A stretch of 64,000 bases of DNA from the NCBI GenBank assembly GCA_030390025.1, contig CM059432.1, forward strand, positions 70,124,001 to 70,188,000, read 5' to 3'. The notes under the pieces are model-generated. The model saw only the letters and a list, made by a program, of their open reading frames with translations, was not told the DNA's origin and did no database searches. Both the position numbers and the translations under genes were made by a program. Below, in pieces: positions 1 through 64,000 of this stretch. How positions within the stretch are numbered: the first letter of the stretch is position 1; the number at the start of each line of letters is the position of its first letter. The DNA comes from Squalus acanthias (lineage: Eukaryota).

Positions 1-2709
1 CTATCTAGGCCCCTCATAATTTTATACACTTCAATAAGGTCTCCCCTCAGCCTCTTCTATTCCAAAGAAAACAAACCCAGCCTATCCAATCTTTCCTCGT
101 AGCTAAAATTCTCCAGTCCAGGCAACATCCTCGTAAATCTCCTCTGCACCCTCTCTAGCGCAATCACATCATTCTGTAATGTGGTGACTAGAACTGCACG
201 CAGTACTCTAGCTGTGGTCTAACTAGTGTTTTATACAGTTCAAGCATAACCTTCCTGCTCTTGTATTCTATGCCTCGGCTAATAAAGGCAAGTATTCCGT
301 ATGCCTTCTTAACCACCTTATCTACTTGGCCTGCTACCTTCAGGGATCTGTGGACCTGCACTCCAAGGTCCCTTTGTTCCTCTACACTTCTCAGTGTCCT
401 ACCATTTAATGTGTATTCCCTTGCCTTGTTAGGCCTCCCCAAATTCATTACCTCACACTTCTCCAGATTGAATTCCATTTGCCACTGTTCTGCCCACCTG
501 ACCAGTCCATTGATATTTTCCTGCAGTCTGCAGCTTTCTTCTTCATTATCCACCGCATGGCCAATTTTTGTATCATCTGCAAACTTCTTAATCATACCCC
601 CTGCATTCATGTCTAAATCATTGATATATACCGCAAAAAGCAAGGGACCTCGTACTGAGCCCTGCGGAACCTCACTGGAAACAGCCTTCCAGTCACAAAA
701 ACACCCATCAACCATTACACTTTGCTTCCTGCCTCTGAGCCAATTTTGGATCCAACTTGCCACTTTGCCCTGGATCCCATGGGCTTTCACTTTTGTGACT
801 AGTCTGCCATGTGGGACTTTATCAAAAGCCTTGCTAAAATCCATATACGCTACATCAAACGCACTACCCTCATCGACCCTCCTTGTTACCTCCTCAAAAA
901 ATTTAATCAAGTTAGTCAGACACGACCTTCCCTTAACAAATCCATGCTGACTGTCCTTGATTAATCCGTGTCTTTCTAAATGAGGATTTATCCTGTCCCT
1001 CAGAACTTTTTCCAATAATTTTCCCACCACCGAGGTTAGGCTGACTGGCCTGTAATGACTTGATCTATCCCTTTCTCCCTTTTTAAACAAAGGTACAACA
1101 TTAGCAGTCCTTCAGTCCTCTGGCACCACACCTGCAGCCAGAGAGGATTGGAAAATGATGGTCAGAGCCTCTGCTATTTCCTCTCTTACTTCTCTGAACA
1201 GTCTGGGATACATTTCATCCGGGCCTGTGGATTTATCCACTTTCAAAGCTGCTATGCCCTTAATACTTCCTCTCTCACTATGTTTATTTCATCTAATATT
1301 TCACACCCCTCCTCCCTGATTGCAATGTCTGCATCACCCCTCTCTTTTGTGAAAACAGATGCAAAGTATTAATTAAGAACCACCTCCACACACAGATTAC
1401 CTTTATGGTCTCTAATAGGCCCTACTCTTTCTTTAGTTATCCTCTTGCTCTTAATGTATTTATCAAACATCTTTGGGTTTTCCTTGATTTTACTTGCCAA
1501 AATGTTTTCATGCTCTCTCTTTGCTTTCCTAATTTCCTTTTTAATTGCACCCCTGCACTTTCTATACTCCTCTAGAGTTTCTGCAGTATTGAGCCCTCGG
1601 TACCTGTCATAAGCCTCCCTTTTTTTTCTTTATCCTACCCTGTATGTCCCTTGACATCCAGAGGGCTCTAGATTTGTTAGTCCCACCCTTTTTCTTTAAG
1701 GGAACATACTTGCTCTGAACCCTCAGGATCTCCTCCTTGAATGTCTCCCACTGCTCTGACACCGATTTACCTTCAAGTAGCTGTTTCCAGCCCACTTTGG
1801 CTAAATCCCATCTCAGCTTAGCAAAATTGACTTTTCCCCAATTGAGAACTTTTATTCCTGGTCTATCTCTGTCCTTTTCCATAACTACCCTAAATCTAAC
1901 TGAATTATGATCACTAGCACCAAAATGCTCTCCCACTGATACCCCTTCCGCCCGCCCAGCTTCATTCCCTAAAACTAAGTCCAGAACCGTCCCCTCCCTT
2001 GTTGGGCTTGTTACATACTGGCTAAAAAAGTTCTCCTGAATGCATTTTAGGAATTCCGCACCCTCCATACCCTTCGCACTAATTTTATCCCAGTTAATAT
2101 TGGGGTAGTTGAAATCTCCTACTATTACTGCCCTATAGTTTTTGCACTTCTCAGAAATTTGCCTATATATTTGCTCTTCTAGCTCCCTCTGACTGTTTGG
2201 GGTCTATAGTACACTCCCAGCAGTGTGATCGCCCCTTCTTTGTTCTTCAATTCAACCCATATGGCCTCATTTGATGATCCTTCTAACATATCATCCCTCC
2301 TCACAGCTGTAATTGTTTCTTTAATCAATATTGCAACCTCCCCATCCTTTTTTACCCCCCTCTCTATTCCGTCTGAAAACCCTGTAACCGGGAATGTTGA
2401 GCTGCCATACCTGCACTTCTTTCAGCCATGTCACAGTAATAGCTATAATATCATACTCCCATGTGTTTATCTGTGCTCTCAGCTCATCTGCCTTATTCCC
2501 TATACTCCTTGCATTGAAGTATATACCATTTATCACTGCCAAACTCCCTTGTTGTCTATTTTCTAGACCTTGCTTCCTCTGTCTTCCAAATTCACTTTCT
2601 ACTTTTCTACTTTCTAATTTCAGCTTTGCTTCTCTCCCTTCTGAATCTATTCTCAGGTTCCCATCCCCCTGCCAAGCTAGTTTAAACCCCCCCATCTAAC
2701 AGAACTAGA

Positions 2710-3620
2710 CGAGTATATTGGTCCCGGCTCTGTTGAGGTGCAACCCGTCCAGCTTGTACAGGTCCCACCTCCCCCAGGAAACGGTCTCAATGCCTCAGGA
2801 ATCTAAAGCCCACCCACCTGCACCATCTCTCCAGCCACGCATTCATCTGCTCTATCCTCCTATTTCTGTACTCACTAACACGTGGCACCGGGAGTAATCC
2901 AGAGATTACTACATTTGAGGTCCTGCTTTTTAATCTCTTTCCTAGCTCCCTAAACTCTACCTGCAGGACCTCATCCCTCTTTCTACCTATGTCATTGGTA
3001 CCGATATGGACCACGACCTCTGGCTGTTCACACTTTCCCCCCAGAATGCCCTGCAGCCGCTCGGTGACATCCTTGACCCTGGCATCAGGGAGGGAACATA
3101 CCATCCTGGATTCACGTCTGCGGCCGCAGAAACGCTTGTCTGTTCCCCTAACTATCGAATCCCCTACCACTATTGCTCTTCCATTCTTCTTCCTCCCCCC
3201 CGTGCAGCTGAGCCACCCATGGTGCTGTGGACCTGGCTCCGGCTGCACTCCCCAGAGGAAACCATCGCCCCCACCAGTACTCAGAACAGAATACTGGTTG
3301 GAGAGCGAGATGCACTCAGGGGATTCCTGCACTACCTGCCAGGTCTTCCCCTTTTGTCTGGCAGTTACCCGATCCCTCTCTGCCTGCACACTCTTAAGCT
3401 GCGGGGTGGCTACCTCTAGAAACGTGCTATCCACGAAGTTCTCAGCCTCGCGGATGCACCGCAGTGATTCCAGCTGTCGCTCAAGCTCCGAAACCCAGAG
3501 CTCGAGTTGCTGTAGCTGGCGACACTTCCTGCACACAATGGCGTCCAGTCTACGCGAAGCGTCCAGGACTTCCCACATGACACAGGAGGTGCACTCCACG
3601 GGACTGAGCTGCCCTGCCAT
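2710..3620 (-). pseudogene. CR1 ORF1: zinc finger, leucine zipper and SGNH/GDSL esterase domain
   Basis: ATG at 3620 gives MAGQLSPVECTSC...CRKC, a heptad Leu run, IVVGDSIVR and VVHIGTND. Premature stop at 2787 relative to the paralogue at 28010-28817. Confidence 0.9.
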
Positions 3621-3818
3621 GCCTCTAGTTATTAGATTAATTAACATTTTTAGTATACCCCTCTGCCCTTAGTTAAAAATTAAAAGACAACAGACAAAAA
3701 ACAGCAGTGATACTCACTGGCCCCGAATCTGAATAGCAAAGAAAAACTATGTGACCTTTACCAACCAATCAGTTGCCAGCTATCCTGTGACGTCACTCCT
3801 TGTGTTTTTTTTTCCCTC

Positions 3819-4281
3819 GCTGCTGTTGCTGCCGGTGAGTCTGGGCTTCGCTCTCTCTCCCGTTCCTTATACTCCTCGCTGTTCTCGCTCAGGCTCCACC
3901 CAGGGCCACTCTCGCTGCTGTTGCTGCCGGTGAGTCTGGGCCTTCGCTCTCTCTCCCGCTCCTTATACTCCTCGCTCAGGCTCCACCCAGGGCCGCTCTC
4001 GCTGCTGTTGCTGCCGGTGAGTCTGGGCCTTCGCTCTCTCTCCCGCTCCTTATACTCCTCGCTCAGGCTCCACCCAGGGCCGCTCTCGCTGCTGTTGCTG
4101 CCGGTGAGTCTGGGCCTTGCTCTCTCTCCCGCTCCTTATACTCCTCGCTCAGGCTCCACCCAGGGCCGCTCTCGCTGCTGTTGCTGCCGGTGAGTCTGGG
4201 CCTTGCTCTCTCTCCCGCTCCTTATACTCCTCGCTCAGGCTCCACCCAGGGCCGCTCTTGCTGCTGCCACTGCCGGTGAGC
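3819..4281. repeat. 87-bp tandem array (~5.3 units) at the CR1 5' end
   Basis: GCTGCTGTTGCTGCCGGTGAGTCTGGG... recurs at 4001 and 4088; the track shows a matching 29-aa repeat in ORF 3921-4193. Confidence 0.95.
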
Positions 4282-4624
4282 ATATTAAAGTAGTCTCTGC
4301 ATTCCCTTATATATTTAAGTGTTATAAAAAGAGATATCTTTACACCGACTGTTATCTCTCAGTCACCCAATTGCTGGCTTGAGGTAACACTGATATCTGG
4401 TGCAGTGAGATCATGGATGAGGAATACTTCCCATAATCCACTGTCCTCACTCATGATGTCACTGCAAGAGTTTGTGCAGGAAATGTCTGTTCCAAGACTG
4501 CCTGTAGTCAAGTATAAAATGTGGTAACTTAAAGTGACTGAGACACACTGTGAAGTGTGCAAAGATCTCACTTATAATGTTTAAAGTTATGAAGCAGTTT
4601 TTTTTTGTAAGTTTGCATTTGTAA

Positions 4625-5040
4625 GTGTCAGTTTAGCTTATTTGGTGGCACTCTCACCTTTGAGACACAAGGTGGGATCAAGCCCACTCCAACACTTAAG
4701 CCCATAATCTACATTGGCAATCTAATGCAGTTCTGAGGAAGTGCTGCATTGTCAAAGGTGCTGTTCTTTAAGATGAAACTGTAAACCAAAGCCCAGTCTG
4801 CTTGCTTAAGTGAGCGTAAAAAATACCACTGTACAAATCAAAGAATATCAAGGAGCTCTCCTGATGTTCAGGCCAACAGGTTGGTCATTTATCTCGTTGG
4901 TTGTTTGTGGGACCTTGCTGTGTGCAAATTGGAGGTTGCATTTGCTTATAAAACAACATTGATTACATTTCAAAAGTAATTCATTGACTGTGAAATGGTG
5001 GGAATGTAAATGGTGCTATGTAGATGCAAATTCTTTCTTT
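4625..5040 (+). mobile_element. Degenerate DeuSINE (SacSINE1-like)
   Basis: tRNA-like head (GTGTCAG...GCACTCTCACC), core GTGCTGCATTGTC..AGGTGC, tail GCTAT..A.ATGCAA.TTCTTT. Homologous to the better copies at 38338 and 52249-52762. Confidence 0.7.
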
Positions 5041-5065
5041 AGCTCTTTATCACATAGCTCAGAAA

Positions 5066-5330
5066 TGCTTCAAAGCACTTCACATACGATGTAATTACTT
5101 TGAAGTGCAGTGACTTGTTATATGGACAAACATGGCATTCGTTTTGCCCACAGCAAGATCCCACAAATAACATTAGTGTCTACTTGAATATTTAAAGGGC
5201 AGTACCTCTATTGTGTAGCACTTCCTCAGTATTACATTGAGGAGTCAGACTAAGTTATGGACTCAAGTTTTGGAGTGACGCTTGCCCCATCACCTAATTC
5301 AGAAGCAAGGATGCTGCTAATTGAATCAAT
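5066..5330 (-). mobile_element. Degenerate DeuSINE, opposite orientation to the preceding copy
   Basis: Reverse complement of the same motifs (CACAGCAAGATCCCACAAA; GCACTTCCTCAGTATTACATTG). Confidence 0.6.
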
Positions 5331-5574
5331 CTGATACATGGAATATTTATTTAAATGTAACTGAGATAATAGTGATATAAATGCTGTATGTCTGTGGCAT
5401 CCATATCACTTCATGCAGGCACGAGGGCTCGTAGAACAGGTTGGAGAGTGAGGGAAAATGTTACTTGCTGACCTGCAACTTTGTAAATTATAAATGTGAG
5501 AAACGGGCCTTAGACATGAATGCTATCTCAATATAAAAAATCAGCTTTTTTGAAATACGTGAAAAGGAGATAAG

Positions 5575-5780
5575 AAGAAAACCCGCAAAGGCTGGAAATC
5601 TGAAATAAAACAGAAAATGCTGGGAAGACACATCAGACACATCTATCGCATCTGAAAGAGAATAATAGGTTAACATTTCAGTCTTTGCCTTTTTACAGAA
5701 GTATTGAGGAAGAGACCTACCTAACACTTTACACCATTTTTCTCTTTCAGACACTGTCCAGCCCGCTGTGTATTTATGTC
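5575..5780. repeat. Degenerate Penelope-like palindromic repeat
   Basis: GCTGGAAATCTGAAATAAAACAGAAAATGCTGG is shared with 47921-48132. Confidence 0.55.
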
Positions 5781-6492
5781 AGGTAGTGTTTTCCTGTAAT
5801 TGTTCTAGATGACAGAAATGCCATGTCAGATTGTGAACGTGTCATAAACTGCCATAAAGCAATGCTGCAAGTTATTTAATTTTACTATGCAGAGCCTAAT
5901 CACTTTCAAATTGTTCTTCGTTTTCCAGCCACTGCCTTTATGTTGGTTGCATTCACAATTTTATTTTGTTTTAACATTTTGCTCGCAAGCCGTTGCCTGC
6001 ACATTGTCTCCTTGACTGGCAGCAGTGTTTCTGTAAGGTGGTCTGTACTGGATCCATCTATATGTGCCATGTAGAATCTTGGCAGCAGAGCCTTACAAGG
6101 CGGTTACATTATTATACAACAATTGTGCATGCCACATGCATCATGCATTAAGTAGGATATCAAATACAAAACATTTGCAAAAATATATTTAGCTTGATCA
6201 AATCTATCAAGAAACTTTAAAATATCAGAAGCGTCTGGTAGTAAAGTGCGGCATTGAGTCAATGACTCCCAGTTGCCTTTTCAGCTTCAGTACCAGTAAC
6301 ATTTTATTACAGTTGTATCCTCCCTTCCTAGTGGGAAGTCAGTTTTAGACTGTTCATCTCATGAACAGTGCAAAAGTACTGCCCACTCGGAGGACAGCAT
6401 ATTAGTCTAATAAAATGTTATTATCACTCAGCACTGACGTTTGCAAGTGCTGGGCTCAGTGTCCCAGACTCCACATCATTGTCGAGTACATT

Positions 6493-7251
6493 GGCCTGTA
6501 TTTTCCGATTGCAGGCCTCCCGCGGGCGGAGGCCTGCGAACTGGAAAAATCTGCGCCCTTACCTGAGGGCTCCCGGGACGGCACACGCTTCCGATGCTGA
6601 GCCTCACCAAACTGCAAGTGCGCAGGGCCCACGTATCCCAGAGGCGCATGTAGTTCGCAGCGTCCCTGGGATCACGTGGGCCATGGGGAGCCAATCACAG
6701 AAGGGAATCTCCCTTCATATATTTGACAGGAAGACCTGTCAAATATATGAATGGAGATCAATGAAAAAACATAGTAAAACTTTAAATAAATTATTTTTAA
6801 AAATCACTTTTTTAAAATGACTTGAAATTACAATAAATTAAGTATTTTAAACAAAAATTTAATTTTTTGAAAAAATAATTAAAGTATTTTACGGGGCTAA
6901 AAATAAACTTACCTTTTTTAAAGTATTTTTAAATGATAAATCAGTGAAAACATTTTTTTTTTTACTTTTTTCTACTCTTATCCTGGTAAAAGCAGGCCTT
7001 ACGCCTGCTTTTACCAGGCGTAAGAATTGTAAGGGTTTTCTGCGGGCGGAGGGGTCTCCAAAAAGCGGAACTATCCGCCCGCAGAGGCCCTTCTCCAGGG
7101 CAGCCGGAGGATCTGTCAAGAGAATTCTTGACAGATCGGAAATGCCGGTTTTCAGCGCATGCGCTGTGCATGTCTGAAACCAGCATTTCCGATGTCTCTA
7201 CGGGTGGGTGCACAGCGCGTACCCACCCGTAGGGATCGGAATATCCGGCCC
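6493..7251. mobile_element. Non-autonomous hairpin-rich TIR element (Harbinger-type ends), copy 1
   Basis: Imperfect 17-bp TIRs GGCCTGTATTTTCCGAT / ATCGGAATATCCGGCCC; flanks ATT/AAT; several perfect internal hairpins; homologous to 59688-60430. Confidence 0.8.
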
Positions 7252-8069
7252 AATAGCTTTCCAAACATTAGGGTAGGACGCATCTTGTGGTCACAAGCAT
7301 CTTGATGTGAACCAAATGTTAGAAAGTTAAATAATAACACATCAAAGGTAGGTTTAATTTTAGATTTTTCGTTTCCTTAGTGGTTCAGTTGATAATTGTA
7401 CCTCCTGACATGGAATTGAGCCATGCATATTAGGAAAATCATAACTTTAATTTCTGCTCTTGCGGACCTTAGCCAGAGAGGCTGTAGGAGCATTACAATG
7501 GATCTTATTGCCCTAGGCGAGAGAGAGGAAAACTAGTCAGAGTTATCACTTTTGAATGCTGCTCGTAAACCCTGCTGGAAATGACTCATGTGGATGTTGG
7601 ATAAGGATGGGATTGTGCTCCCCATGGTAAAATATCCTGTCAGTTCCTCATTGTCTGGGCTCACAGAGATGGCCAATTGGCCGAGTTACTGGAGAGTGGT
7701 GGGCCCATGAAACTTTACAGCTGGCAAGAGTCAATGGGTGGAACTGTCAATTTCAGTGGGAGTTTAAAGCGAGCGGTAGCAGATCGACCACCTGATTTTC
7801 CTTTCCATTGATCTATAACAGACAGCGAATCTGCTATCGCCCGTTTTATGCCCTCGCCGAAGTTGAAAGCTTCGTTCAACATCTTCAAATGAAAAAGAAA
7901 ATTGGGGTTAAAGATTAATTTTGTTTTCATCATAATTCAGAAAGGAAGGCCCACAAATAGGATTTTTTGAGAGCTTTTCCTGGTGTATTCCCTTAGACCC
8001 ATCCACAACAGAGCATTCTCTGCTACAACAGTTTAACATTTCCATTTATTGCACCACTCAGCCTGGAGG

Positions 8070-8290
8070 TCTCTGACTGAAAGGCCCAATTAGTAATGAC
8101 CTATAGGCACTTTTCTAATGTGAACTGACATCCACTGGGAGCAGGGTTGACTGTGCCTGAACTCATTTAACTTCAGACCTGTAACTGTCGACTGAAATCT
8201 AAGAAAATTTTTACCCATCTGCTTGGGCTGGATTCTAAGCCAATCCCCAGGGTGAAAGTGCAGTGTTTCAACTCACTGTGCCATCTGATC
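8070..8290 (-). mobile_element. Old LF-SINE-like SINE remnant
   Basis: Minus strand reads GATGGCACAGTGAG..TTTCACC..AATCCAGCCCA..AAATGAGTT..CCCAGTGGA, resembling LF-SINE motifs from memory. Confidence 0.4.
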
Positions 8291-9458
8291 CTGCTACATG
8301 CATGTAATTGTACACCCTTTTTTTTCATCCTTTCAAGAACAAAGAAAGCATTCCAAATACAATGTGGACTGAAAATAAATAGTAAATGTAAAAAAAATAA
8401 GGATATTGGTTTGGGGAAGACAAAAAGGACAAAAGTGAAAACAGGCAGAACTTACAGGTCTTTTTTCCCCATGGCTGCTATGCTTTGGAATAGTGAAATG
8501 CCATAATATCTAGGAAGTGTCCAGGGGTTAAATTTCTTCACAGTTGGTAATACCTACCTCTTATACAGCTCATTCACAAAGGTATCATTTTTCATCAGAA
8601 CACTTGAAAAATGGTCAGTTAGTTAAATAATTGAAAGTTTTGTTAACCATGCAGGTGAATGCATCCTTCGGGTATCTATCATTTATTTTCTTAACACTAC
8701 AGAGAAAGTTATAATGTTGCAAATATATCAGCATCACAAAGTGTGCCAAATGTACCAACATAATTCCTGCTCTACCCCTGAAACTCCTTGCCATGCAACC
8801 TTTAAAAAATAGAAGAAAAATGGTCCTTTGCTCTGCCCTTGGATGGTTCCAGAAATATACATTTTGAAGTCTGAAGGCAATACGTTTTTATTTTAAACCT
8901 TTAAAGTGTGGATTCATTGGGCATCTTAATTTACCACAGCATGTCTGAATTTTCATGGTGTTCAGCGCAGCTGGCTGTGTAGACTTTAACCAGTGGTGTC
9001 AGTGCCAAGTGTTGCTTGATAGGGATTCTATCTGTACTAAATCCACATCGTGGAGCAGCCGACTAATGATTTATTTAAGTGTTTTGTATTCACCTCAAGG
9101 GCTTATGATGCTACAGATGGGACATTTTTCACTTAATTTCCATTAGTTAAAAATCCCAGTGTCCAGTGCCTCGTAAGTTCTGATTACTGTATTAACCCTT
9201 TGCCCTCACTCAGCATCCAGAGTCACGAGAAGATAATTGTATTACCCTTCACACAAACTCTGTCTGGGTGCTTCTTAATGTCTTATTATGGTTGCTAGGC
9301 AATAACCTAGCAACCTACGGTCGTATTTGTCTAGTTCCTAATGTAGAACATAATATTATTTAGTGACATTCCTAGAGCAGTTGAATAACGTTGTAATGTT
9401 TTACAACTAGAATAACAAGTGTGAAGCTGTACTGGATCAACGAATGCTGGCCCAAATA

Positions 9459-11883
9459 CAGGAAACTCTTTGGTATCCGGCACCGACGGGACCGGGGTGG
9501 TGCCGGTTGAATAAAAATTCCGGATGACGGAGAGGGTTATCTACCGAGGCTATTTTTAACAAACAAAAATAAAAAAATCAAGAAATGTGCAGTATACAGT
9601 AATTGGGTACTCACCTACAGAATGTTGTGTTAAATGGATGGTGGAAGATGCTTGATTAAGTACAGTACTGCCAGTTGAGGGTAATCCATAACTCTTTAAT
9701 TACTTAACAGTAAAACAAAACTTATAAACGACTGTATACAGTACTGTAGTTGACAGTACACGTATTCCAAGTCAGCTGGTTCATCAGGAATATCCATGCC
9801 AGCTGGGTCATCAGGATCATGCAGTTCCACAGATTCTTCAGGCACTTCCGCTGCTTCGACTCTTTTGGAAGCTTTCTTAAACATGTCCCGGATGTCTGCT
9901 TGCTTAGTGGACTCTTGCCTTTTCTGTAGAAACGTGGAATGCAGAATATGGAGGTGCATAACTTCTTGGGCAGAGTAGCAAGGCTGCCTTTCAGCAAATT
10001 GGAGGATTGAAGCAAATCCTTCTGCAGCTTTAGCCCAAGAAATCTTCTTCTCTTCAGAAATCTCATCCTCTTCACTTTCCATCTCACTTTCCTTTTCTTT
10101 CTTTGGATTCAAAACATTCTCAATTATTTCATCATCACTTAGCATATGCACAACACCAACTTCTCTATCTGCATCAACCCACTGCTCGATATCACTTTCA
10201 CTGAGGTGACGTAGAGGGTTTGCTGGGCCTACATTTTTCACCATGCCAGCCATTTCCATTATTGTACTCTTCTTGGGACGAACATTGAACCCATGAAATT
10301 CCTCCTCTGAAGAAGAACCTTCAGCAAACATTACAGAAGGCCACAATTTGCGCCAGGCTTGCCTCAGAGTGTGACCTTTCACCAAGTTCCAGGAACATGC
10401 AACATTATAGATGGCATCTTTAAGATTGTATTCCTTCTGAAATGCGTGAATATTGTCATCTTGGTTTATCAGTTTACGTAGGAAGTCTTTCTTGTAATGA
10501 CACTTCAGATTTTGGATAACGCCCTGGTCCATGGGTTGTATGAGAGAAGTTACATTTGGTGGCAAATAAATGGTGAAAATATTTCCCGAAACCAACTCGG
10601 ATTCATGCGGATGGGCTCTACAATTATCAAGCAATAAAATGCATTTGCTATCTTCAGGTTTCCCTATTTTATGGAAATGTTCCCTCACAGATGGAACAAA
10701 AATATGATGGAACCAATACGAAAAGATTTCCTTATCCATCCAAGCATTTTTTTGAGCTTTGTACTCAACAGGTAAGTGCCTCACATTTTTAAATGCACGG
10801 GGATTTTTATACTTCCCAATAACAAGAAGTTTAACCCGGTGTGATCCAGCAGCGTTCGCACATGTTAGCAGAGTTACACGATCTTTATTTTTCTTGTAAC
10901 CTGAAGCATTAGCCTCACTAGCCCCAGCAAGTGTTGATTCTGGCAAAAACCTCCAAAATAAGCCAGTTTCATCGGCATTATATATATCTGTGCTGGCGAC
11001 AAATCAGGTTGCTGCACAATCCGATTCAAATAATCGCAGTATTCTTCTGCGGTGTCGTTATCAGCTGATTTCTTCTCCCTGGAAATATTGAGTCGTCGTA
11101 TCCCGTGCCGTAACTTGAAGCACGTTAGCCATCCCTCGGAGAAAGCACACTTGTCAGTGAGCTCCATCCTTACGTAGAAATCCTTCGCTTTCTCGATTAG
11201 CATGGGTCCAGAAAGTGGAACACCCTCTGAACGCTTAAGAGAAAACCACTCATAAAGCACGGTATCCAGCTCTTCAAGCTTAGGCTTACGAAGCGTACGC
11301 CGTTTCTCTACACTCTTAGATGTCTCCGAGCTTGAATAAAACTTGAACAACTTATCCTTCTGCGATTTGATGTCGAAGATTGTTGACGAACCGATTTTGA
11401 ATTCATTCATAATGTTGATACGCTTCTCTCCCCTTTCTAGTCGTTGGCATATCTCGATTTTCTGTTTTAAAGTTAACACCACTCTCTTCCTTTTGCTTGG
11501 ACCAACTTTTGGGAATTCCATAATGCAAGATGGGGGAGATAATTCACGATAAAGATGGAGAGACACACAGAAAAATGGTGGATCGGAAGAGACTACCAGC
11601 AACGCGGGAGACACACAGTAAAATGGCGGATCAGAAGAGACTCCCGGCAGCGCGGGAGAATCAGACTCCTATTATTGCAGTGTTCGGACTTCCGACAGCG
11701 CCAGGAAGCCAAGTAGTGGCACTTTGGAGAACTACCCCCACTGACTAACTCGGCGTTCGCGGGAGACTCAGACTCGGACTCGGCAACATTGCTGGTTATT
11801 GAGGAGTTGTTTTCGGAGTATGAATTTTGCTGGTTAATAGAGAATTCCGGATATTTAGGTGCCGTTTAAACAAGAGTTTCCTG
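9459..11883 (-). mobile_element. Complete Tigger/pogo (Tc1-mariner) DNA transposon, 2425 bp
   Basis: TIRs CAGGAAACTCTT...GGCACC / GGTGCC...AAGAGTTTCCTG; TA TSD at 9457-58 and 11884-85; internal transposase gene. Confidence 0.95.
9696..11521 (-). pseudogene. Tigger-type transposase (CENP-B HTH + DD32D) with one frameshift
   Basis: ORF 10874-11614 ([25 protein letters not shown]) and ORF 9696-10946 ([34 protein letters not shown]). An extra AT at ~10980 breaks QIYNADETG. Confidence 0.93.
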
Positions 11884-13828
11884 TATAGGGTTACAGAGCT
11901 GGTTATACCATAGGTAAAGGAATAATGTTGAGGTTACAGAGGTAATGGTATTACACGTAGAGATACAGACTTATGTTAAGTAAAGGAGTATTATATTTTG
12001 TTTTTTTAAACAAAGCTCCATGAACCAGTCGAGCTTTAGCAAAACCCAGTCTTTGCCTATGTGCTCTCTGCCAGAGCTGAGTTCACAAGCAGCAGTTTTT
12101 CCCCACTGAATCATTTGAGATGATATTGTCCCAGATCCAAGCATGTTTTTACATGATTAAAATGGCCTTTGGTTGTATTAGTGGACCAGTGCTCAACATT
12201 CCTTTAACTGGTATTTTATCAGAGCCAAGCTCATATGACATTCTTCGGTCCACTAAAACTGATGATAACCCATTTATTTGAAGTGGTCAGTGGTAGCGGG
12301 AAGATGAATGTTATTTAAATGAGTTAGCATCAATATTAAAACAGCAGACAGAGGAAAGGCCATACAAACATGTTAAGCATTTGTCTGCTAATATTGCTAA
12401 TAGTAACTTCTAAGCTATGGTGTTCAATGGAAAACCTTTGGGGTGATTTTTCAAAATGCAGAAATGACAGCATCTTCAGGTAGTTACAGTGTCGTAGGTC
12501 ATCACTTATCTTCTACGCAAGAATGCTGAAAATTCTGAAATGCAAGGGCCAATTTTAATTTGGTCCACACGGCAGGAACATGATGGTAGCAGCTCTAAAA
12601 TTACATAACTGCACTTACCATCCTGTTCTTATACCCATCTCACCTGCCACCATTTTGCCTGGGGCCTTCACAAGCCCAGAAACCCGCCTGAAACAGGTGT
12701 GAGCCTTATTACAGTATAAAAGGAGGGGCCCCGTGATTCAAATAGCGGCCCCATGATGCACATAGGACCCCGATTGCAATTTTGATATACAAATGGGCAG
12801 AACATGGGCTGCGTAAGCTCAGCCCATTTGTACTGGGCACTGAGCAGCCTAACAAGTGATATTTAAAGGGACCACTGGAGGCCACTCACAAAATGGCCCA
12901 GGAAAATAGCTACTTTTTTTGGAGGGGCCAGGAGGAGCAAGTATTGTTAATAATGGCATTATTATTTTAGGAGTGCTGTACTGCCCACATTTAACCTAAT
13001 TTTATCACACATTACACAATTACTGCCAGCATGGTCAGCACTGAATCCTTGTGGTAGACTTCTTGAGTTTCTTAATGCTGGCATAATTGCTATTTAAACT
13101 GAACTTGCACCATTTTGCAGTGTTCTCACTTTGCAAATGCAGTGTGTTGACAAATCTAATTTATAGCTGGCATTGCTGCAGCACCTGCAGAGTGCATTGC
13201 TTCAGTCAGAGCTGATTAGTGGGAAAAGAGAGTCAAAATTTTGACTATGTTGAAGACCATGAGAATTGGTTTCAGTACATCGCTTCTACAACACTTAGGT
13301 TAGGAAGAACAGGAAAGGGCAGCTGGTCACCAGTACCTAATGCATCAGTTGTACCGTCTGAGGCAGAGCTGCCTTGATGTGACTCAGTAGCAGCAGTACA
13401 GTACATCAGAAAGCTGAGGCTAAGTCGCGAACTGTAACAGAGCTATGCCATCTGCTGAATGAAAGCCTGCAAACCAAATCTACTGTCTATACAGTGATAC
13501 CAGCAGCAGTAAAAGCCATCAAGCGCTGAATGCCTATACTTTGGGGTTGTTCCAGGTATCCACGGGTGACATATGCAATCTCAGCCAGTTTGCTGTGTAC
13601 AGATCTATCAAGGCCTTATTTTGCAATGCTAACAATTTTCTTTTGATTTTCCAGTGGCCCTACATTTTTATAGGTCTGCTGACTTCTCATGGAGCTATTG
13701 ATTGCATGCATCTTGCCATTAAAGCCCCTGTGCACAACGTAATGCTCAATAATAAACTGCAGGACTTCTTACTCCATCAAAGTACAGCTGGTATGTGGCT
13801 ACCAACGCAAAATTATATAGCTCAATTA

Positions 13829-14035
13829 GGTGTCAGCTGCGGCTCAGTGGTTCATCAGTGAATATATTCAAGGCGGAGATAGACAGATATTTGAGCTACA
13901 GGGGAGTCAAGGGTTATGGGGAACAGGCAGGAAAGTGGAGTTGAGGCCAAGATCAGATCAGCCATGATCTTATTGAATGACGGAGCAGGCTCAAGGGCCG
14001 AATGGCCTACTCCTGCTCCTATTTCTTATGTGCTT
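13829..14035 (+). mobile_element. DeuSINE head fragment followed by a CR1 3' tail
   Basis: GGTGTCAGCTGCGGCTCAGTGG, then CR1 tail GGAGCAGGCTCAAGGGCCGAATGGCCTACTCCTGCTCCTATTTCTTATG. Confidence 0.75.
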
Positions 14036-15074
14036 ATCAAAACTGCACAGATTTGGGTAGAGGCCTTCCCCATATTTCTTCTATTGTCCTTTCCACACAG
14101 TTAGGTGACTTATAAAGCAATCTCCGCTTGTAAGTAAATCCTGTGAGGCCCGAATCTCAAGATGCTGCGGCAGGAGCAGTAACCATGCTAAATCTTCACT
14201 CAGCAGGTATGTGGCCTTCTGTAGCCAATACCATCCACTCTACCATTTCCTACTCCTCCCCGTGTACTATGACTTATCCTATTCTCCTTCTTCTAACTCA
14301 CTATCTGCATCTTCTTTGGCCACTGCTGGTGCTTTGTTGAGGCAGTGCTTGTGCTGCAGAATACTGTGATGTACTGGCTGGAGGATCATCTGTTCCTTCT
14401 TTACTGTGAAAAGAAAAAAGGACAAAGTGTCAAGATGTTGGCTCAATTAACCAGACTGTGATGCTGAGGCTACATGTCCTTGTCATTCAGTGGGGGAACA
14501 CGACATGGTATGAATATTATGTCATTAGTCATAAGTTTGAAGGAAGGCCCCCCCACCCCGCCCCCCGCCCCCACCAGCTTCACTGTTCTGCATTCCTTCT
14601 ATGCTTTTTCCTGTCAATGATTTTCAACACAGTTTGCTCGAGTAGGATAAGGGGCCTGTATTCCCTCGTTCCATCACCAGTACAGCACTGTTCACACCAG
14701 TTGAAGGGAATCTTGTCTTGCAAGTACAAGTGCTGTATTGATCCAGTTGAAGTGCATAGCGCTCTGATAATGTCAAGCAGCAGAACATTGTTTGGCATAT
14801 TGTATGTTTTAAGTGATTTGACATTGCACTGCTGGGTTCCAATCCAGACATTCATGTCTGAATGTCCATTTGGAATTATTGCTATGCACACAGCTTTTCA
14901 GAAGTACTACTGAACTGCATCTCCCTTATACAGAACTGTTCCAATTCAAGTAATTATTCCCCTGGTTGTCTTATGGCAGCATTAAACTGGTTGCTTTCCT
15001 TGCACTGGTTTTCAACAAGAAGCAATAAAGGATCCAAGGTTGGTCAGGGCTGCTTTCCTTTCATGTCCATTCAT

Positions 15075-15255
15075 CAGAATCATAGAAGCTTACGGCACAG
15101 AAGGAAGTCATTCGGCCCATCATGTCTGTGCTGGCGAAAAAGAGCTATCAGGCATAATCCCAGTTTCCAGCTCTTGGTCCGTAGCCTTGTAGGTTATGGC
15201 ACTTCAAGTGCATAGCCAAGTAATTTTTAAATGCAATGAGGGTTTCTGCCTCTAC
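15075..15255 (-). mobile_element. CR1 3' fragment
   Basis: Tail repeat AGAATCATAGAA; translation VEAETLIAFKNYL...LQGYG matches the CR1 ORF2 C-terminus. Confidence 0.8.
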
Positions 15256-15510
15256 ATTGATGGTAGAGGGATGCCAGCTATATTGATATTCTTTGAGGCC
15301 TGGCATCTCCTTTGTGATATTTTGACAGGCTTGTAACATCACATTTAGCCACTCAGTAATGTCAGTTGCCTGCTAATCCAGCCAGTTCTGGAGAGGAAGG
15401 CCCTCCATTACATAGACTCATTCGCTGGAACAAAGTACCTGGAGATCAAAATGGGTCTTCCACAGTCTCTTTCTTTCTCTGCCCACAGTGAAATTGCTCA
15501 GGAAACGACA

Positions 15511-18500
15511 GTATTCTTTTTAATTCATTCAGGGGATGTGGGTGTCGCTGACAAGACAAGCATTTATTGCCCATCCCTAATTGCCCTTGAGAAGGTGGTG
15601 GTGAGCCGCCGCCTTGAGCTGCTGCAGTCCGTGTGGTGAATGTACTCCCACAGTGCTGTTAGGTAGCGAGTTCCAGGATTTTGACCCAGCGACGATGAAG
15701 GAACGACGATATATTTCCAAGTCAGGATGGTGTGTGACTTGGAGGGGAACTTGGAGGTGGTGGTGTTCCCATGCGCCTGCTGCCCTTGACCTAGGTGGAA
15801 GAGGTCGCGGGTTTGGGATGTGCTGCCGAAGAAGCCTTGGCAAGTTGCTGCAGTGCATCTTGTAGATGGTACACACTGCAGCCACGGTATGCCGGTGGTG
15901 GAGGGAGTGAATGTTTAAGGTGGTGGATGGGGTGCCAATCAAGCGGGATGCTTTTTCCTGGATGGAGTCGAGCTTCTTGAGTGTTGTTGGAGCTGCACTC
16001 ATCCAGACAAGTGGAGAGTATTCCATCACACTCCTGACTTGTGCCTTATAGATGGTGGAAAGGCTTTGGGGAGTCAGGAGGTGAGACACTTGCCACAGAA
16101 TACCTGGCCTCTGACCTGCTCTTGTTGCCACAGTATTTATGTGGCTGGTCCAGTTAAGTTTCTGGTCAGTGGTGACCCCCAGGATGTTGATGGTGGGGGA
16201 TTTGACGATGGTAATGCCGTTGAATGTCAGGGGGAGGTGGTTAGACTCTCTCTTGTTGGAGATGGTCATTGCCGGGCACATGTGTGGCGCGAATGTTACC
16301 TGCCACTTATCAGCCCAAGTCCGAATGTTGACCAAGTCTTGTTGCATGCACGCATGGACTGTTTCATTATCTGAGGAGTTGCGAATGACACTGAACACTG
16401 TGCAATCATCAGCGAACATCCCCACTTCAGACCTTACGATGGAGGGAAGGTTGTTGATGAAGCAGCTGAAGATGGTTGGACCTAGGACACTGCCCTGAGG
16501 AACTCCTGCAGTGATGTCCTAGCAGTGAGATGATTGGCCTCCAACAACCACAACCATCTTCCTTTGTGCTATGTATGAGTCTAGCCAGTGGAGAGTTTCA
16601 CCGATTCCCATTGACTTCAATTTTACTAGGGCTTGATGCCACACTCGGTCAAATGCTGCCTTGATGTCAAGGACAGTAACTCTCACCTCGCCTCTGGAAT
16701 TCAGCCCTTTTTTCCATGTTTGGACATCCATCATGAGATCTGGAGCTGAGTGGTCCTTGCGGAATCCAAACTGAGCATCAGTGAGCAGGTTATTGGTGAG
16801 TAAATGCTGCTTGATAGCACCGTCAACAACACTTTCCATTGCTTTGCTGATGTTTGAGAGTAGACTGATGGGGCGGTAATTGGCCGGATTGCATTTGTCC
16901 TGCTTTTTGTGGACTGGACGTACCTGGGCAATTTTCCACATTGTCGGGTAGATGCCAGTGTTGTAGCTGTACTGGAACAGCTTGGCTAGAGGCGCGGCTA
17001 ATTCTGGAGCACAAGTCTTCAGCGCGATAGCCGGGATGTTGTCAGGGCCCATAGCCTTTGCAGTATCCAGTGCGCTCAGCATTTCTTGATATCACGTGGA
17101 GTGAATCGAATTGGCTGAAGACTGACTTCTGTGAGGGTGGGGACTTCAGTAGGAGGCTGAGGTGGATCACCCACTCGGCACTTCTGGTTGAAGATGGTTG
17201 CATACGCTTCAGCCTTGTCTTTTGCACTCACATGCTGGGCTCTGTCATCATTGAGGATGGGATGTTCATGGAGCCTCCTCTTCCAGTTAGTTGTTTAATT
17301 GTCCACCACCATTCACGACTGGGTGTTGCAGGACTGCAGAGCTTTGATCTGATCCGTTGGTTCTGAGATCGCTCAGATCTGTCTATAGCATGCTGCTTCC
17401 GCTGTTTAGCATGCATGTTGTCCTGTGTTGTAGCTTCATCAAGTTAGATCATAATTTTTAAGCATGCCTGGTGCTGCTCTTGGCATGTTCTTCTACACTC
17501 CTCATTGAACCAGGGTTGGTCCTTGGCTTGATGGTAAAGGTAGAGTGAGGGACATGCTGGGCCATGAGGTTACAGATTGTGGTGGAATACAATTCTGCTG
17601 CTACTGATGGCCCACAGCGCCTCATGGATGCCCAGTTTTGAGCTGCTAGATCTGTTCTGAATCTATCCCATTTAGCACGGTGGTAGTGCCGCACAACACG
17701 ATGGAGGATGTCCTCAATGTGAAGATGGGACTTTGTCTCCGCAAGGACTATGCAGTGGTCACTCCTACCAATACTGTCATGGACAGAGGCATCTGCGACA
17801 GGTAGATTGGTGAGGTTGAGGTCAAGTAGGTTTTACCCTTTTTTTGGTTCTCTCGCCACCTACTGTAGGCCCAGTCTGGTAGTTATGTCCTTCAGGACTC
17901 GGCCAGCTCAGTCAGTAGTGGTGCTACCGAGCCACTCTTGGTGATGGACATTGAAGTCCCCCACCCAGAGTACATTCTGTGACCTTGCTACCCTCAGTGC
18001 TTCTTCCAAGTGGTGTTCAACATGGAGGAGTACTGATTCATCAGCTGAGGGAGGGCGGTAGGTGATAATCAGCAGGATGTTTCCTTGCCCATGTTTGACG
18101 TGATGCCATGAGACTTCATGAGGTCCAGAGTCAATGCTGAGGACTCCCAGGGCCACTCCCTCCCGTATACCACTGTGCTGCCACCTCTGGTGAGTCTGCC
18201 CTGCCGGTGGGACAGGACATAGCCAGGGATGGTGATGGAGGAGTCTGGGACATTGGCTGAAAGGTATGATTCTGTGAGTATGACTATGTCAGGCTGTTGC
18301 TTGACTAGTCTGTGGGACAGCTCTCCCAATTTTGGCACAAGTCCCCAATTGTTAGTGAGGAGGGTCGACTGGGCTGGGTGTGTCGTTGTCCAAAGCTGGT
18401 GCCTAGGTTGATGCCGGGTGGTCCTTTCAGTTTTATTATTATTGTTTTTCGTTACGGTTAGTTGCAACTGAGTGGCTTGCTAGGCCACTTCAGAAGGCAG

Positions 18501-18731
18501 TTAAGAGTCAACCACATGTGGGTCTGGAGTCACATATAGGCCAGACCAGGTAATGACAGCAGATTTCCTTCCTAAAGGACATTAGTGAACCAAGCAGATG
18601 GGATTTTACGACAATCCGGTAGTTTCATGGTCATTATTACTGATACTAGCTTTATATGATTCTGTGAGTATGACTCTGTCAGGCTGTTGCTTGACTAATC
18701 TGTGGGACAGCTCTCCATGGCATTTGAACTC
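15511..18731 (-). mobile_element. LINE family B (APE + RT, CR1/L2-related), near full length including its SINE-like head
   Basis: APE (NNWGL..DIVILTES, YRPP, VGDFN) and RT (YRPISLL, QFGFR, DIKAAFDRV, FADD), ending AAHHHLLKGN. The head at 18465-18655 matches 59470-59660; B-box remnant at 18722-18731. Confidence 0.92.
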
Positions 18732-20304
18732 CTTCCACTCACCCCACCCCTCCCCCGTCGGCTCGGAAATCCCGCCCCAGTAAATATCAGGGCCTATGTA
18801 TTACCATTATAAAAAAGTAATTAAACCAATAATTGAGGGTGATGCAACTAAATTAAGCCCAGAAGCAATTTGGTATCAATTTTTTGAGCACTAACATGTA
18901 TGCGAATGAAATCCTATTTGACTAGTCTTCTTGGAAAGAAATGCAAGTCTACCCTAAATATTTTATCTTGTATTAAAGTGTTGTGTCTGATAGAACTGTT
19001 GTAATTCATTAGCAATGACTCTGAGACAGAGACATTTACGATTGGTAAAAACTGAAGGATTTTTAGAAATTAGCTGCAATGATTAAAATATTCACACTGA
19101 AAAGGACAACAACATGTTCCACAGTTGAAAACTGTACTTGTGAATAGTACTCTAGTCAACCTATTTTGGTGAATTACTAGGCACAATACAAGCTGCCTTC
19201 TAAATACAAGGGAATGAACACTCAGATGATAAATATGCAGTATATTTGCAGACACTTGAGAATGTAAAATTGCAAGACATGGGGTTCCTTTCAGCACTGC
19301 CTGCCCAGCTTTTTATGGACCTTTATGTTGAAATGGTAACCATTTTTCTCACCTGAAATAATAAAAAACCCGAACGCAGATGTGACAAAAGACAATGGGA
19401 GCACAGTGTAAAACAGCTGCCGGTTCACTATCAGTCCGTTTTGTGCTACTGGCATTGACCAATTTCCCCCCTCCCCCCACGTCCTATTTAACGTGCTTTC
19501 AATAATAAATGCTATTATTTGTAGTTTTACATTTTTACATAATCAAAAATGAGTACTAACTTTACTACTGCTTATATTTATAAATGCTAAGTTTAAAGTA
19601 GAAACTTGGCAGGAGACAGAGAGCATGATTCCTTCACAGGGTTTCCCTCTCAGAGGAGTGGTGCATCAGCTACATCAGCAGTGAAAAGTGGCTCACAACC
19701 TCACTGTGCTGGATTTTAGAGGATATCTGACCAGTGACATTACTGAGCTGTATGATGGCAGCTGGGTAAGGACATTAGACTGGGAAAAGAGCGCATCTCT
19801 TCACTTAACTCAACATAACCAGCATAATGTGGTTCAAGGATGTAATGCCTTCTACATAGCAGAGTTGGTGCTACCCAACATAACATCAAATTGATTTTGG
19901 TGTCTTGACCTCATAGGCTAACTCCTGTCTGTCACTGTCTTGAGGTGGGGGTGGGAAATGAGGGCCAACTCCTGACCCTGTGGATGATCTATCTCTCTAT
20001 CTAATGTGAGTGTAAATGAGCATGACTTCATCTTTTTGCGAAGTGGACCTGCAGTGGTGAAGTATCATCTTCCAGGTTTTGTGCTCTATTGGCTCTTAAT
20101 CTGCTCAGATGTTGGATGTCTGGAATGGTACAATCCTCCCGACTCCCTGCTCTCTGCTTCTTCCTCACTTTCTCCATGATCATAGCAGTAGCAGTTTGGC
20201 AATTTCTTCAGAAACATCACAGTATTAGACGCACAAATTATCTATGTGGATATAAAAATATGATTTTTATTTTGAATCTGAAGTTTTTTTTTCTTCTTTT
20301 AAAA

Positions 20305-20450
20305 GACTCGATCCTCTTAACCCTTCTGATGAAGTGGTTACACCTGAAATATTAAGCTGTCTTGTCTTTCAGATGCTGATGACCTGCTGTGGATTTCTGG
20401 TATTTTCTGTTTTTACTTCAAATTTCCAGCATTTGCAGTTGTCCTTTTAT
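20305..20450. repeat. Degenerate Penelope-like repeat arm
   Basis: CAGATGCTGATGACCTGCTG..ATTTC..ATTTTCTGTTTTTA.TTCA.ATTTCCAGCAT matches 48050-48130. Confidence 0.6.
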
Positions 20451-22117
20451 TCTTACTCTGTGAATGTGTGTAATATAAAAAGCTCTCCCGAATGATATTC
20501 TTTGATGATGGTCCAAGGAATAAAGTTTTCCCTCTCCAGGAATTTCTAGTGCAGTTACTAGATTAGTGGACCCTTTTTATACAGATTTCATGGTGAAAGC
20601 AGCATTTGAGAACTCAGACTTTGCTTGTGTTGCCTTTATCCGTCCTGGGTTTACTGACATTATCTTTTTGCTGAGGTGAATTTGGAGCTGCTAAAGGAAA
20701 TAGCAGCATGAAGTGATCGTGTTTGCAATGCAATTTTCATTATCAGCCAGAAAAAATATTGGAGCGCTAAAAGAACAGAAGAGCTCATTACCTCTATGTT
20801 TGTCTTAGCAATTCTGCACCTGATTCCAGCAGCCAGGGCAGATGCCCAGTGCAAAAAATGACATAAATTAAAAATATCATCAAAACAGAAAATAAATAAT
20901 GGACGTTTTCTCATTGGTGATAAGTTGTGCCAGTTCTTTACACAAATGGCAGGCGATCTCCTTCAGTGTTGGTTGTGATGATTCTTTTTGCAGGCCTATC
21001 TATGTGTTTTTAAGTGGAGAGTCAATTGAGCCATTTTATCAATGTCACTTTATTCTAAAGGTGGTTCTGAATAGTGTGAAGAGCAGCTGGTGTCAAAGTA
21101 ACAAAAAGGTTATTCCAAATTTATGTTAATAATTTTTAAATAATCTCTTTTGTGGAACAGACCTTTATTCATCCAATAAGTTATCAGGGCAGAGGTGAGA
21201 GGTAGAATTTTGTGCTCATCAAATTGAAGGTCATCAATGCTAGGAATTCTGGCTAAAAATTGGATAAGGCCCGAAAATGGGCAGGGGGATCGCGATGCGT
21301 TATCAACCCACGCCTGTTGGGAGGATTGCAGGCAGCTTGCAATTTTGTGCTGCCTGCTGAGTAGCATGATTGTAGCGTTCAGTCCAGCACTGAACTCGTT
21401 GCTGAGTAGCTGAATGCTCAGCAGGGGGCCCAAGTTCATGCAAGGTTAGCTCCAATTAAAGCTAGCTTGCACCACTTAAAGGCAGTTTGCACATCATAAA
21501 GGAGACAGTGGAGAAGAAAGTTCTAATGATGGTACATCAGGGGAGATGGCGTGCACCTAGGTTCTCCGATGCAGCACTGGTGGCCTTGGTTCAGGAGGTC
21601 AACTGCAGGAGAGAGGTCCTCTTACCACAGGGGGGCAGGAGGCTCTCCAGGCAACAGACCAGAGTGCAGTGGGAGCATATAGCCAATGTGGTAAATGCCA
21701 GCAGTGTAGCCCGGAGGACCTGGACTCAGTGCAGCAAGAAGTTTAATGACCTCACACGAGTGTTCAAGGTCAGTGAATTCATCTTCAAATGCCATATCCC
21801 ACCATCTGCACCACTAGCCTCATACACTGCTCAATGCACCACACCTACATCACTCACCTACCAAAATTCTCAACCAAACACGACTCACAACTCACAATCA
21901 TAGCTTCACTTCACCCTCACAACCTTACCACTGCTGCAACACTCATACCTACATCTCACAGCTTGCACACACTGCCAGCTATTCAACCAAGACAGCCACA
22001 TCACCCAAACACATTGCACCACACTCACTGACACACTTCCCTTTCTCTTGGCTTGCCTTCATGACCTCACCCCCATGGAGGAGACGGTGTTGGCCATTCT
22101 TGGCAGGGGCATGGCTG

Positions 22118-25030
22118 AGAAAACATTGGTGGGAGTTGTCTATAGGTCTCCAAACAGTAGTGGTAATGTAGGGGATGGCATCAGACAGGAAATTAGAGAT
22201 GCACGTAACAAGGGTACTACAGTAATCATGGGTGACTTTAATCTACATATAGACTGGCCAAACCAAATTAGCAATAATACTGTGGAGGATGAATTCCTGG
22301 AGTGTGTACGAGATGGTTTTTTAGACCAGTATGTTGAGGAGCCAACAAGGGAACAGGCTATCCTAGATTTGGCATTGTGCAATGAGAAGGGGTTAATTAA
22401 TAATCTTGTTGTGCGGAATCCTTTAGCAAAGAGTGGCCATAACATGATAGAATTCTTCATTAAAATGGAAAGTGAAGAAGTCCAATCCGAAACTAGGGTC
22501 CTAAATCTAAACAAAGGAAACTACGATGGTATGAGGAGTGAGTTGGCTATGATAGATTGGGGAGCTTCATTAAAAGGCATGACGGTGGATAGGCAATGGC
22601 AACATGGTGGCATAGTGGTTAGCACTGTTGCCTCACAGTGCCAGGGACCCGGGTTCGAATCTGGTCTCGGGTGACTGTCTGTGTGGAGTTTGTACATTCT
22701 CCCCGTGTCTGCGTGGGTTTCTTCCGGGTGCTCAGGTTTCCTCCCACAGTCCAAAGATGTGCGGGTTAGGTTGATTTGGCTATGATAAATTGACCCTTAG
22801 TGTTAGGGGGATTAAATACGTGGGGTTACGGGGATAGGGTGGGATATGTGTCGGTGCAGGCTCGATGGGCCGAAATGGCCTCTATCTGCACTGTGGGGAT
22901 TCTGTGAACATTTAAGGAACGAATGCATGAATTGCAACAGTTATACATTCCTTTCTGGTGCAAAAACACAAATGGAAAAGCGGCCCAACCATGGCTAACA
23001 AAAGAAATTAAGGATAGTATTAGATCCAAAGAGAAGTCATATAAAGTTGCCAGAAAAAGTAGCAAGCCTGAGGATTGGGAGCAGTTTAGAGTTCAGCAAA
23101 AAAGGACCAGGAGATTCATTAAGAGGGGAAAAATAGAGCATGAGAGCATGAGAGCAAACTTGCAAGGAACATAAAAGCGGATTGTAAAAGCTTCTACAAG
23201 TATGTAAAAAGAAAAAGATTAGTGAAGACAAATGTAGGTCCCTTACAGACAGAAACGGGAGAATATAATGGGGAACAAGGAAATGGCAGAGCAATTAAAC
23301 AAATACTTTGGTTCTGTCTTCACGGAAGAGGACGCAAATAACTTCCCAGAAATGCTAGGGAACCAAGGGTCTAGTGAGAAGGAGGAATGAAAGGAAATTA
23401 GTATTAGTAAAAAAATCGTGCTGGACAAATTAATGGGACTGAAAGCTGATAAATCCCCAGGGCCTGATAATCTGCATCCCAGAGTACTAAAAGAGGTAGC
23501 CATGGAAATAGTGGATGCATTGGTTGTCATCTTCCAAAATTCTATAGATTATGGAACAGTTCCGGCAGATTGAAGGGTGGCAAATGTAACCCCACTATTT
23601 AAAAAAGGAGGGAGAGAGAAAACCGGGAACTACAGACCAGTTAGCCTAACATCAGTGGTAGGGAAAATGCTAGAGTCTATTATAAAGGATGTGATAACAG
23701 GACACTTAGAAAATATCAACAGGATTAGACAAAGTCAACATGGATTTATGAAAGGGAAATCGTGTTTGACAAACCTACTGGAGTTTTTTGAGGGTGTAAC
23801 TGGTAGAATAGATAAGGGAGAATCAGTGGATGTGGTGTATTTGGATTTTCAGAAGGCCTTTGATAAAGTTCCACATAAGAGGTTAGTGTGCAAAATTAAA
23901 GCACATGGGATTGGGGTAATATACTGGCATGGATTGAAAATTGGTTAACAGACAGGAAACAGAGAGTAGGAATAAATGGGTCTTTTTCAGGGTGGCAGGT
24001 GGTGACTAGTGGGGTACCGCAGGGATCAGTGCTTGGGCCCCAGCTATTCACAATATATATCAATGATTTGGATGAGAAAACCAAATGTAATATTTCCAAG
24101 TTTGCTGATGACACGAAACTAGGTGGGATTGTGAGTTGTGAGGAGGATGCAAAGAGGCTTCAAGGCGATTTAGACAAGTTGAGTGAGTGGGCAAATACAT
24201 GGCAGATGCAGTATAACGTGGATAAATGTGAAGTTATCCACTTCGGACGGAAAAACAGAAAGGCAGAGTATTATTTAAATGGTGCTAGATTGGGAAATGT
24301 TGATGTACAAAGGGACCTGGGTGTCCTTGTACACCAGTCACTGAAAGCAAACATGCAGGTGCAGCAAGCATTTAGGAAGGCAAATGGTATGTTGGCCTTC
24401 ACTGCAAGAGGATTTGAGTGCAGGAGCAAGGATGTCTTACTACAGTTATACAGGGCCTTGGTGAGACCACACCTGGAGTACTGTGTGCAGTTTTGGTCTC
24501 CTTACCTAGGAAAGGATATACTTGCCATAGAGAGAGTGCAGCGAAGGTTCACCAGACTGATTCCTGCAATGGCAGGACTGTTGTATGAGGAGAGATTGGG
24601 TTGACTAGGCCTGTATTCGCTAGAGTTTAGAAGAATGAGAGGGGATCTCATTGAAACGTATAAAATTCTGACAGGGCTAGACAGACTGGATGCAGGGAGG
24701 ATGTTTCCCCTGGCTGGGGGGTCTAGAATGAGGGGTTACAGTCTCAAGATACGGGGTAGGACATTTAGGACTGAGATGAGGAGAAATTTCTTCACTCAGA
24801 GGGTGGTGAACCTGTGGAATTCTCTACTACAGAAGGCTGTGGATGTCAAGCCACTGAATATATTTAAGGAGGAGATAAATAGATTTCTAGACACAAAAGG
24901 CATCAAGGGGTATGGGGAGAGAGCGGGAATATGGTATTGAGATAAAGGTTCAGCCATTATCATGTTGAATGGCGGAGCAGGCTCGAAGGGCCGAATGGCC
25001 TACTCCTGCTCCTATTTTTCTATGTTTCTA
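22118..25030 (+). mobile_element. 5'-truncated CR1 LINE (ORF2 APE-RT to 3' tail)
   Basis: VGVVYRSP, MGDFN, YRPVSLTS, GVPQGSVLGP, FADD, RRNFFTQRVV; tail CTCCTGCTCCTATTTTTCTATGTTTCTA. Confidence 0.95.
22606..22906 (+). mobile_element. V-SINE (HE1-like) inserted in CR1 ORF2
   Basis: A box TGGCATAGTGG, B box GGTTCGAATC, V-domain TGTGTGGAGTTTGTACATTCTCCCCGTGTCTGCGTGGGTTT, CR1-type tail; AACAT on both sides. Confidence 0.9.
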
Positions 25031-25044
25031 ACTCGAGTTCTGCT

Positions 25045-26000
25045 GCCCAACCATCTTCAGCTGCTTCATCAATGACCATCCCTCCATCATAAGGTCAGAA
25101 GTGGGGATGTTCGCTAATGATTGCACAGTGTTCAGCGCCATTCACAGCTCCTCAGATAATGAAGCAGTCTATGCCCACATGCAGCAAGACCTGGACGACA
25201 TTCAGGCATGGGCTGATAAGTAGCAAGTAACATTCGCGCCGCACAAGTGCCAAGCAATGACTATCTCCAACAAGTGAGAGTCTAACCACCGCCCCTTAAC
25301 ATTCAACGGCATTACCATCGCCAAATCCCCCACCATCAACATTGTGATGGTTACCATTGACCAGGAACTTAACTGGACCAGCCACATAAATAATGTGGCA
25401 ACAAGAGCAGGTCAGAGACTGGGTATTCTGCGGCAAGTATCTCACCTCATGATTCCCCAAAGCCGTTCCACCAGCTACAAGGCACAAGTCAGGAGTGTGA
25501 TGGAATACTCTCCACTTGCTTGGATGAGTGCAGCTCCAACTACACTCAAGAAGCTCGACACCATCCAGGATAAAGCAGCCCACTTGATTGGCACCCCATC
25601 CACCACCTTAAACATTCACTCCCTCCACCACCAGCGCACTGTGGCTGCAGTGTGTACCATCTACAAGATGCACTGCAGCAACTCACCAAGGCTTCTTCCC
25701 ATCACCTCCCAAACCCATGACATCTACCACCTAGAAGGACAAGGGTAGCAGGCACATGAGAATATCATCACCTGCAAGTACCCTCCAAGTTACACACCAT
25801 CCTGACTTGGAAATATATCGCCGTTCCTTCATCATTGCTGGGTCAAACTCCCTCCCTAACAGCACTGTGGGAGTACCTTCACCACACAGACTGCGGCAGT
25901 TGAAGAAGGCGGCTCACCACCACCTTCTCAAGGGCAATTAAGGATGGGCAATAAATGCTGGCCTTACCAGCGATACCCACATTCCATGAATGGAAAAAAA
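25045..26000 (+). mobile_element. LINE family B 3' fragment
   Basis: Matches 15511-16480 and 49443-50400, ending AAHHHLLKGN plus an A-rich tail. Confidence 0.92.
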
Positions 26001-26609
26001 GGACTCAGATGAAGACTTCGATGGGGCAGCCTAGAGAAGAACGCTGATGGGTATGCACAATGAAATGCTTGGTGCATTGGCAGGCCTGCCAGAAAGCCTG
26101 AATGCAATGTCAAGGAGCATGGAGGAGTCCAGCTCCAGCCTTGCACAGGGCTTTGGGCAGAGCTTGGAGCCCATCCTTTCCAGCATGGAAGGGGTGGGCA
26201 GATCCATTAACTAGACTGCTGCCACCCATGCTGAGACGGTGTAGTGCGAAGCCGGGCCTACTCAGCCCATAGTTCCTCAAGGTCATCCTTCAACTCCATC
26301 TGCAGGCTCCCCCACTGAAAGTCAGCAGCCAACCACCAGCCATGCTGCAGCCACTATGGTAGCACTGCGTAGGAGCACTAGGACTGGCAAAGGCAAAGGC
26401 ACATGAATGACAGGCACTAAGGGAATGCACAAGGGTGATTAGTTGATTTTTTGATGTAATAGTGGATGGATAGATGTATAAAGTTGGATTGGAATGTTTG
26501 CTTTGTGGTGGCTTTTATTTCAGCATTGTGGCCAAGGCGACGCTGTGATAGTCAGTAGCAGAGGGAAGGTAAGGTGTGGGACTAATGTTGAATGGGGAAT
26601 TCGGGCTGC

Positions 26610-27748
26610 GTTCACTGGTAACAGACGGATGATTCAATCCCAGATATCCCAGCCAGAAAAGGGCTGTCTGTGTTGCCTCCTTCCTTCTACTTCCTCCTCC
26701 TCCTTCTCCTCCACTCCTCTTGTTCCTCCATCTCATCTTCTTCCTCCTCCTCTTATTCCTCCTCCTCCTGCTCCTGAGCTGGTGGCGTATCCCTGTTGGC
26801 AAGGACTGTGCCCTCATGATGGGCAGGTTGTTGAGGCAGACCACCATGAATCGGGACACACGCCTCCAGTGAGTACTGTAAGGCTCCTCCAGTGCAGTCC
26901 AGGAAGCGGAAGCATTGTTTCAGCACCCCAATGGTCTGCTCTATGTTGTTTTGTGTGGCAGCATGGCTCTCGTATGAATGCTGGCCACGTGTGGTTGGGT
27001 TGCGGAGTGGAGTCTTGAGCCAGGTGGTCAAAGAATAGCCCTTGTCACTCAGTAGCCACCCTCTGGTTTGTCTTTGTGGCTCAAAGACTGAGGGAACATC
27101 GAACTGGCGGAGAGTAAAAGCTTCATGACTGCTGCCAGGATACTAGGCATTCACCATCATGATATGTTGAGCATGGTCGCATACTGCACATTCAGCGAGT
27201 GGTAACCTTTGCGGTTGCGGTACATCTCAGCATTTAGATATGGTGCCCGCAAAGCCACGAGTGTGCAGTCGATGGCACCCTGCACCATGGGGAAGTCCAC
27301 TGTCCTGGCAAAGCCATGCTCTAGCTGCTTCTCTCTGGTCAGAGAGATGGCAATGAAGTCCTCTCTCCTGGCATAAAGAGCTTCTATCACCTCTCTTATG
27401 CAGCGGTGGACGGCGAACTGAGATGTTACAGATGTCGCCTGCTCCAGCCTAGAAGGATCCCGACTCAAAGAAATTCAGGCCACGGTCATCTTCACAGCCA
27501 CGGGCAGAGGTGGCAGAGTTCTGTGAGCACCTCCTTTGTAAAGCGCAGATGCCTCACACACTGCTTCTGGCTCAGGTTGAGGTAAGAGAATTGCTCTCAG
27601 AAGACCCTTGGTGGGTAAGGCCTCCTGCTCAGAGCCCTTCTCCCCTCCTCCTGCTCCCTCTGCGAGCAGCTTGTCCTCTTCTTTGCTGCCTCTGCTCCAT
27701 CTCCCTGTCATGCTGTAGGCCAAGGGGGATGACAACTAGAGCACCCAT
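26610..27748 (-). pseudogene. Harbinger (HARBI1-like) DDE transposase, disrupted
   Basis: MGA start at 27748; SQFAVHRCIREV, FPMVQGAIDCT, NRKGYHSLNVQ, IEQTIGVLKQCFRFLD..GGALQYS. Confidence 0.9.
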
Positions 27749-28009
27749 AACTGGGAGCAATGGTCTGACCAGAACCCTTGAAATCAGAAGCAAGGTCTTC
27801 TCCACTTGCAGCACCACTCCCTGTCACCTCACCAACTTTAAATAACTCTAGAAAGCTCCAAACAGTTCAACAAACTTACACAGAGCCAGCAGAAATCAAA
27901 AAGCAAGTTACCCGAAAGTTGTGATGATTCATTTAAATATCGCTGGTGAGGGGGGAGTCCTTCCTGTTGCTGAACGCATGTTCAGCTGTACAACATTAAC
28001 ACAGGGCGT

Positions 28010-28817
28010 TAGTTCCAGCAAACCCCTCTGCGAGGATATTGGTTCCGGTCCTGTTGAGGTACAACCCGTCCGGCCTGTACAGGTCCCACCGCCCCCAGAA
28101 CCGGCCCCAATGCCCCAAGAATATGAAGCCCTCCCTCTTGCACCATCTCTCCAGCCATGCATTCATCTGCTCTATCCTTCTATTTCTATACTCACTCGCG
28201 CGTGGCACTGGGAGTAATCTAGAGATTACTACCTTTGAGGTCCTGCTTTTTAATCTCTTTCCTAGCTTCCTGAAGTCTGCATGCAGGAACTGATCCCTCT
28301 TCCTACCTATGTCGTTGGTACCGATATGGACCACAACCTTTGGCTGTTCACCCTCCCCCCTCAGAATGTTCTGCAGCCATTCGGTGACATCCTTAACCCT
28401 GGCACCAGGGAGACAACAAACCATCCTGGACTCACGCCTGCGTCCACAGAAACGCCTGTCTGCTCCCCTAACTATCGAATCCCCTACTACTATTGCTCTC
28501 CCTATCTTCCTCCTTCCCCCCTGGAGAGCTGAGCCACCTGTGGTGCCGTGGACTTGGCTCTGGCTGTACTCCCCAGAGGAACCATCACCCTCGCCAGTAC
28601 TCAGAACAGAATACTGGTTGGAGAGCGAGATGCACTCAGGGGACTCTTGCACTACCTGCCTGGTCCTTCTCTTCTGTCTGGCGGTCACCCATTCCCTCTC
28701 TGCCTGCACACTCCTTAGCTGCGGGGTGACCAACCCCTGAATCGTGCTATCAACATAGCTTTCAGCCTCGCGGATGCACCACAGTAATGCCAGCTGCTGC
28801 TCAAGCTCCGAAACCCG
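28010..28817 (-). mobile_element. CR1 ORF1 (esterase) fragment, truncated at both ends
   Basis: ORF 27996-28868 is closely similar to 2787-3647 (IVVGDSIVRG, VVHIGTND, DGLYLN). Confidence 0.93.
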
Positions 28818-29292
28818 AATTTTTAGCCCTATATATTTATTAATGCGCCCATTGACAACATCAAACAATCATAAGTCAGGTACACTGTGTGTTCAATATA
28901 GGGTGAAGCCCATTCTATACTGCCCCAACCATGTGCTATAATTCCAGCATCAGTAGGACATCCTCAACTGCATCAATGTGACATTTCTGTTAAGCGCACC
29001 AGACATGCTTGAGCCTGATACTACAGTTAGTGCCAAATTATAGGTAGCTTAGTGCTATGGACCTATACCCGCTGGGAAGTAGATTCAAACTGTCTAAACT
29101 CATTTTATTTTGAATTCTTGCAGCAATCTGAATGTAGATTTTTTTCCCATCAAGCTAAGTTGAACTCAATCCAGGCCTGATATTCAAAGTATTATGTTCC
29201 AATACATTATGGCATCCACTTCAAGTTGCTAAGTACTTAAGAGTGTATTTTTAAAAAGGCTGTTGGAATGTTGGCCTTTATCTCAAGTCATA

Positions 29293-30021
29293 AGGGGAAA
29301 AATTCGGTTGCTTTGCGCCTAAGAGGGCGCTAACGGGGTGCAAAGCAACTAGCGCCTGGGCACGGCGCCACCAACGCCTCCCGCGAAATTCAGCAGGAGG
29401 TTAGCGGAGGCAGTATCCGTTAGCACCCCACGGCGCTGCGCCACCAGTGATGACATCATCGCCGTGCGCAGCGCCCCACTCACGCCCCAGCCACGATCTT
29501 CGGTAGCACCCCCTGACTTACCGCTGGACGCTATGTCCAACAGGGTCAGGGGGGCCTACCTGCGGCCGGGGCAGCGCTAATTAAAGGCGAGGTGCCGGGC
29601 GGCCATTTTTGTTGCTGGCCCCCTGCCAGCACCTGCCCCCGTTGCTGACCCGGCCTCCTGAGCAGCCCCCCCGCTGAGTGCCGGCTGCGCTCCGTGAGCC
29701 CAGCACTCCTCTTGAGTTCCGGGCTCTTTTGCCTGCACTCCCGATCCCTGGTAGCCCAGCTGGGCCCCGGATCGCGTTGCGCAATACCCCTCCCCTTTAA
29801 GAAGGGGGGGAAGGCCTGCAGTACCGTTGCGGAACGTAGCGCCGCGATATTACTTCGCAGCGCCCCAAGAGGGAGGCGGGGCACTTCCAGTAGAGCCCCA
29901 CTTCCCTCTTGGGGCGCTATCGATGAATTTCGGCTGCGGGGGCGCTACTTTTTTCGGGCACTAAAAGTAGTGCCCCGGCGAAGTTAGCGCCCCAAAGTGG
30001 GCAACACTCAATTTTTCCCCC
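29293..30021. mobile_element. Harbinger-type MITE
   Basis: TIRs (A)GGGGAAAAATT / AATTTTTCCCCC; ATA flanks; GC-rich with repeated TTAGCGCC/GGCGCTAA; homologous to 42205-42810. Confidence 0.88.
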
Positions 30022-31298
30022 ATAGAGTCATAGGCACAGAAGGAGGCCATTCGGCCCATCGAGTCCGTATCGGCTTTCTGCAGAGCAATTCAGTCAGTCC
30101 CATTTCCCTGCTCTATCCCCGTAGCCCTGCAAGTTTATTTCCCTCACGTGCCTATCCAGTCTCCCCTTGAAAACATTGAGTGTCTCTGCTTCCACCACTT
30201 CCGTCGGCAGCGAGTTCCAGGTCCTCACCACTCGCTGCGTAAAAAAGTTTTTCCTCACATCCCCCCTGTATCTCTTGCCCAAAACAGTAAATCTGTGTCA
30301 CTAGTCCTTGTACCATCAACTAGTGGGAACAGCCTTTCCCCGTCTAGCCTATCCAAACCCGTCATAACCTTGTACACCTCTATCATAGAAACATAGAAGA
30401 TAGGAGCAGGAGTAGGCCATTCGGCCCCTCGAGCCTGTTCCGCCATTTAATGAGATCATGGCTGATCATCCAAATTCAGTACCCTGTCCCTGCTTTCTCC
30501 CCATATCCCTTGATCCCTTTAGCCTTAAGAAATATATCTCACTCCTTCTTGAATATATTGAATGAATTGGCCTCAACTGCCTTGTGTGGTAGAGAATTCC
30601 ACAGGTTCACCACTCTCTGGGTGAAGAAATTCCTCCTCATCTCAGTCCTAAATGGCTTACCCCTTATCCTTAGACTGTGACCCCTGGTTCTGGACTCCCC
30701 TGCCATCGGGAACATCCTTCCTGCATCTAGTCTGTCTAGTCCTGTTAGAATTTTATAAGTTTCAATGAGATCCCCTCTCATTCTTCTAAACTCTAGCAAA
30801 TATAAGCCTAATCGACCCAATCTCTCTTCATACGTCATTCCTGCCATCCCAGGTATCAGTCTGGTGAATCTTAGCTGCACTCCCTCCATGGCAAGAACAT
30901 CCTTCCTCAGATAAGGCGACCAAAACTGCGCACAATACTCAAGGTGTGGTCTCACCAAGGCCCTGTACAACTGCAGCAAGACATCCTTGCTCCTGTACTC
31001 GAATCCTCTCGCTATGAAGGCCAACATACTATTTGCCTTCTTAACCACCTGCTGCACCTGCATGCTTACCTTCAGCGACTGGTGCACAAGGACACCCAGG
31101 TCTCGTTGCACTTCCCCTTTTCCCAATCTCTTGCTGTTCAGATAATAATCTGCCTTCCTGTTTTTGCCACCAAAGTGGATAACCTCACATTTCACCCCTC
31201 AATAAAATCACCCCTCAATCTCCTTTGCTCTAATGAAATCAAATCCAGCTTCTCCAACCTGTCCTTGTAGCTAAGATCTCCTCTGCACCCTCTCTAGT
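30022..31298 (-). mobile_element. Stacked CR1 3' fragments (30022-30383, 30384-31192, ~31195-31298)
   Basis: ORFs 30094-30282 and 30539-31195 are CR1 ORF2 C-termini, each with its own tail. Confidence 0.9.
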
Positions 31299-34295
31299 GG
31301 CTGGAATGCAAAGGGATGGAAGTTATGTTATATAAAGCTCTGGTTCAACCCCATTTGGAGCACTGCATTCAGTTTTGGGCATCGCAACTCAGGAAGGATA
31401 TATTGGCCTCAGAGAGGGTGCCACGCAGATTCACCAGAATTATACCAGGGTTAAAGGGTTAAATTATGAGGACAGGTTGCATAGATTAGGTTTGTATTCC
31501 CTTGACCATAGGAGATTAAGCAGTGATCTAATTGAGGTTTTTAACATGATTAAAGGAGTTGTTAGGATAGATGGAGAGAAACTATTTCCTTTGGTTTCAG
31601 GAGTCCAGAACAAGGGGGCATAACCTTAAAATTAGAGCTAGGTCATTCAGGGTGATGTCAGGGAGCACTTCATCACACAAGGGGTAGTGGAACTCCCCAA
31701 CCCATATTCACGGCCACTCCCTCGACCTTGCCATCTCTCGTGGCCTCGCTACTCCCATCGTGTGAATCGCAGATATGGCCATCTCTGACCACTTCCTTGT
31801 ATCGCTCTCCAACCACATCCCCCTTCCACCTCCCCCACCCCCCCCCCCACCCCACCCGCCCTACTTCCTTCTGTGTCCGCCCCTGGAAAAAACTCTCTCC
31901 CAACTCGCTTACAACTGCCTTTGGTCCTCCATTCACCATGACATTTCTGCTCAACCACACCCTCATCACCACCTTTGATGCCCTAGTCCCTATTAAGACA
32001 ATTACTCTCTCTTACCCTGGCCATTCCCCCTGGTATGGCCCTCATCTTCACTCCCTTAAGTCCAAGGGACGGAGACTTGAACGGATATGGCAGACAACTG
32101 GATTAGCCATTCATAAAGCACTATCGGGTCCTGCTCTCGACTGCCAAAATTGCTCACTACTCCAGAATCATTCTGGAATGCAAAGATAAACCCCAGCTTC
32201 TATTCTCCACTGCTAACCATCTTCTTAAACCGCTCTCCCCTGTCTCCTCCACCCTCACCTCCGACAAGTGTGAGGAGCTTCTTTGTCTCTAAGATTGAGA
32301 GTTTCCATTCAGCTGCCTCTGCCACTTCCCTTTCTTCCCCTAGCCCACCAGGCCAAACTTCCTCTAAGGTTCCCCCTGTCCTAGCCCTGAACTCCCATCT
32401 TTCTCCAGTTTCTCTCCGATCTCCCCTCATGACCTCTCCGCGCTCATTTTGTCCTTGAGACCCACTTCCTGCTCCCTCGACCTTATTCCCACCAAACTGC
32501 TGACCACCCAACTTCCTTTCCCATGTTAGCTGACATCGTTAATGGTTCTCATTCCTCAGGTACTGTCCGCCTCTCCCTCAAATCTGCCATCATCACCCCT
32601 CTCGTCAAAAAACCAACCTTTGACCCCTCCGTCCTTGCAAACTACCGCCCCATCTCCAACCTCCCTTTCCTCTCCAAAGTCCTTGAACGTGTTGTCACCT
32701 CTCAAATCCATGCCCATCTTTCCCACAATTCCATTTATGAATCCCTCCAATCAGGTTTCCGCCCCTGCCAAAGTACCGAAACGGCTCTCATCAAAGTCAC
32801 AAATGACATCCTTTGTGACTGTGACATAGGTAAACTATCCCTCCTCATCCTTCTTGACTTGTCTACAGCCTCTGACACAGTTGACCACGTCATCCTTCTC
32901 AAACGCCTCTCCATCATCGTCCAGCTGGGTGGGACTGCACTTGCCTGGTTCCATTCTTATCTATCTAATCATAGCCAGAGAATCACCTGCAACAGCTTCT
33001 CTTCCCGCTCCCGCATCATTACTTCTGGTATCTCCCAAGTATCTATCCTTGGCCCCCTCCTATTTCTCATCTACATGCTGCCCCTTGGCGACATCATCCG
33101 AAAACACAGCATCAGTTTCCACAAATATGCTGATGACACCCAGCTCTACCTCACTACCTCTTCTCTCGACCCCTCCACGGTCTCTAAATTGTCAGACTGC
33201 TTGTCCAACATACAGTTCTGGATGAGCAGAAATTTTCTCCAATTAAATATTGGGAAGACCGAAGCCATTGTTTTCGGTCCCCGCCACAAACTCCGTTCCC
33301 CAGCCACTGACTCCATCCCTCTCCCCAACATCTGTCTGAGGCTGAACCACACTGTTCGCAACCTTGGTGTCACATTTTACCCTGAAATGAGCTTACAACC
33401 TCATATCCGCGGCATAACTAAGACTGCCTATTTCCACCTCCGTAACATCGCCTGTCTCCACCCTTGCCTCAGCTCATCTGCTGCTGAAACCCTCATCCAT
33501 GCCTTTGTTACCTCTAGACTTGACTATTCCAACGCACTCCTGGCTGGCCTCCCACATTCCACCCTACGTAAACTTGAGGTCATCCAAAACTCGGCTGCCC
33601 GTGTCCTAACTCTCACCAAGTCCCGTTCGCCCATCACCCCTGTGCTCGCTGACCTGCATTGGCTCCCGGTTAAGCAACGCCTCAATTTCAAAGTTCTCAT
33701 CCTTGTTTTCAAATCCCTCCATGGCTTCACTCCTCCCTATCTCTGTAACCTCCTCCAGCCCCACAACTCCCCGAGATATCTGCGCTCCTCTAATTCTGCC
33801 CTCTTGAGCATCCCTGATTATAATCGCACAACCATTGTGGCCGTGCCTTCTGTTACCTAGGCCCTAAGCTCTGGAATTTCCTGCCTAAACCTCTCCGCCT
33901 CTCTACCTCTCTCTCCTCCTTTAAGATGCTCCTTAAAACCTACCTCTTTGACCAAGCTTTTGGTCACCTACTCTAATTTCTCCTTAAGTGGCTCGGTGTC
34001 AAATTTTTTGTCTTATAATACTCCTGTGAAGCACCTTGGGACGTTTTACTATGTTAAAGGGGCTATATAAATACAAGTTGTTGTTGAAATCTGAAACTCT
34101 CTCACCCAAAAAGCTGTTGAGGCTAGGTCAATTGAAAATTTCAAAACTGAGATTGATAGATTTTTGTTAGGTACGGGTATTAAGGGTTACGGAACCAAGG
34201 CGGGTAAATGGAGTTAAGATACAGATCAGCCATGATCTAATTGAATGGCGGAACAGGCTCGAGGGGCTGAATGGTCTACTCCTGTTCCTATGTTT
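31299..34295 (+). mobile_element. CR1 3' fragment interrupted by an L2 insertion (CR1 parts 31299-31692 and 34087-34295)
   Basis: GLNYEDRLHRLGLYSL...; the CR1 sequence GGGGTAGTGGAA|ATCTGAAACTCTCTC resumes after the L2. Confidence 0.85.
31693..34086 (+). mobile_element. L2 LINE, 5'-truncated, with a long RT ORF
   Basis: ORF 32523-33860: NYRPISNLPFLSKVLE, QSGFR, STETAL, YADDTQLY, SRLDYSNALL, LHWLPV; tail CTATATAAATACAAGTTGTTGTTG. Confidence 0.95.
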
Positions 34296-34299
34296 GTAC

Positions 34300-34575
34300 A
34301 TGCCACACTTCCTTCTCCCCACCATTGGCGGCCGTGCCTTCAGCCATCAAGGACCTAAGCTCAGAAATTCCCTCCCTAAATCTCTCTACCATTCCACCTC
34401 CCTCTGCTCCTTTAAGATGCTTCTTTAAACCGACCTCTTTGGCCAAACTTTTAGTCACCTGTCCTAATACTTCCTTCTTTAGCTCGGTGTCAATTTTTTT
34501 CTTATTATGCTGCTGTGAAGCGCCTTGGAAGGTTTTACAATGAAAGTTTTACTGTATAAATGCAAGTTGTTGTTA
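34300..34575 (+). mobile_element. L2 3' fragment
   Basis: Homologous to 33830-34086, with the same ATAAATGCAAGTTGTTGT tail. Confidence 0.8.
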
Positions 34576-34755
34576 AACAGGGTTCTTAAATTGTGACCTA
34601 ATGAAATGGCAGAACAGGCTCGAGGGGCTGAATGGCCTACTCCTGTTCCTATGCTCCTATGTTGCTTATATGACAGTGATGCATCAAGTAAGTATAATGA
34701 AAGTCATCTGAATCCTGAGATGTGTTGATGACTTGAATCCCACTCCTATGTAATT

Positions 34756-34896
34756 GGGGGGGAAAATTCAGTTGTTTTGCGCCTCCCGTTAGCGCCCCAG
34801 GGCACTAACAGGGCGCAACGCCGTTAACGCCTCCCATGAAATTCAGCGCCCCGGCAAAGTTAGCGCCCAAAGGGGGCGCGACCCAATTTTTCCCCT
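34756..34896. mobile_element. Minimal (~140 bp) Harbinger-type MITE
   Basis: GGGGGGGAAAATTCAGTTG ... CCAATTTTTCCCC; consists only of the two ends of the 29293/42205 family. Confidence 0.85.
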
Positions 34897-35714
34897 TTGA
34901 TCCTTTAATTAATACATTATTAACAATTTAACAGATAGAATTTTTAGATGTTGAAGTGGTAACAATTGACTTGATGTAGCAAATAGAAATTGTGTGCTGT
35001 CCTGAAGTGAGATGACATTTTATTTGGTTCCAGAACCTGCAGAGCCTCATGTGTGTTACAGACACCTGAGTCATGAGCACTCTAGGTATAAATTAGTTAT
35101 GATGGCTGTTTGTATAAATAAAATTAACAACAGGAACTCATCATGGCTAGTGACCTACTTGGTTATTTTGTGGGTACACAGTTCCTGGTGTCTTTAATAT
35201 CCCAATTACCTGACAACACTACCCTTTAAGGCAGCCTACTGTCAGAGACAGTGATATAAATGAAGCAATGTATATGACTTTAGAAGCAGTGCTGTAATAT
35301 AAATGGTGAAGCATACATGCCTTCAGATGCACAGAATACCACCTCAGGAGATAATTTAGCTAAGTGCTACCACCAAGTAAAGAAAATGGTTGCCACTTGC
35401 TGATAAGATTTGTGGCCATGGATACAGGCCAGTAACGTACTTTGGAGATATCTAACCTATACAGACTTTTACAATAATCGGAGAAGATCCATTGCCAGAA
35501 TGGGAAAGTTAAGAATGTTACTTGTTGTAATGTCAGCACAAGGTCACACATGTGTAGTTGTTCCGCAGTGTAAATGGGATGGATTTGGCATTGGTAACTG
35601 GGTGAGATTATGAATCTGCTTCCTTTGAAATTAGTTCTGTAATGTAAATTGAGGATCAGTGAACTATAGAGAATGTACCACCGTGCAGAGAAATACACCT
35701 TGTCAATGCTCAGG

Positions 35715-37145
35715 TGTGTCCACAATTTTACAAAATCATTAGATGTGCAAATTGTGCCAGGCTACTGGAATTCAGCCAATGTAACACCTCTAATCAAAAA
35801 GGGAGAGAAGGATAAATGGGTTGACTATAGACTAATTCGTCTAATATCAGTTTTAGGCAAACTCTTCATAATTCAAGATCATTTAGAGATACCTGGAATA
35901 ATCAAGGACAGTCAGCATGGATTTGTTAAAGCCATGTTATGTTTACAAAATGTAGTTGTGTTTTATTTGTAGAAGTGACCAATTTGATTAACAAATACAA
36001 TGGAGTAGATGTAGTGTATATGGATTTTCAGAAGGTGCTCGATAAGGTGTCTCACAGGAGGCTTATTAAAACAAAATCAGACGTATGGTATAAGAGAAGC
36101 TGCAGCATCATGAATAGACAGTTGGTTGATGGACAGGAAACAAAGAGGTTAGAATTAATGATTGTTGCTGGATTGGAGATGGGCTGAAAGTAGCATACCC
36201 CAAGGGTCAGTCCTAAATCCACTTTTGTTCTCAGTATATTTGGATTATTTGAATTTGGGCGCAGGGAGCACAGTATCAAGCTTTGCTGATGACACAAAAG
36301 TAAGGGGTTTGGGAAAGAGCGAGAAGGACTGTAAAAGACTTCAGGAGGATATAGACAGTTTAGCAGAATGGGCAGAGAGGCAGCAGATGCAATTTAATGT
36401 AGACAGATACCAGATAATTAATTTTGTAAGGAAAAATAACTATAAGATACACTCGATGAACAGAGAAACCTAGGGGTGCTTCTGATAGATAAAGCCATAA
36501 CAAAGGCTAGTAGCATTTTGGGTTTTATAAATAGGGGCATAGAATATCAGAGCAAAGAGATTATAATAAATTTGTACAAAGCAATGCTTAGACCACAGTT
36601 GGAATTCTGTGTGCAGTCCTGGGCATCCCATTATAAAAAAGGACATTAAAGCTATGGAGAGCATATAATGTAGACTCACCAGGATGATACCAGATATGGT
36701 ATTTTGAGGAGAGATGAGATACTGGGATTATTTCCTCTGGAGCAGAGAAGGGTAAAAGGAGATTTAATAAAGGTTTTTAAAATCATGAAGGGTTTTTATA
36801 TGGTGAATAGGCAAAGATTATTTCCTTTGGTTGGCGATTCATTAACAAGGGGTCATCTATTTAAAAATGTCAATAAGAAGAGCAGAGAGTTTCAGGAGAA
36901 ATTTCTTTACACAGTGGATTGTTAGAGCATGGAATGCTTTATCACAGGGAGTGGTTGAGGCAGAGACCATTGCATCTTTTAAGGGAAAGGTGGATAAACG
37001 TTTGAAACAGAGAGAGATACAGGGCTATGGAGAGACAGCATGGCAGTGGAACTAGTTTTTGGATTGCTCTAGCAAAGAACTGGCACAGACACGATGGGAC
37101 AAATGGCCTTCCTCTGTGCTTTAAACTGCTGTGGTCCTATGACCA
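35715..37145 (+). mobile_element. Older, diverged CR1 ORF2 fragment
   Basis: ANVTPLIKKG, SQHGF, VYMDFQK, PQGSVL, FADDTK, RRNFFTQ across several frames. Confidence 0.9.
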
Positions 37146-37629
37146 CAAGAATTCCTTTTCTCCCTCAACTTTCCTTTCTTCGTGCTGTCTATTCAGGCCA
37201 AGCTTGGTATTACCTAACTGTTATCCCTAGATTCAGCTCATCATCTTTCCTACTCTTTCCAACTTTTGTGATGTTATGCATTGTGGATCTTGACTTTTCA
37301 CCTAGGTTACTCAATAAAAGAAAGATATGTTTCATTATATACAAATAAAGGACTGGAGGGCATTAGCAGTAATAGGGAAAGTATGTTTTCTTTTCAAGAT
37401 ATGATTATTGCCCCCCCCCCCCAACAAAAAAAGGGTTAATTGCCCACTGCTAGTAAATGATTCTGTGCTCATCTAACAGAGGATAACCATAAATGACTAC
37501 TTTTCAGGCTATGAGGAAGGAGTTATTAGGGAAGTCTCTGGGTCGTTGTTATATATATAATAAGAGAAAGAAAATATATTAGTCAATTTTCCATGATGTT
37601 TCACACGGGGAGTCAAGACCGAGTGCAGA

Positions 37630-38090
37630 ATTCAGATCAAGCAGCATTAGAGAGTAGGGAGGTAACTGGACCCAAACGGGAAGGGAGAGGGAGAGGGGGA
37701 TGGGGAATGGAAGGGATCAGGAGAAGGGAATGGGAGAGGGGGATAGAGGTGAAAAGTGGAAGGACGGGAGACAGAGATGAAGATGAAGGGAGCAAAAACA
37801 GCAAAATCACCTCAGCGGTGGAGGATGTGGAAAACAATCTCAGCGGAGGTAGGAGGAGCTCGAAGGCCAGAAAAAAGTTTCTTGGTGGTTGGGGGGGGGG
37901 GGGGAGGGGGTTATGGCAACAGTAAGCAATCACAATGTGTGGATGAAGGCAAACTGGGAAACAATCTTAGTGGGTGGGTATGGGCAAGCATTCTCAGCAG
38001 AGGGTAAGGGGCTGAAGCAGATCAGCAAGCGAGGGACCGCCAATTATCCTCATCAGGAGAGGGGGTGGCAAGTAATCTCATGGGGGTGAG
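37630..38090 (-). mobile_element. Probable old L2 remnant
   Basis: Purine-rich + strand typical of antisense L2; only weak similarity. Confidence 0.35.
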
Positions 38091-38337
38091 GGGTGTGTAG
38101 GAAAGAATTTCAGTCGACGGTGCCGGCAAAACATCTCAACAGGGGAGAGTTAATAATATTTCAATAAAAGCTTTATTAATAGTGAAATGTGTTAGCATTT
38201 GTTATTAAAAGATTATTGAGAAGTGTAAATTCGATACATCAGGCATTACCTTTTGCCTGTGGTTCACTCCTGATCGCAAAGTACATTTCACCTACATAAA
38301 AGTCACTGCACTTCATAAAGCAATTTATTGTGCAGAA

Positions 38338-38440
38338 GGTGTCAGCCGTGGCTCAGTGGTAGCACTCTCACTTCTGAGCCAGAAGCTCGTGGGTTCAAGT
38401 CCCACTTCAGAGACTTGAGTTCATAATCCAGGCTGACACT
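38338..38440 (+). mobile_element. DeuSINE tRNA-like head fragment
   Basis: GGTGTCAGCCGTGGCTCAGTGGTAGCACTCTC...GGGTTCAAGTCCCAC (A and B boxes). Confidence 0.8.
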
Positions 38441-40099
38441 TGAAGATGGAGGGCTCAAGTCCCAGGGCTACTGTTACTGACAACCCCCTACTTCACTTGT
38501 CTGTCTGAAGCAAAGAGTTTCAACTTTGAGGTTTCATTTGGAAAAAAATGTGTTAGTGATTAGCCTGCCCACATGGGTTTTAAGGCAGCCATACCCAAGA
38601 ATTTTCAATAAGGATGGTAGATCGTGAAGCAATATTGATGGTTGTGGAACAGTTGATGGACTAGACTTTTTTGCTGTCTTGGGTACAGAGAGCGTGAGAC
38701 CATTTGTGCAGCTAAGAAGTCTTGAATTGGAGGACACAATAATCATTTTTGATTTATCAAGAAATTACCATTAAATGCTCATCCCTAATCCTACATTAAG
38801 TCTACATTCTGATAGAATTGTGTCCTTACATTTCAGCAGCATGTCCCCTAACATTAGAGCATTACAAGATTAGTTTACCACACAGCTGTTGCTGCTCTTT
38901 ACTACAGTGATTTGTCTTAACTGAAGTGCAACATCTGTGTGAGATGAACTGATCTTAATGATGTGGATTTGCACCAAATGTTACTTTTTAGTTCAATGTT
39001 CAGTAAATGCTTCATCAATATTAGGATGCTCTGGTGAAATCTGTGGTATCTAAATCTATTAATTGATTTTCAGTGTGCTGTCATCAAGATGAGGAAACGA
39101 TGGATTTGCAGTTTGGGGAGTTGTCTCTTCTCTTTATGGTAAAGAGTCTTTCTGGTGAAGTTCAAGAAGTGAATTTCCACTTTGTTAGGTTGTAGATGCA
39201 GAGCTTATACAGAAATCTCACGTTGATATGTGCCATCTTCATTAAGTAAGAATATGGTACTCTGCGGTATTAAAGGGAGAATCTCTTCAAGACATAGTAC
39301 TGATGCTGCTAATCACAGGTTTTTCTATCTGAGCAGTTCATAATAGAAAACAGCATTTGTTTATAATTGTATTAAGATTAGTCGTATATGAAGAATTTTC
39401 AATAAGGATGGCAAATCATGCAGGAGTTTTGGTGATAAGTGCAGAGCAGTCAATGACCTAGATCTTTTTGCTATCTTGAGTAAAGGAGCATTCTTTTCAC
39501 ATGGAATGGAATAAGAAGTTGTGCAGATGGTTCAATAATATGTTGATGTGGTGTAGTGGTACTCGCATTATGAGGCCACTTATGGCTTACTTCCCTTTAC
39601 CTCAGGATTTTAAGAGACCTGCTTAATTTTACATTTCTGGGTCTCCAGTCATATTCTCTATAATGCGGTAGATGAGACAGAGGGATTGTACCCCTACACA
39701 AAATGTTAGTGAGTAGTTCTAGTGTAGCATGATCCACCATACTGAATTTGTAGAAGCTAATTAAAGATTAATAATAACAGAAGTTTAGGAGCATATTGTC
39801 TGCCATCTAAACTGGTCAGAAATGGGGAAAATGTAGAATGAACAGGAAAACTTAGGCCATTTTTTTAATATAAAAAATGGAAACAATGCAAAAGATGATT
39901 TTTAAGTGAGTTTTTTTGTTTATTTATGGAAAACTTTTGTTTATTAAAGAGTGTATAAGTTGTCAAACTGACTAATAGTGCGCTAAAGGATAAGTTTACT
40001 GCTTTTGTACTGCTGCCCTACACCTGGACTATATATCAGAAATGTGCACATTACAGCATGTCCATTAATTTTAAGAGGCAGAAAAATTACCCTTAAATG

Positions 40100-40460
40100 C
40101 ATTAAGACAAGAACATGACGTGAACTGGCTATTAATGGGGGGGAGGAACCAGAGGATGCAATAGGGTCTGCGGATCAGTTGGAGAGGTGACTGACAGGTA
40201 GAAACATGATAGGGGACCTATCGTGGCTCAAATATCCCGAGACAACATATCCAGTGATTCCTGATCCCAGAACCATGACTGTGGGTAGGATAGTTTATAT
40301 GGAGGAAGAGGTTAAGGAAAGTTTGGAGGGCCTGGAACTCAGAGGAGAGAAGGCAAGGTGAGTTGAGTTGAAATCACTGAGGATGAGATGTGGTTCAGAC
40401 AGAGACAGATGTGTGGCTGTTGAATGAAGCTGCACTTTGTCATGTATAGTGTGCGAGAGT
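40100..40460 (-). mobile_element. Old L2 remnant
   Basis: Minus strand CLCLNHI resembles CLRLNHT of the L2 at ~33330; purine-rich + strand. Confidence 0.4.
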
Positions 40461-40469
40461 CAGATTTCA

Positions 40470-41400
40470 GTAAGAAGGGACAAAGTGTATGATAGCCATG
40501 AACCCTGCAGGACGCATCCTCCAGCCACGCCCCTGACATGGCCCATCCCCACAATCTGCATAACGTCCTCCTCGATTGGGGAGAGGACCTGAATGAACGC
40601 TCTCCCTCCTCCTGTCCTCGTCTCCTCTTGACTATTGTTCACCAGCTTGCCCTGCAACAAAGAAGGGAGAGCGCTAGTTGTACCCTGCTGATATGCTTTG
40701 AAGATAAGTGCGTGTCAAGGTCGAATAGTGGTGCTGGTGTGTGAAGGGTGGCAGAGGTGTGAGGAGGTGAAGGCAGTACTACAGAGGAGAGTAGAAGGTG
40801 CAGAGTGGCATTAGGAGCAGAAGGAGGTGGAGTGATGTGTGCTGCAATGAATAGAGGAGAGTGCTGGTAATCGGAGGAGGGAAGGGTTGTGAGTGCTGGG
40901 ACTTCAGATTATGCAGAGAGTGATGTGAGATAGGTGTTAGGAGTCTTAACTTAGCAACCTTAGACAGATCATTAAACTTTTTCCTACATTGCAGCTATAT
41001 CCTGAGGTCGATGCTCCTGGCACTGACTCTCTCTGCCACCTGTGCCCAATGCTGTTGAGCAACTTTCAGGATACCTTTCTGCCACTTGGTGGGAAGAAGA
41101 CATCCCTCCTGTGGCTGACCTTCTCCATCAGGACCTCCAGTGATGCATCTGAGAAGTGGGGGGCCTTTGAAGCCTGCCTTCCAGTTGCCTGCAGGCAAAG
41201 TTCATCTTTGCTTTCAGAGGTGCAGGCTGCCTTAAAATAGCATCTGGGACGCACGATATTCATGCCCCCCATTAGGCAACCTGCCAATCAACAGCTCACC
41301 TAGTGCTGACAGCCTGCCTTTTTAATGATAATGAGGGTCTCTGACCAATTTTGCCTCCTAATTGTGCCCACGTGATTTGGCGCACTCTACGAATTTATAT
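40470..41400 (-). pseudogene. Harbinger Myb/SANT gene remnant (exons 1-2)
   Basis: KAPHFSDASLEVLM..V..RRDVFFP, WAQVAERVSARS; exon 2 after CAG reads GKLVNN...RTGGG...LSPIEE. Confidence 0.75.
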
Positions 41401-42204
41401 CTGTGTTTTTAATAGTGGTCAAATCAGGCCTATTAGCTGAGCTGACCTGAGGGACTAAGAGGTTAATGTAGGGTATAAAAGGTTGAGGTCAATCTGCTTC
41501 ACTAGATTTTCTTCTCAGTAGGTAATATATTGGGCCAGACCATGTGAATCCATAGTGTGCCATATCTCCCTTTGACTAATAAACGTGATTGATTGTTTTT
41601 GCTTTTTTCAAGGTGATCACGCAGAGTGCTGTTATTTATCAAAAACTGAAGAATGGTTGATTTTATTTTTTACCCAGCATGGATTTTTCCATCAGGGATG
41701 ACAGTTCTTCACAGTTCATGTCAAAGCAAATAGATTGAATAAAAATAATGACAGTAGAATTAGGCAGTGAGCCAAACTTTTGACTGTTAGTTTGATCTTG
41801 TATCACAATGCAAGTAGTGCAAGTGCTTGAGTCCTTGTATAAGAATATCTTCTCCCAACTCCTGCCCAGTGTCCCTCCCTTACCCGCATGAAGCAACTTG
41901 AGACATTTTGCTATGTTAAAGTTGCTATCTGAGTACAACTTCTTGTTATTGTTTGCCACTAGGATGTGGTACAGGACATCTGGTTTTAACTAGGGAACCA
42001 TATCCACAGCAACACTCAGCACCTTCAAGAAGAGATAAAGGGAGAGGGGCAGGGAAAATTGCAAAAAAGAAACGTGGGACAAGTATTGAATAAGCTGATA
42101 TTTAATTGGCTGGGGATTGCACCAACTTTGCTCTTCGAAGGAGGTAGCTTTTGCACCAACTGCAGAGACTGAATATTTCAGGAAAACCAAACTGTTTGAC
42201 TTTA

Positions 42205-42810
42205 GGGGGTAAAAATTCAGTTGCTTTGCACCTCCCGTTAGCACCCTAAGAAGGCGCTAACGGGGCGCATAGAAATTAGCCTCCTGTGAAATTCAGCTTG
42301 TGCCCCGGCCGCGATCTTTGGGAGCGCCCCCTGACTTACCACCGAACGTTATGTCCGACGGGGTAAGGGGGGCCTACCTGCGGCCGGGGAGGCGCAATTT
42401 AAAGGCAAGGTGCAGGGCGGCCATTTTTGTTGCTGGCTGCCTGCCAGCACCTGCCTGCGCTCCCGTCCCCGGCCTACTGAAACGCACCCCCCCCCCCGCT
42501 GAGTGCCGGCTGCGCTCCAAGAGCCCTGGCACTTCTCTTGAGTGCCGGGCTCTTTTGCCGGCACTCCCGATCCCCGAGGGCCCAGCTGGGCCCCGGGTCG
42601 CGCTGCGCAAGGCCCCTCCCCTTTAAGAAGGGGAAGAAGGCCTGCAATACCGTGGCGCGACGTGCCGTGATATTGACTTGTAGCGCCCCAAGAGGGATGC
42701 GGGGCACTTCCAGTAGCACCCCGCTTCCCTCTTGGGGTGATACCACTCAATTTCTGGCGCGGGGGTGCTAATTTTTCCGGGCGGTAGCGGCGCTACTCAA
42801 TTTTTAGCCC
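42205..42810. mobile_element. Harbinger-type MITE
   Basis: GGGGGTAAAAATTCAG ... CAATTTTTAGCCC; flanks TTA/TTG; homologous to 29293-30021. Confidence 0.88.
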
Positions 42811-44244
42811 TTGGAGTTACATGATTTATATAGATAGCAGCCCAATCAGGAAGAATCCAATAATTCAAACTCATTTTCCAACTGGGTTTAAATCACTTAG
42901 TAAAATAAACTGAATTAGTCTTCAGCCAATTGACAGAGAAAAATAAATACTTCTAGATATAAAAAAATCTTTGCTTTGTTTTCTGTAACAAAGAAATTGC
43001 CGGTGTTAATCACAGGTATGTTAATTACAGACATTGCTTTCTACGAGCAGTTCAAAATAGAGATGGAGCAGTTGCTATGTGAAATTGGCCTGAAGTAAAG
43101 CTGTGAGAATTCAATCTCCAGTTTGTTTCAAAGTCTTTCACAAAATTCAATGAAGTTCACAAATCCTCTGGGGGTGAGGGGTTACACCCTTCTATATCAA
43201 CTCACTAAAGCATCATGGGAAATTGTGCAAGCTGAACATGATCAGAATGCACAGATGTGGTTGGAAATACCCTTCAATTGTTCTGGGGATACAACATCCA
43301 ATCAGAAAACCAAGATTTTGAGATTGGTTGAGACCTTAAAATAAAAACTTTAAGGAAGGCATTAAAAGACACAAAAGAAAATGGGCTGAATTTTAATGGG
43401 GAAGGCGGGTTGGGAGAGGGGTGGGGGGGGGTGGTTCTGAAGCGGTTGGAAAAATCCGGAAGAATGGGCTTCATGCAGGCCCTGCCGAATTTAACGGCAG
43501 GGCCTGATTTGCATGGGAAACCTCTGTTTCCCACCTGCAGCCAGCCAGATTGCGGGTAGACCTGCGGCACTAGGCCACAGAGAGGGAGGGATCACTCGGG
43601 GGCAGCTGGAGGAGCACGGAAATTAGCCCTATAAGCTCGAAGATGGTGATCAAGAAAATGAGGTTAATGTGCACAGGAAGGCGTACACCATATACAAGAT
43701 GTTTAATATATTATAGAGGAGATAATTTACTTGTTATCCACTTGCAATGACATTTTAAAAAATAAAATTTGCTGTAGGGTACATGATTTTATTTTTAGCC
43801 ATGTATAAGGTCACTTTGAACTGACACAACCACATTTCCAATTTAATATTAATTTTAAATATTAGTTTCTATTACTCCATTGCCCACGGGGAAGTTACAA
43901 AGTAGACACAAATTATGAAATTCGCAACTTGTTGATTTTTAAAAAAAATAAAATAAATATGTTCAAGAATCATCTCAGAAAAAGGCTTTTTTCCCCTAAA
44001 TGTTTCAAAATGTTCCACCACGTATCTATTGAATGGCGGAGCAGGCTCGAAGGGCCAAGTGGCCTATTCCTGCTCCTATTTCTTATGTTCTTATGTTCAA
44101 ACACGTGACCGTTGATCTCATGCTCTTTTTCACTTTGGTTCTACTTCCTTAACGTAGGCTCCACAAAATTCCCCTTTTGACCTTTTCCTGCTTCCCCAAG
44201 CACCTGCTTCAAACTGCACTAACTTTTTCAAACCCCTTTTCTGT

Positions 44245-44683
44245 TAGAGGTTGGCTACTTGGAGACAAGGGCTATCCACTGAAGACGATGCTGATGACAC
44301 CCTTGAGGAGGCCAAGCAATGAAGCCGAGCAGCGCTACAATCAAAGCCACGTGACGACCAGATGTGTCATAGAGCAAGCAATCAGGATGCTGAAGATGCG
44401 CTTCAGATGCCTTGACAGATCTGGAGGAGCCCTGCAGTATGCACCAGCCAGGGTCTCCAGAATCATCACTGTCTGCTGCGCACTACACAACATAGTGCAG
44501 CAGCGAGGATTGGAGCTGCAGGAGGAGCAAGGCACAGAGCGCAGAGACTCTTCAGAGGAGGATGAGGAGGAGGAGCAGGTGGAACATGAGGAGGAGGAAC
44601 CTGAGGTGGAGATGGCACCAGCAGTGCCGCACATTGCTGCCTGGGAGGCCCGGGATGGCCTTATAATGGAACGATTTAGTTAG
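44245..44683 (+). pseudogene. Harbinger transposase C-terminal third
   Basis: GWLLGDKGYPL, YNQSH..TR.VIEQAI, RFRCLDRSGGALQY, CCALHN, acidic tail. Confidence 0.92.
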
Positions 44684-44965
44684 GTTGCACCAGTGCACCC
44701 ATATGGCACCCAGATGCTGAACCAACTCCCCACCACCCCCAACACCACAAAGCAGTCCTAAAATGACCAAACCATTCCTGTCACGCACACACCCATTGCT
44801 CGAGGTTAAGTAATGTCTTACCATTCACTCCAACTGACAAGCCTACTTCCCAGGTAGCAGGCAAACATGAACATGACGGGAAAGTAAATTTATTTGGCTC
44901 ATAAATAGAACTGAAACTTAACCCTCTAACATTTGGAACACACCCATGTGCATACCCTTGTGCGT

Positions 44966-46779
44966 CTACAATTGTGTCATTTTTCTTTTCCAACGACTTC
45001 TACGATGTGCACCCCCTGTGGCTTCAGCAGAGGTAGAGGCAGGCTGCTCACTGCCCTGCCCTGACTGCTTAGACACTTTTTGCGGACATCCTCTGGGTTT
45101 TGGAGCCTGTGAGGGCCCCGCCAAAGACTGCTTCTCCTGCAACTGTGCAGGGGCAGACTCGCCCATCGGGATCCAAGGCAGCATGTGGGGCTCTGACTGA
45201 GGGAGAGCCAAAGAGGGAGAAGTCGGAACATCTTGAGCAGAGCCACCACTTCCATGTCCCCTCTCACCATCATTCCCTCTCCTGGCCCACCCACACTTCC
45301 CTGCTAGCAAGGAGCTGGAGAGCACCTTGCTGCACATCAGTGGGGCGATGAACGCCCAAGTCTATGTTGCTATCCCTTCTAGAGAGGAGTTCAGTAAGAG
45401 TCTGCAATCTGTTGTTCACAGCAAACATGCTCTTGTTCAACTGGCGCATTTGCTGCTCCATGCAGATGGCCATCCTTTCCATAGAAGAGCACATCGTAGC
45501 CATCGCCTGCGACATGGTGCTGCTCATGTTGGAGATGGACTCCTCCATTCTCCCTACAATCACACACATCATGGGAAAAGCTGCCAGAGCCTCCCACATT
45601 TTTTGCTGCCCCTCCAGAATCATTTTCTTTGTCGACGGCCCCCGAGATTCAGCATCTGCATCCAGCTGAGCAAAGCTGGGAGCGTCCTGCGCCCTCGGAC
45701 GAGGAGTCTCCACTGCTGTCCCTGTCTCCACCATCTGCTCTTGCTCACTTGTGATGTGTGAGACACTACTCTATGTCTCGCTGTACCCACCGAGGTGCGC
45801 GTATCTGCGCTGGTGCTGGGTGCACATGGGTCTGGTGACGGTGCACCCTCAGACACTGGAGGCTCCTCTGAGGAGTCATCTTTCTCCTCTGGCTGGACAG
45901 TGAGGGGGGTGGGTACTTGATGGACCTGTGGCAGAGTAAAGACCTGAATTAGAACTGTTATGATCAGAATGATTCAAGTTAGCATTATGCACATGGTCAT
46001 ATTTCACTGGCTGCTGACATCAAGTCACCATGAGTGACTGTTGTATGCCATGTGGCTGTATGATATTTAATTCTGTCACCAGGTAGCTGGGAGGTCTCCC
46101 TCTCTCCATCTCCCACTGCCACTCCGCTTATGTCCAGTGCCTCCTCTCTGCTGCAGTTAATGGTGTGGTAACTGGAGGGCCACCTCCGATTCTCTGCCTC
46201 TCCCTGGTGTTCTGGGCTCTCTTCTCCTGCAAGGAGGGAAGCAAGAGACCTTTGAGCAAGAGTCATGGAATGAGTGTAAGAGATGGATGGGCTACATCTG
46301 TAGAGGGTGACTATGAGGGAGTGGCGTGACATTGCCGAATGGCCTCCTTCTGTGGCATTACTTTTATGATTGCATTAGGCTGAGGGTGAGTGTCAGTGGT
46401 GGATACTCAGATGGGGATGTGAGTAGGTGCATAGACAGTGAGGGATGGATGCACCTTGCAAGGTAGGTTGGTGTGAGGAGTGATGTGCAGGAAGGCATAG
46501 TGATGGGGTTGGGGTGACACGCACATCAGGATGTAGTTGAACGTGGCATTGTACTCACCTTTCCTGACCTCATGAGGTCATTAAATCTCTTCCTGCACTG
46601 TGTCCAGGACCTGGTAACCACACTCCTCCTGCTCACTTCTTCGGCGATCGCCAGCCATGCCCTGTTTGTCTCGGCTGCTGGCCTCTTCCTCCCACCACCA
46701 AGGCTCTCACTCCCTGGAGCAGGATTTCCAGGGAGGCATCACTAAATTTAAGAGCATCCCTTTGGCGCTGAGTCTGCAT
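44966..46779 (-). pseudogene. Harbinger Myb/SANT gene (multi-exon)
   Basis: Exon 1 at 46779-46559 (KFSDASLEILL, WTQCRKRFNDL, AG|GTGAGT); coiled-coil exon at 45270-45734; C-terminus RRSRWKRK. Confidence 0.8.
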
Positions 46780-47407
46780 TTTTGCTTAAAGATCTTTATA
46801 CCTTTATATTCAAACAACTAACTTAGTCTCACAACAATCCACTGTCTGCCCCACCAACCTCTGCAGCACCTCCACCAACCGTCAACTGTCATCTGTGCAA
46901 TGCTCCTTAAAATAGCGGAGATGAAGTTGAGTCACCCGTGACGTTATCTGACCCGTTCCAGTTAATTGTCCGGGAAAGCCACATGACTGATTCAATTGCA
47001 GTGGTTTCGTTAAAAAGCCACTGCAGAGCGCGCTGATAGAACGTTTGGGATAGCGACCTGCTACACGGCCCCCCGCACCCAACCTGACAGAAGGGTAAAG
47101 ATTCAGCCCCAATATCTCTGCTTCCCCAATTGCTATCAGTTTTGCTGTTTCACTATATATAATAATATGAAATCAAAATATTATATAAACATAAGGACCT
47201 ACCTTATGACTTTAAAATGGAGACTTAATTATGTCTGCACCTTGGTCCAATTTTCCCCCACTCTCTATCCCTGCTTCATCTGAAAACTACACTCCGTCTT
47301 GACTTCCCCTGTGCAACGTCACATGAGATCCACTAGTAATATATTAAAAGTGTTGCATCTAGCACACACTTCCTATTTGTCACATTTCCTGTTCTCACAC
47401 TTTTCTT

Positions 47408-47873
47408 GTTACATTTTCTTAATTGGCTCAATTCAAAATGAAAGAAGTAGGGAACATACAAATCAACAGCAAGGTAAATGGCTAGAAAATTATTTATTGC
47501 TTGTTTTAAGTGACTAAAGTGCCTCGTTTGATGGACAGGGCATGTGAAAAACAATGGGTGCTTTTTTTAACGTTGATTTTGGGCTTTTAAAAAAAAATCA
47601 GCATTTCTCCAGCCAAAACTAGCTGCTGCCACACTCGATATGTAGACTGAAGAGTCTCCATACATAGCATAGAGCAAGTATAGGTTCTTTGTGAATACTG
47701 GGTAGAAAAGTTTTTAACAAATATCGCCACAGTTTTCTGCAGTTTTCATTTAAAACTTTTATTACTTGTACCAACATTTTCTGAAGCTTGTTACATTTTC
47801 TTGATTGGCTCAACTCAAAATGAAAGAAGTAGGAAACATACAAATCAACAGCAAGGTAAATGGCTAGAAAATT
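47408..47873. repeat. ~83-bp direct repeat (47408-47490, 47790-47873) flanking a ~285-bp segment that recurs at 51912-52192
   Basis: Direct sequence comparison; few mismatches. Confidence 0.9.
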
Positions 47874-47920
47874 GCCGGTGAGAAACTACAAAGGACTTCG
47901 GGAAACAACCAATCTTTAAT

Positions 47921-48132
47921 AATAGATAGAGAAAATGCTGGAAATACTCAGCAGGTCAGGCTGCATCTGTGGAGATAGAAACAGAGTTAACGTTTCAGGT
48001 CGATGACCCTTCGTCCGACCTGAAACGTTAACTCTGTTTCTCTCTCCACAGATGCTGCTTGAATCGCTGAGTATTTCCAGCATTTTCTCTTTTTATTTCA
48101 GATTTCCAGCATCTGCAGTATTTTGCTTTCGT
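47921..48132. mobile_element. Palindromic retro-insertion (Penelope-like) with a 14-bp TSD
   Basis: ~75-bp inverted arms at 47928-48002 and 48016-48090; TSD AACCAATCTTTAAT at 47907-47920 and 48133-48146. Confidence 0.8.
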
Positions 48133-48574
48133 AACCAATCTTTAATGACCAGTTAGAAGAACCTATCAAAACAAAAAAATAATTGAATCAATTAAATCAC
48201 TTAAAATGCTTCTTGAGAATATTTTTGATTGCCATTCTTTTCTCAGTAACTGATATGTTTATGTCCAAATTGAAGCTTTAAGCAAAATTTAAAAATTACA
48301 TATTCACTACAACATCTTTCACATTACCCATTTAATTGTCTTTTGTGTCTTTTAATATTTTATTAAAGTTTTTAGTTAAAGGTCTTAGCCTCTCACCAGG
48401 CTTGGATTTGTTATTTTTGCCCCGAGCTGGTGTAACATTTAGTTAGCCCAACTGATACAGTCTGTAACAATGGCCTGGAAATTCCACAAAGGTTCTTCCT
48501 GTTTCCTACCATAAATTTGGTGGGACAACAGGAGAATCTCTGGTGAAATTGTGTAAGCATGTGATAATGGACAT

Positions 48575-50408
48575 TTGCAGTCCTGCCCTATCCACTCGTG
48601 AATGGTGGTGGACCATTAAACAACTAACGGGAGGAGGAGGCTCCATGAATATCCCCATCCTCAATGATGGTGGAGCCAAGCACGTGAGTGCAAAATACAA
48701 GGCTGAAGCATTTGCAACCATCTTCAGCCAGAAGTGCCGAGTGGATGATCGATATCGGCCTACACCTGAGGTCCCCACCATCATAGAAGCCAGTCTTCAG
48801 CCAATTCGATTCACTCCACGTGATATCAAGAAACGGCTGAGCGAACTGGATACAGCAAAGGCTATGGGCCCCGACAACATCCCGGCTGTCGTGCTGAAGA
48901 CTTGTGCTCCAGAACTAGCCGCACCTGTGGCCAAGTTGTTCCAGTACAGCTACAACACTGGCATCTACCCAACAATGTGGAAAACTGCCCAGGTATGTCC
49001 TGTCCACAAAAAGCAGGACAAATCCAATCCGGCCAATTACCGCCCCATCAGTCTATTCTCAATCATCAGCAAAGTGATGGAAAGTGTCATCGGCAGTGCT
49101 ATCAAGCGGCACTTACTCACCAATAACCTGCTCACTGATGCCCATTTTGGGTTCCGGCAGGACCACTCAGCTCCTGACCTCATTACAGCCTTGATCCAAA
49201 CATGGACAAAGGAGCTGAATTCCAGAGGTGAGGTGAGAGTGACTGCCCTTGACATCAAGGCATCATTTGACCGAGTGTGGCATCAAGGAGCCCTAGTAAA
49301 ACTGAAGTCAATGGGAATCAGGGGGAAAACACTTCACTGGCTGGAGTCATACCTAACACAAAGGAAGATAGTTGTGGTGGTTGAAGGTCAATCATCACAG
49401 CCCCAGGATATCGTTGCAGGAGTTCCTCAGGGCAGTGTCCTAGGCCCAACCATCTTCAGCTGCTTCATCAATGACCTTCCCTTCAACATAAGGTCAGAAA
49501 TGGGGATGTTCACTGATGACTGCACAGTGTTCAGCGCCATTCACAACTCCTCAGATAATGAAGCAGTCCATGCCCGCATGCAACAAGACCTGGATGATGT
49601 TCAGGTTTGGGTTAATAAGTGGCAGGTAACATTCGTGCCACAGAAGTGCCAGGCAATGACTATCTCCAACAAGCGAGAATCTAACCACCGGCCCTTGACA
49701 TTCAACGGCATTACCATCACCAAATCCCCCACCATCAACATCCTGGGGGTAACCATTGACCGGAAACTTAACTGGACCAGCCACATAAATGCTGTGGCAA
49801 CAAGAGCAGGTCAGAGGCTAGGTATTCTGCGGCGAGTGTCTCACCTCCTGACTCCCCAAAGCCTTTCCAGCATCTACGAGGCACAAGTAAGGAGTGTGAT
49901 GGAATTCTCTCCACTTGCCTGGATGAGTATAGCTGCAACAACACTCAAGAAGCTCGACACCATCCAGGACAAAGCAGCCCGCTTGATTGGCACCCCATCC
50001 ACCACCTTAAACGTTCACTCCCTCCACCACCTGCTACCGTGGCTGCAGTGTGTATCATCTACAAGATGCACTGCAGCAACTTGCCAAGGCTTCTTCGGCA
50101 GCGCCTCCCAAACCCGCGACCTCTTCCACCTAGAAGGACAAGGGCAGCAGGCGCATGGGAACACCACCACATCCAATTTCCCCTCCAAGTCACACACCAT
50201 CCTGACTTAGAAGTATATCGCCATTCCTTCATCACTGGGTCAAAATCCTGGAACTCCCTAACAGCACTGTGGGAGTACATTCACCACACGAACTGCAGCG
50301 GTTCAAGGAGGCGGCTCACCACCTCCTTCTCAAGGGCAATTAGGGATGGGCAATAAATGCTGGCCTTGCCAGCGATGCCCACATTCCATAAATGAATTTA
50401 AAAAAAAT
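48575..50408 (+). mobile_element. LINE family B, 5'-truncated, with a long open RT frame
   Basis: ORF 48543-50210 (555 aa): GPDNIP, YRPISL, GVPQGSVLGP, FTDD; family B tail. Confidence 0.95.
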
Positions 50409-50409
50409 C

Positions 50410-50665
50410 TTGAAACCTCCAATTGTCCCAGCATCCATAACCTTTGGGGCAGAGAATTCCAGATTTCTACTACCCTTGTGTGAAAAAGTGCTTCCTGATT
50501 TCCCTCCCAAGTGGCCTATCTCTAATTTTAAGATTATGTTCCCTCAATCTTGATGCCCACATCAGAGGAAATAGTTTCTATGTATCAACCTATCAAATCC
50601 TTTTAACATTTTAAACACCTCGATCAGATCACCCTTCAATCTTCTATATTCAAGGGAATACAAGC
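50410..50665 (-). mobile_element. CR1 3' fragment
   Basis: Antisense of the RKHFFT.RVVEIWNSLP motif. Confidence 0.75.
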
Positions 50666-51017
50666 TAAAAAGATAAAGAAAGTGTTGTTTCTCATCCTAA
50701 TTAGAGTCTCAACCCCAAACCCTACCACTAGAGTGCTGCCAAACCCTAGGACTCACATTCCAGTTTTAGCAAACCCCAGGACCGCCACTCTCCCCCTACC
50801 CCCCACCCCCACCCCGGCCCCAGTGCAGCTAACCTTCACCCATCACCTCAGTACTGCTAAATAGCAGATAGTTACCTCCAACTGTATCTATCACCTTGTT
50901 GTATCCCCTCAGCTTTAAAAATGGTAAGAGATAAAAATTAAATACATAGGAAATAAAATATATATAAAATAAAGATCACCAATTTGCTGTTTTTACAGAA
51001 CAATAGACAGTCTTGTA

Positions 51018-51346
51018 CAGGAAACTCTTTGGTACTCCGGCACCTACGGGACCGGGATGGTGCCGGTTTATTAAAAATTCCGGATAACGGAGATGTATAC
51101 CTACCAAGGTACGAGAGCCCCGTTACACAGCCACTTGTGCAGGAGTCCCGGTTACACGGCCACAGATCCAGGAGTCCCGGTTACACGGCCACTTGTGCAG
51201 GAGTCCCGGTTACACGGCCACAGGTGCAGGGACCCCGGTTACACGGCCACTAATATACAGTAAAACTTACCTGAACCTACTCCTGAATTTTGCCGGTTAA
51301 TAGAGAATTCCGGATATTTAGGTGCCGTTTAAATGAGAGTTTCCTG
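51018..51346. mobile_element. Tigger MITE of the 9459-11883 family, containing five 29-bp repeats
   Basis: Same TIRs and subterminal regions; TA TSD at 51016-17 and 51347-48; GTTACAC recurs at 51122, 51151, 51180, 51209 and 51238. Confidence 0.93.
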
Positions 51347-52248
51347 TAATTCAATTGCCAAAGCACAGGTAAAAATAGAGTTAACTTAGTCACTGTAAAG
51401 CAGCGGCCCTGTTATTATGCCCGATATGGCATAAATGCCCCTATTATAATAAACAGGGTATTCACCGACTCATCATGAGCAATGCCACAGGAGTTAATAA
51501 CATGCTGTTTCATGCTGCCAGTTTATTGGGGTAGGCACTGAACTGAGGTGGAAATTAGTTTGCAAGACAACATTCTGCACTCTTTTACTGTCTTTTTGCA
51601 GATTACAGCTGGTTCGAGCAGTATTGCCGAAAGATCCAAAAAGATGCAGTCTGTCCACCCTCTTGGTTGTGGAATGCTACATCATGTGAACTGGGAGCAG
51701 GATATAAGGAAAAAGAAAAAATAACTTAAAAAATGAGGAAAAATTGAAAGATTACATTTTTAATCTCCATTGCCCGGCATTGTGATGCTATTACCATACA
51801 ACATGAAATATTATCAGCTCCTATGCACTTAACATTTATTGCCTCAACAGTCAATCCTTGGGGACTTCAAGTGCATAAATAAATTAAGATTCCTATTTTG
51901 TCCAGCAGATTTACTTATTGTTTGTTTTAAGTGACTAAAAGTGCCTCATTTGATGGACAGGGCATGTGAAAAACAATGGGTGTTTTTTTTAACGTTGATT
52001 TGGGGCTTTTAAAAGAAAATTACACATTTCTCCAGCCAAAACTAGCTGCTGCCACACTCGATAGGTAGACTGAAGAGTCTCCATACATAGCATAGAGCAA
52101 GTATAGGTTCTTTGTGAATACTGGGTAGAAAAGATTTTAACAAATATCGCCACAGTTTTCGTTTAAAATTTTTATTATTTGTACCAGCATTTGTCTCTGC
52201 TACTGGTGATATTTATCAGAGTCTATTAAACTTATTTTTTATAGGCAA

Positions 52249-52762
52249 AAGAAAGAAAGACTTGCAGTTATATAGCATCTTTCACAACCTCAGGACACCA
52301 ACATTTCCTACATTACAACAGTGACTACACTTCAAAAAGTACTTCATTGGCTGTAAAGTGCTTTCAGACATCCTGAGGTCATGAAGGGCTCTATATAACG
52401 ACAAGTCTTTCTTTCTTAAAGTGTTTTACAGCCAATGAAGCACTTTTAAAGCGCAGTCACAGTAAGGTCCCACAAACAGCAATGTTATAATGACCAGATC
52501 ATTTGTTGTTAGGTGTTGATTGAGGGATAACTATTGGCCAGGACAACAGGAAGAAGTGCCCTGCTCGTCTTCAAAATAATGTCATGGGATTGTTTACGTC
52601 CATCTGAGAGGGCAGACGGGGCCTCGGTTTAACATCTCACCTGAATGACGGCACCTCCGAGAGTGCAGCACTCCCTCAGCACTGCACTGGAGTGTCAGCC
52701 TAGATTTTGTGCTCAAATCCCTGGAGTGGGACTTGAACCCACAACCTTCTGACTCAGAGGTC
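52249..52762 (-). mobile_element. DeuSINE (SacSINE1-like) with a second, plus-strand SINE tail inserted at ~52300-52417
   Basis: Antisense B box (GGGACTTGAACCC), Deu-like core and the AAAGAAAGACTTGC tail. Confidence 0.85.
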
Positions 52763-52843
52763 AAAGAGAAACTACAAAATCAGATTGAATAATAAAAACC
52801 CATCCAATGTATTTCTTCAAATTTTCTCAATTCTACATATAAA

Positions 52844-53736
52844 GGGGGAAAAATTCAGTCGCGCCCCATTTGGGGCGCAAATATCGTCCGGGCGCAAAAA
52901 TTAGCGCCTGGCGCTAATTATCGCCACCGACTGCAAACTTGACTTTTATCGCCCCTGGAGGTGATTGCAGCGCTAAATCAGGCGCTTCACACCTGTCTTA
53001 AGGCGCAAAGGCCGAGGAGCGAGGCGCTACCTCAGAGCGCTGGCGAAACTCATGTAATGTCAGTCAGCAATGGAATACACACACAATGGCACGGGCCAGT
53101 TCTTAAAGGGGATGGTTAATCTTGCTTTCCATCCACATCCTGCTCATTGCAGCCTTGAATCTCGGCCTGGAGAGACCTGCACATCAAATGTGCTGGAAAG
53201 AACAATGGAGAGTACCAGGCAAAGAGCTCAGAGTGCAGCCCCCACAGTCTCTACTAAATCGATACAAGGAATGGCAAATCAAAATGAACCTGCAAAGTGC
53301 TGCTCAGTACCCAAAACTCCTTCACACAACGTTGAATCTCTCCAGAAGTCTCTCCCTCTCTCTCTCAGAATGCGTAGTTCAAAAATGGCACCAACAATAA
53401 AAGGCAGGAAGCGGTCACCTTTAAATAGCGCTCCCCCTTTCCCTTCATGACTGCAGAACGCTCCCCTCAACCTGTCGTTGCTAGCGTCAGGCGGTAAGGC
53501 AGGGGGCGCCACTCAATATCCGCTCCAGGGCGATACTGGGGCGTTGCGCACTCGAGTGACATCATGATCTGCCGGCGCAGGAGATCGCGGCGATAAAGTT
53601 TAGCGCCGCCGCAAAATGTCTAGTTAAGTTCGCGAGCGGCGCAAACATCGCTGCGCCCGGGCGCTAGCTGCTTTGCGCCCCATTAGCGCCCTCTTAAGGC
53701 GCTAACGGGAGGCGCAACCAACTGAATTTTTCCCCC
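52844..53736. mobile_element. Harbinger internal-deletion derivative (893 bp) of the adjacent element's family, in inverted orientation
   Basis: TIRs GGGGGAAAAATTCAG / CTGAATTTTTCCCCC; AAA TSD; its halves match the reverse complement of both ends of 53748-57839. Confidence 0.92.
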
Positions 53737-54245
53737 AAAGAGTTTAAGGGGGAAAAATTCGGTTGGTTTGCGCCTCCCTAAGAGGGCGCTAATGGGCGCA
53801 AAGCAACTAGCGCCCGGGCGCGGCGATGTTTGCACCGCTCGCGAAATTGACAAGAGTTTTTGCGGTGGTGCAAAAGTTTACCACCCCGATCTCCTGCGCC
53901 CGCAGATCGTGACGTCAGTCGAGCGTACAACGCCCTGGTAGCGCCCCGGACCAGATATTGAGTGGCGCCCCCTCCTTTCCGCCTGGTGCAAGCAACGCCA
54001 GGGAGACTGGAACGTTTCCCAGTCGGTGAGGGGCTGGGGCGGCGCTATGTAAAGGCGGCCTCTTCCTGGCTTTTTCTGTGGTAGACATTTTTGCAGCACT
54101 CATTCTGACAGAGAGAGAGATTCTGAGAAAGAGATAGAGAGACTTCTGCATAGAGTCAACGCTGTGTGAAGTAGTTTTGGCTACTGAGCATCACTTTGCA
54201 GGTACTTTTGGATTTGACCTTCATTACTTCGATTGCCAAGAGACT

Positions 54246-55391
54246 TTGGGGGCTGTACTGATTCGGGGCGTTGTCCTGCGCCTGCAGAATCAGAGGCAAC
54301 AGAGACGCAGAGAGAGAGTGGCAAACATAGCCAGAGGGAGGAGGGCCAACAGGATTCTGCACAGGAAGCCTTACCCTCCCAGGGTATTCCGGGAATAATT
54401 CTCCTACATTAATTTGTCTGAGGAGCAGTGTTTGCGCAGGCTGCGCTTCAGCAAGGAGGTAGTCACTGAGCTCTGCCACCTGCTGCAGCCAGATCTGCAG
54501 CCTCAACTGAGGACCAGGCCGTCTCTGTCGGTGGCAGTGAAGGTCACAGTGGCTCTGAACTTTTATGCCACCAGCTCCTTTCAAGCAGCTACTGGGGACA
54601 TCACCAATATCTCCCAGTTCGCGGTCCATTGCTGTATCCGTCAGGTCACAAATGCCCTCTATAAAAGGAGACGCCAGTACATCTCTTTCCCGATGACCGA
54701 GGCCAAACAGCATGAACGCACATTGGGCTTTGCGAGGATAGCGGAGTTCCCCATGGTGCAGGGCGCCATTGACTCCACGCATGTGGCATTGCGGGCACCG
54801 CATGAGAATGCAGAGGTTTTCCGAAACCGCAAGGGGTTCCACTTCTTAAACGTCCAGTTGGTCTGTGACCACAGACAGCTGATACTCGCAGTCAATGCCC
54901 GCTATCCTGGCAGCAGCCATGATGCTTTCATCCTGCGCCAGACTGCTGTGCCAGAACTTTTCCAGGCACCGCATCAGCCAAGTGGTTGGCTCCTCGGGGA
55001 CAAGGGTTATCCACTGTGCACCTGGCTGATGACACCGCTCCATAACCCCAACACCCCTGCTGAGCTGCGGTACAATGAGAGCCATCTTGCCACCAGGAAC
55101 ATCATTGAGTAGACGATCGGCATGCTCAAGCAACGGTTCCGCTATCTGGACCACTCAGGAGGAGCCCTGCAGTACTCGCCTGAGCGAGTCTCCCTCTTCA
55201 TAGTTGTGTGCTGCATTTTTCATAACCTGGCAATCCTCAGGACCCAGCCAATGCCACCAGGCCTTGGAGCACCACTGGAGGAGGAGGAAGAGGAGGAGGA
55301 TGATCAGCAGCAGCACCAAGGCGGGAGGGAGGCCCACGATGTTGAAACTGCAAGGGCTGTCCGTCAACGACTGATAACAAGCGGCTTCTAG
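54246..55391 (+). pseudogene. Harbinger DDE transposase, single frame with two nonsense codons
   Basis: ORFs 54177, 54414 and 55122 share one frame; GAIDSTH, NRKG, YPGSSHD, GDKGY, NIIE. Stops at 54396-98 and 55110-12; the presumed start reads TTG. Confidence 0.95.
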
Positions 55392-55507
55392 GCCCCTACA
55401 GAGGAAATGGCTTCTGGGAGGCCCACAATGTTGAAACTGCAAGGTCCGTCCGTCAACGACTGATAACAATCCGCTTCTAGGCCCCTACAGAGGAAATGGC
55501 TTCTGGC
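55327..55507. repeat. 89-bp tandem duplication spanning the transposase stop codon
   Basis: GGCCCAC..GTTGAAACTGCAAGG..GGAAATGGCTTCTGG occurs at 55331 and 55420. Confidence 0.9.
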
Positions 55508-55756
55508 ATGGAGAAAAACATGAATGAAAGCAACCCGCAACCCCAAAGGCGGCCAAGGCAGCAATGATTCCAAAGGCCAAACCTGTACATTTTGAATACA
55601 AAACCTTTTTTATTTTACAAACTCTGTGTGTGTCATTTCTTCATGACAAACTAATAGAAACAAACACAAAAAATCATTAATGAACATAACTGGTTCTCAC
55701 AACCTGGAGATAATGTCCAAAACACTAAACAAAAGTTTGAACACGAACCTCGGCCT

Positions 55757-57486
55757 TTAATAAAAAAATTCCCAACATTTCGTCACACCTCCTACTTTTT
55801 GCACTTCGAGGGTGATCTTCCTCTTGCGCACTTCCCCCCTTCCCACCCTACTGCTCCTCCGTAATGGGGCCCCAGTGGATGCAGCAAGGCTGGTGGAAGG
55901 CTGCTGATTGTCAGAACCTGAGACTACAGATGCCCTTGAAGGACGGCCTCGACCAGCTCTGGGCCTGGAGGGCCCGGCTGCAGACTGCACCAACTCTGCA
56001 TGGGCAGGCAGCAGTCTGGGCTACAGGCAGGTGGCAAGTGCAATGGGGAAGTGACAGTGGTGGGGCAGCAGCTCAGCATCCGGAGCAATCTGCTGGAGCA
56101 CAGATTGCTGGCCTGCTGCGGCACGTGAGAGCCCCAGGGGAAATGTGTCCAAACCAGCAACAATGGCAGCAGTCAGTGCTTGCGTGGCCTCAATCTGAGT
56201 CTGCATGAAACCAGTCTGAGATTGGATCACGGCAGCCAGTGACTGAATTGCAGCACTAAGCATTTGCGTGGCGTCTGCCTGTGCTACAGCATAGTGCTCC
56301 ACACTCCTTGCCAGTGCATCAATACTTTCGGGCACCCTTCCCACTGCACCCATGAGCTGAGTGTGCATGTCCACCGCCTGGGTGTTCATTTCAGCGATAA
56401 GCGACTCCTCCTCTGCGTTCAGTGCAGCAGGACTCACTGGCCTACTCTCCCTCCGGGGAGAAGGCCCCCGAGCTTCCCTAGCCACATCGCGTTGCTGCAG
56501 CCCGCTGGATCCCGGAGCTTCACCCTCATCAGACCCTTCCCCCCTGCTCCCCTCCAGGGAAGACGTGTTCCCAGTGTGGGCATAGGCTTCCTCGGAAGAG
56601 GGTGGCACTGATGCTCCAGCTTCCTCTTCCTCCTCGCCTGCGACTTCGCTCCCACTGGCAGCTTGAGGGCCCGTCTCCTCAGCTGGTGAATCACCATCTG
56701 AAAGCAGGGAGGTACAAGAGTGGCTTTAGCGTGAGGACAGGGGGGCAGTAAGGGAGGAAGGAGTGCAGCAATTTAGTAAGTTGGATTGAAAGTGTCAAAG
56801 GCTGGTGTTGTGAGGGACAAGTGGAATGAGAGAGGAGAGAAAGCTGATGGCCTTACCATTGCTGTCCCGAACGGGGTCGACCTCTCCAGGGGCGACGGGA
56901 CCGATCACCCGGCTTGCCACAGTCCTGTGGACGCACGCCTCAAGATCGCTGAGGGGTTGCAGCTGAGGCTGCCCTCCACCCGTCTGTTGCTGCTGTCTCC
57001 TGTTATGAGATAGCTTGGCCTGCAAGAAAAAGGACGGCGTCTGAGTAAATATACAACCATGGTCTTGCCTGATGTGCCTCCCACAGTTGAATAGCTCTTA
57101 CTGTATGCAAGGTGTGGAATGTGTGTGTGTGTTTCATGAGAGGGCCATAGGTGTTGGATGAGTGTTGGGCATTGGGGTTTTAAGACCCTCTGGCAATAGA
57201 GTGAGGTTGAAATGGAGGGATGGAGAGGTATTGAAAAAAATCCACTCATCCTGACGACCCGAGTGAGGTCGTTGAACGTTTTGCGACATTGATTATGGGT
57301 CCTGGGCACCATGCTCCTGGAGGAGACGTGCTGAGCCACCTCCCTTCACACACTTCTGTAGTCGTGCGGCAAAGGCCTCCTGCCACTCTCAGGGTCGAGT
57401 ATAGATCTTCTGCGCTCCACCGCGCCAACCAGAGCCTCCAAGGCCCGCTCGCTGAAGCGCTGAGCTCATTCTCTCACCCTCTCCAT
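55757..57486 (-). pseudogene. Harbinger Myb/SANT gene, 3 exons (57486-57250, 57019-56857, 56697-~55760)
   Basis: AQRFSERALEALV..., RTHNQCRKTFNDLTR; exon 2 AKLSHN..QTGGG; exon 3 joins in frame with ORF 56021-56608. The exon 1 donor reads ATGAGT. Confidence 0.87.
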
Positions 57487-58458
57487 TGTCCTTGGCTGGA
57501 AAATGTAGTCACAGGTCTCTCCAGGCCGAGATTCAAGGCTCCAATGAGCAGGGTGTGGCTGGAGAGCAAGATCGACCCTCCCCTTTAAGAAATGGCCGGC
57601 GCCAGTGAGTCTGTGTTCCATCGCTAACTGACAGCACCTGCGCTGCGCCCGCGCTCTGAGTTAGCGCCTTGCTCCTCGGCCTTTGCGCCTTAAGACAGGT
57701 GTGCAGCGCCTGATTTAGCGCTCCAATCACATCCGGGGCGATAAAAGCCAAGTTTGCAGTCAGAGGTGATAATTAGAGCTAAACTTTGCATCCGGCCGAT
57801 AATTGCGCCCCAAACAGGGCGATACCGAATTTCTCCCCCTAAATTTCTGTATATATAAGAAACAGGTTTTTAAGGAAAAGCTTTAAATCACAGCACTGGA
57901 TTATCATGTCAGATGTCTCGGTTTAGCTCCTCCCTCTTTTCCTAGCCTATAAAGTACTTGGAGCCTATTAATATGTGTTGATGATGACACCTGTTAGTGC
58001 TCTCCTGCTGCAGAATTTGAACCTGAAGTCAATTGAGCACTGTTGTACTCCGAGGGGAGAATAGAGTAATTAACAAGCCATAGCTTCAGCCACAGACAAA
58101 AGGAATAACTTGCCCATTGATTAGGATTAAAGAAAACTGCAGGTTTTAATTTTCTTGCATCCAATTTTTTTAAAGTATTCAGTCTCAGGGGAAAATGTTG
58201 TATCTAACCAAGATTGGCAGAAATGAGAACTGCACACAAATGGACAAAATTTGTATTCAGGGCAGTGAAATCAGGATTGGTGCACATATGTCCAGGTTGT
58301 CTCGAGTAGGGTTTGAATCTGACTACGCATTAAGTACACAAAGCTGTGCTTCTTGCCACTACCTCACTGGTTCCCAAAAATAGAACTTGTTATAGCCTCA
58401 GCAAGACAGCTGACAGACTATCTTTTACACATGAGGCGACAAGTAAAGTAATGTAGAT

Positions 58459-59072
58459 TCATAGAATCATAGAATGGTTACAGCACGAAAGAAGGCCATT
58501 CGGCCTGTCGAGCCCGTGCAGACTCTCGGCTAGTCCCACTCCCCTGCCCTTTCCCCGTAGCCCTGCAAATTTTTTTCCTTCAGATGCTTATCCAACTCCC
58601 TTTTGAAAGATAAGATTGAGTCTGCCTCCACCACCCTTTCAGGCAGTACATTCCAGATCTTAACCACTCGCTGTGTAAAAAAGTTTTTTCTTACGTCGCC
58701 TTTGGTTATTTTGCCAATCACCTTAAATCTGTGTCCTCTGGTTCTCGACCCTTCTGCCAATGGGAACAGTTTCTCTCTACTCCGTCCAGACCCCTCATGA
58801 TTTTGAACACCTCTATCAAATCTCCTCTCAATCTTCTCTGCTTGAAGGAGAACAACCCTAGCTTCTCCAGTCTATCAACGTAACTGAAGTCCCTCATTCC
58901 TGGAATCATTCTCGTAAATCTTTTCTACACCCTCTCTAAGGCCTTCACATCCTTCCTAACTTGTGGTGCCCAGAATTGGACACAGTACTCAAATTAGGGC
59001 CGAACTAGTGTTTTATACAGGTTCATCATAATTTCCACACTTTTGTACTCTATACCTCTATTTATGAAGCCC
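58459..59072 (-). mobile_element. CR1 3' fragment
   Basis: ORFs 58530-58760 and 58718-58909; ATAGAATC tail repeats. Confidence 0.92.
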
Positions 59073-59332
59073 AAAAAAATAGGCAGAGTTCATTCTCCAA
59101 TTTCCCATTCCTCCCTGTGGAGAACCGCCTTGCTTCTGTGGTGATTTAGTTCTCTGTGAGATGCAGCCTCTGAACAATTTATTTGTGAGTGCAACCCTCG
59201 AGCAAATGAACAAACAAGAATTTTGTCCTACAGCTAAAAAGCTAACCAGTACCTTTATCAATGTAGTTTTATAATGCTATAATCTAATATGTAATTACCA
59301 GAATCAAAGAGCCAATTATAACTGGAATTATC

Positions 59333-62300
59333 GGGAACGGTAGCATAGTGGTTATGTTACTGGACCAGTAATCTAGAGGCCTGGAACAATAATCCAGTCG
59401 ACGTGAGTTCAAATCTCACCACGGCAGCTGTGGAATTTAAATTTGGTTAATTAAATAAATCTGGAATAAAAAGCTAGTATCAGTAATAGTGACCATGAAA
59501 CTGCCAGATTATCGTAAAAACCCATCTGGTTCACTAATGTCCTTTAGGGAAGGAAATCTGCCGTCCTTACCTGGTCTGGCCTATATGTGACTCCAGACCC
59601 ACAGCAATGTGGTTGATTCTTAACTGCCCTCTGAAATGGCCTAGCAAGCCACTCAGTTGTATAAAAATCGCTACAAGAAATAAGAATGGCCCAGAAATTG
59701 ATCTCGCTCTGTTCCCGCGGGGGTAAGCCTTCCCCGCGATGTCTCACCTCGCTTATGCTTTTTCTGATCCAGCTCGCACGAACTTGATGTTCCAGACATC
59801 AGCTGTGCTGGGCTTGCGTATCCCAGCGGCGCAGTTAATTCGTGCGAGCTGTGGGATCACGTGACTCAGTTAGAGCCAATGGCAGCACACCATCTTCCAT
59901 TCATAAGTCTCACAGCATGGCTGTGAGACTTATGAATCTTACACCCCCCCAAAATAACAGCTAAACCTCAATTAAATTTAAAAAAAAACCATCACATTAA
60001 TAAAATAAGTATAGTTAATTAAATTAACCATTTTAAATAAAAAATTAAATTTTTGAAAAAATTTAAAATCTTTTAAAAAGTTATAAAAATAAACTTACCT
60101 GTCTTTAAAGTCTATAAAAAAGATATACCTGTAAAAAAAAATTCAAAAAAATACTTAATTCACTACTTACCTTCTTAAAAGCGGGTCTTACTCCTCCTTT
60201 TTACATTTCCAAAATCTTCCGTACTTACCTGCGCGTCCAAAGCATGAAGTGCACAGCGTGCGCGCAGCCTGTAGCGCGCACGCGATGCACTCAGGCCCCG
60301 CCCCCTTTTCGGAAGAGCAATTGCCGGTTTTCAGCGCATGCGCAGGGCATGCAGAAAACCGGCAATTGGAGTGGGAATACGCGAGAGTATGCAGTGCGTA
60401 CTCTCGCGTCCCGGGATCAATTTTCGGCCCAATAAGAATAAAACTGGACGGACCACCCGGCATCGATCTCAGCACCGGCTTCAGACACGGCAACGGCACA
60501 CCTAGCCCAGTCGACCCTGCAAAGTCCTCCTCTGGGGACTTGTGCCAAAATTGGGAGAGCTGTCCCACAGACCAGTCAAGCAACAGTCTGACATAGTCAT
60601 ACTAACAGAATCATACCTTTCTGCCAATGTCTCAGACTCCTCCATCACCATCCCTGGGTTTGTCCTGTCCCACCGGCAGGACAGACCCACCAGGGGTGGT
60701 GGCACAGTGGTATACAGTCAGGAGGGAGTCGCCCTGGGAGTCCTCAACATTGACTCTGGACCCCATGAAGTCTCATGGCATCAGGTCAAGCATGGGCAAG
60801 GAAACCTCCTGCTGATTACCACCTACCTCCCTCCCTCAGCTGATGAATCTGTACTCCTCCATGTTGAACACCACTTTGAAGAAGCACTGAGGGTAGCAAG
60901 GGCACAGAATGGACTCTGGGTGGGGGCCTTCAATGTCCATCACCAAGAGTGGCTCAGCAACACCACTACTGACTGAGCTGGCCGAGTCCTGAAGGACATA
61001 GCTGCCAGACTGGGCATGCGGCAGGTGGTGAGAGAACCAACACAAGGGAAAAACGTACTTGACCTCATCTTCACCAATCTACCTGTCGCAGGTGCATCTG
61101 TCCATGACAGCATTGGTAGCAGTGATCACCGTACAGTCATTGTGGAGACAAAGTCCCGTCTTCACATTGAGGACACCCTCCATCGTGCTGTGTGGCACTA
61201 TCAATTACCGTCCCGTCAGTCTACTCTCAATCATCAGCAAAGTGATGAAAGGTGTTGTTGACAGTGCTATCAAGCAGAACTTACTCACCAATAACCTGCT
61301 CACTGATGCTCAGTTTGGGTTCCGCCAGGACCACTCAGCTGCAGGCCTCATTACAGCCTTGGTCCAAACATGGACAAAAGAGCTGAATTCCAGAGGTGAG
61401 GTGAGAGTTACTGCCTTCACATCAAAGCAGCATTTAACTGAGTGTGGCATCAAGGAGCCCTAGTAAAATTGAATGTAATGGGAATGAGGGGAAAAACACT
61501 CCACTGGCTGGGGTCATACCTAGCACAAAGGAAGGTAGTTCTGGTTGTTGGAGACCAGTCATCTCAGCCCCAGGACATCGCTGCAGGAGTTCCTCAGGAC
61601 AGTGCCTAGGTCCAACCATCTTCAGCTGCTTCATCAATGACCTTCCCTCCATCATAAGGTCAGAAGTGGGGATGTTCGCTGATGATTGCACAGTGTTCAG
61701 TTCCATTCGCAACTCCTCAGATAAGGAAGCAGTCCATGCCCGCATGCAGCAAGACCTGGACGACATTCAGGCTTGAGCTGATAAGTGGCAAGTAACATTC
61801 GCGCCACACAAGTGCCAAGCGATGACTATCTCCAACAAGAGAGCATCTAACCACTGCCCCTTGACATTCAACGGCATTACTATCGCTGAATTCCCCAACA
61901 TCAACATCCTGGGGGTCACCATTGACCAGAAATTTAACTGGACCAGCCACATAAATACTGTGGCTACAAGAGCAGGTCAGAGGCTCAGTATTCTGCGGTG
62001 AGTGTCTCACCTACTGACTCCCCAAAGTCTTTCCACCATCTACAAGGCACAAGTCAGGAGTGTGATAGAATACTCTCTGCTTGACTGGTTGAGTGCAGCT
62101 CCAACAACACTCAAGAAGCTCGACACCATCCAGGACAAAGCAGCCCACTTGATTGGCACCCCATCCACCACCTTAAACATTCACTCCCTCCACCACCAGC
62201 GTACCGTGGCTGCAGTGTGTACTATCTACAAGATGACCTGCAGCAACTCCCCAAGGCGTCTTCGACAGCACCTCCCAAACCCGTGACTTCTACCACCTAG

Positions 62301-62580
62301 AAGGACAAGGGCAGCAGGTGCATGGGAACACCACCACCTGCAAGTTCCCCTCCAAGTCATACACCATCCTGACTTGGAAATATATCGCCATTCCTTCATC
62401 ATCGCTGGGTCAAAATCCTGGAACTCCCTCCCTAACAGCACTGTGGGAGTACCTTCACCACACGAACTGCAGCGGTTCAAGAAGGCGGCTCACCACCACC
62501 TTCTCAAGGGCAATTAAGGATGGGCAATAAATGCTGGCCTTGCCAGCGACGCCCAGATCCCAGGAACAAATTTTAAAAAA
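59333..62580 (+). mobile_element. LINE family B with tRNA-like head, interrupted by a TIR element and internally deleted at ~61200
   Basis: A box TAGCATAGTGG (59341) and B box GAGTTCAAATC (59405); APE at 60542-61200; RT from 61203 to ~62515; family B tail. Confidence 0.92.
59688..60430. mobile_element. Non-autonomous hairpin-rich TIR element, copy 2
   Basis: TIRs GGCCCAGAAATTGATC / GATCAATTTTCGGCCC; AAT flanks; it cleanly interrupts the LINE B 5' region. Confidence 0.85.
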
Positions 62581-63192
62581 TCAATCTGGTACCAAATTAA
62601 GGGGATGGAATTTGCACCATGGTAATGATGCAGTAATGGCGTATGCAATTATTAAATTGTGAATGTTCTGTGAAATTGTGGAGTAAGTGAGTTGTACCAT
62701 TAGATACGTTGCACCATCATTTGCTGAGACATTTGTGCCATTCGTCCGATACCCTCACCTAAGCTGAGAAAATGTTCTTGTCGATCAGCCCACCATTACA
62801 GTCAACAGCGATCACAAATTTACTGGGTTAACAGCCAGTTTTGTGCCGCAGCTGCTTAGATGAAAAAATAATGGCGTGGGTGACCTGGAATTGACATGAT
62901 TTAGGTCGTGTCTATTTGTAACACTAGATTTCTGATTGGTCCCCTTGGAGGGCAAGACCAGATTTCTGATTGGTCGCCTTTGAGGACAAGACACACCCAA
63001 CAGTTTGTCTGGAATGTGTAATTTGATCCTGCCTGCTGGAGAGTAATCAAGATGTCTGCGATGTGTAATTTGATGCAGTCATTTTACAGGCAAGCACAAG
63101 AGCTCACAGTGCTAACACTACTGCTTTCAGAGGACAGACAGGGCTCACCCTCCCGGGTTAAGAGCACTCGCAGCGCTCGCCCTGCCGAGTTC

Positions 63193-63600
63193 AGATAGGA
63201 AGGGGTGAGGCCATGGAGGGATTTCAACATGAGGATGAGAATTTTAAAATCAAGGTGTTGGTGGACGATGAACCAATGTAGGTCAACGAGCACAGGGGTG
63301 ATGGGTGACTGGGACATGCTGCCAATGTTTGCTCTCAATTTTTTGGGGACCGCACGGCCCCTTTAACAGACTGCGTGGCCCATTCAAAATTCCACGCATG
63401 AGCGGTTTTTCCCTTTAAAAGCCGGTGGAGCCGGCTGCGTGGAAACGCCAGAGCGCTGCGCGGCCGTGTGGTCGCACAGCTTAAAGGGAACATTGCTTGC
63501 TGTGTGCTAGGATGTGTGCAGCAGAGTTTTAGATGAGCTCAAGTTCATTGAGGGTGAGAGATGGGAGGCTGGCCAGGAGAACATTGGAATAGTTGAGTCC
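63193..63600 (-). mobile_element. L2 fragment interrupted by a hAT-like MITE
   Basis: SPITPVLVDLHW..LDFKILIL..KSLHGLTPSYL matches the L2 at 33620-33745. Confidence 0.85.
63323..63495. mobile_element. hAT-like MITE
   Basis: TIR CAATGTT / AACATTG; 8-bp flanks CATGCTGC / CTTGCTGT (6 of 8 match). Confidence 0.7.
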
Positions 63601-63679
63601 GGCAAATAACACATAAATGTAATGTCATGCGTGTTGGTAGGACCACCACAGAATGCGCTCTAATTTTTTTAAATTAATT

Positions 63680-63770
63680 TATTTATTGCCCATCCCTATT
63701 TGAAAGGCTTGCATTTATAGTGCCCTTGAGAGGGTGGTAGTGAGCTGCCTTCTTGAACCACTGTGGTCTA
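63680..63770 (-). mobile_element. LINE family B 3' tail fragment
   Basis: FKKAAHYHPLKG and TTTATTGCCCATCCCTA. Confidence 0.8.
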
Positions 63771-64000
63771 GGGGTGCGGGGAAAGGAGAGAGAACGTGGT
63801 GTAGGTGTAAAGGGGGTGGGGGTGGAAGAATGTGATTCAGGCCTAACAGAGGGCGGGAGAACGTGATCCATCTTCCCATTTGGATCAGGTTCTTGCTCTT
63901 ATTCCCCCTCTCCTTTAGGCCTGGGCCATGTTCTTCCCCCCCTCCCCACAGTCACACTGTGCTCCCCCTCCCCCCGTGAGTTCTTGACCTCCCCCAAGTT

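Follow-up and report, generated by a model that had tools for sequence, protein, structure and literature searches.

Two copies of one element in the window

The window, by which we mean the whole analysed stretch of 64,000 nucleotides, contains two repeats of about 750 bp, which are copies of a gene-less Harbinger MITE present in tens of thousands of copies. Both were found where an earlier reading of the bare DNA (the sequence-only reading) had located them. That reading had left their homology to be verified; pairwise comparison gave 68% identity over 405 nt (E 9e-23), so they are homologous. In a genome search the relatives of copy 1 were 91–95% identical to it and those of copy 2 were 99–100% identical. 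Open reading frames starting with ATG reached at most 103 amino acids and were not common to both copies, and neither copy has coding capacity for a transposase. The features of both elements are as follows.

6490..6492, plus strand: left flanking triplet of copy 1, ATT, unlike the AAT on the right side
6493..7251, plus strand: copy 1, Harbinger MITE of the older subfamily g15, 4.1% from the g15 consensus
6493..6509, plus strand: left TIR of copy 1, with the TTCCGAT motif
6511..6537: left hairpin of copy 1 in its old register, lost in the copy 2 lineage
6626..6682: E-box hairpin of copy 1, whose right arm is the GGGATCACGTG E-box (6673-6678)
6691..6695, plus strand: CCAAT box of copy 1, invariant in the 13 consensuses
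6714..6751: central hairpin of copy 1, with 13–18 of 18 pairs in all 13 subfamilies
6760..6980: AT-rich core of copy 1, with ACTTACCT at 6907 (minus-strand donor-like or candidate protein-binding motif)
6982..7024: two overlapping, mutually exclusive stems of copy 1 (6982-7018 and 6998-7024), decayed in the copy 2 lineage
7039..7085: 12-bp stem, copy 1 lineage only
7110..7137: 12-bp hairpin, copy 1 lineage only
7135..7193: TGCCGG stem of copy 1, around GCGCATGCGC, also in autonomous partners
7198..7232: terminal hairpin of copy 1, also in autonomous partners
7235..7251, minus strand: right TIR of copy 1
7252..7254, plus strand: right flanking triplet of copy 1, AAT
59688..60430, plus strand: copy 2, same MITE family, youngest subfamily c2A, 0.4% from its consensus, flanked by AAT/AAT
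59688..59728, plus strand: left end of copy 2, 41 nt identical to the Myb-side end of the autonomous-type element L174
59716..59738: left hairpin of copy 2 in its new register, around GGTAAG
59770..59851: 13-bp inverted repeat of copy 2 (arms 59770-59782 and 59839-59851), built stepwise from 2–4 to 13 of 13 pairs
59858..59880, plus strand: E-box (59858) and CCAAT (59876) of copy 2
59899..59937: central hairpin of copy 2, right arm with three changes in 4 nt relative to the sister subfamily, all restoring pairs
60093..60231, minus strand: ACTTACC three times in the same orientation in copy 2 (60093, 60165 and 60223)
60256..60283: 10-bp hairpin, younger lineage
60318..60430: right end of copy 2, comprising the TGCCGG stem (60318-60368), the terminal hairpin (60379-60409) and the right TIR

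The AAATAAACTTACCT motif, the TGCCGG stem and a hairpin 23 nt past the start of CCAAT in both copies were recovered as previously described, and the stems at 6511-6537, 6714-6751, 6982-7018, 7110-7137, 7198-7232, 59716-59738, 59899-59937 and 60379-60409 were confirmed. The earlier inventory had missed those at 6626-6682, 7039-7085, 59770-59851 and 60256-60283. The distance of 18 nt from CACGTG to CCAAT holds for both copies (6673/6691 and 59858/59876) but older subfamilies have 17 nt there (4,195 matches). The left hairpins had been considered equivalent; they are different stems, the loop of copy 1 corresponding to the stem of copy 2. The 17-bp central stem of copy 1 is indeed present and perfect, but its perfection is a private change (1/29 close relatives examined), since the subfamily of copy 1 carries a C·A mismatch at that place. 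The TTCCGAT of the left TIR of copy 1 is repeated at 6589, 7135 (minus), 7187 and 7235 (minus), and these five occurrences include both TIRs and the TGCCGG stem.

Size, ends and target site of the family

The pattern GGGATCACGTG-N10-14-CCAAT gave 47,340 exact matches in the 3.7-Gb genome, against 2 for the reversed control. An independent anchor yielded 44,891 matches genome-wide, and the exact motif was carried at 23 of 30 such loci, the other seven being six point-mutated or deleted copies and one copy interrupted by another element. The E-box, CCAAT, GCGCATGC and CTTACCT were invariant across the 13 subfamily consensuses, most copies having been collected by the E-box/CCAAT motif. These invariant motifs would resemble USF, NF-Y and NRF1 sites.

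Ends and duplications were surveyed in 112 of 162 candidates, in which both ends were present with at most one mismatch; the other 50 were without both ends or a near match. The termini were GGCCC/GGGCC in 103 of these 112 full-length copies, and the short TIRs starting with GG are those of PHIS/Harbinger elements. The target was AY[AWT]RT with a duplication of 3 bp: identical flanking triplets were found in 74/112 copies, and paralogous empty sites overlapped by 3 bp. AAT or ATT accounted for 54 of the 74 identical triplets and TAA or TTA for none, so that the strict TWA target of PIF/Harbinger was not found among them. The left flanks had A at the first position in 94/112 and T at the third in 104/112, in agreement with the ANT duplication of the Pangu type, and the target is not that of NuwaI / NuwaII (CWG or C|TNA|G). 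A Mutator-like duplication of 9 bp, considered for copy 2, was rejected as it appeared in 1/112 and 3 bp is the rule.

Several additional observations concern the family as a whole. In the youngest subfamily, the polymorphic sites 96, 145, 149, 604, 624 and 703 (L305-L342) were combined in many different ways, a pattern indicative of frequent gene conversion among the copies. MITE copies often adjoin or nest in one another, and elements of a GGGGG-ended family insert into their AT-rich core (L083, L132, L172, L115 and L127). Deletions removing one arm or all of the central hairpin were present in L075, L089, L097, L102, L346 and L357, a possible sign of slippage promoted by the hairpin. Finally, the young subfamily was found in the sequencing runs X1-X17, under several organism labels and with word shares up to 0.80.

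Autonomous partners and shared ends

Partners were searched with the PF13359 profile, by which 150 of 63,885 candidates were scored, and 20 stretches of 10 kb were examined. Thirteen of them (L171-L183) carry a transposase of the family of the MITE and the other seven that of the unrelated GGGGG-ended family. Full-length partners measure 4.5–4.7 kb and contain convergent transposase and Myb/SANT genes (in L174, PF13359 with E 2e-43 and PF13873 with E 8e-14). The second gene encodes a Myb_DNA-bind_5 protein, while the second ORF of Pangu elements has no known motif. The partner transposase is 46–56% identical to that of a Harbinger family with a TWA target from the same genome. An autonomous partner with the same TIRs had been called for by the sequence-only reading, and its assignment of both repeats to Harbinger-type MITEs is borne out by these partners.

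The likeness between MITE and partners is confined to the ends, the interior being at background identity. At the Myb side, the 41 nt of copy 2 and L174 are identical; at the transposase side about 120 nt are 80–92% identical between MITE and partners, and 85–92% between copy 2 and most sampled partners. End identity is paired by subfamily (c2 with L174/L180, g3 with L177 and g1 with L175), and no partner matching the subfamily of copy 1 was detected among the 13 examined. The TGCCGG stem and the terminal hairpin of the MITE also occur in the partners, and these terminal stems change along with them. Ends of the partner type occur in individual MITE copies (L070, L072, L215, L221 and L225), so the ends of the MITE would have been repeatedly refreshed from the partners by gene conversion. 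That the MITE arose by deletion from the sampled partners was rejected for its interior, given the background identity there, and the neighbouring Harbinger at 53748-57841 was discarded as a partner because of its different ends and a transposase identity of about 50%. To judge from the shared ends, the MITE is likely moved by the transposase-plus-Myb Harbingers of the same genome, and recent activity of this vertebrate Harbinger system is suggested by the young copies and the open frames of the transposase.

The last minus-strand ACTTACC of copy 2 (60223) aligns with a GTAAG upstream of the partner transposase, ahead of an AT-rich stretch, and for this reason it is likely a candidate relic 5'-UTR donor or binding site. 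The partners also have a stem of their own around TGACGTCA, about 110–160 nt from the Myb-side end (L171-L182), whose arms differ in a matched fashion between lineages. The last exon of the Myb gene of L174 contains a tandem repeat of 60 nt, one unit of which includes a stop codon, and the partners L178, L179, L181 and L182 have internal deletions and measure 2.9–3.8 kb.

Turnover and covariation of the stems

From 244 candidates, 151 full-length copies were aligned, of which 139 fell into 13 groups of at least two and 12 singletons were left out. The stems kept in all 13 subfamilies were the central one (13–18 of 18 pairs), the TGCCGG stem (13–15 of 15), the terminal hairpin (10–17 of 17) and the inner E-box stem (7–10 of 10). 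In the copy 2 lineage, four stems present in that of copy 1 are decayed and three others appear; the extra stems of copy 1 fall from 16/16 to 8–10/16, from 12/12 to 1–3/12 and from 8–11/11 to 1–3/11 pairs. Some stems remained half broken through nine subfamilies, with their neighbours kept or built up. The constant layout proposed previously thus applies to some stems, present in all 13 subfamilies, but is less fixed in others, which were lost or newly built. Folding was far beyond that of dinucleotide shuffles for copies 1 and 2 (z −15.9 and −14.6, 20 shuffles each) and, with both RNA and DNA parameters, for both strands of six consensuses (12 shuffles each).

Changes in pairs were counted with custom scripts along a similarity ladder of 12 steps, in stems with 60% or more of their pairs formed on both sides of the step. 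In these counts, which are approximate because the ladder is unrooted, copies recombine and the stems were defined on the same consensuses (ascertainment), pair-to-pair double changes across the 13 subfamily consensuses numbered 23 against 8.2 expected (P 2e-5), mismatch-to-pair events 54 against 53 in the opposite direction, and G·T events 27 against 26 A·C events, that is, with no strand bias. The stems therefore covary, the result sought by the covariation test which had been suggested for this family. In resident copies, stems accumulated mutations at 86 of 5,828 positions and the remaining sequence at 362 of 25,855 (1.48% vs 1.40%), indicating no protection after insertion.

How pairing is restored

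The two youngest subfamilies, c2B and c2A, differ in 11 columns, and three of these differences lie within 4 nt of the right arm of the central stem, each restoring a pair in c2A. Among the 100 matches listed of 1,784, 63 had the perfect form, 35 the three-mismatch form and 2 were one step from the latter, and there were no two-step intermediates. Besides, L303, a copy of subfamily c2C, has the opposite arm repaired, two adjacent changes making its central stem perfect; this opposite-arm repair rests on that one copy. The old right arm combined with a changed first base of the left arm had 4 matches genome-wide, corresponding to L303, one older subfamily and two single changes. The mutually exclusive overlapping stems were both kept.

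The block repair without two-step intermediates among the listed matches fits a copying of one arm onto the other. Template switching has been described as a process that makes and fixes stems (PMC8794818). Together with the repair of L303 in the opposite arm, these data support the arm-correcting mechanism that the sequence-only reading had offered as one of its options. The missing intermediates can also be explained by a small number of amplifying master copies. In addition, as the three-mismatch form amplified well (35/100 listed), perfect pairing is not required.

Repair in resident copies was rare. Private single repairs numbered 11 against 6.0 expected (P 0.04), a comparison confounded by subfamily mixing, and multi-base repair was estimated at one case per roughly 1,200 copies with that right arm, while resident copies decay at 1–2% per site. 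Given this rarity and the stems left half broken over nine subfamilies, arm copying would have to be joined by selection within the transposing lineage.

Origin of the covarying stems

Compensatory change in stems is usually taken as proof of a functional RNA, and selection on a folded RNA had indeed been contemplated for these elements. The covariation is real, the E-box, CCAAT, GCGCATGC and CTTACCT do not vary among the consensuses, most changes in the decaying outer E-box stem leave a plus-strand G·T, and contigs from three presumed-RNA runs cover the right 356 nt of copy 2 (a fourth run gave no contig), all of which would agree with a folded RNA, or a promoter with a first-exon transcript, whose structure is selected. 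Nevertheless, the excess of G·U expected on one strand was not found overall (27 G·T vs 26 A·C), whole stems were lost and replaced, and the Rfam search, run as had been advised, gave 13 matches in five loci that were all below the gathering score. At the three minus-strand donors, within the 356 nt covered by these contigs, neither a joint nor a loose end was seen among the ends listed, 47 further loose ends being unlisted. As there is neither G·T versus A·C bias nor an Rfam family nor protection after insertion, a structured RNA is unsupported, and we consider this explanation very improbable.

The explanation we favour, with a probability of about 0.6, is that of a non-coding Harbinger MITE whose stems covary through arm copying at the DNA level and selection for mobility. 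One arm would occasionally be copied onto the other in the DNA, template switching being the presumed route, and copies with symmetric, protein-bound arms would likely be the founders of the next burst. Since decay far outpaces repair in resident copies, selection would be necessary in the transposing lineage. Internal MITE sequence has been reported to affect mobility (PMC9921582). The stems could instead be inverted pairs of Myb or transposase sites in which each arm follows the preference of the protein and pairing is a by-product, with no arm copying. Such site pairs would account for the five TTCCGAT of copy 1, in both TIRs and the TGCCGG stem, for the terminal stems changing along with those of the partners and for the invariant CTTACCT, and the Myb protein of Harbinger3_DR is described as binding a 9-bp subterminal motif (PMC9710019). 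For the terminal stems, common to the partners and repeating the TIR motif, paired protein sites indeed seem likelier than selected symmetry. The central hairpin, by contrast, has no counterpart in the partners, the inner arms turn over almost completely, the last central repair made the right arm exactly complementary to a left arm that had newly appeared in the sister subfamily, and L303 was repaired in the opposite direction, so that as a general explanation paired sites appear rather unlikely. Quite improbable, in our opinion, is that the hairpins are neutral and due to template switching alone, at a raised rate in the transposing lineage and without selection of symmetry. Strand symmetry, block repair, the overlapping alternative stems and the similar mutation of stems and remaining sequence after insertion would all be expected under neutrality, but the rarity of multi-base repair against the decay of resident copies, and the persistence of half-broken stems beside neighbours kept or built up, argue against it.

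Half-repaired intermediates that were amplified, in a DNA transposon without strand bias, make the family a dated natural series for contrasting template switching with stepwise compensation.

Discordant flanking triplets

Non-identical flanking triplets were observed in 17/45 copies of the youngest subfamily and, in a separate sample from which one further copy without an end was left out, in 18/37, giving 35/82. In 22 of these 35 the pair was AAT and ATT, in both orders, and copy 1 itself is flanked by ATT/AAT. A neutral origin by mutation was rejected, as only 3.1/82 would be expected at 0.64% change. In the GGGGG family, a small control, triplets were concordant in 8/9.

Empty sites were sought for 112 elements, 39 of which had paralogous empty sites in the examined DNA, 13 of them being discordant. 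Contiguous empty sites with a clean overlap of 3 bp were obtained for 10 of the 13; the other three, with 1–2 matches showing other overlaps, were set aside. Ectopic recombination was rejected for these 10 insertions, whose flanks are contiguous in the empty paralogues. The majority triplet of the empty site equalled one flank in 9/10, the foreign triplet flanking the left end in 4 cases and the right end in 5. Paralogues of repeats do not always show the true target, as in about 6/26 concordant insertions the majority triplet was unlike both flanks. Perfecting of a terminal palindrome was not favoured either, because symmetry did not clearly reach further into the flanks and in 3 cases the foreign triplet was not the reverse complement of the other side.

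These mismatched insertion scars suggest that three bases of the old site likely travel with the element to its new position. Excision would leave one strand of the 3-bp duplication of the donor on the element, which would keep the strand complementary to the donor overhang, much as piggyBac retains its TTAA overhang. After ligation across a mismatch with the target, the donor bases, that is, the foreign triplet, would then be left on one side of the new insertion. A 2013 paper reportedly deals with mutations at noncanonical sites of piggyBac. In the staggered-cut model for mPing, 5' overhangs derived from the duplication are left at the donor (PMC4561436), and the discordant triplets would be the genomic footprint which that model predicts. 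For piggyBac, the element is described as keeping a TTAA overhang on excision (PMC7351741). A wider proposal, namely a vertebrate Harbinger with piggyBac-like excision combined with a MITE whose fold-back DNA is selected in transposition and kept by one-step arm copying, is made tentatively, the odds being somewhat against it. If it were true, tens of thousands of datable copies would record both donor-triplet carry-over and arm-to-arm copying.

Comparison with known systems

The mechanism of PIF/Harbinger transposition has been described as not thoroughly characterised (PMC9710019). According to their accounts, the closest non-autonomous PIF/Harbinger elements are mPing of rice (PMC2836001, PMC4561436, PMC9921582) and Harbinger3N_DR of zebrafish (PMC2836001, PMC9710019), with which this MITE shares short TIRs starting with GG, a 3-bp duplication with an extended target preference, a high copy number and a partner with separate DDE transposase and Myb/SANT genes. 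Unlike them, its target is AY[AWT]RT and not TWA, its interior is a lineage of its own and not a deletion product of the sampled partners, and it has a chain of covarying hairpins; non-identical triplets, found here in about 4/10 young insertions, were not met in the parts of those accounts consulted. Harbinger-N12A_XT of Xenopus tropicalis is likewise a Harbinger MITE of a vertebrate and has transcription-factor motifs as well as internal palindromic repeats but, in a comparison by description only, it differs in having 342 bp and 3,521 copies, and the portion of its account seen mentions neither covariation nor a partner nor a mechanism for the palindromes (PMC12676858). The ANT-type duplication of 3 bp and the TIRs starting with GG are shared with the Pangu group of the PHIS superfamily (PMC4482050), from which the Myb/SANT domain of the partner separates our element. 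Consequently, this MITE has PHIS features and, with its ANT-type target and Myb partner, fits fully none of the groups as outlined in PMC4482050.

As in the hairpin maintenance by template switching described in PMC8794818, multi-base compensatory changes perfect a stem in one event. The cases presented there are RNA genes with a bias to one strand, whereas here they concern a DNA transposon lineage without strand bias in which amplified half-repaired intermediates serve as the record. The excised piggyBac element resembles the one proposed here in that an overhang derived from the flank would leave donor bases at the new site, but it belongs to a different superfamily, with the 4-nt TTAA and a demonstrated hairpin intermediate (PMC7351741); on the Harbinger side the comparison has only the staggered-cut model (PMC4561436), and the carry-over proposed here is read from genomic sequence. 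Among the titles and abstract openings listed in literature searches, which covered few subscription papers and neither Repbase nor Dfam, nothing was found on covarying hairpins of Harbinger MITEs or on discordant Harbinger duplications. Further background is given in PMC2872659 and PMC9179366.

Other elements in the window

The Harbinger at 53748-57841 is GGGGG-ended and unrelated to the MITE, and contains a broken transposase and a convergent Myb-like gene between a TAA/TAA duplication. Relatives with open frames of 389–392 amino acids, about 81% identical, were found (L184-L190). At a distance of 13 nt and end to end with it lies an 894-bp MITE of the GGGGG family (52841-53734, start approximate), which is built from both ends of the larger element. 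The region 47921-48097 is an inverted repeat of 82 nt with a 13-nt spacer and 90% complementarity, by its symmetry possibly another palindromic MITE. Finally, tandem arrays were identified at 3816-4290 (units of 86–87 nt) and 51118-51262 (units of 29 nt).

Follow-up and report, generated by a model that had tools for sequence, protein, structure and literature searches.

As a working rule, LINEs are coding elements transcribed by RNA polymerase II (Pol II) and SINEs are non-coding elements transcribed by polymerase III (Pol III). Weak processivity is held to limit Pol III elements to about 1.3 kb (PMC10886601, Kojima 2024). Zenon LINEs were described in five elasmobranchs, where they are more than 84% alike, bear a poly(A) tail and are still absent from repeat repositories (Stuart et al. 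2026, PMC13343379); according to the same paper, ORF1 is missing throughout Rex1 and Zenon, and likewise from L2 clade B. Zenons are also known to spawn internally deleted derivatives, and Persaeus stems from a lepidopteran Zenon (PMC6740152).

We analysed a window of 64,000 nt of Squalus acanthias DNA, in which the original prediction had placed a LINE with a tRNA-derived Pol III head and no ORF1. What is new here, judged from sequence, is the recognition of a family-wide tRNA head, together with a purge of T runs, in a LINE family that already has a name. The head is present in the published Zenon data and is unremarked in the main text of PMC13343379, where the terms "tRNA" and "polymerase III" do not occur, and in the part of its supplement examined, where "tRNA" does not occur. 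Among the papers listed in our literature searches, no title or abstract opening reports an autonomous LINE that has a tRNA head or is driven by Pol III; these searches covered neither Repbase and Dfam nor subscription journals, the PMC13343379 Zenodo files, the PMC5499810 supplement and one PMC4824008 file.

The Zenon element and its relatives in the window

By its match to the published data, the element at 59333 (copy A; Table 1) is a decayed, dead copy of an elasmobranch Zenon LINE, a CR1-group retrotransposon of about 3.3 kb with a single ORF (APE-RT) and a poly(A) tail. Its first base is that of the consensus SquAca_Zenon-1 (3314 nt; PMC13343379 supplement), the first 12 nt are identical, and we counted by eye about 22 differences over about 330 nt (around 93% alike). 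All Zenon consensus comparisons cover the first 400 nt of each consensus, and in this part SquAca was the closest to copy A. Relative to the consensus, copy A has two peculiarities, the insertion of an element with terminal inverted repeats (TIR) and a deletion of 800 nt; once the insert is taken out and the deletion is restored by length, copy A measures about 3.3 kb. The deletion is internal, precedes the RT part and amounts to about 800 nt relative to copy B.

Table 1. Features of copy A and other Zenon copies in the window (positions of the 64,000-nt stretch).
Feature	Position	Strand	Remarks
tRNA-like head	59333..59425	+	Rfam tRNA match; base 1 is consensus base 1 (by eye)
Body, possibly 5' UTR	59426..59687	+	Conserved across shark and ray Zenons; A-rich end
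TIR insertion	59688..60430	.	Later, non-autonomous, about 743 nt; strand not assigned; absent from copy B and all consensuses
Linker	60431..60526	+	96 nt; Arg-rich in the APE frame, with one copy-specific stop
APE endonuclease part of the single ORF	60527..61203	+	Decayed; Pfam PF14529 on the corresponding part of copy B
RT and C-terminal part	61202..62510	+	Frameshifts and stops; PF00078 on copies B and C
3' UTR	62511..62580	+	AATAAA, stem-loop, short A tail ending at 62580
Copy B, nearly full length	15513..18731	-	B-box remnant, APE duplicate, body, linker, APE-RT, A-rich tail
Copy C, 5'-truncated	48576..50406	+	
Copy D, 5'-truncated	25047..26003	+	
Old 3'-end fragment of the Zenon family	63681..63763	-	

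Zenon traits were recovered in the window: copy A has the single APE-RT ORF without an ORF1, and all four copies end in A-rich stretches of 5–8 A, in agreement with a poly(A) tail. The traits of canonical vertebrate CR1s, an esterase ORF1 or clustering with esterase-bearing CR1s and a microsatellite tail, were not found. In a quick RT tree (52 rows, with no named Zenon reference), copies B and C stood apart from the canonical CR1s and the L2 of the window, and near unnamed APE-RT proteins of 935–990 aa (38–46% identity).

The body proper of copy A ends at about 59660 and is followed by the A-rich stretch, which the TIR element breaks. The arms of this insertion (59687–59706 and 60412–60431) are 80% complementary, and an AAT duplication flanks it on both sides, a 9-nt duplication also being possible. 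Without the insert, the distance from the end of the body to the start of APE (about 60527) is about 120 nt, as had been expected of a body leading into APE within about 150 bp. A relative of the insertion lies at about 6494–7255 and is 68–71% alike in parts; both are non-autonomous, with GGCC/GGGC-type ends, which we take to be Harbinger-like, and several perfect internal hairpins.

Copies B, C and D are 88–90% alike to copy A, and the four copies descend from about one master. Copy B shares with copy A the body (198 nt, 89.9%), the linker and the APE (774 nt, 88.6%), and the claim that it has the same body directly upstream of APE was correct. It had also been argued that a B-box remnant in copy B makes the head part of the element. 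Indeed, GAGTTCAAAT occurs in the window solely at 59405 and 18731, the latter being the 10-nt remnant of copy B (18731–18722). However, an equal local alignment was reached by 24 of 3186 background 40-mers, so the remnant is modest evidence, and a 62-nt duplicate of APE sequence that the prediction had left out (18716–18655, 96.8% to 18326–18265) sits between the remnant and the body. The 5' end of copy B thus looks like a rearranged junction, and copy B, taken on its own, attests the junction of the body and not the head. Short shared words are present at both joints of this 5' end; template switching during insertion is the suggested origin of the arrangement.

The window holds several other mobile elements. 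Two further tRNA-like heads with A and B boxes lie on the + strand (22608–22905 and 38349–38410); the former does not match the Zenon body and is presumably an HE1/V-SINE copy. On the - strand, 9696–11668 contains two long open frames (435 and 264 aa) of a putative Tigger/pogo DDE transposase. Harbinger-like transposase fragments were recognised by eye in the ORF list (54399–55112, 26753–27474 and 44153–44683), as were possible Myb/SANT partner frames near 21466–21903 and 56905–57345. Finally, a canonical CR1 occupies 188–4290 (- strand), with an esterase-like ORF1 at 2787–3668 and tandem repeats of 86–87 nt in its 5' region (3843–4290), and a second ORF1 was found at 27996–28868.

The tRNA-like head within the family

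The predicted A box/B box head was confirmed by both boxes and by the Rfam tRNA model. The A box, TAGCATAGTGG, lies at 59341–59351, and the B box core, GTTCAAATC, starts at 59407 in the B box/T arm (59402–59418). Between them we found an anticodon-like arm (59360–59376) with AGT at the centre of its loop, followed by about 25 extra nt before the T arm. Positions 7–64 of the 71 of the tRNA model matched 59340–59420 with 26.7 bits (E 0.0068), which is below the gathering value of 29. The acceptor stem is not kept, ARAGORN called no tRNA gene on the head, and folding of the head is weak (z -1.5); the body showed no special folding (z -0.3 and -1.5).

We compared the head with seven elasmobranch Zenon consensuses from five species (CarCar_, HypSab_, RhiTyp_ and ScyCan_Zenon-1, and SquAca_Zenon-1/2/3; PMC13343379 supplement). 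By eye, the order head, body, linker opens all seven; each of them has the A box and six have an intact B box, and the spacer between the boxes varies. The starts (first 400 nt) of two hagfish and one coelacanth Zenon from the same source contained TTTT and no such head (0 of 3).

Gene models offered a second view of the junction. A search of a representative library with the APE gave 913 matches, and 33 of the 150 matches listed had at least 55% identity. Four of these 33 reach the start of APE with residues upstream, and all four have body or linker there (P0122, P0131 and P0147 by tblastn, P0140 by eye); one more (P0198) has body and then a later APE exon, and the other 28 either begin within APE or are joined to other exons. 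Four further proteins came from a second search, all with linker-derived residues (by eye). The nine proteins with body or linker are whale-shark gene models, four of them judged by tblastn and five partly or wholly by eye; linker or body was therefore present in 8 of the 8 whale-shark models that reach the APE start with upstream residues, in addition to the one with body and a later APE exon. Zenon-family APE pieces were also seen as exons in the shark gene models P0137, P0165, P0198, P0247 and P0258 (one a Heterodontus CWC25 homolog), and such exons are probably annotation artefacts.

Outside this family, the 700 nt preceding APE held no pair of A and B boxes in any of 74 related loci, in a search that recovered the head of the window as a control. 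These loci are mixed CR1-group elements, 27–44% identical, many of them probably not Zenons and most of them T-richer; many have an N-terminal extension. Rfam tRNA matches were absent from the 17 loci checked out of 161 (with no equal-size control), and low-threshold ARAGORN matches on related loci look like noise. Zenon-family DNA patterns had no matches in viral and metagenome contigs, and none of 113 candidates was recovered when long proteins were sought with a linker-APE query. Many prokaryote MAG contigs (L082–L161) encode CR1-group LINE proteins, and 558 of the 602 pattern stretches were confirmed; most likely the bins are contaminated with host DNA.

On these comparisons, the head belongs to the elasmobranch Zenon family and is lacking from the hagfish, coelacanth and invertebrate relatives examined. 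The claim that it is part of the element is thus borne out by the seven consensuses and the whale-shark gene models, and not by copy B.

The same cannot be said of the terms "SINE-like body" and "SINE-LINE chimaera". Three SINE domains available as printed alignments were compared with the body, and none matched: by eye, 59426–59660 is unlike the printed Deu alignment, so that identity with the Deu domain or SacSINE1 was rejected, and the printed UCON3 and Meta alignments do not resemble it either (PMC7245038 supplement). Three body motifs had no matches in the supplements searched. Possibly the body is a 5' UTR that belongs to the LINE itself, and a SINE donor is hypothetical.

T-run depletion, transcription and translation

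The original prediction proposed a check of the sense strand for depletion of TTTT, and the depletion holds. We counted no TTTT in 2493 nt of copy A (without the insert, to 62570), none in 3217 nt of copy B, one in 1821 nt of copy C and none in 954 nt of copy D; five other LINE stretches of the window, 7537 nt in all, contain 24. The single run of copy C is a change private to that copy, and the sole run of copy A outside the insert lies just before the A tail (62571–62574). None of the 92 related loci of at least 2.4 kb was free of TTTT, and one had a single run. Windows with at least four T in five numbered 6, 3, 4 and 1 in copies A–D (24.3, 26.3, 13.9 and 7.3 expected), and T-rich pentamers were accordingly at 0.11–0.29 of expectation, against a lowest value of 0.53 and a median of 1.13 in 136 related loci; the corresponding G control showed no depletion in the coding parts. 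The locus with that lowest ratio (L083:91–2799) has one TTTT in 2.7 kb; it comes with 90 nt of upstream sequence.

With protein and codon usage both fixed, TTT was depleted (9 against 16.2 expected, P 0.002), and other LINEs were at expectation (80 against 80.3). TCTTT and TATTT, which are named as terminators in PMC8466645, together occur once across all four copies. Taken alone, TTTT depletion was not significant against a first-order Markov null (P 0.10–0.41) or under codon permutation (1 against 3.5 expected, P 0.09), and Phe TTT was not rarer relative to other T-ending codons (P 0.25). The four copies count as one test and not four, because they descend from about one master. In all four, AATAAA stands about 50 nt ahead of the tail, a position that suits Pol II as well, although some SINE RNAs made by Pol III acquire their poly(A) via an AATAAA signal (PMC8466645).

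No ORF1 was found, the longest ATG ORF in the 1.5 kb upstream of the head being 62 aa. The predicted absence therefore stood, but it is not unusual, since it is a clade trait of all Zenons (PMC13343379). It gives no argument for Pol III, because Zenons without the head also lack ORF1. Transcripts made by Pol III can be mobilised in the L1 system when ORF1p is absent (PMC2666806); a LINE that lacks ORF1 could therefore plausibly host a Pol III promoter, but this proves nothing.

The statement that no clear ATG is visible was right for the window, as the linkers of copies A and B have none, but not for the family: six of the seven consensuses have a linker ATG, where copy A has ATA (by eye). This ATG is out of frame with APE in HypSab, whose consensus is readable through to APE, and copy A has the same offset. 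We found no conserved in-frame AUG across the family. The APE frame extends upstream through an Arg-rich stretch, and a mini-frame, ATG-GCC-TAG, stands at the end of the body (59636–59644) and in six of the seven consensuses. By eye, it is in frame with APE in the consensuses of three of the five species and in copy B, and out of frame in the other two and in copy A; read-through from it may be a lead.

From these patterns, we consider that Pol III probably makes the full-length Zenon RNA, which is the best reading of the boxes and the T runs. Translation from the same RNA is a step of which we are less sure and which we put forward only tentatively. As a whole, our proposal, possible and still somewhat doubtful to us, is that the shark and ray Zenon would be an autonomous coding retrotransposon whose 3.3-kb RNA is made wholly by Pol III, starting from an internal promoter of tRNA origin, and is translated with neither a cap nor an in-frame AUG. 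It would then be a natural Pol III mRNA kept since the divergence of sharks and rays, and a direct intermediate from LINE to SINE. An ancestor in the elasmobranch line would have gained the head by a template switch onto a tRNA or tRNA-SINE RNA. TFIIIC would bind the A and B boxes, Pol III would start at the first base of the head, read the whole 3.3 kb since terminators had been selected away, and stop where a first T run occurs, in the tail or beyond it. The RNA would be copied by target-primed reverse transcription from the 3' stem-loop and A tail, and each full-length copy would keep its promoter because the promoter lies inside the transcript. The weakest step would be the making of APE-RT from an uncapped RNA; ribosomes might initiate internally or at a non-AUG codon, or might re-initiate or read through after a short frame upstream.

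It is unlikely, to our mind, that the head belongs to the family while the working RNA comes from Pol II, starting in the body or by read-through, so that the head would be a leftover, would bind TFIIIC in support of a Pol II promoter, or would set the 5' end as a signal for RNA processing. Such an origin would agree with the use of Pol II ascribed to all described autonomous non-LTR elements (PMC10886601, PMC5786205), with AATAAA in the four tails and with the Markov and codon-permutation results for TTTT, and a capped RNA would solve translation. It leaves unexplained, however, why T-rich pentamers are so scarce here when all 136 related loci have at least 0.53 of expectation, and why both boxes persist while the spacer drifts; in its RNA-processing version, the acceptor stem needed for tRNA-type processing is the very part not kept. 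A division of labour appears more improbable: Pol III would make the full-length template RNA and rare capped Pol II read-through of intact copies would provide the protein, the element behaving like an extra-long SINE that its own relatives mobilise. This would account at once for the boxes, the T-run purge and the absence of a conserved start codon, and Pol III RNAs are good templates in trans (PMC2666806). Yet an ORF that is not translated from the copied RNA would decay quickly, and five species retain consensuses of about 3.3 kb that cover APE and RT almost completely (PMC13343379).

We give very little weight to independent SINE insertions or chance nesting before two LINE copies, or to a LINE that targets a tRNA-SINE as its insertion site. 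Copy B, with its 10-nt head remnant only and rearranged 5' end, would fit such an origin, as would the lack of clear target-site duplications around copy A (none was found for copies A–D). The order of head, body and linker from base 1 in 7 of 7 consensuses from five species contradicts it, as does the same junction in the whale-shark gene models; moreover, the body has no free copy elsewhere in the 64-kb window, and the 3' flanks of copies A–D are unrelated to each other and contain no SINE remainder.

If the proposal of a wholly Pol III-made coding RNA is true, a LINE family that is long-lived and abundant, carries a conserved tRNA head and has a body free of terminators would break the LINE/SINE polymerase rule, Pol III would be able to serve a 3.3-kb coding RNA in a vertebrate, and internal deletion would be a simple route from LINE to SINE. 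Repeat annotation of shark genomes may split one Zenon into a false SINE and a LINE. The published data include Zenon consensuses and a few copies whose ORF2 is intact (PMC13343379), which makes the proposal directly testable.

Comparison with known systems

Copy A does not differ in kind from the elasmobranch Zenon LINEs, with which it shares the first bases, body, linker, single APE-RT ORF and A tail. R2 is likewise a single-ORF non-LTR element; its RNA, as proposed here for Zenon, is no capped product of Pol II and needs no ordinary start for its translation. R2 RNA, however, is excised from a co-transcript that Pol I makes at a fixed site, and R2 has another endonuclease, whereas Zenon has no fixed target.

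The likeness to tRNA-derived SINEs (SINE2; SacSINE1/Deu-SINEs and CmiSINEs of cartilaginous fishes, PMC5499810) lies in the 5' tRNA-like head with A and B boxes, which copy A has, the anonymous body, the LINE-type tail and a sense strand free of T runs. SINE2 elements are short and non-coding, whereas Zenon is 3.3 kb long and codes for APE-RT, and its body is unlike the printed Deu, UCON3 and Meta domains (SacSINE1's own sequence was not part of this comparison). TRIMp3 elements (Cassandra, Helenus and Ajax; PMC10886601) are non-SINE retrotransposons with Pol III promoters derived from small RNAs, as proposed here. They differ from Zenon in being of LTR type, non-coding and at most about 1.3 kb long, and their autonomous partners are expected to use Pol II.

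Persaeus has no tRNA similarity and no Pol III promoter (PMC6740152). Bipartite LINE-derived SINEs and SIDEs (Kojima 2018, PMC5786205) also connect SINE-like elements with the 5' portion of a LINE that lacks ORF1; they add the head to a non-coding derivative, whereas in the elasmobranch Zenon the head sits on the coding element itself.
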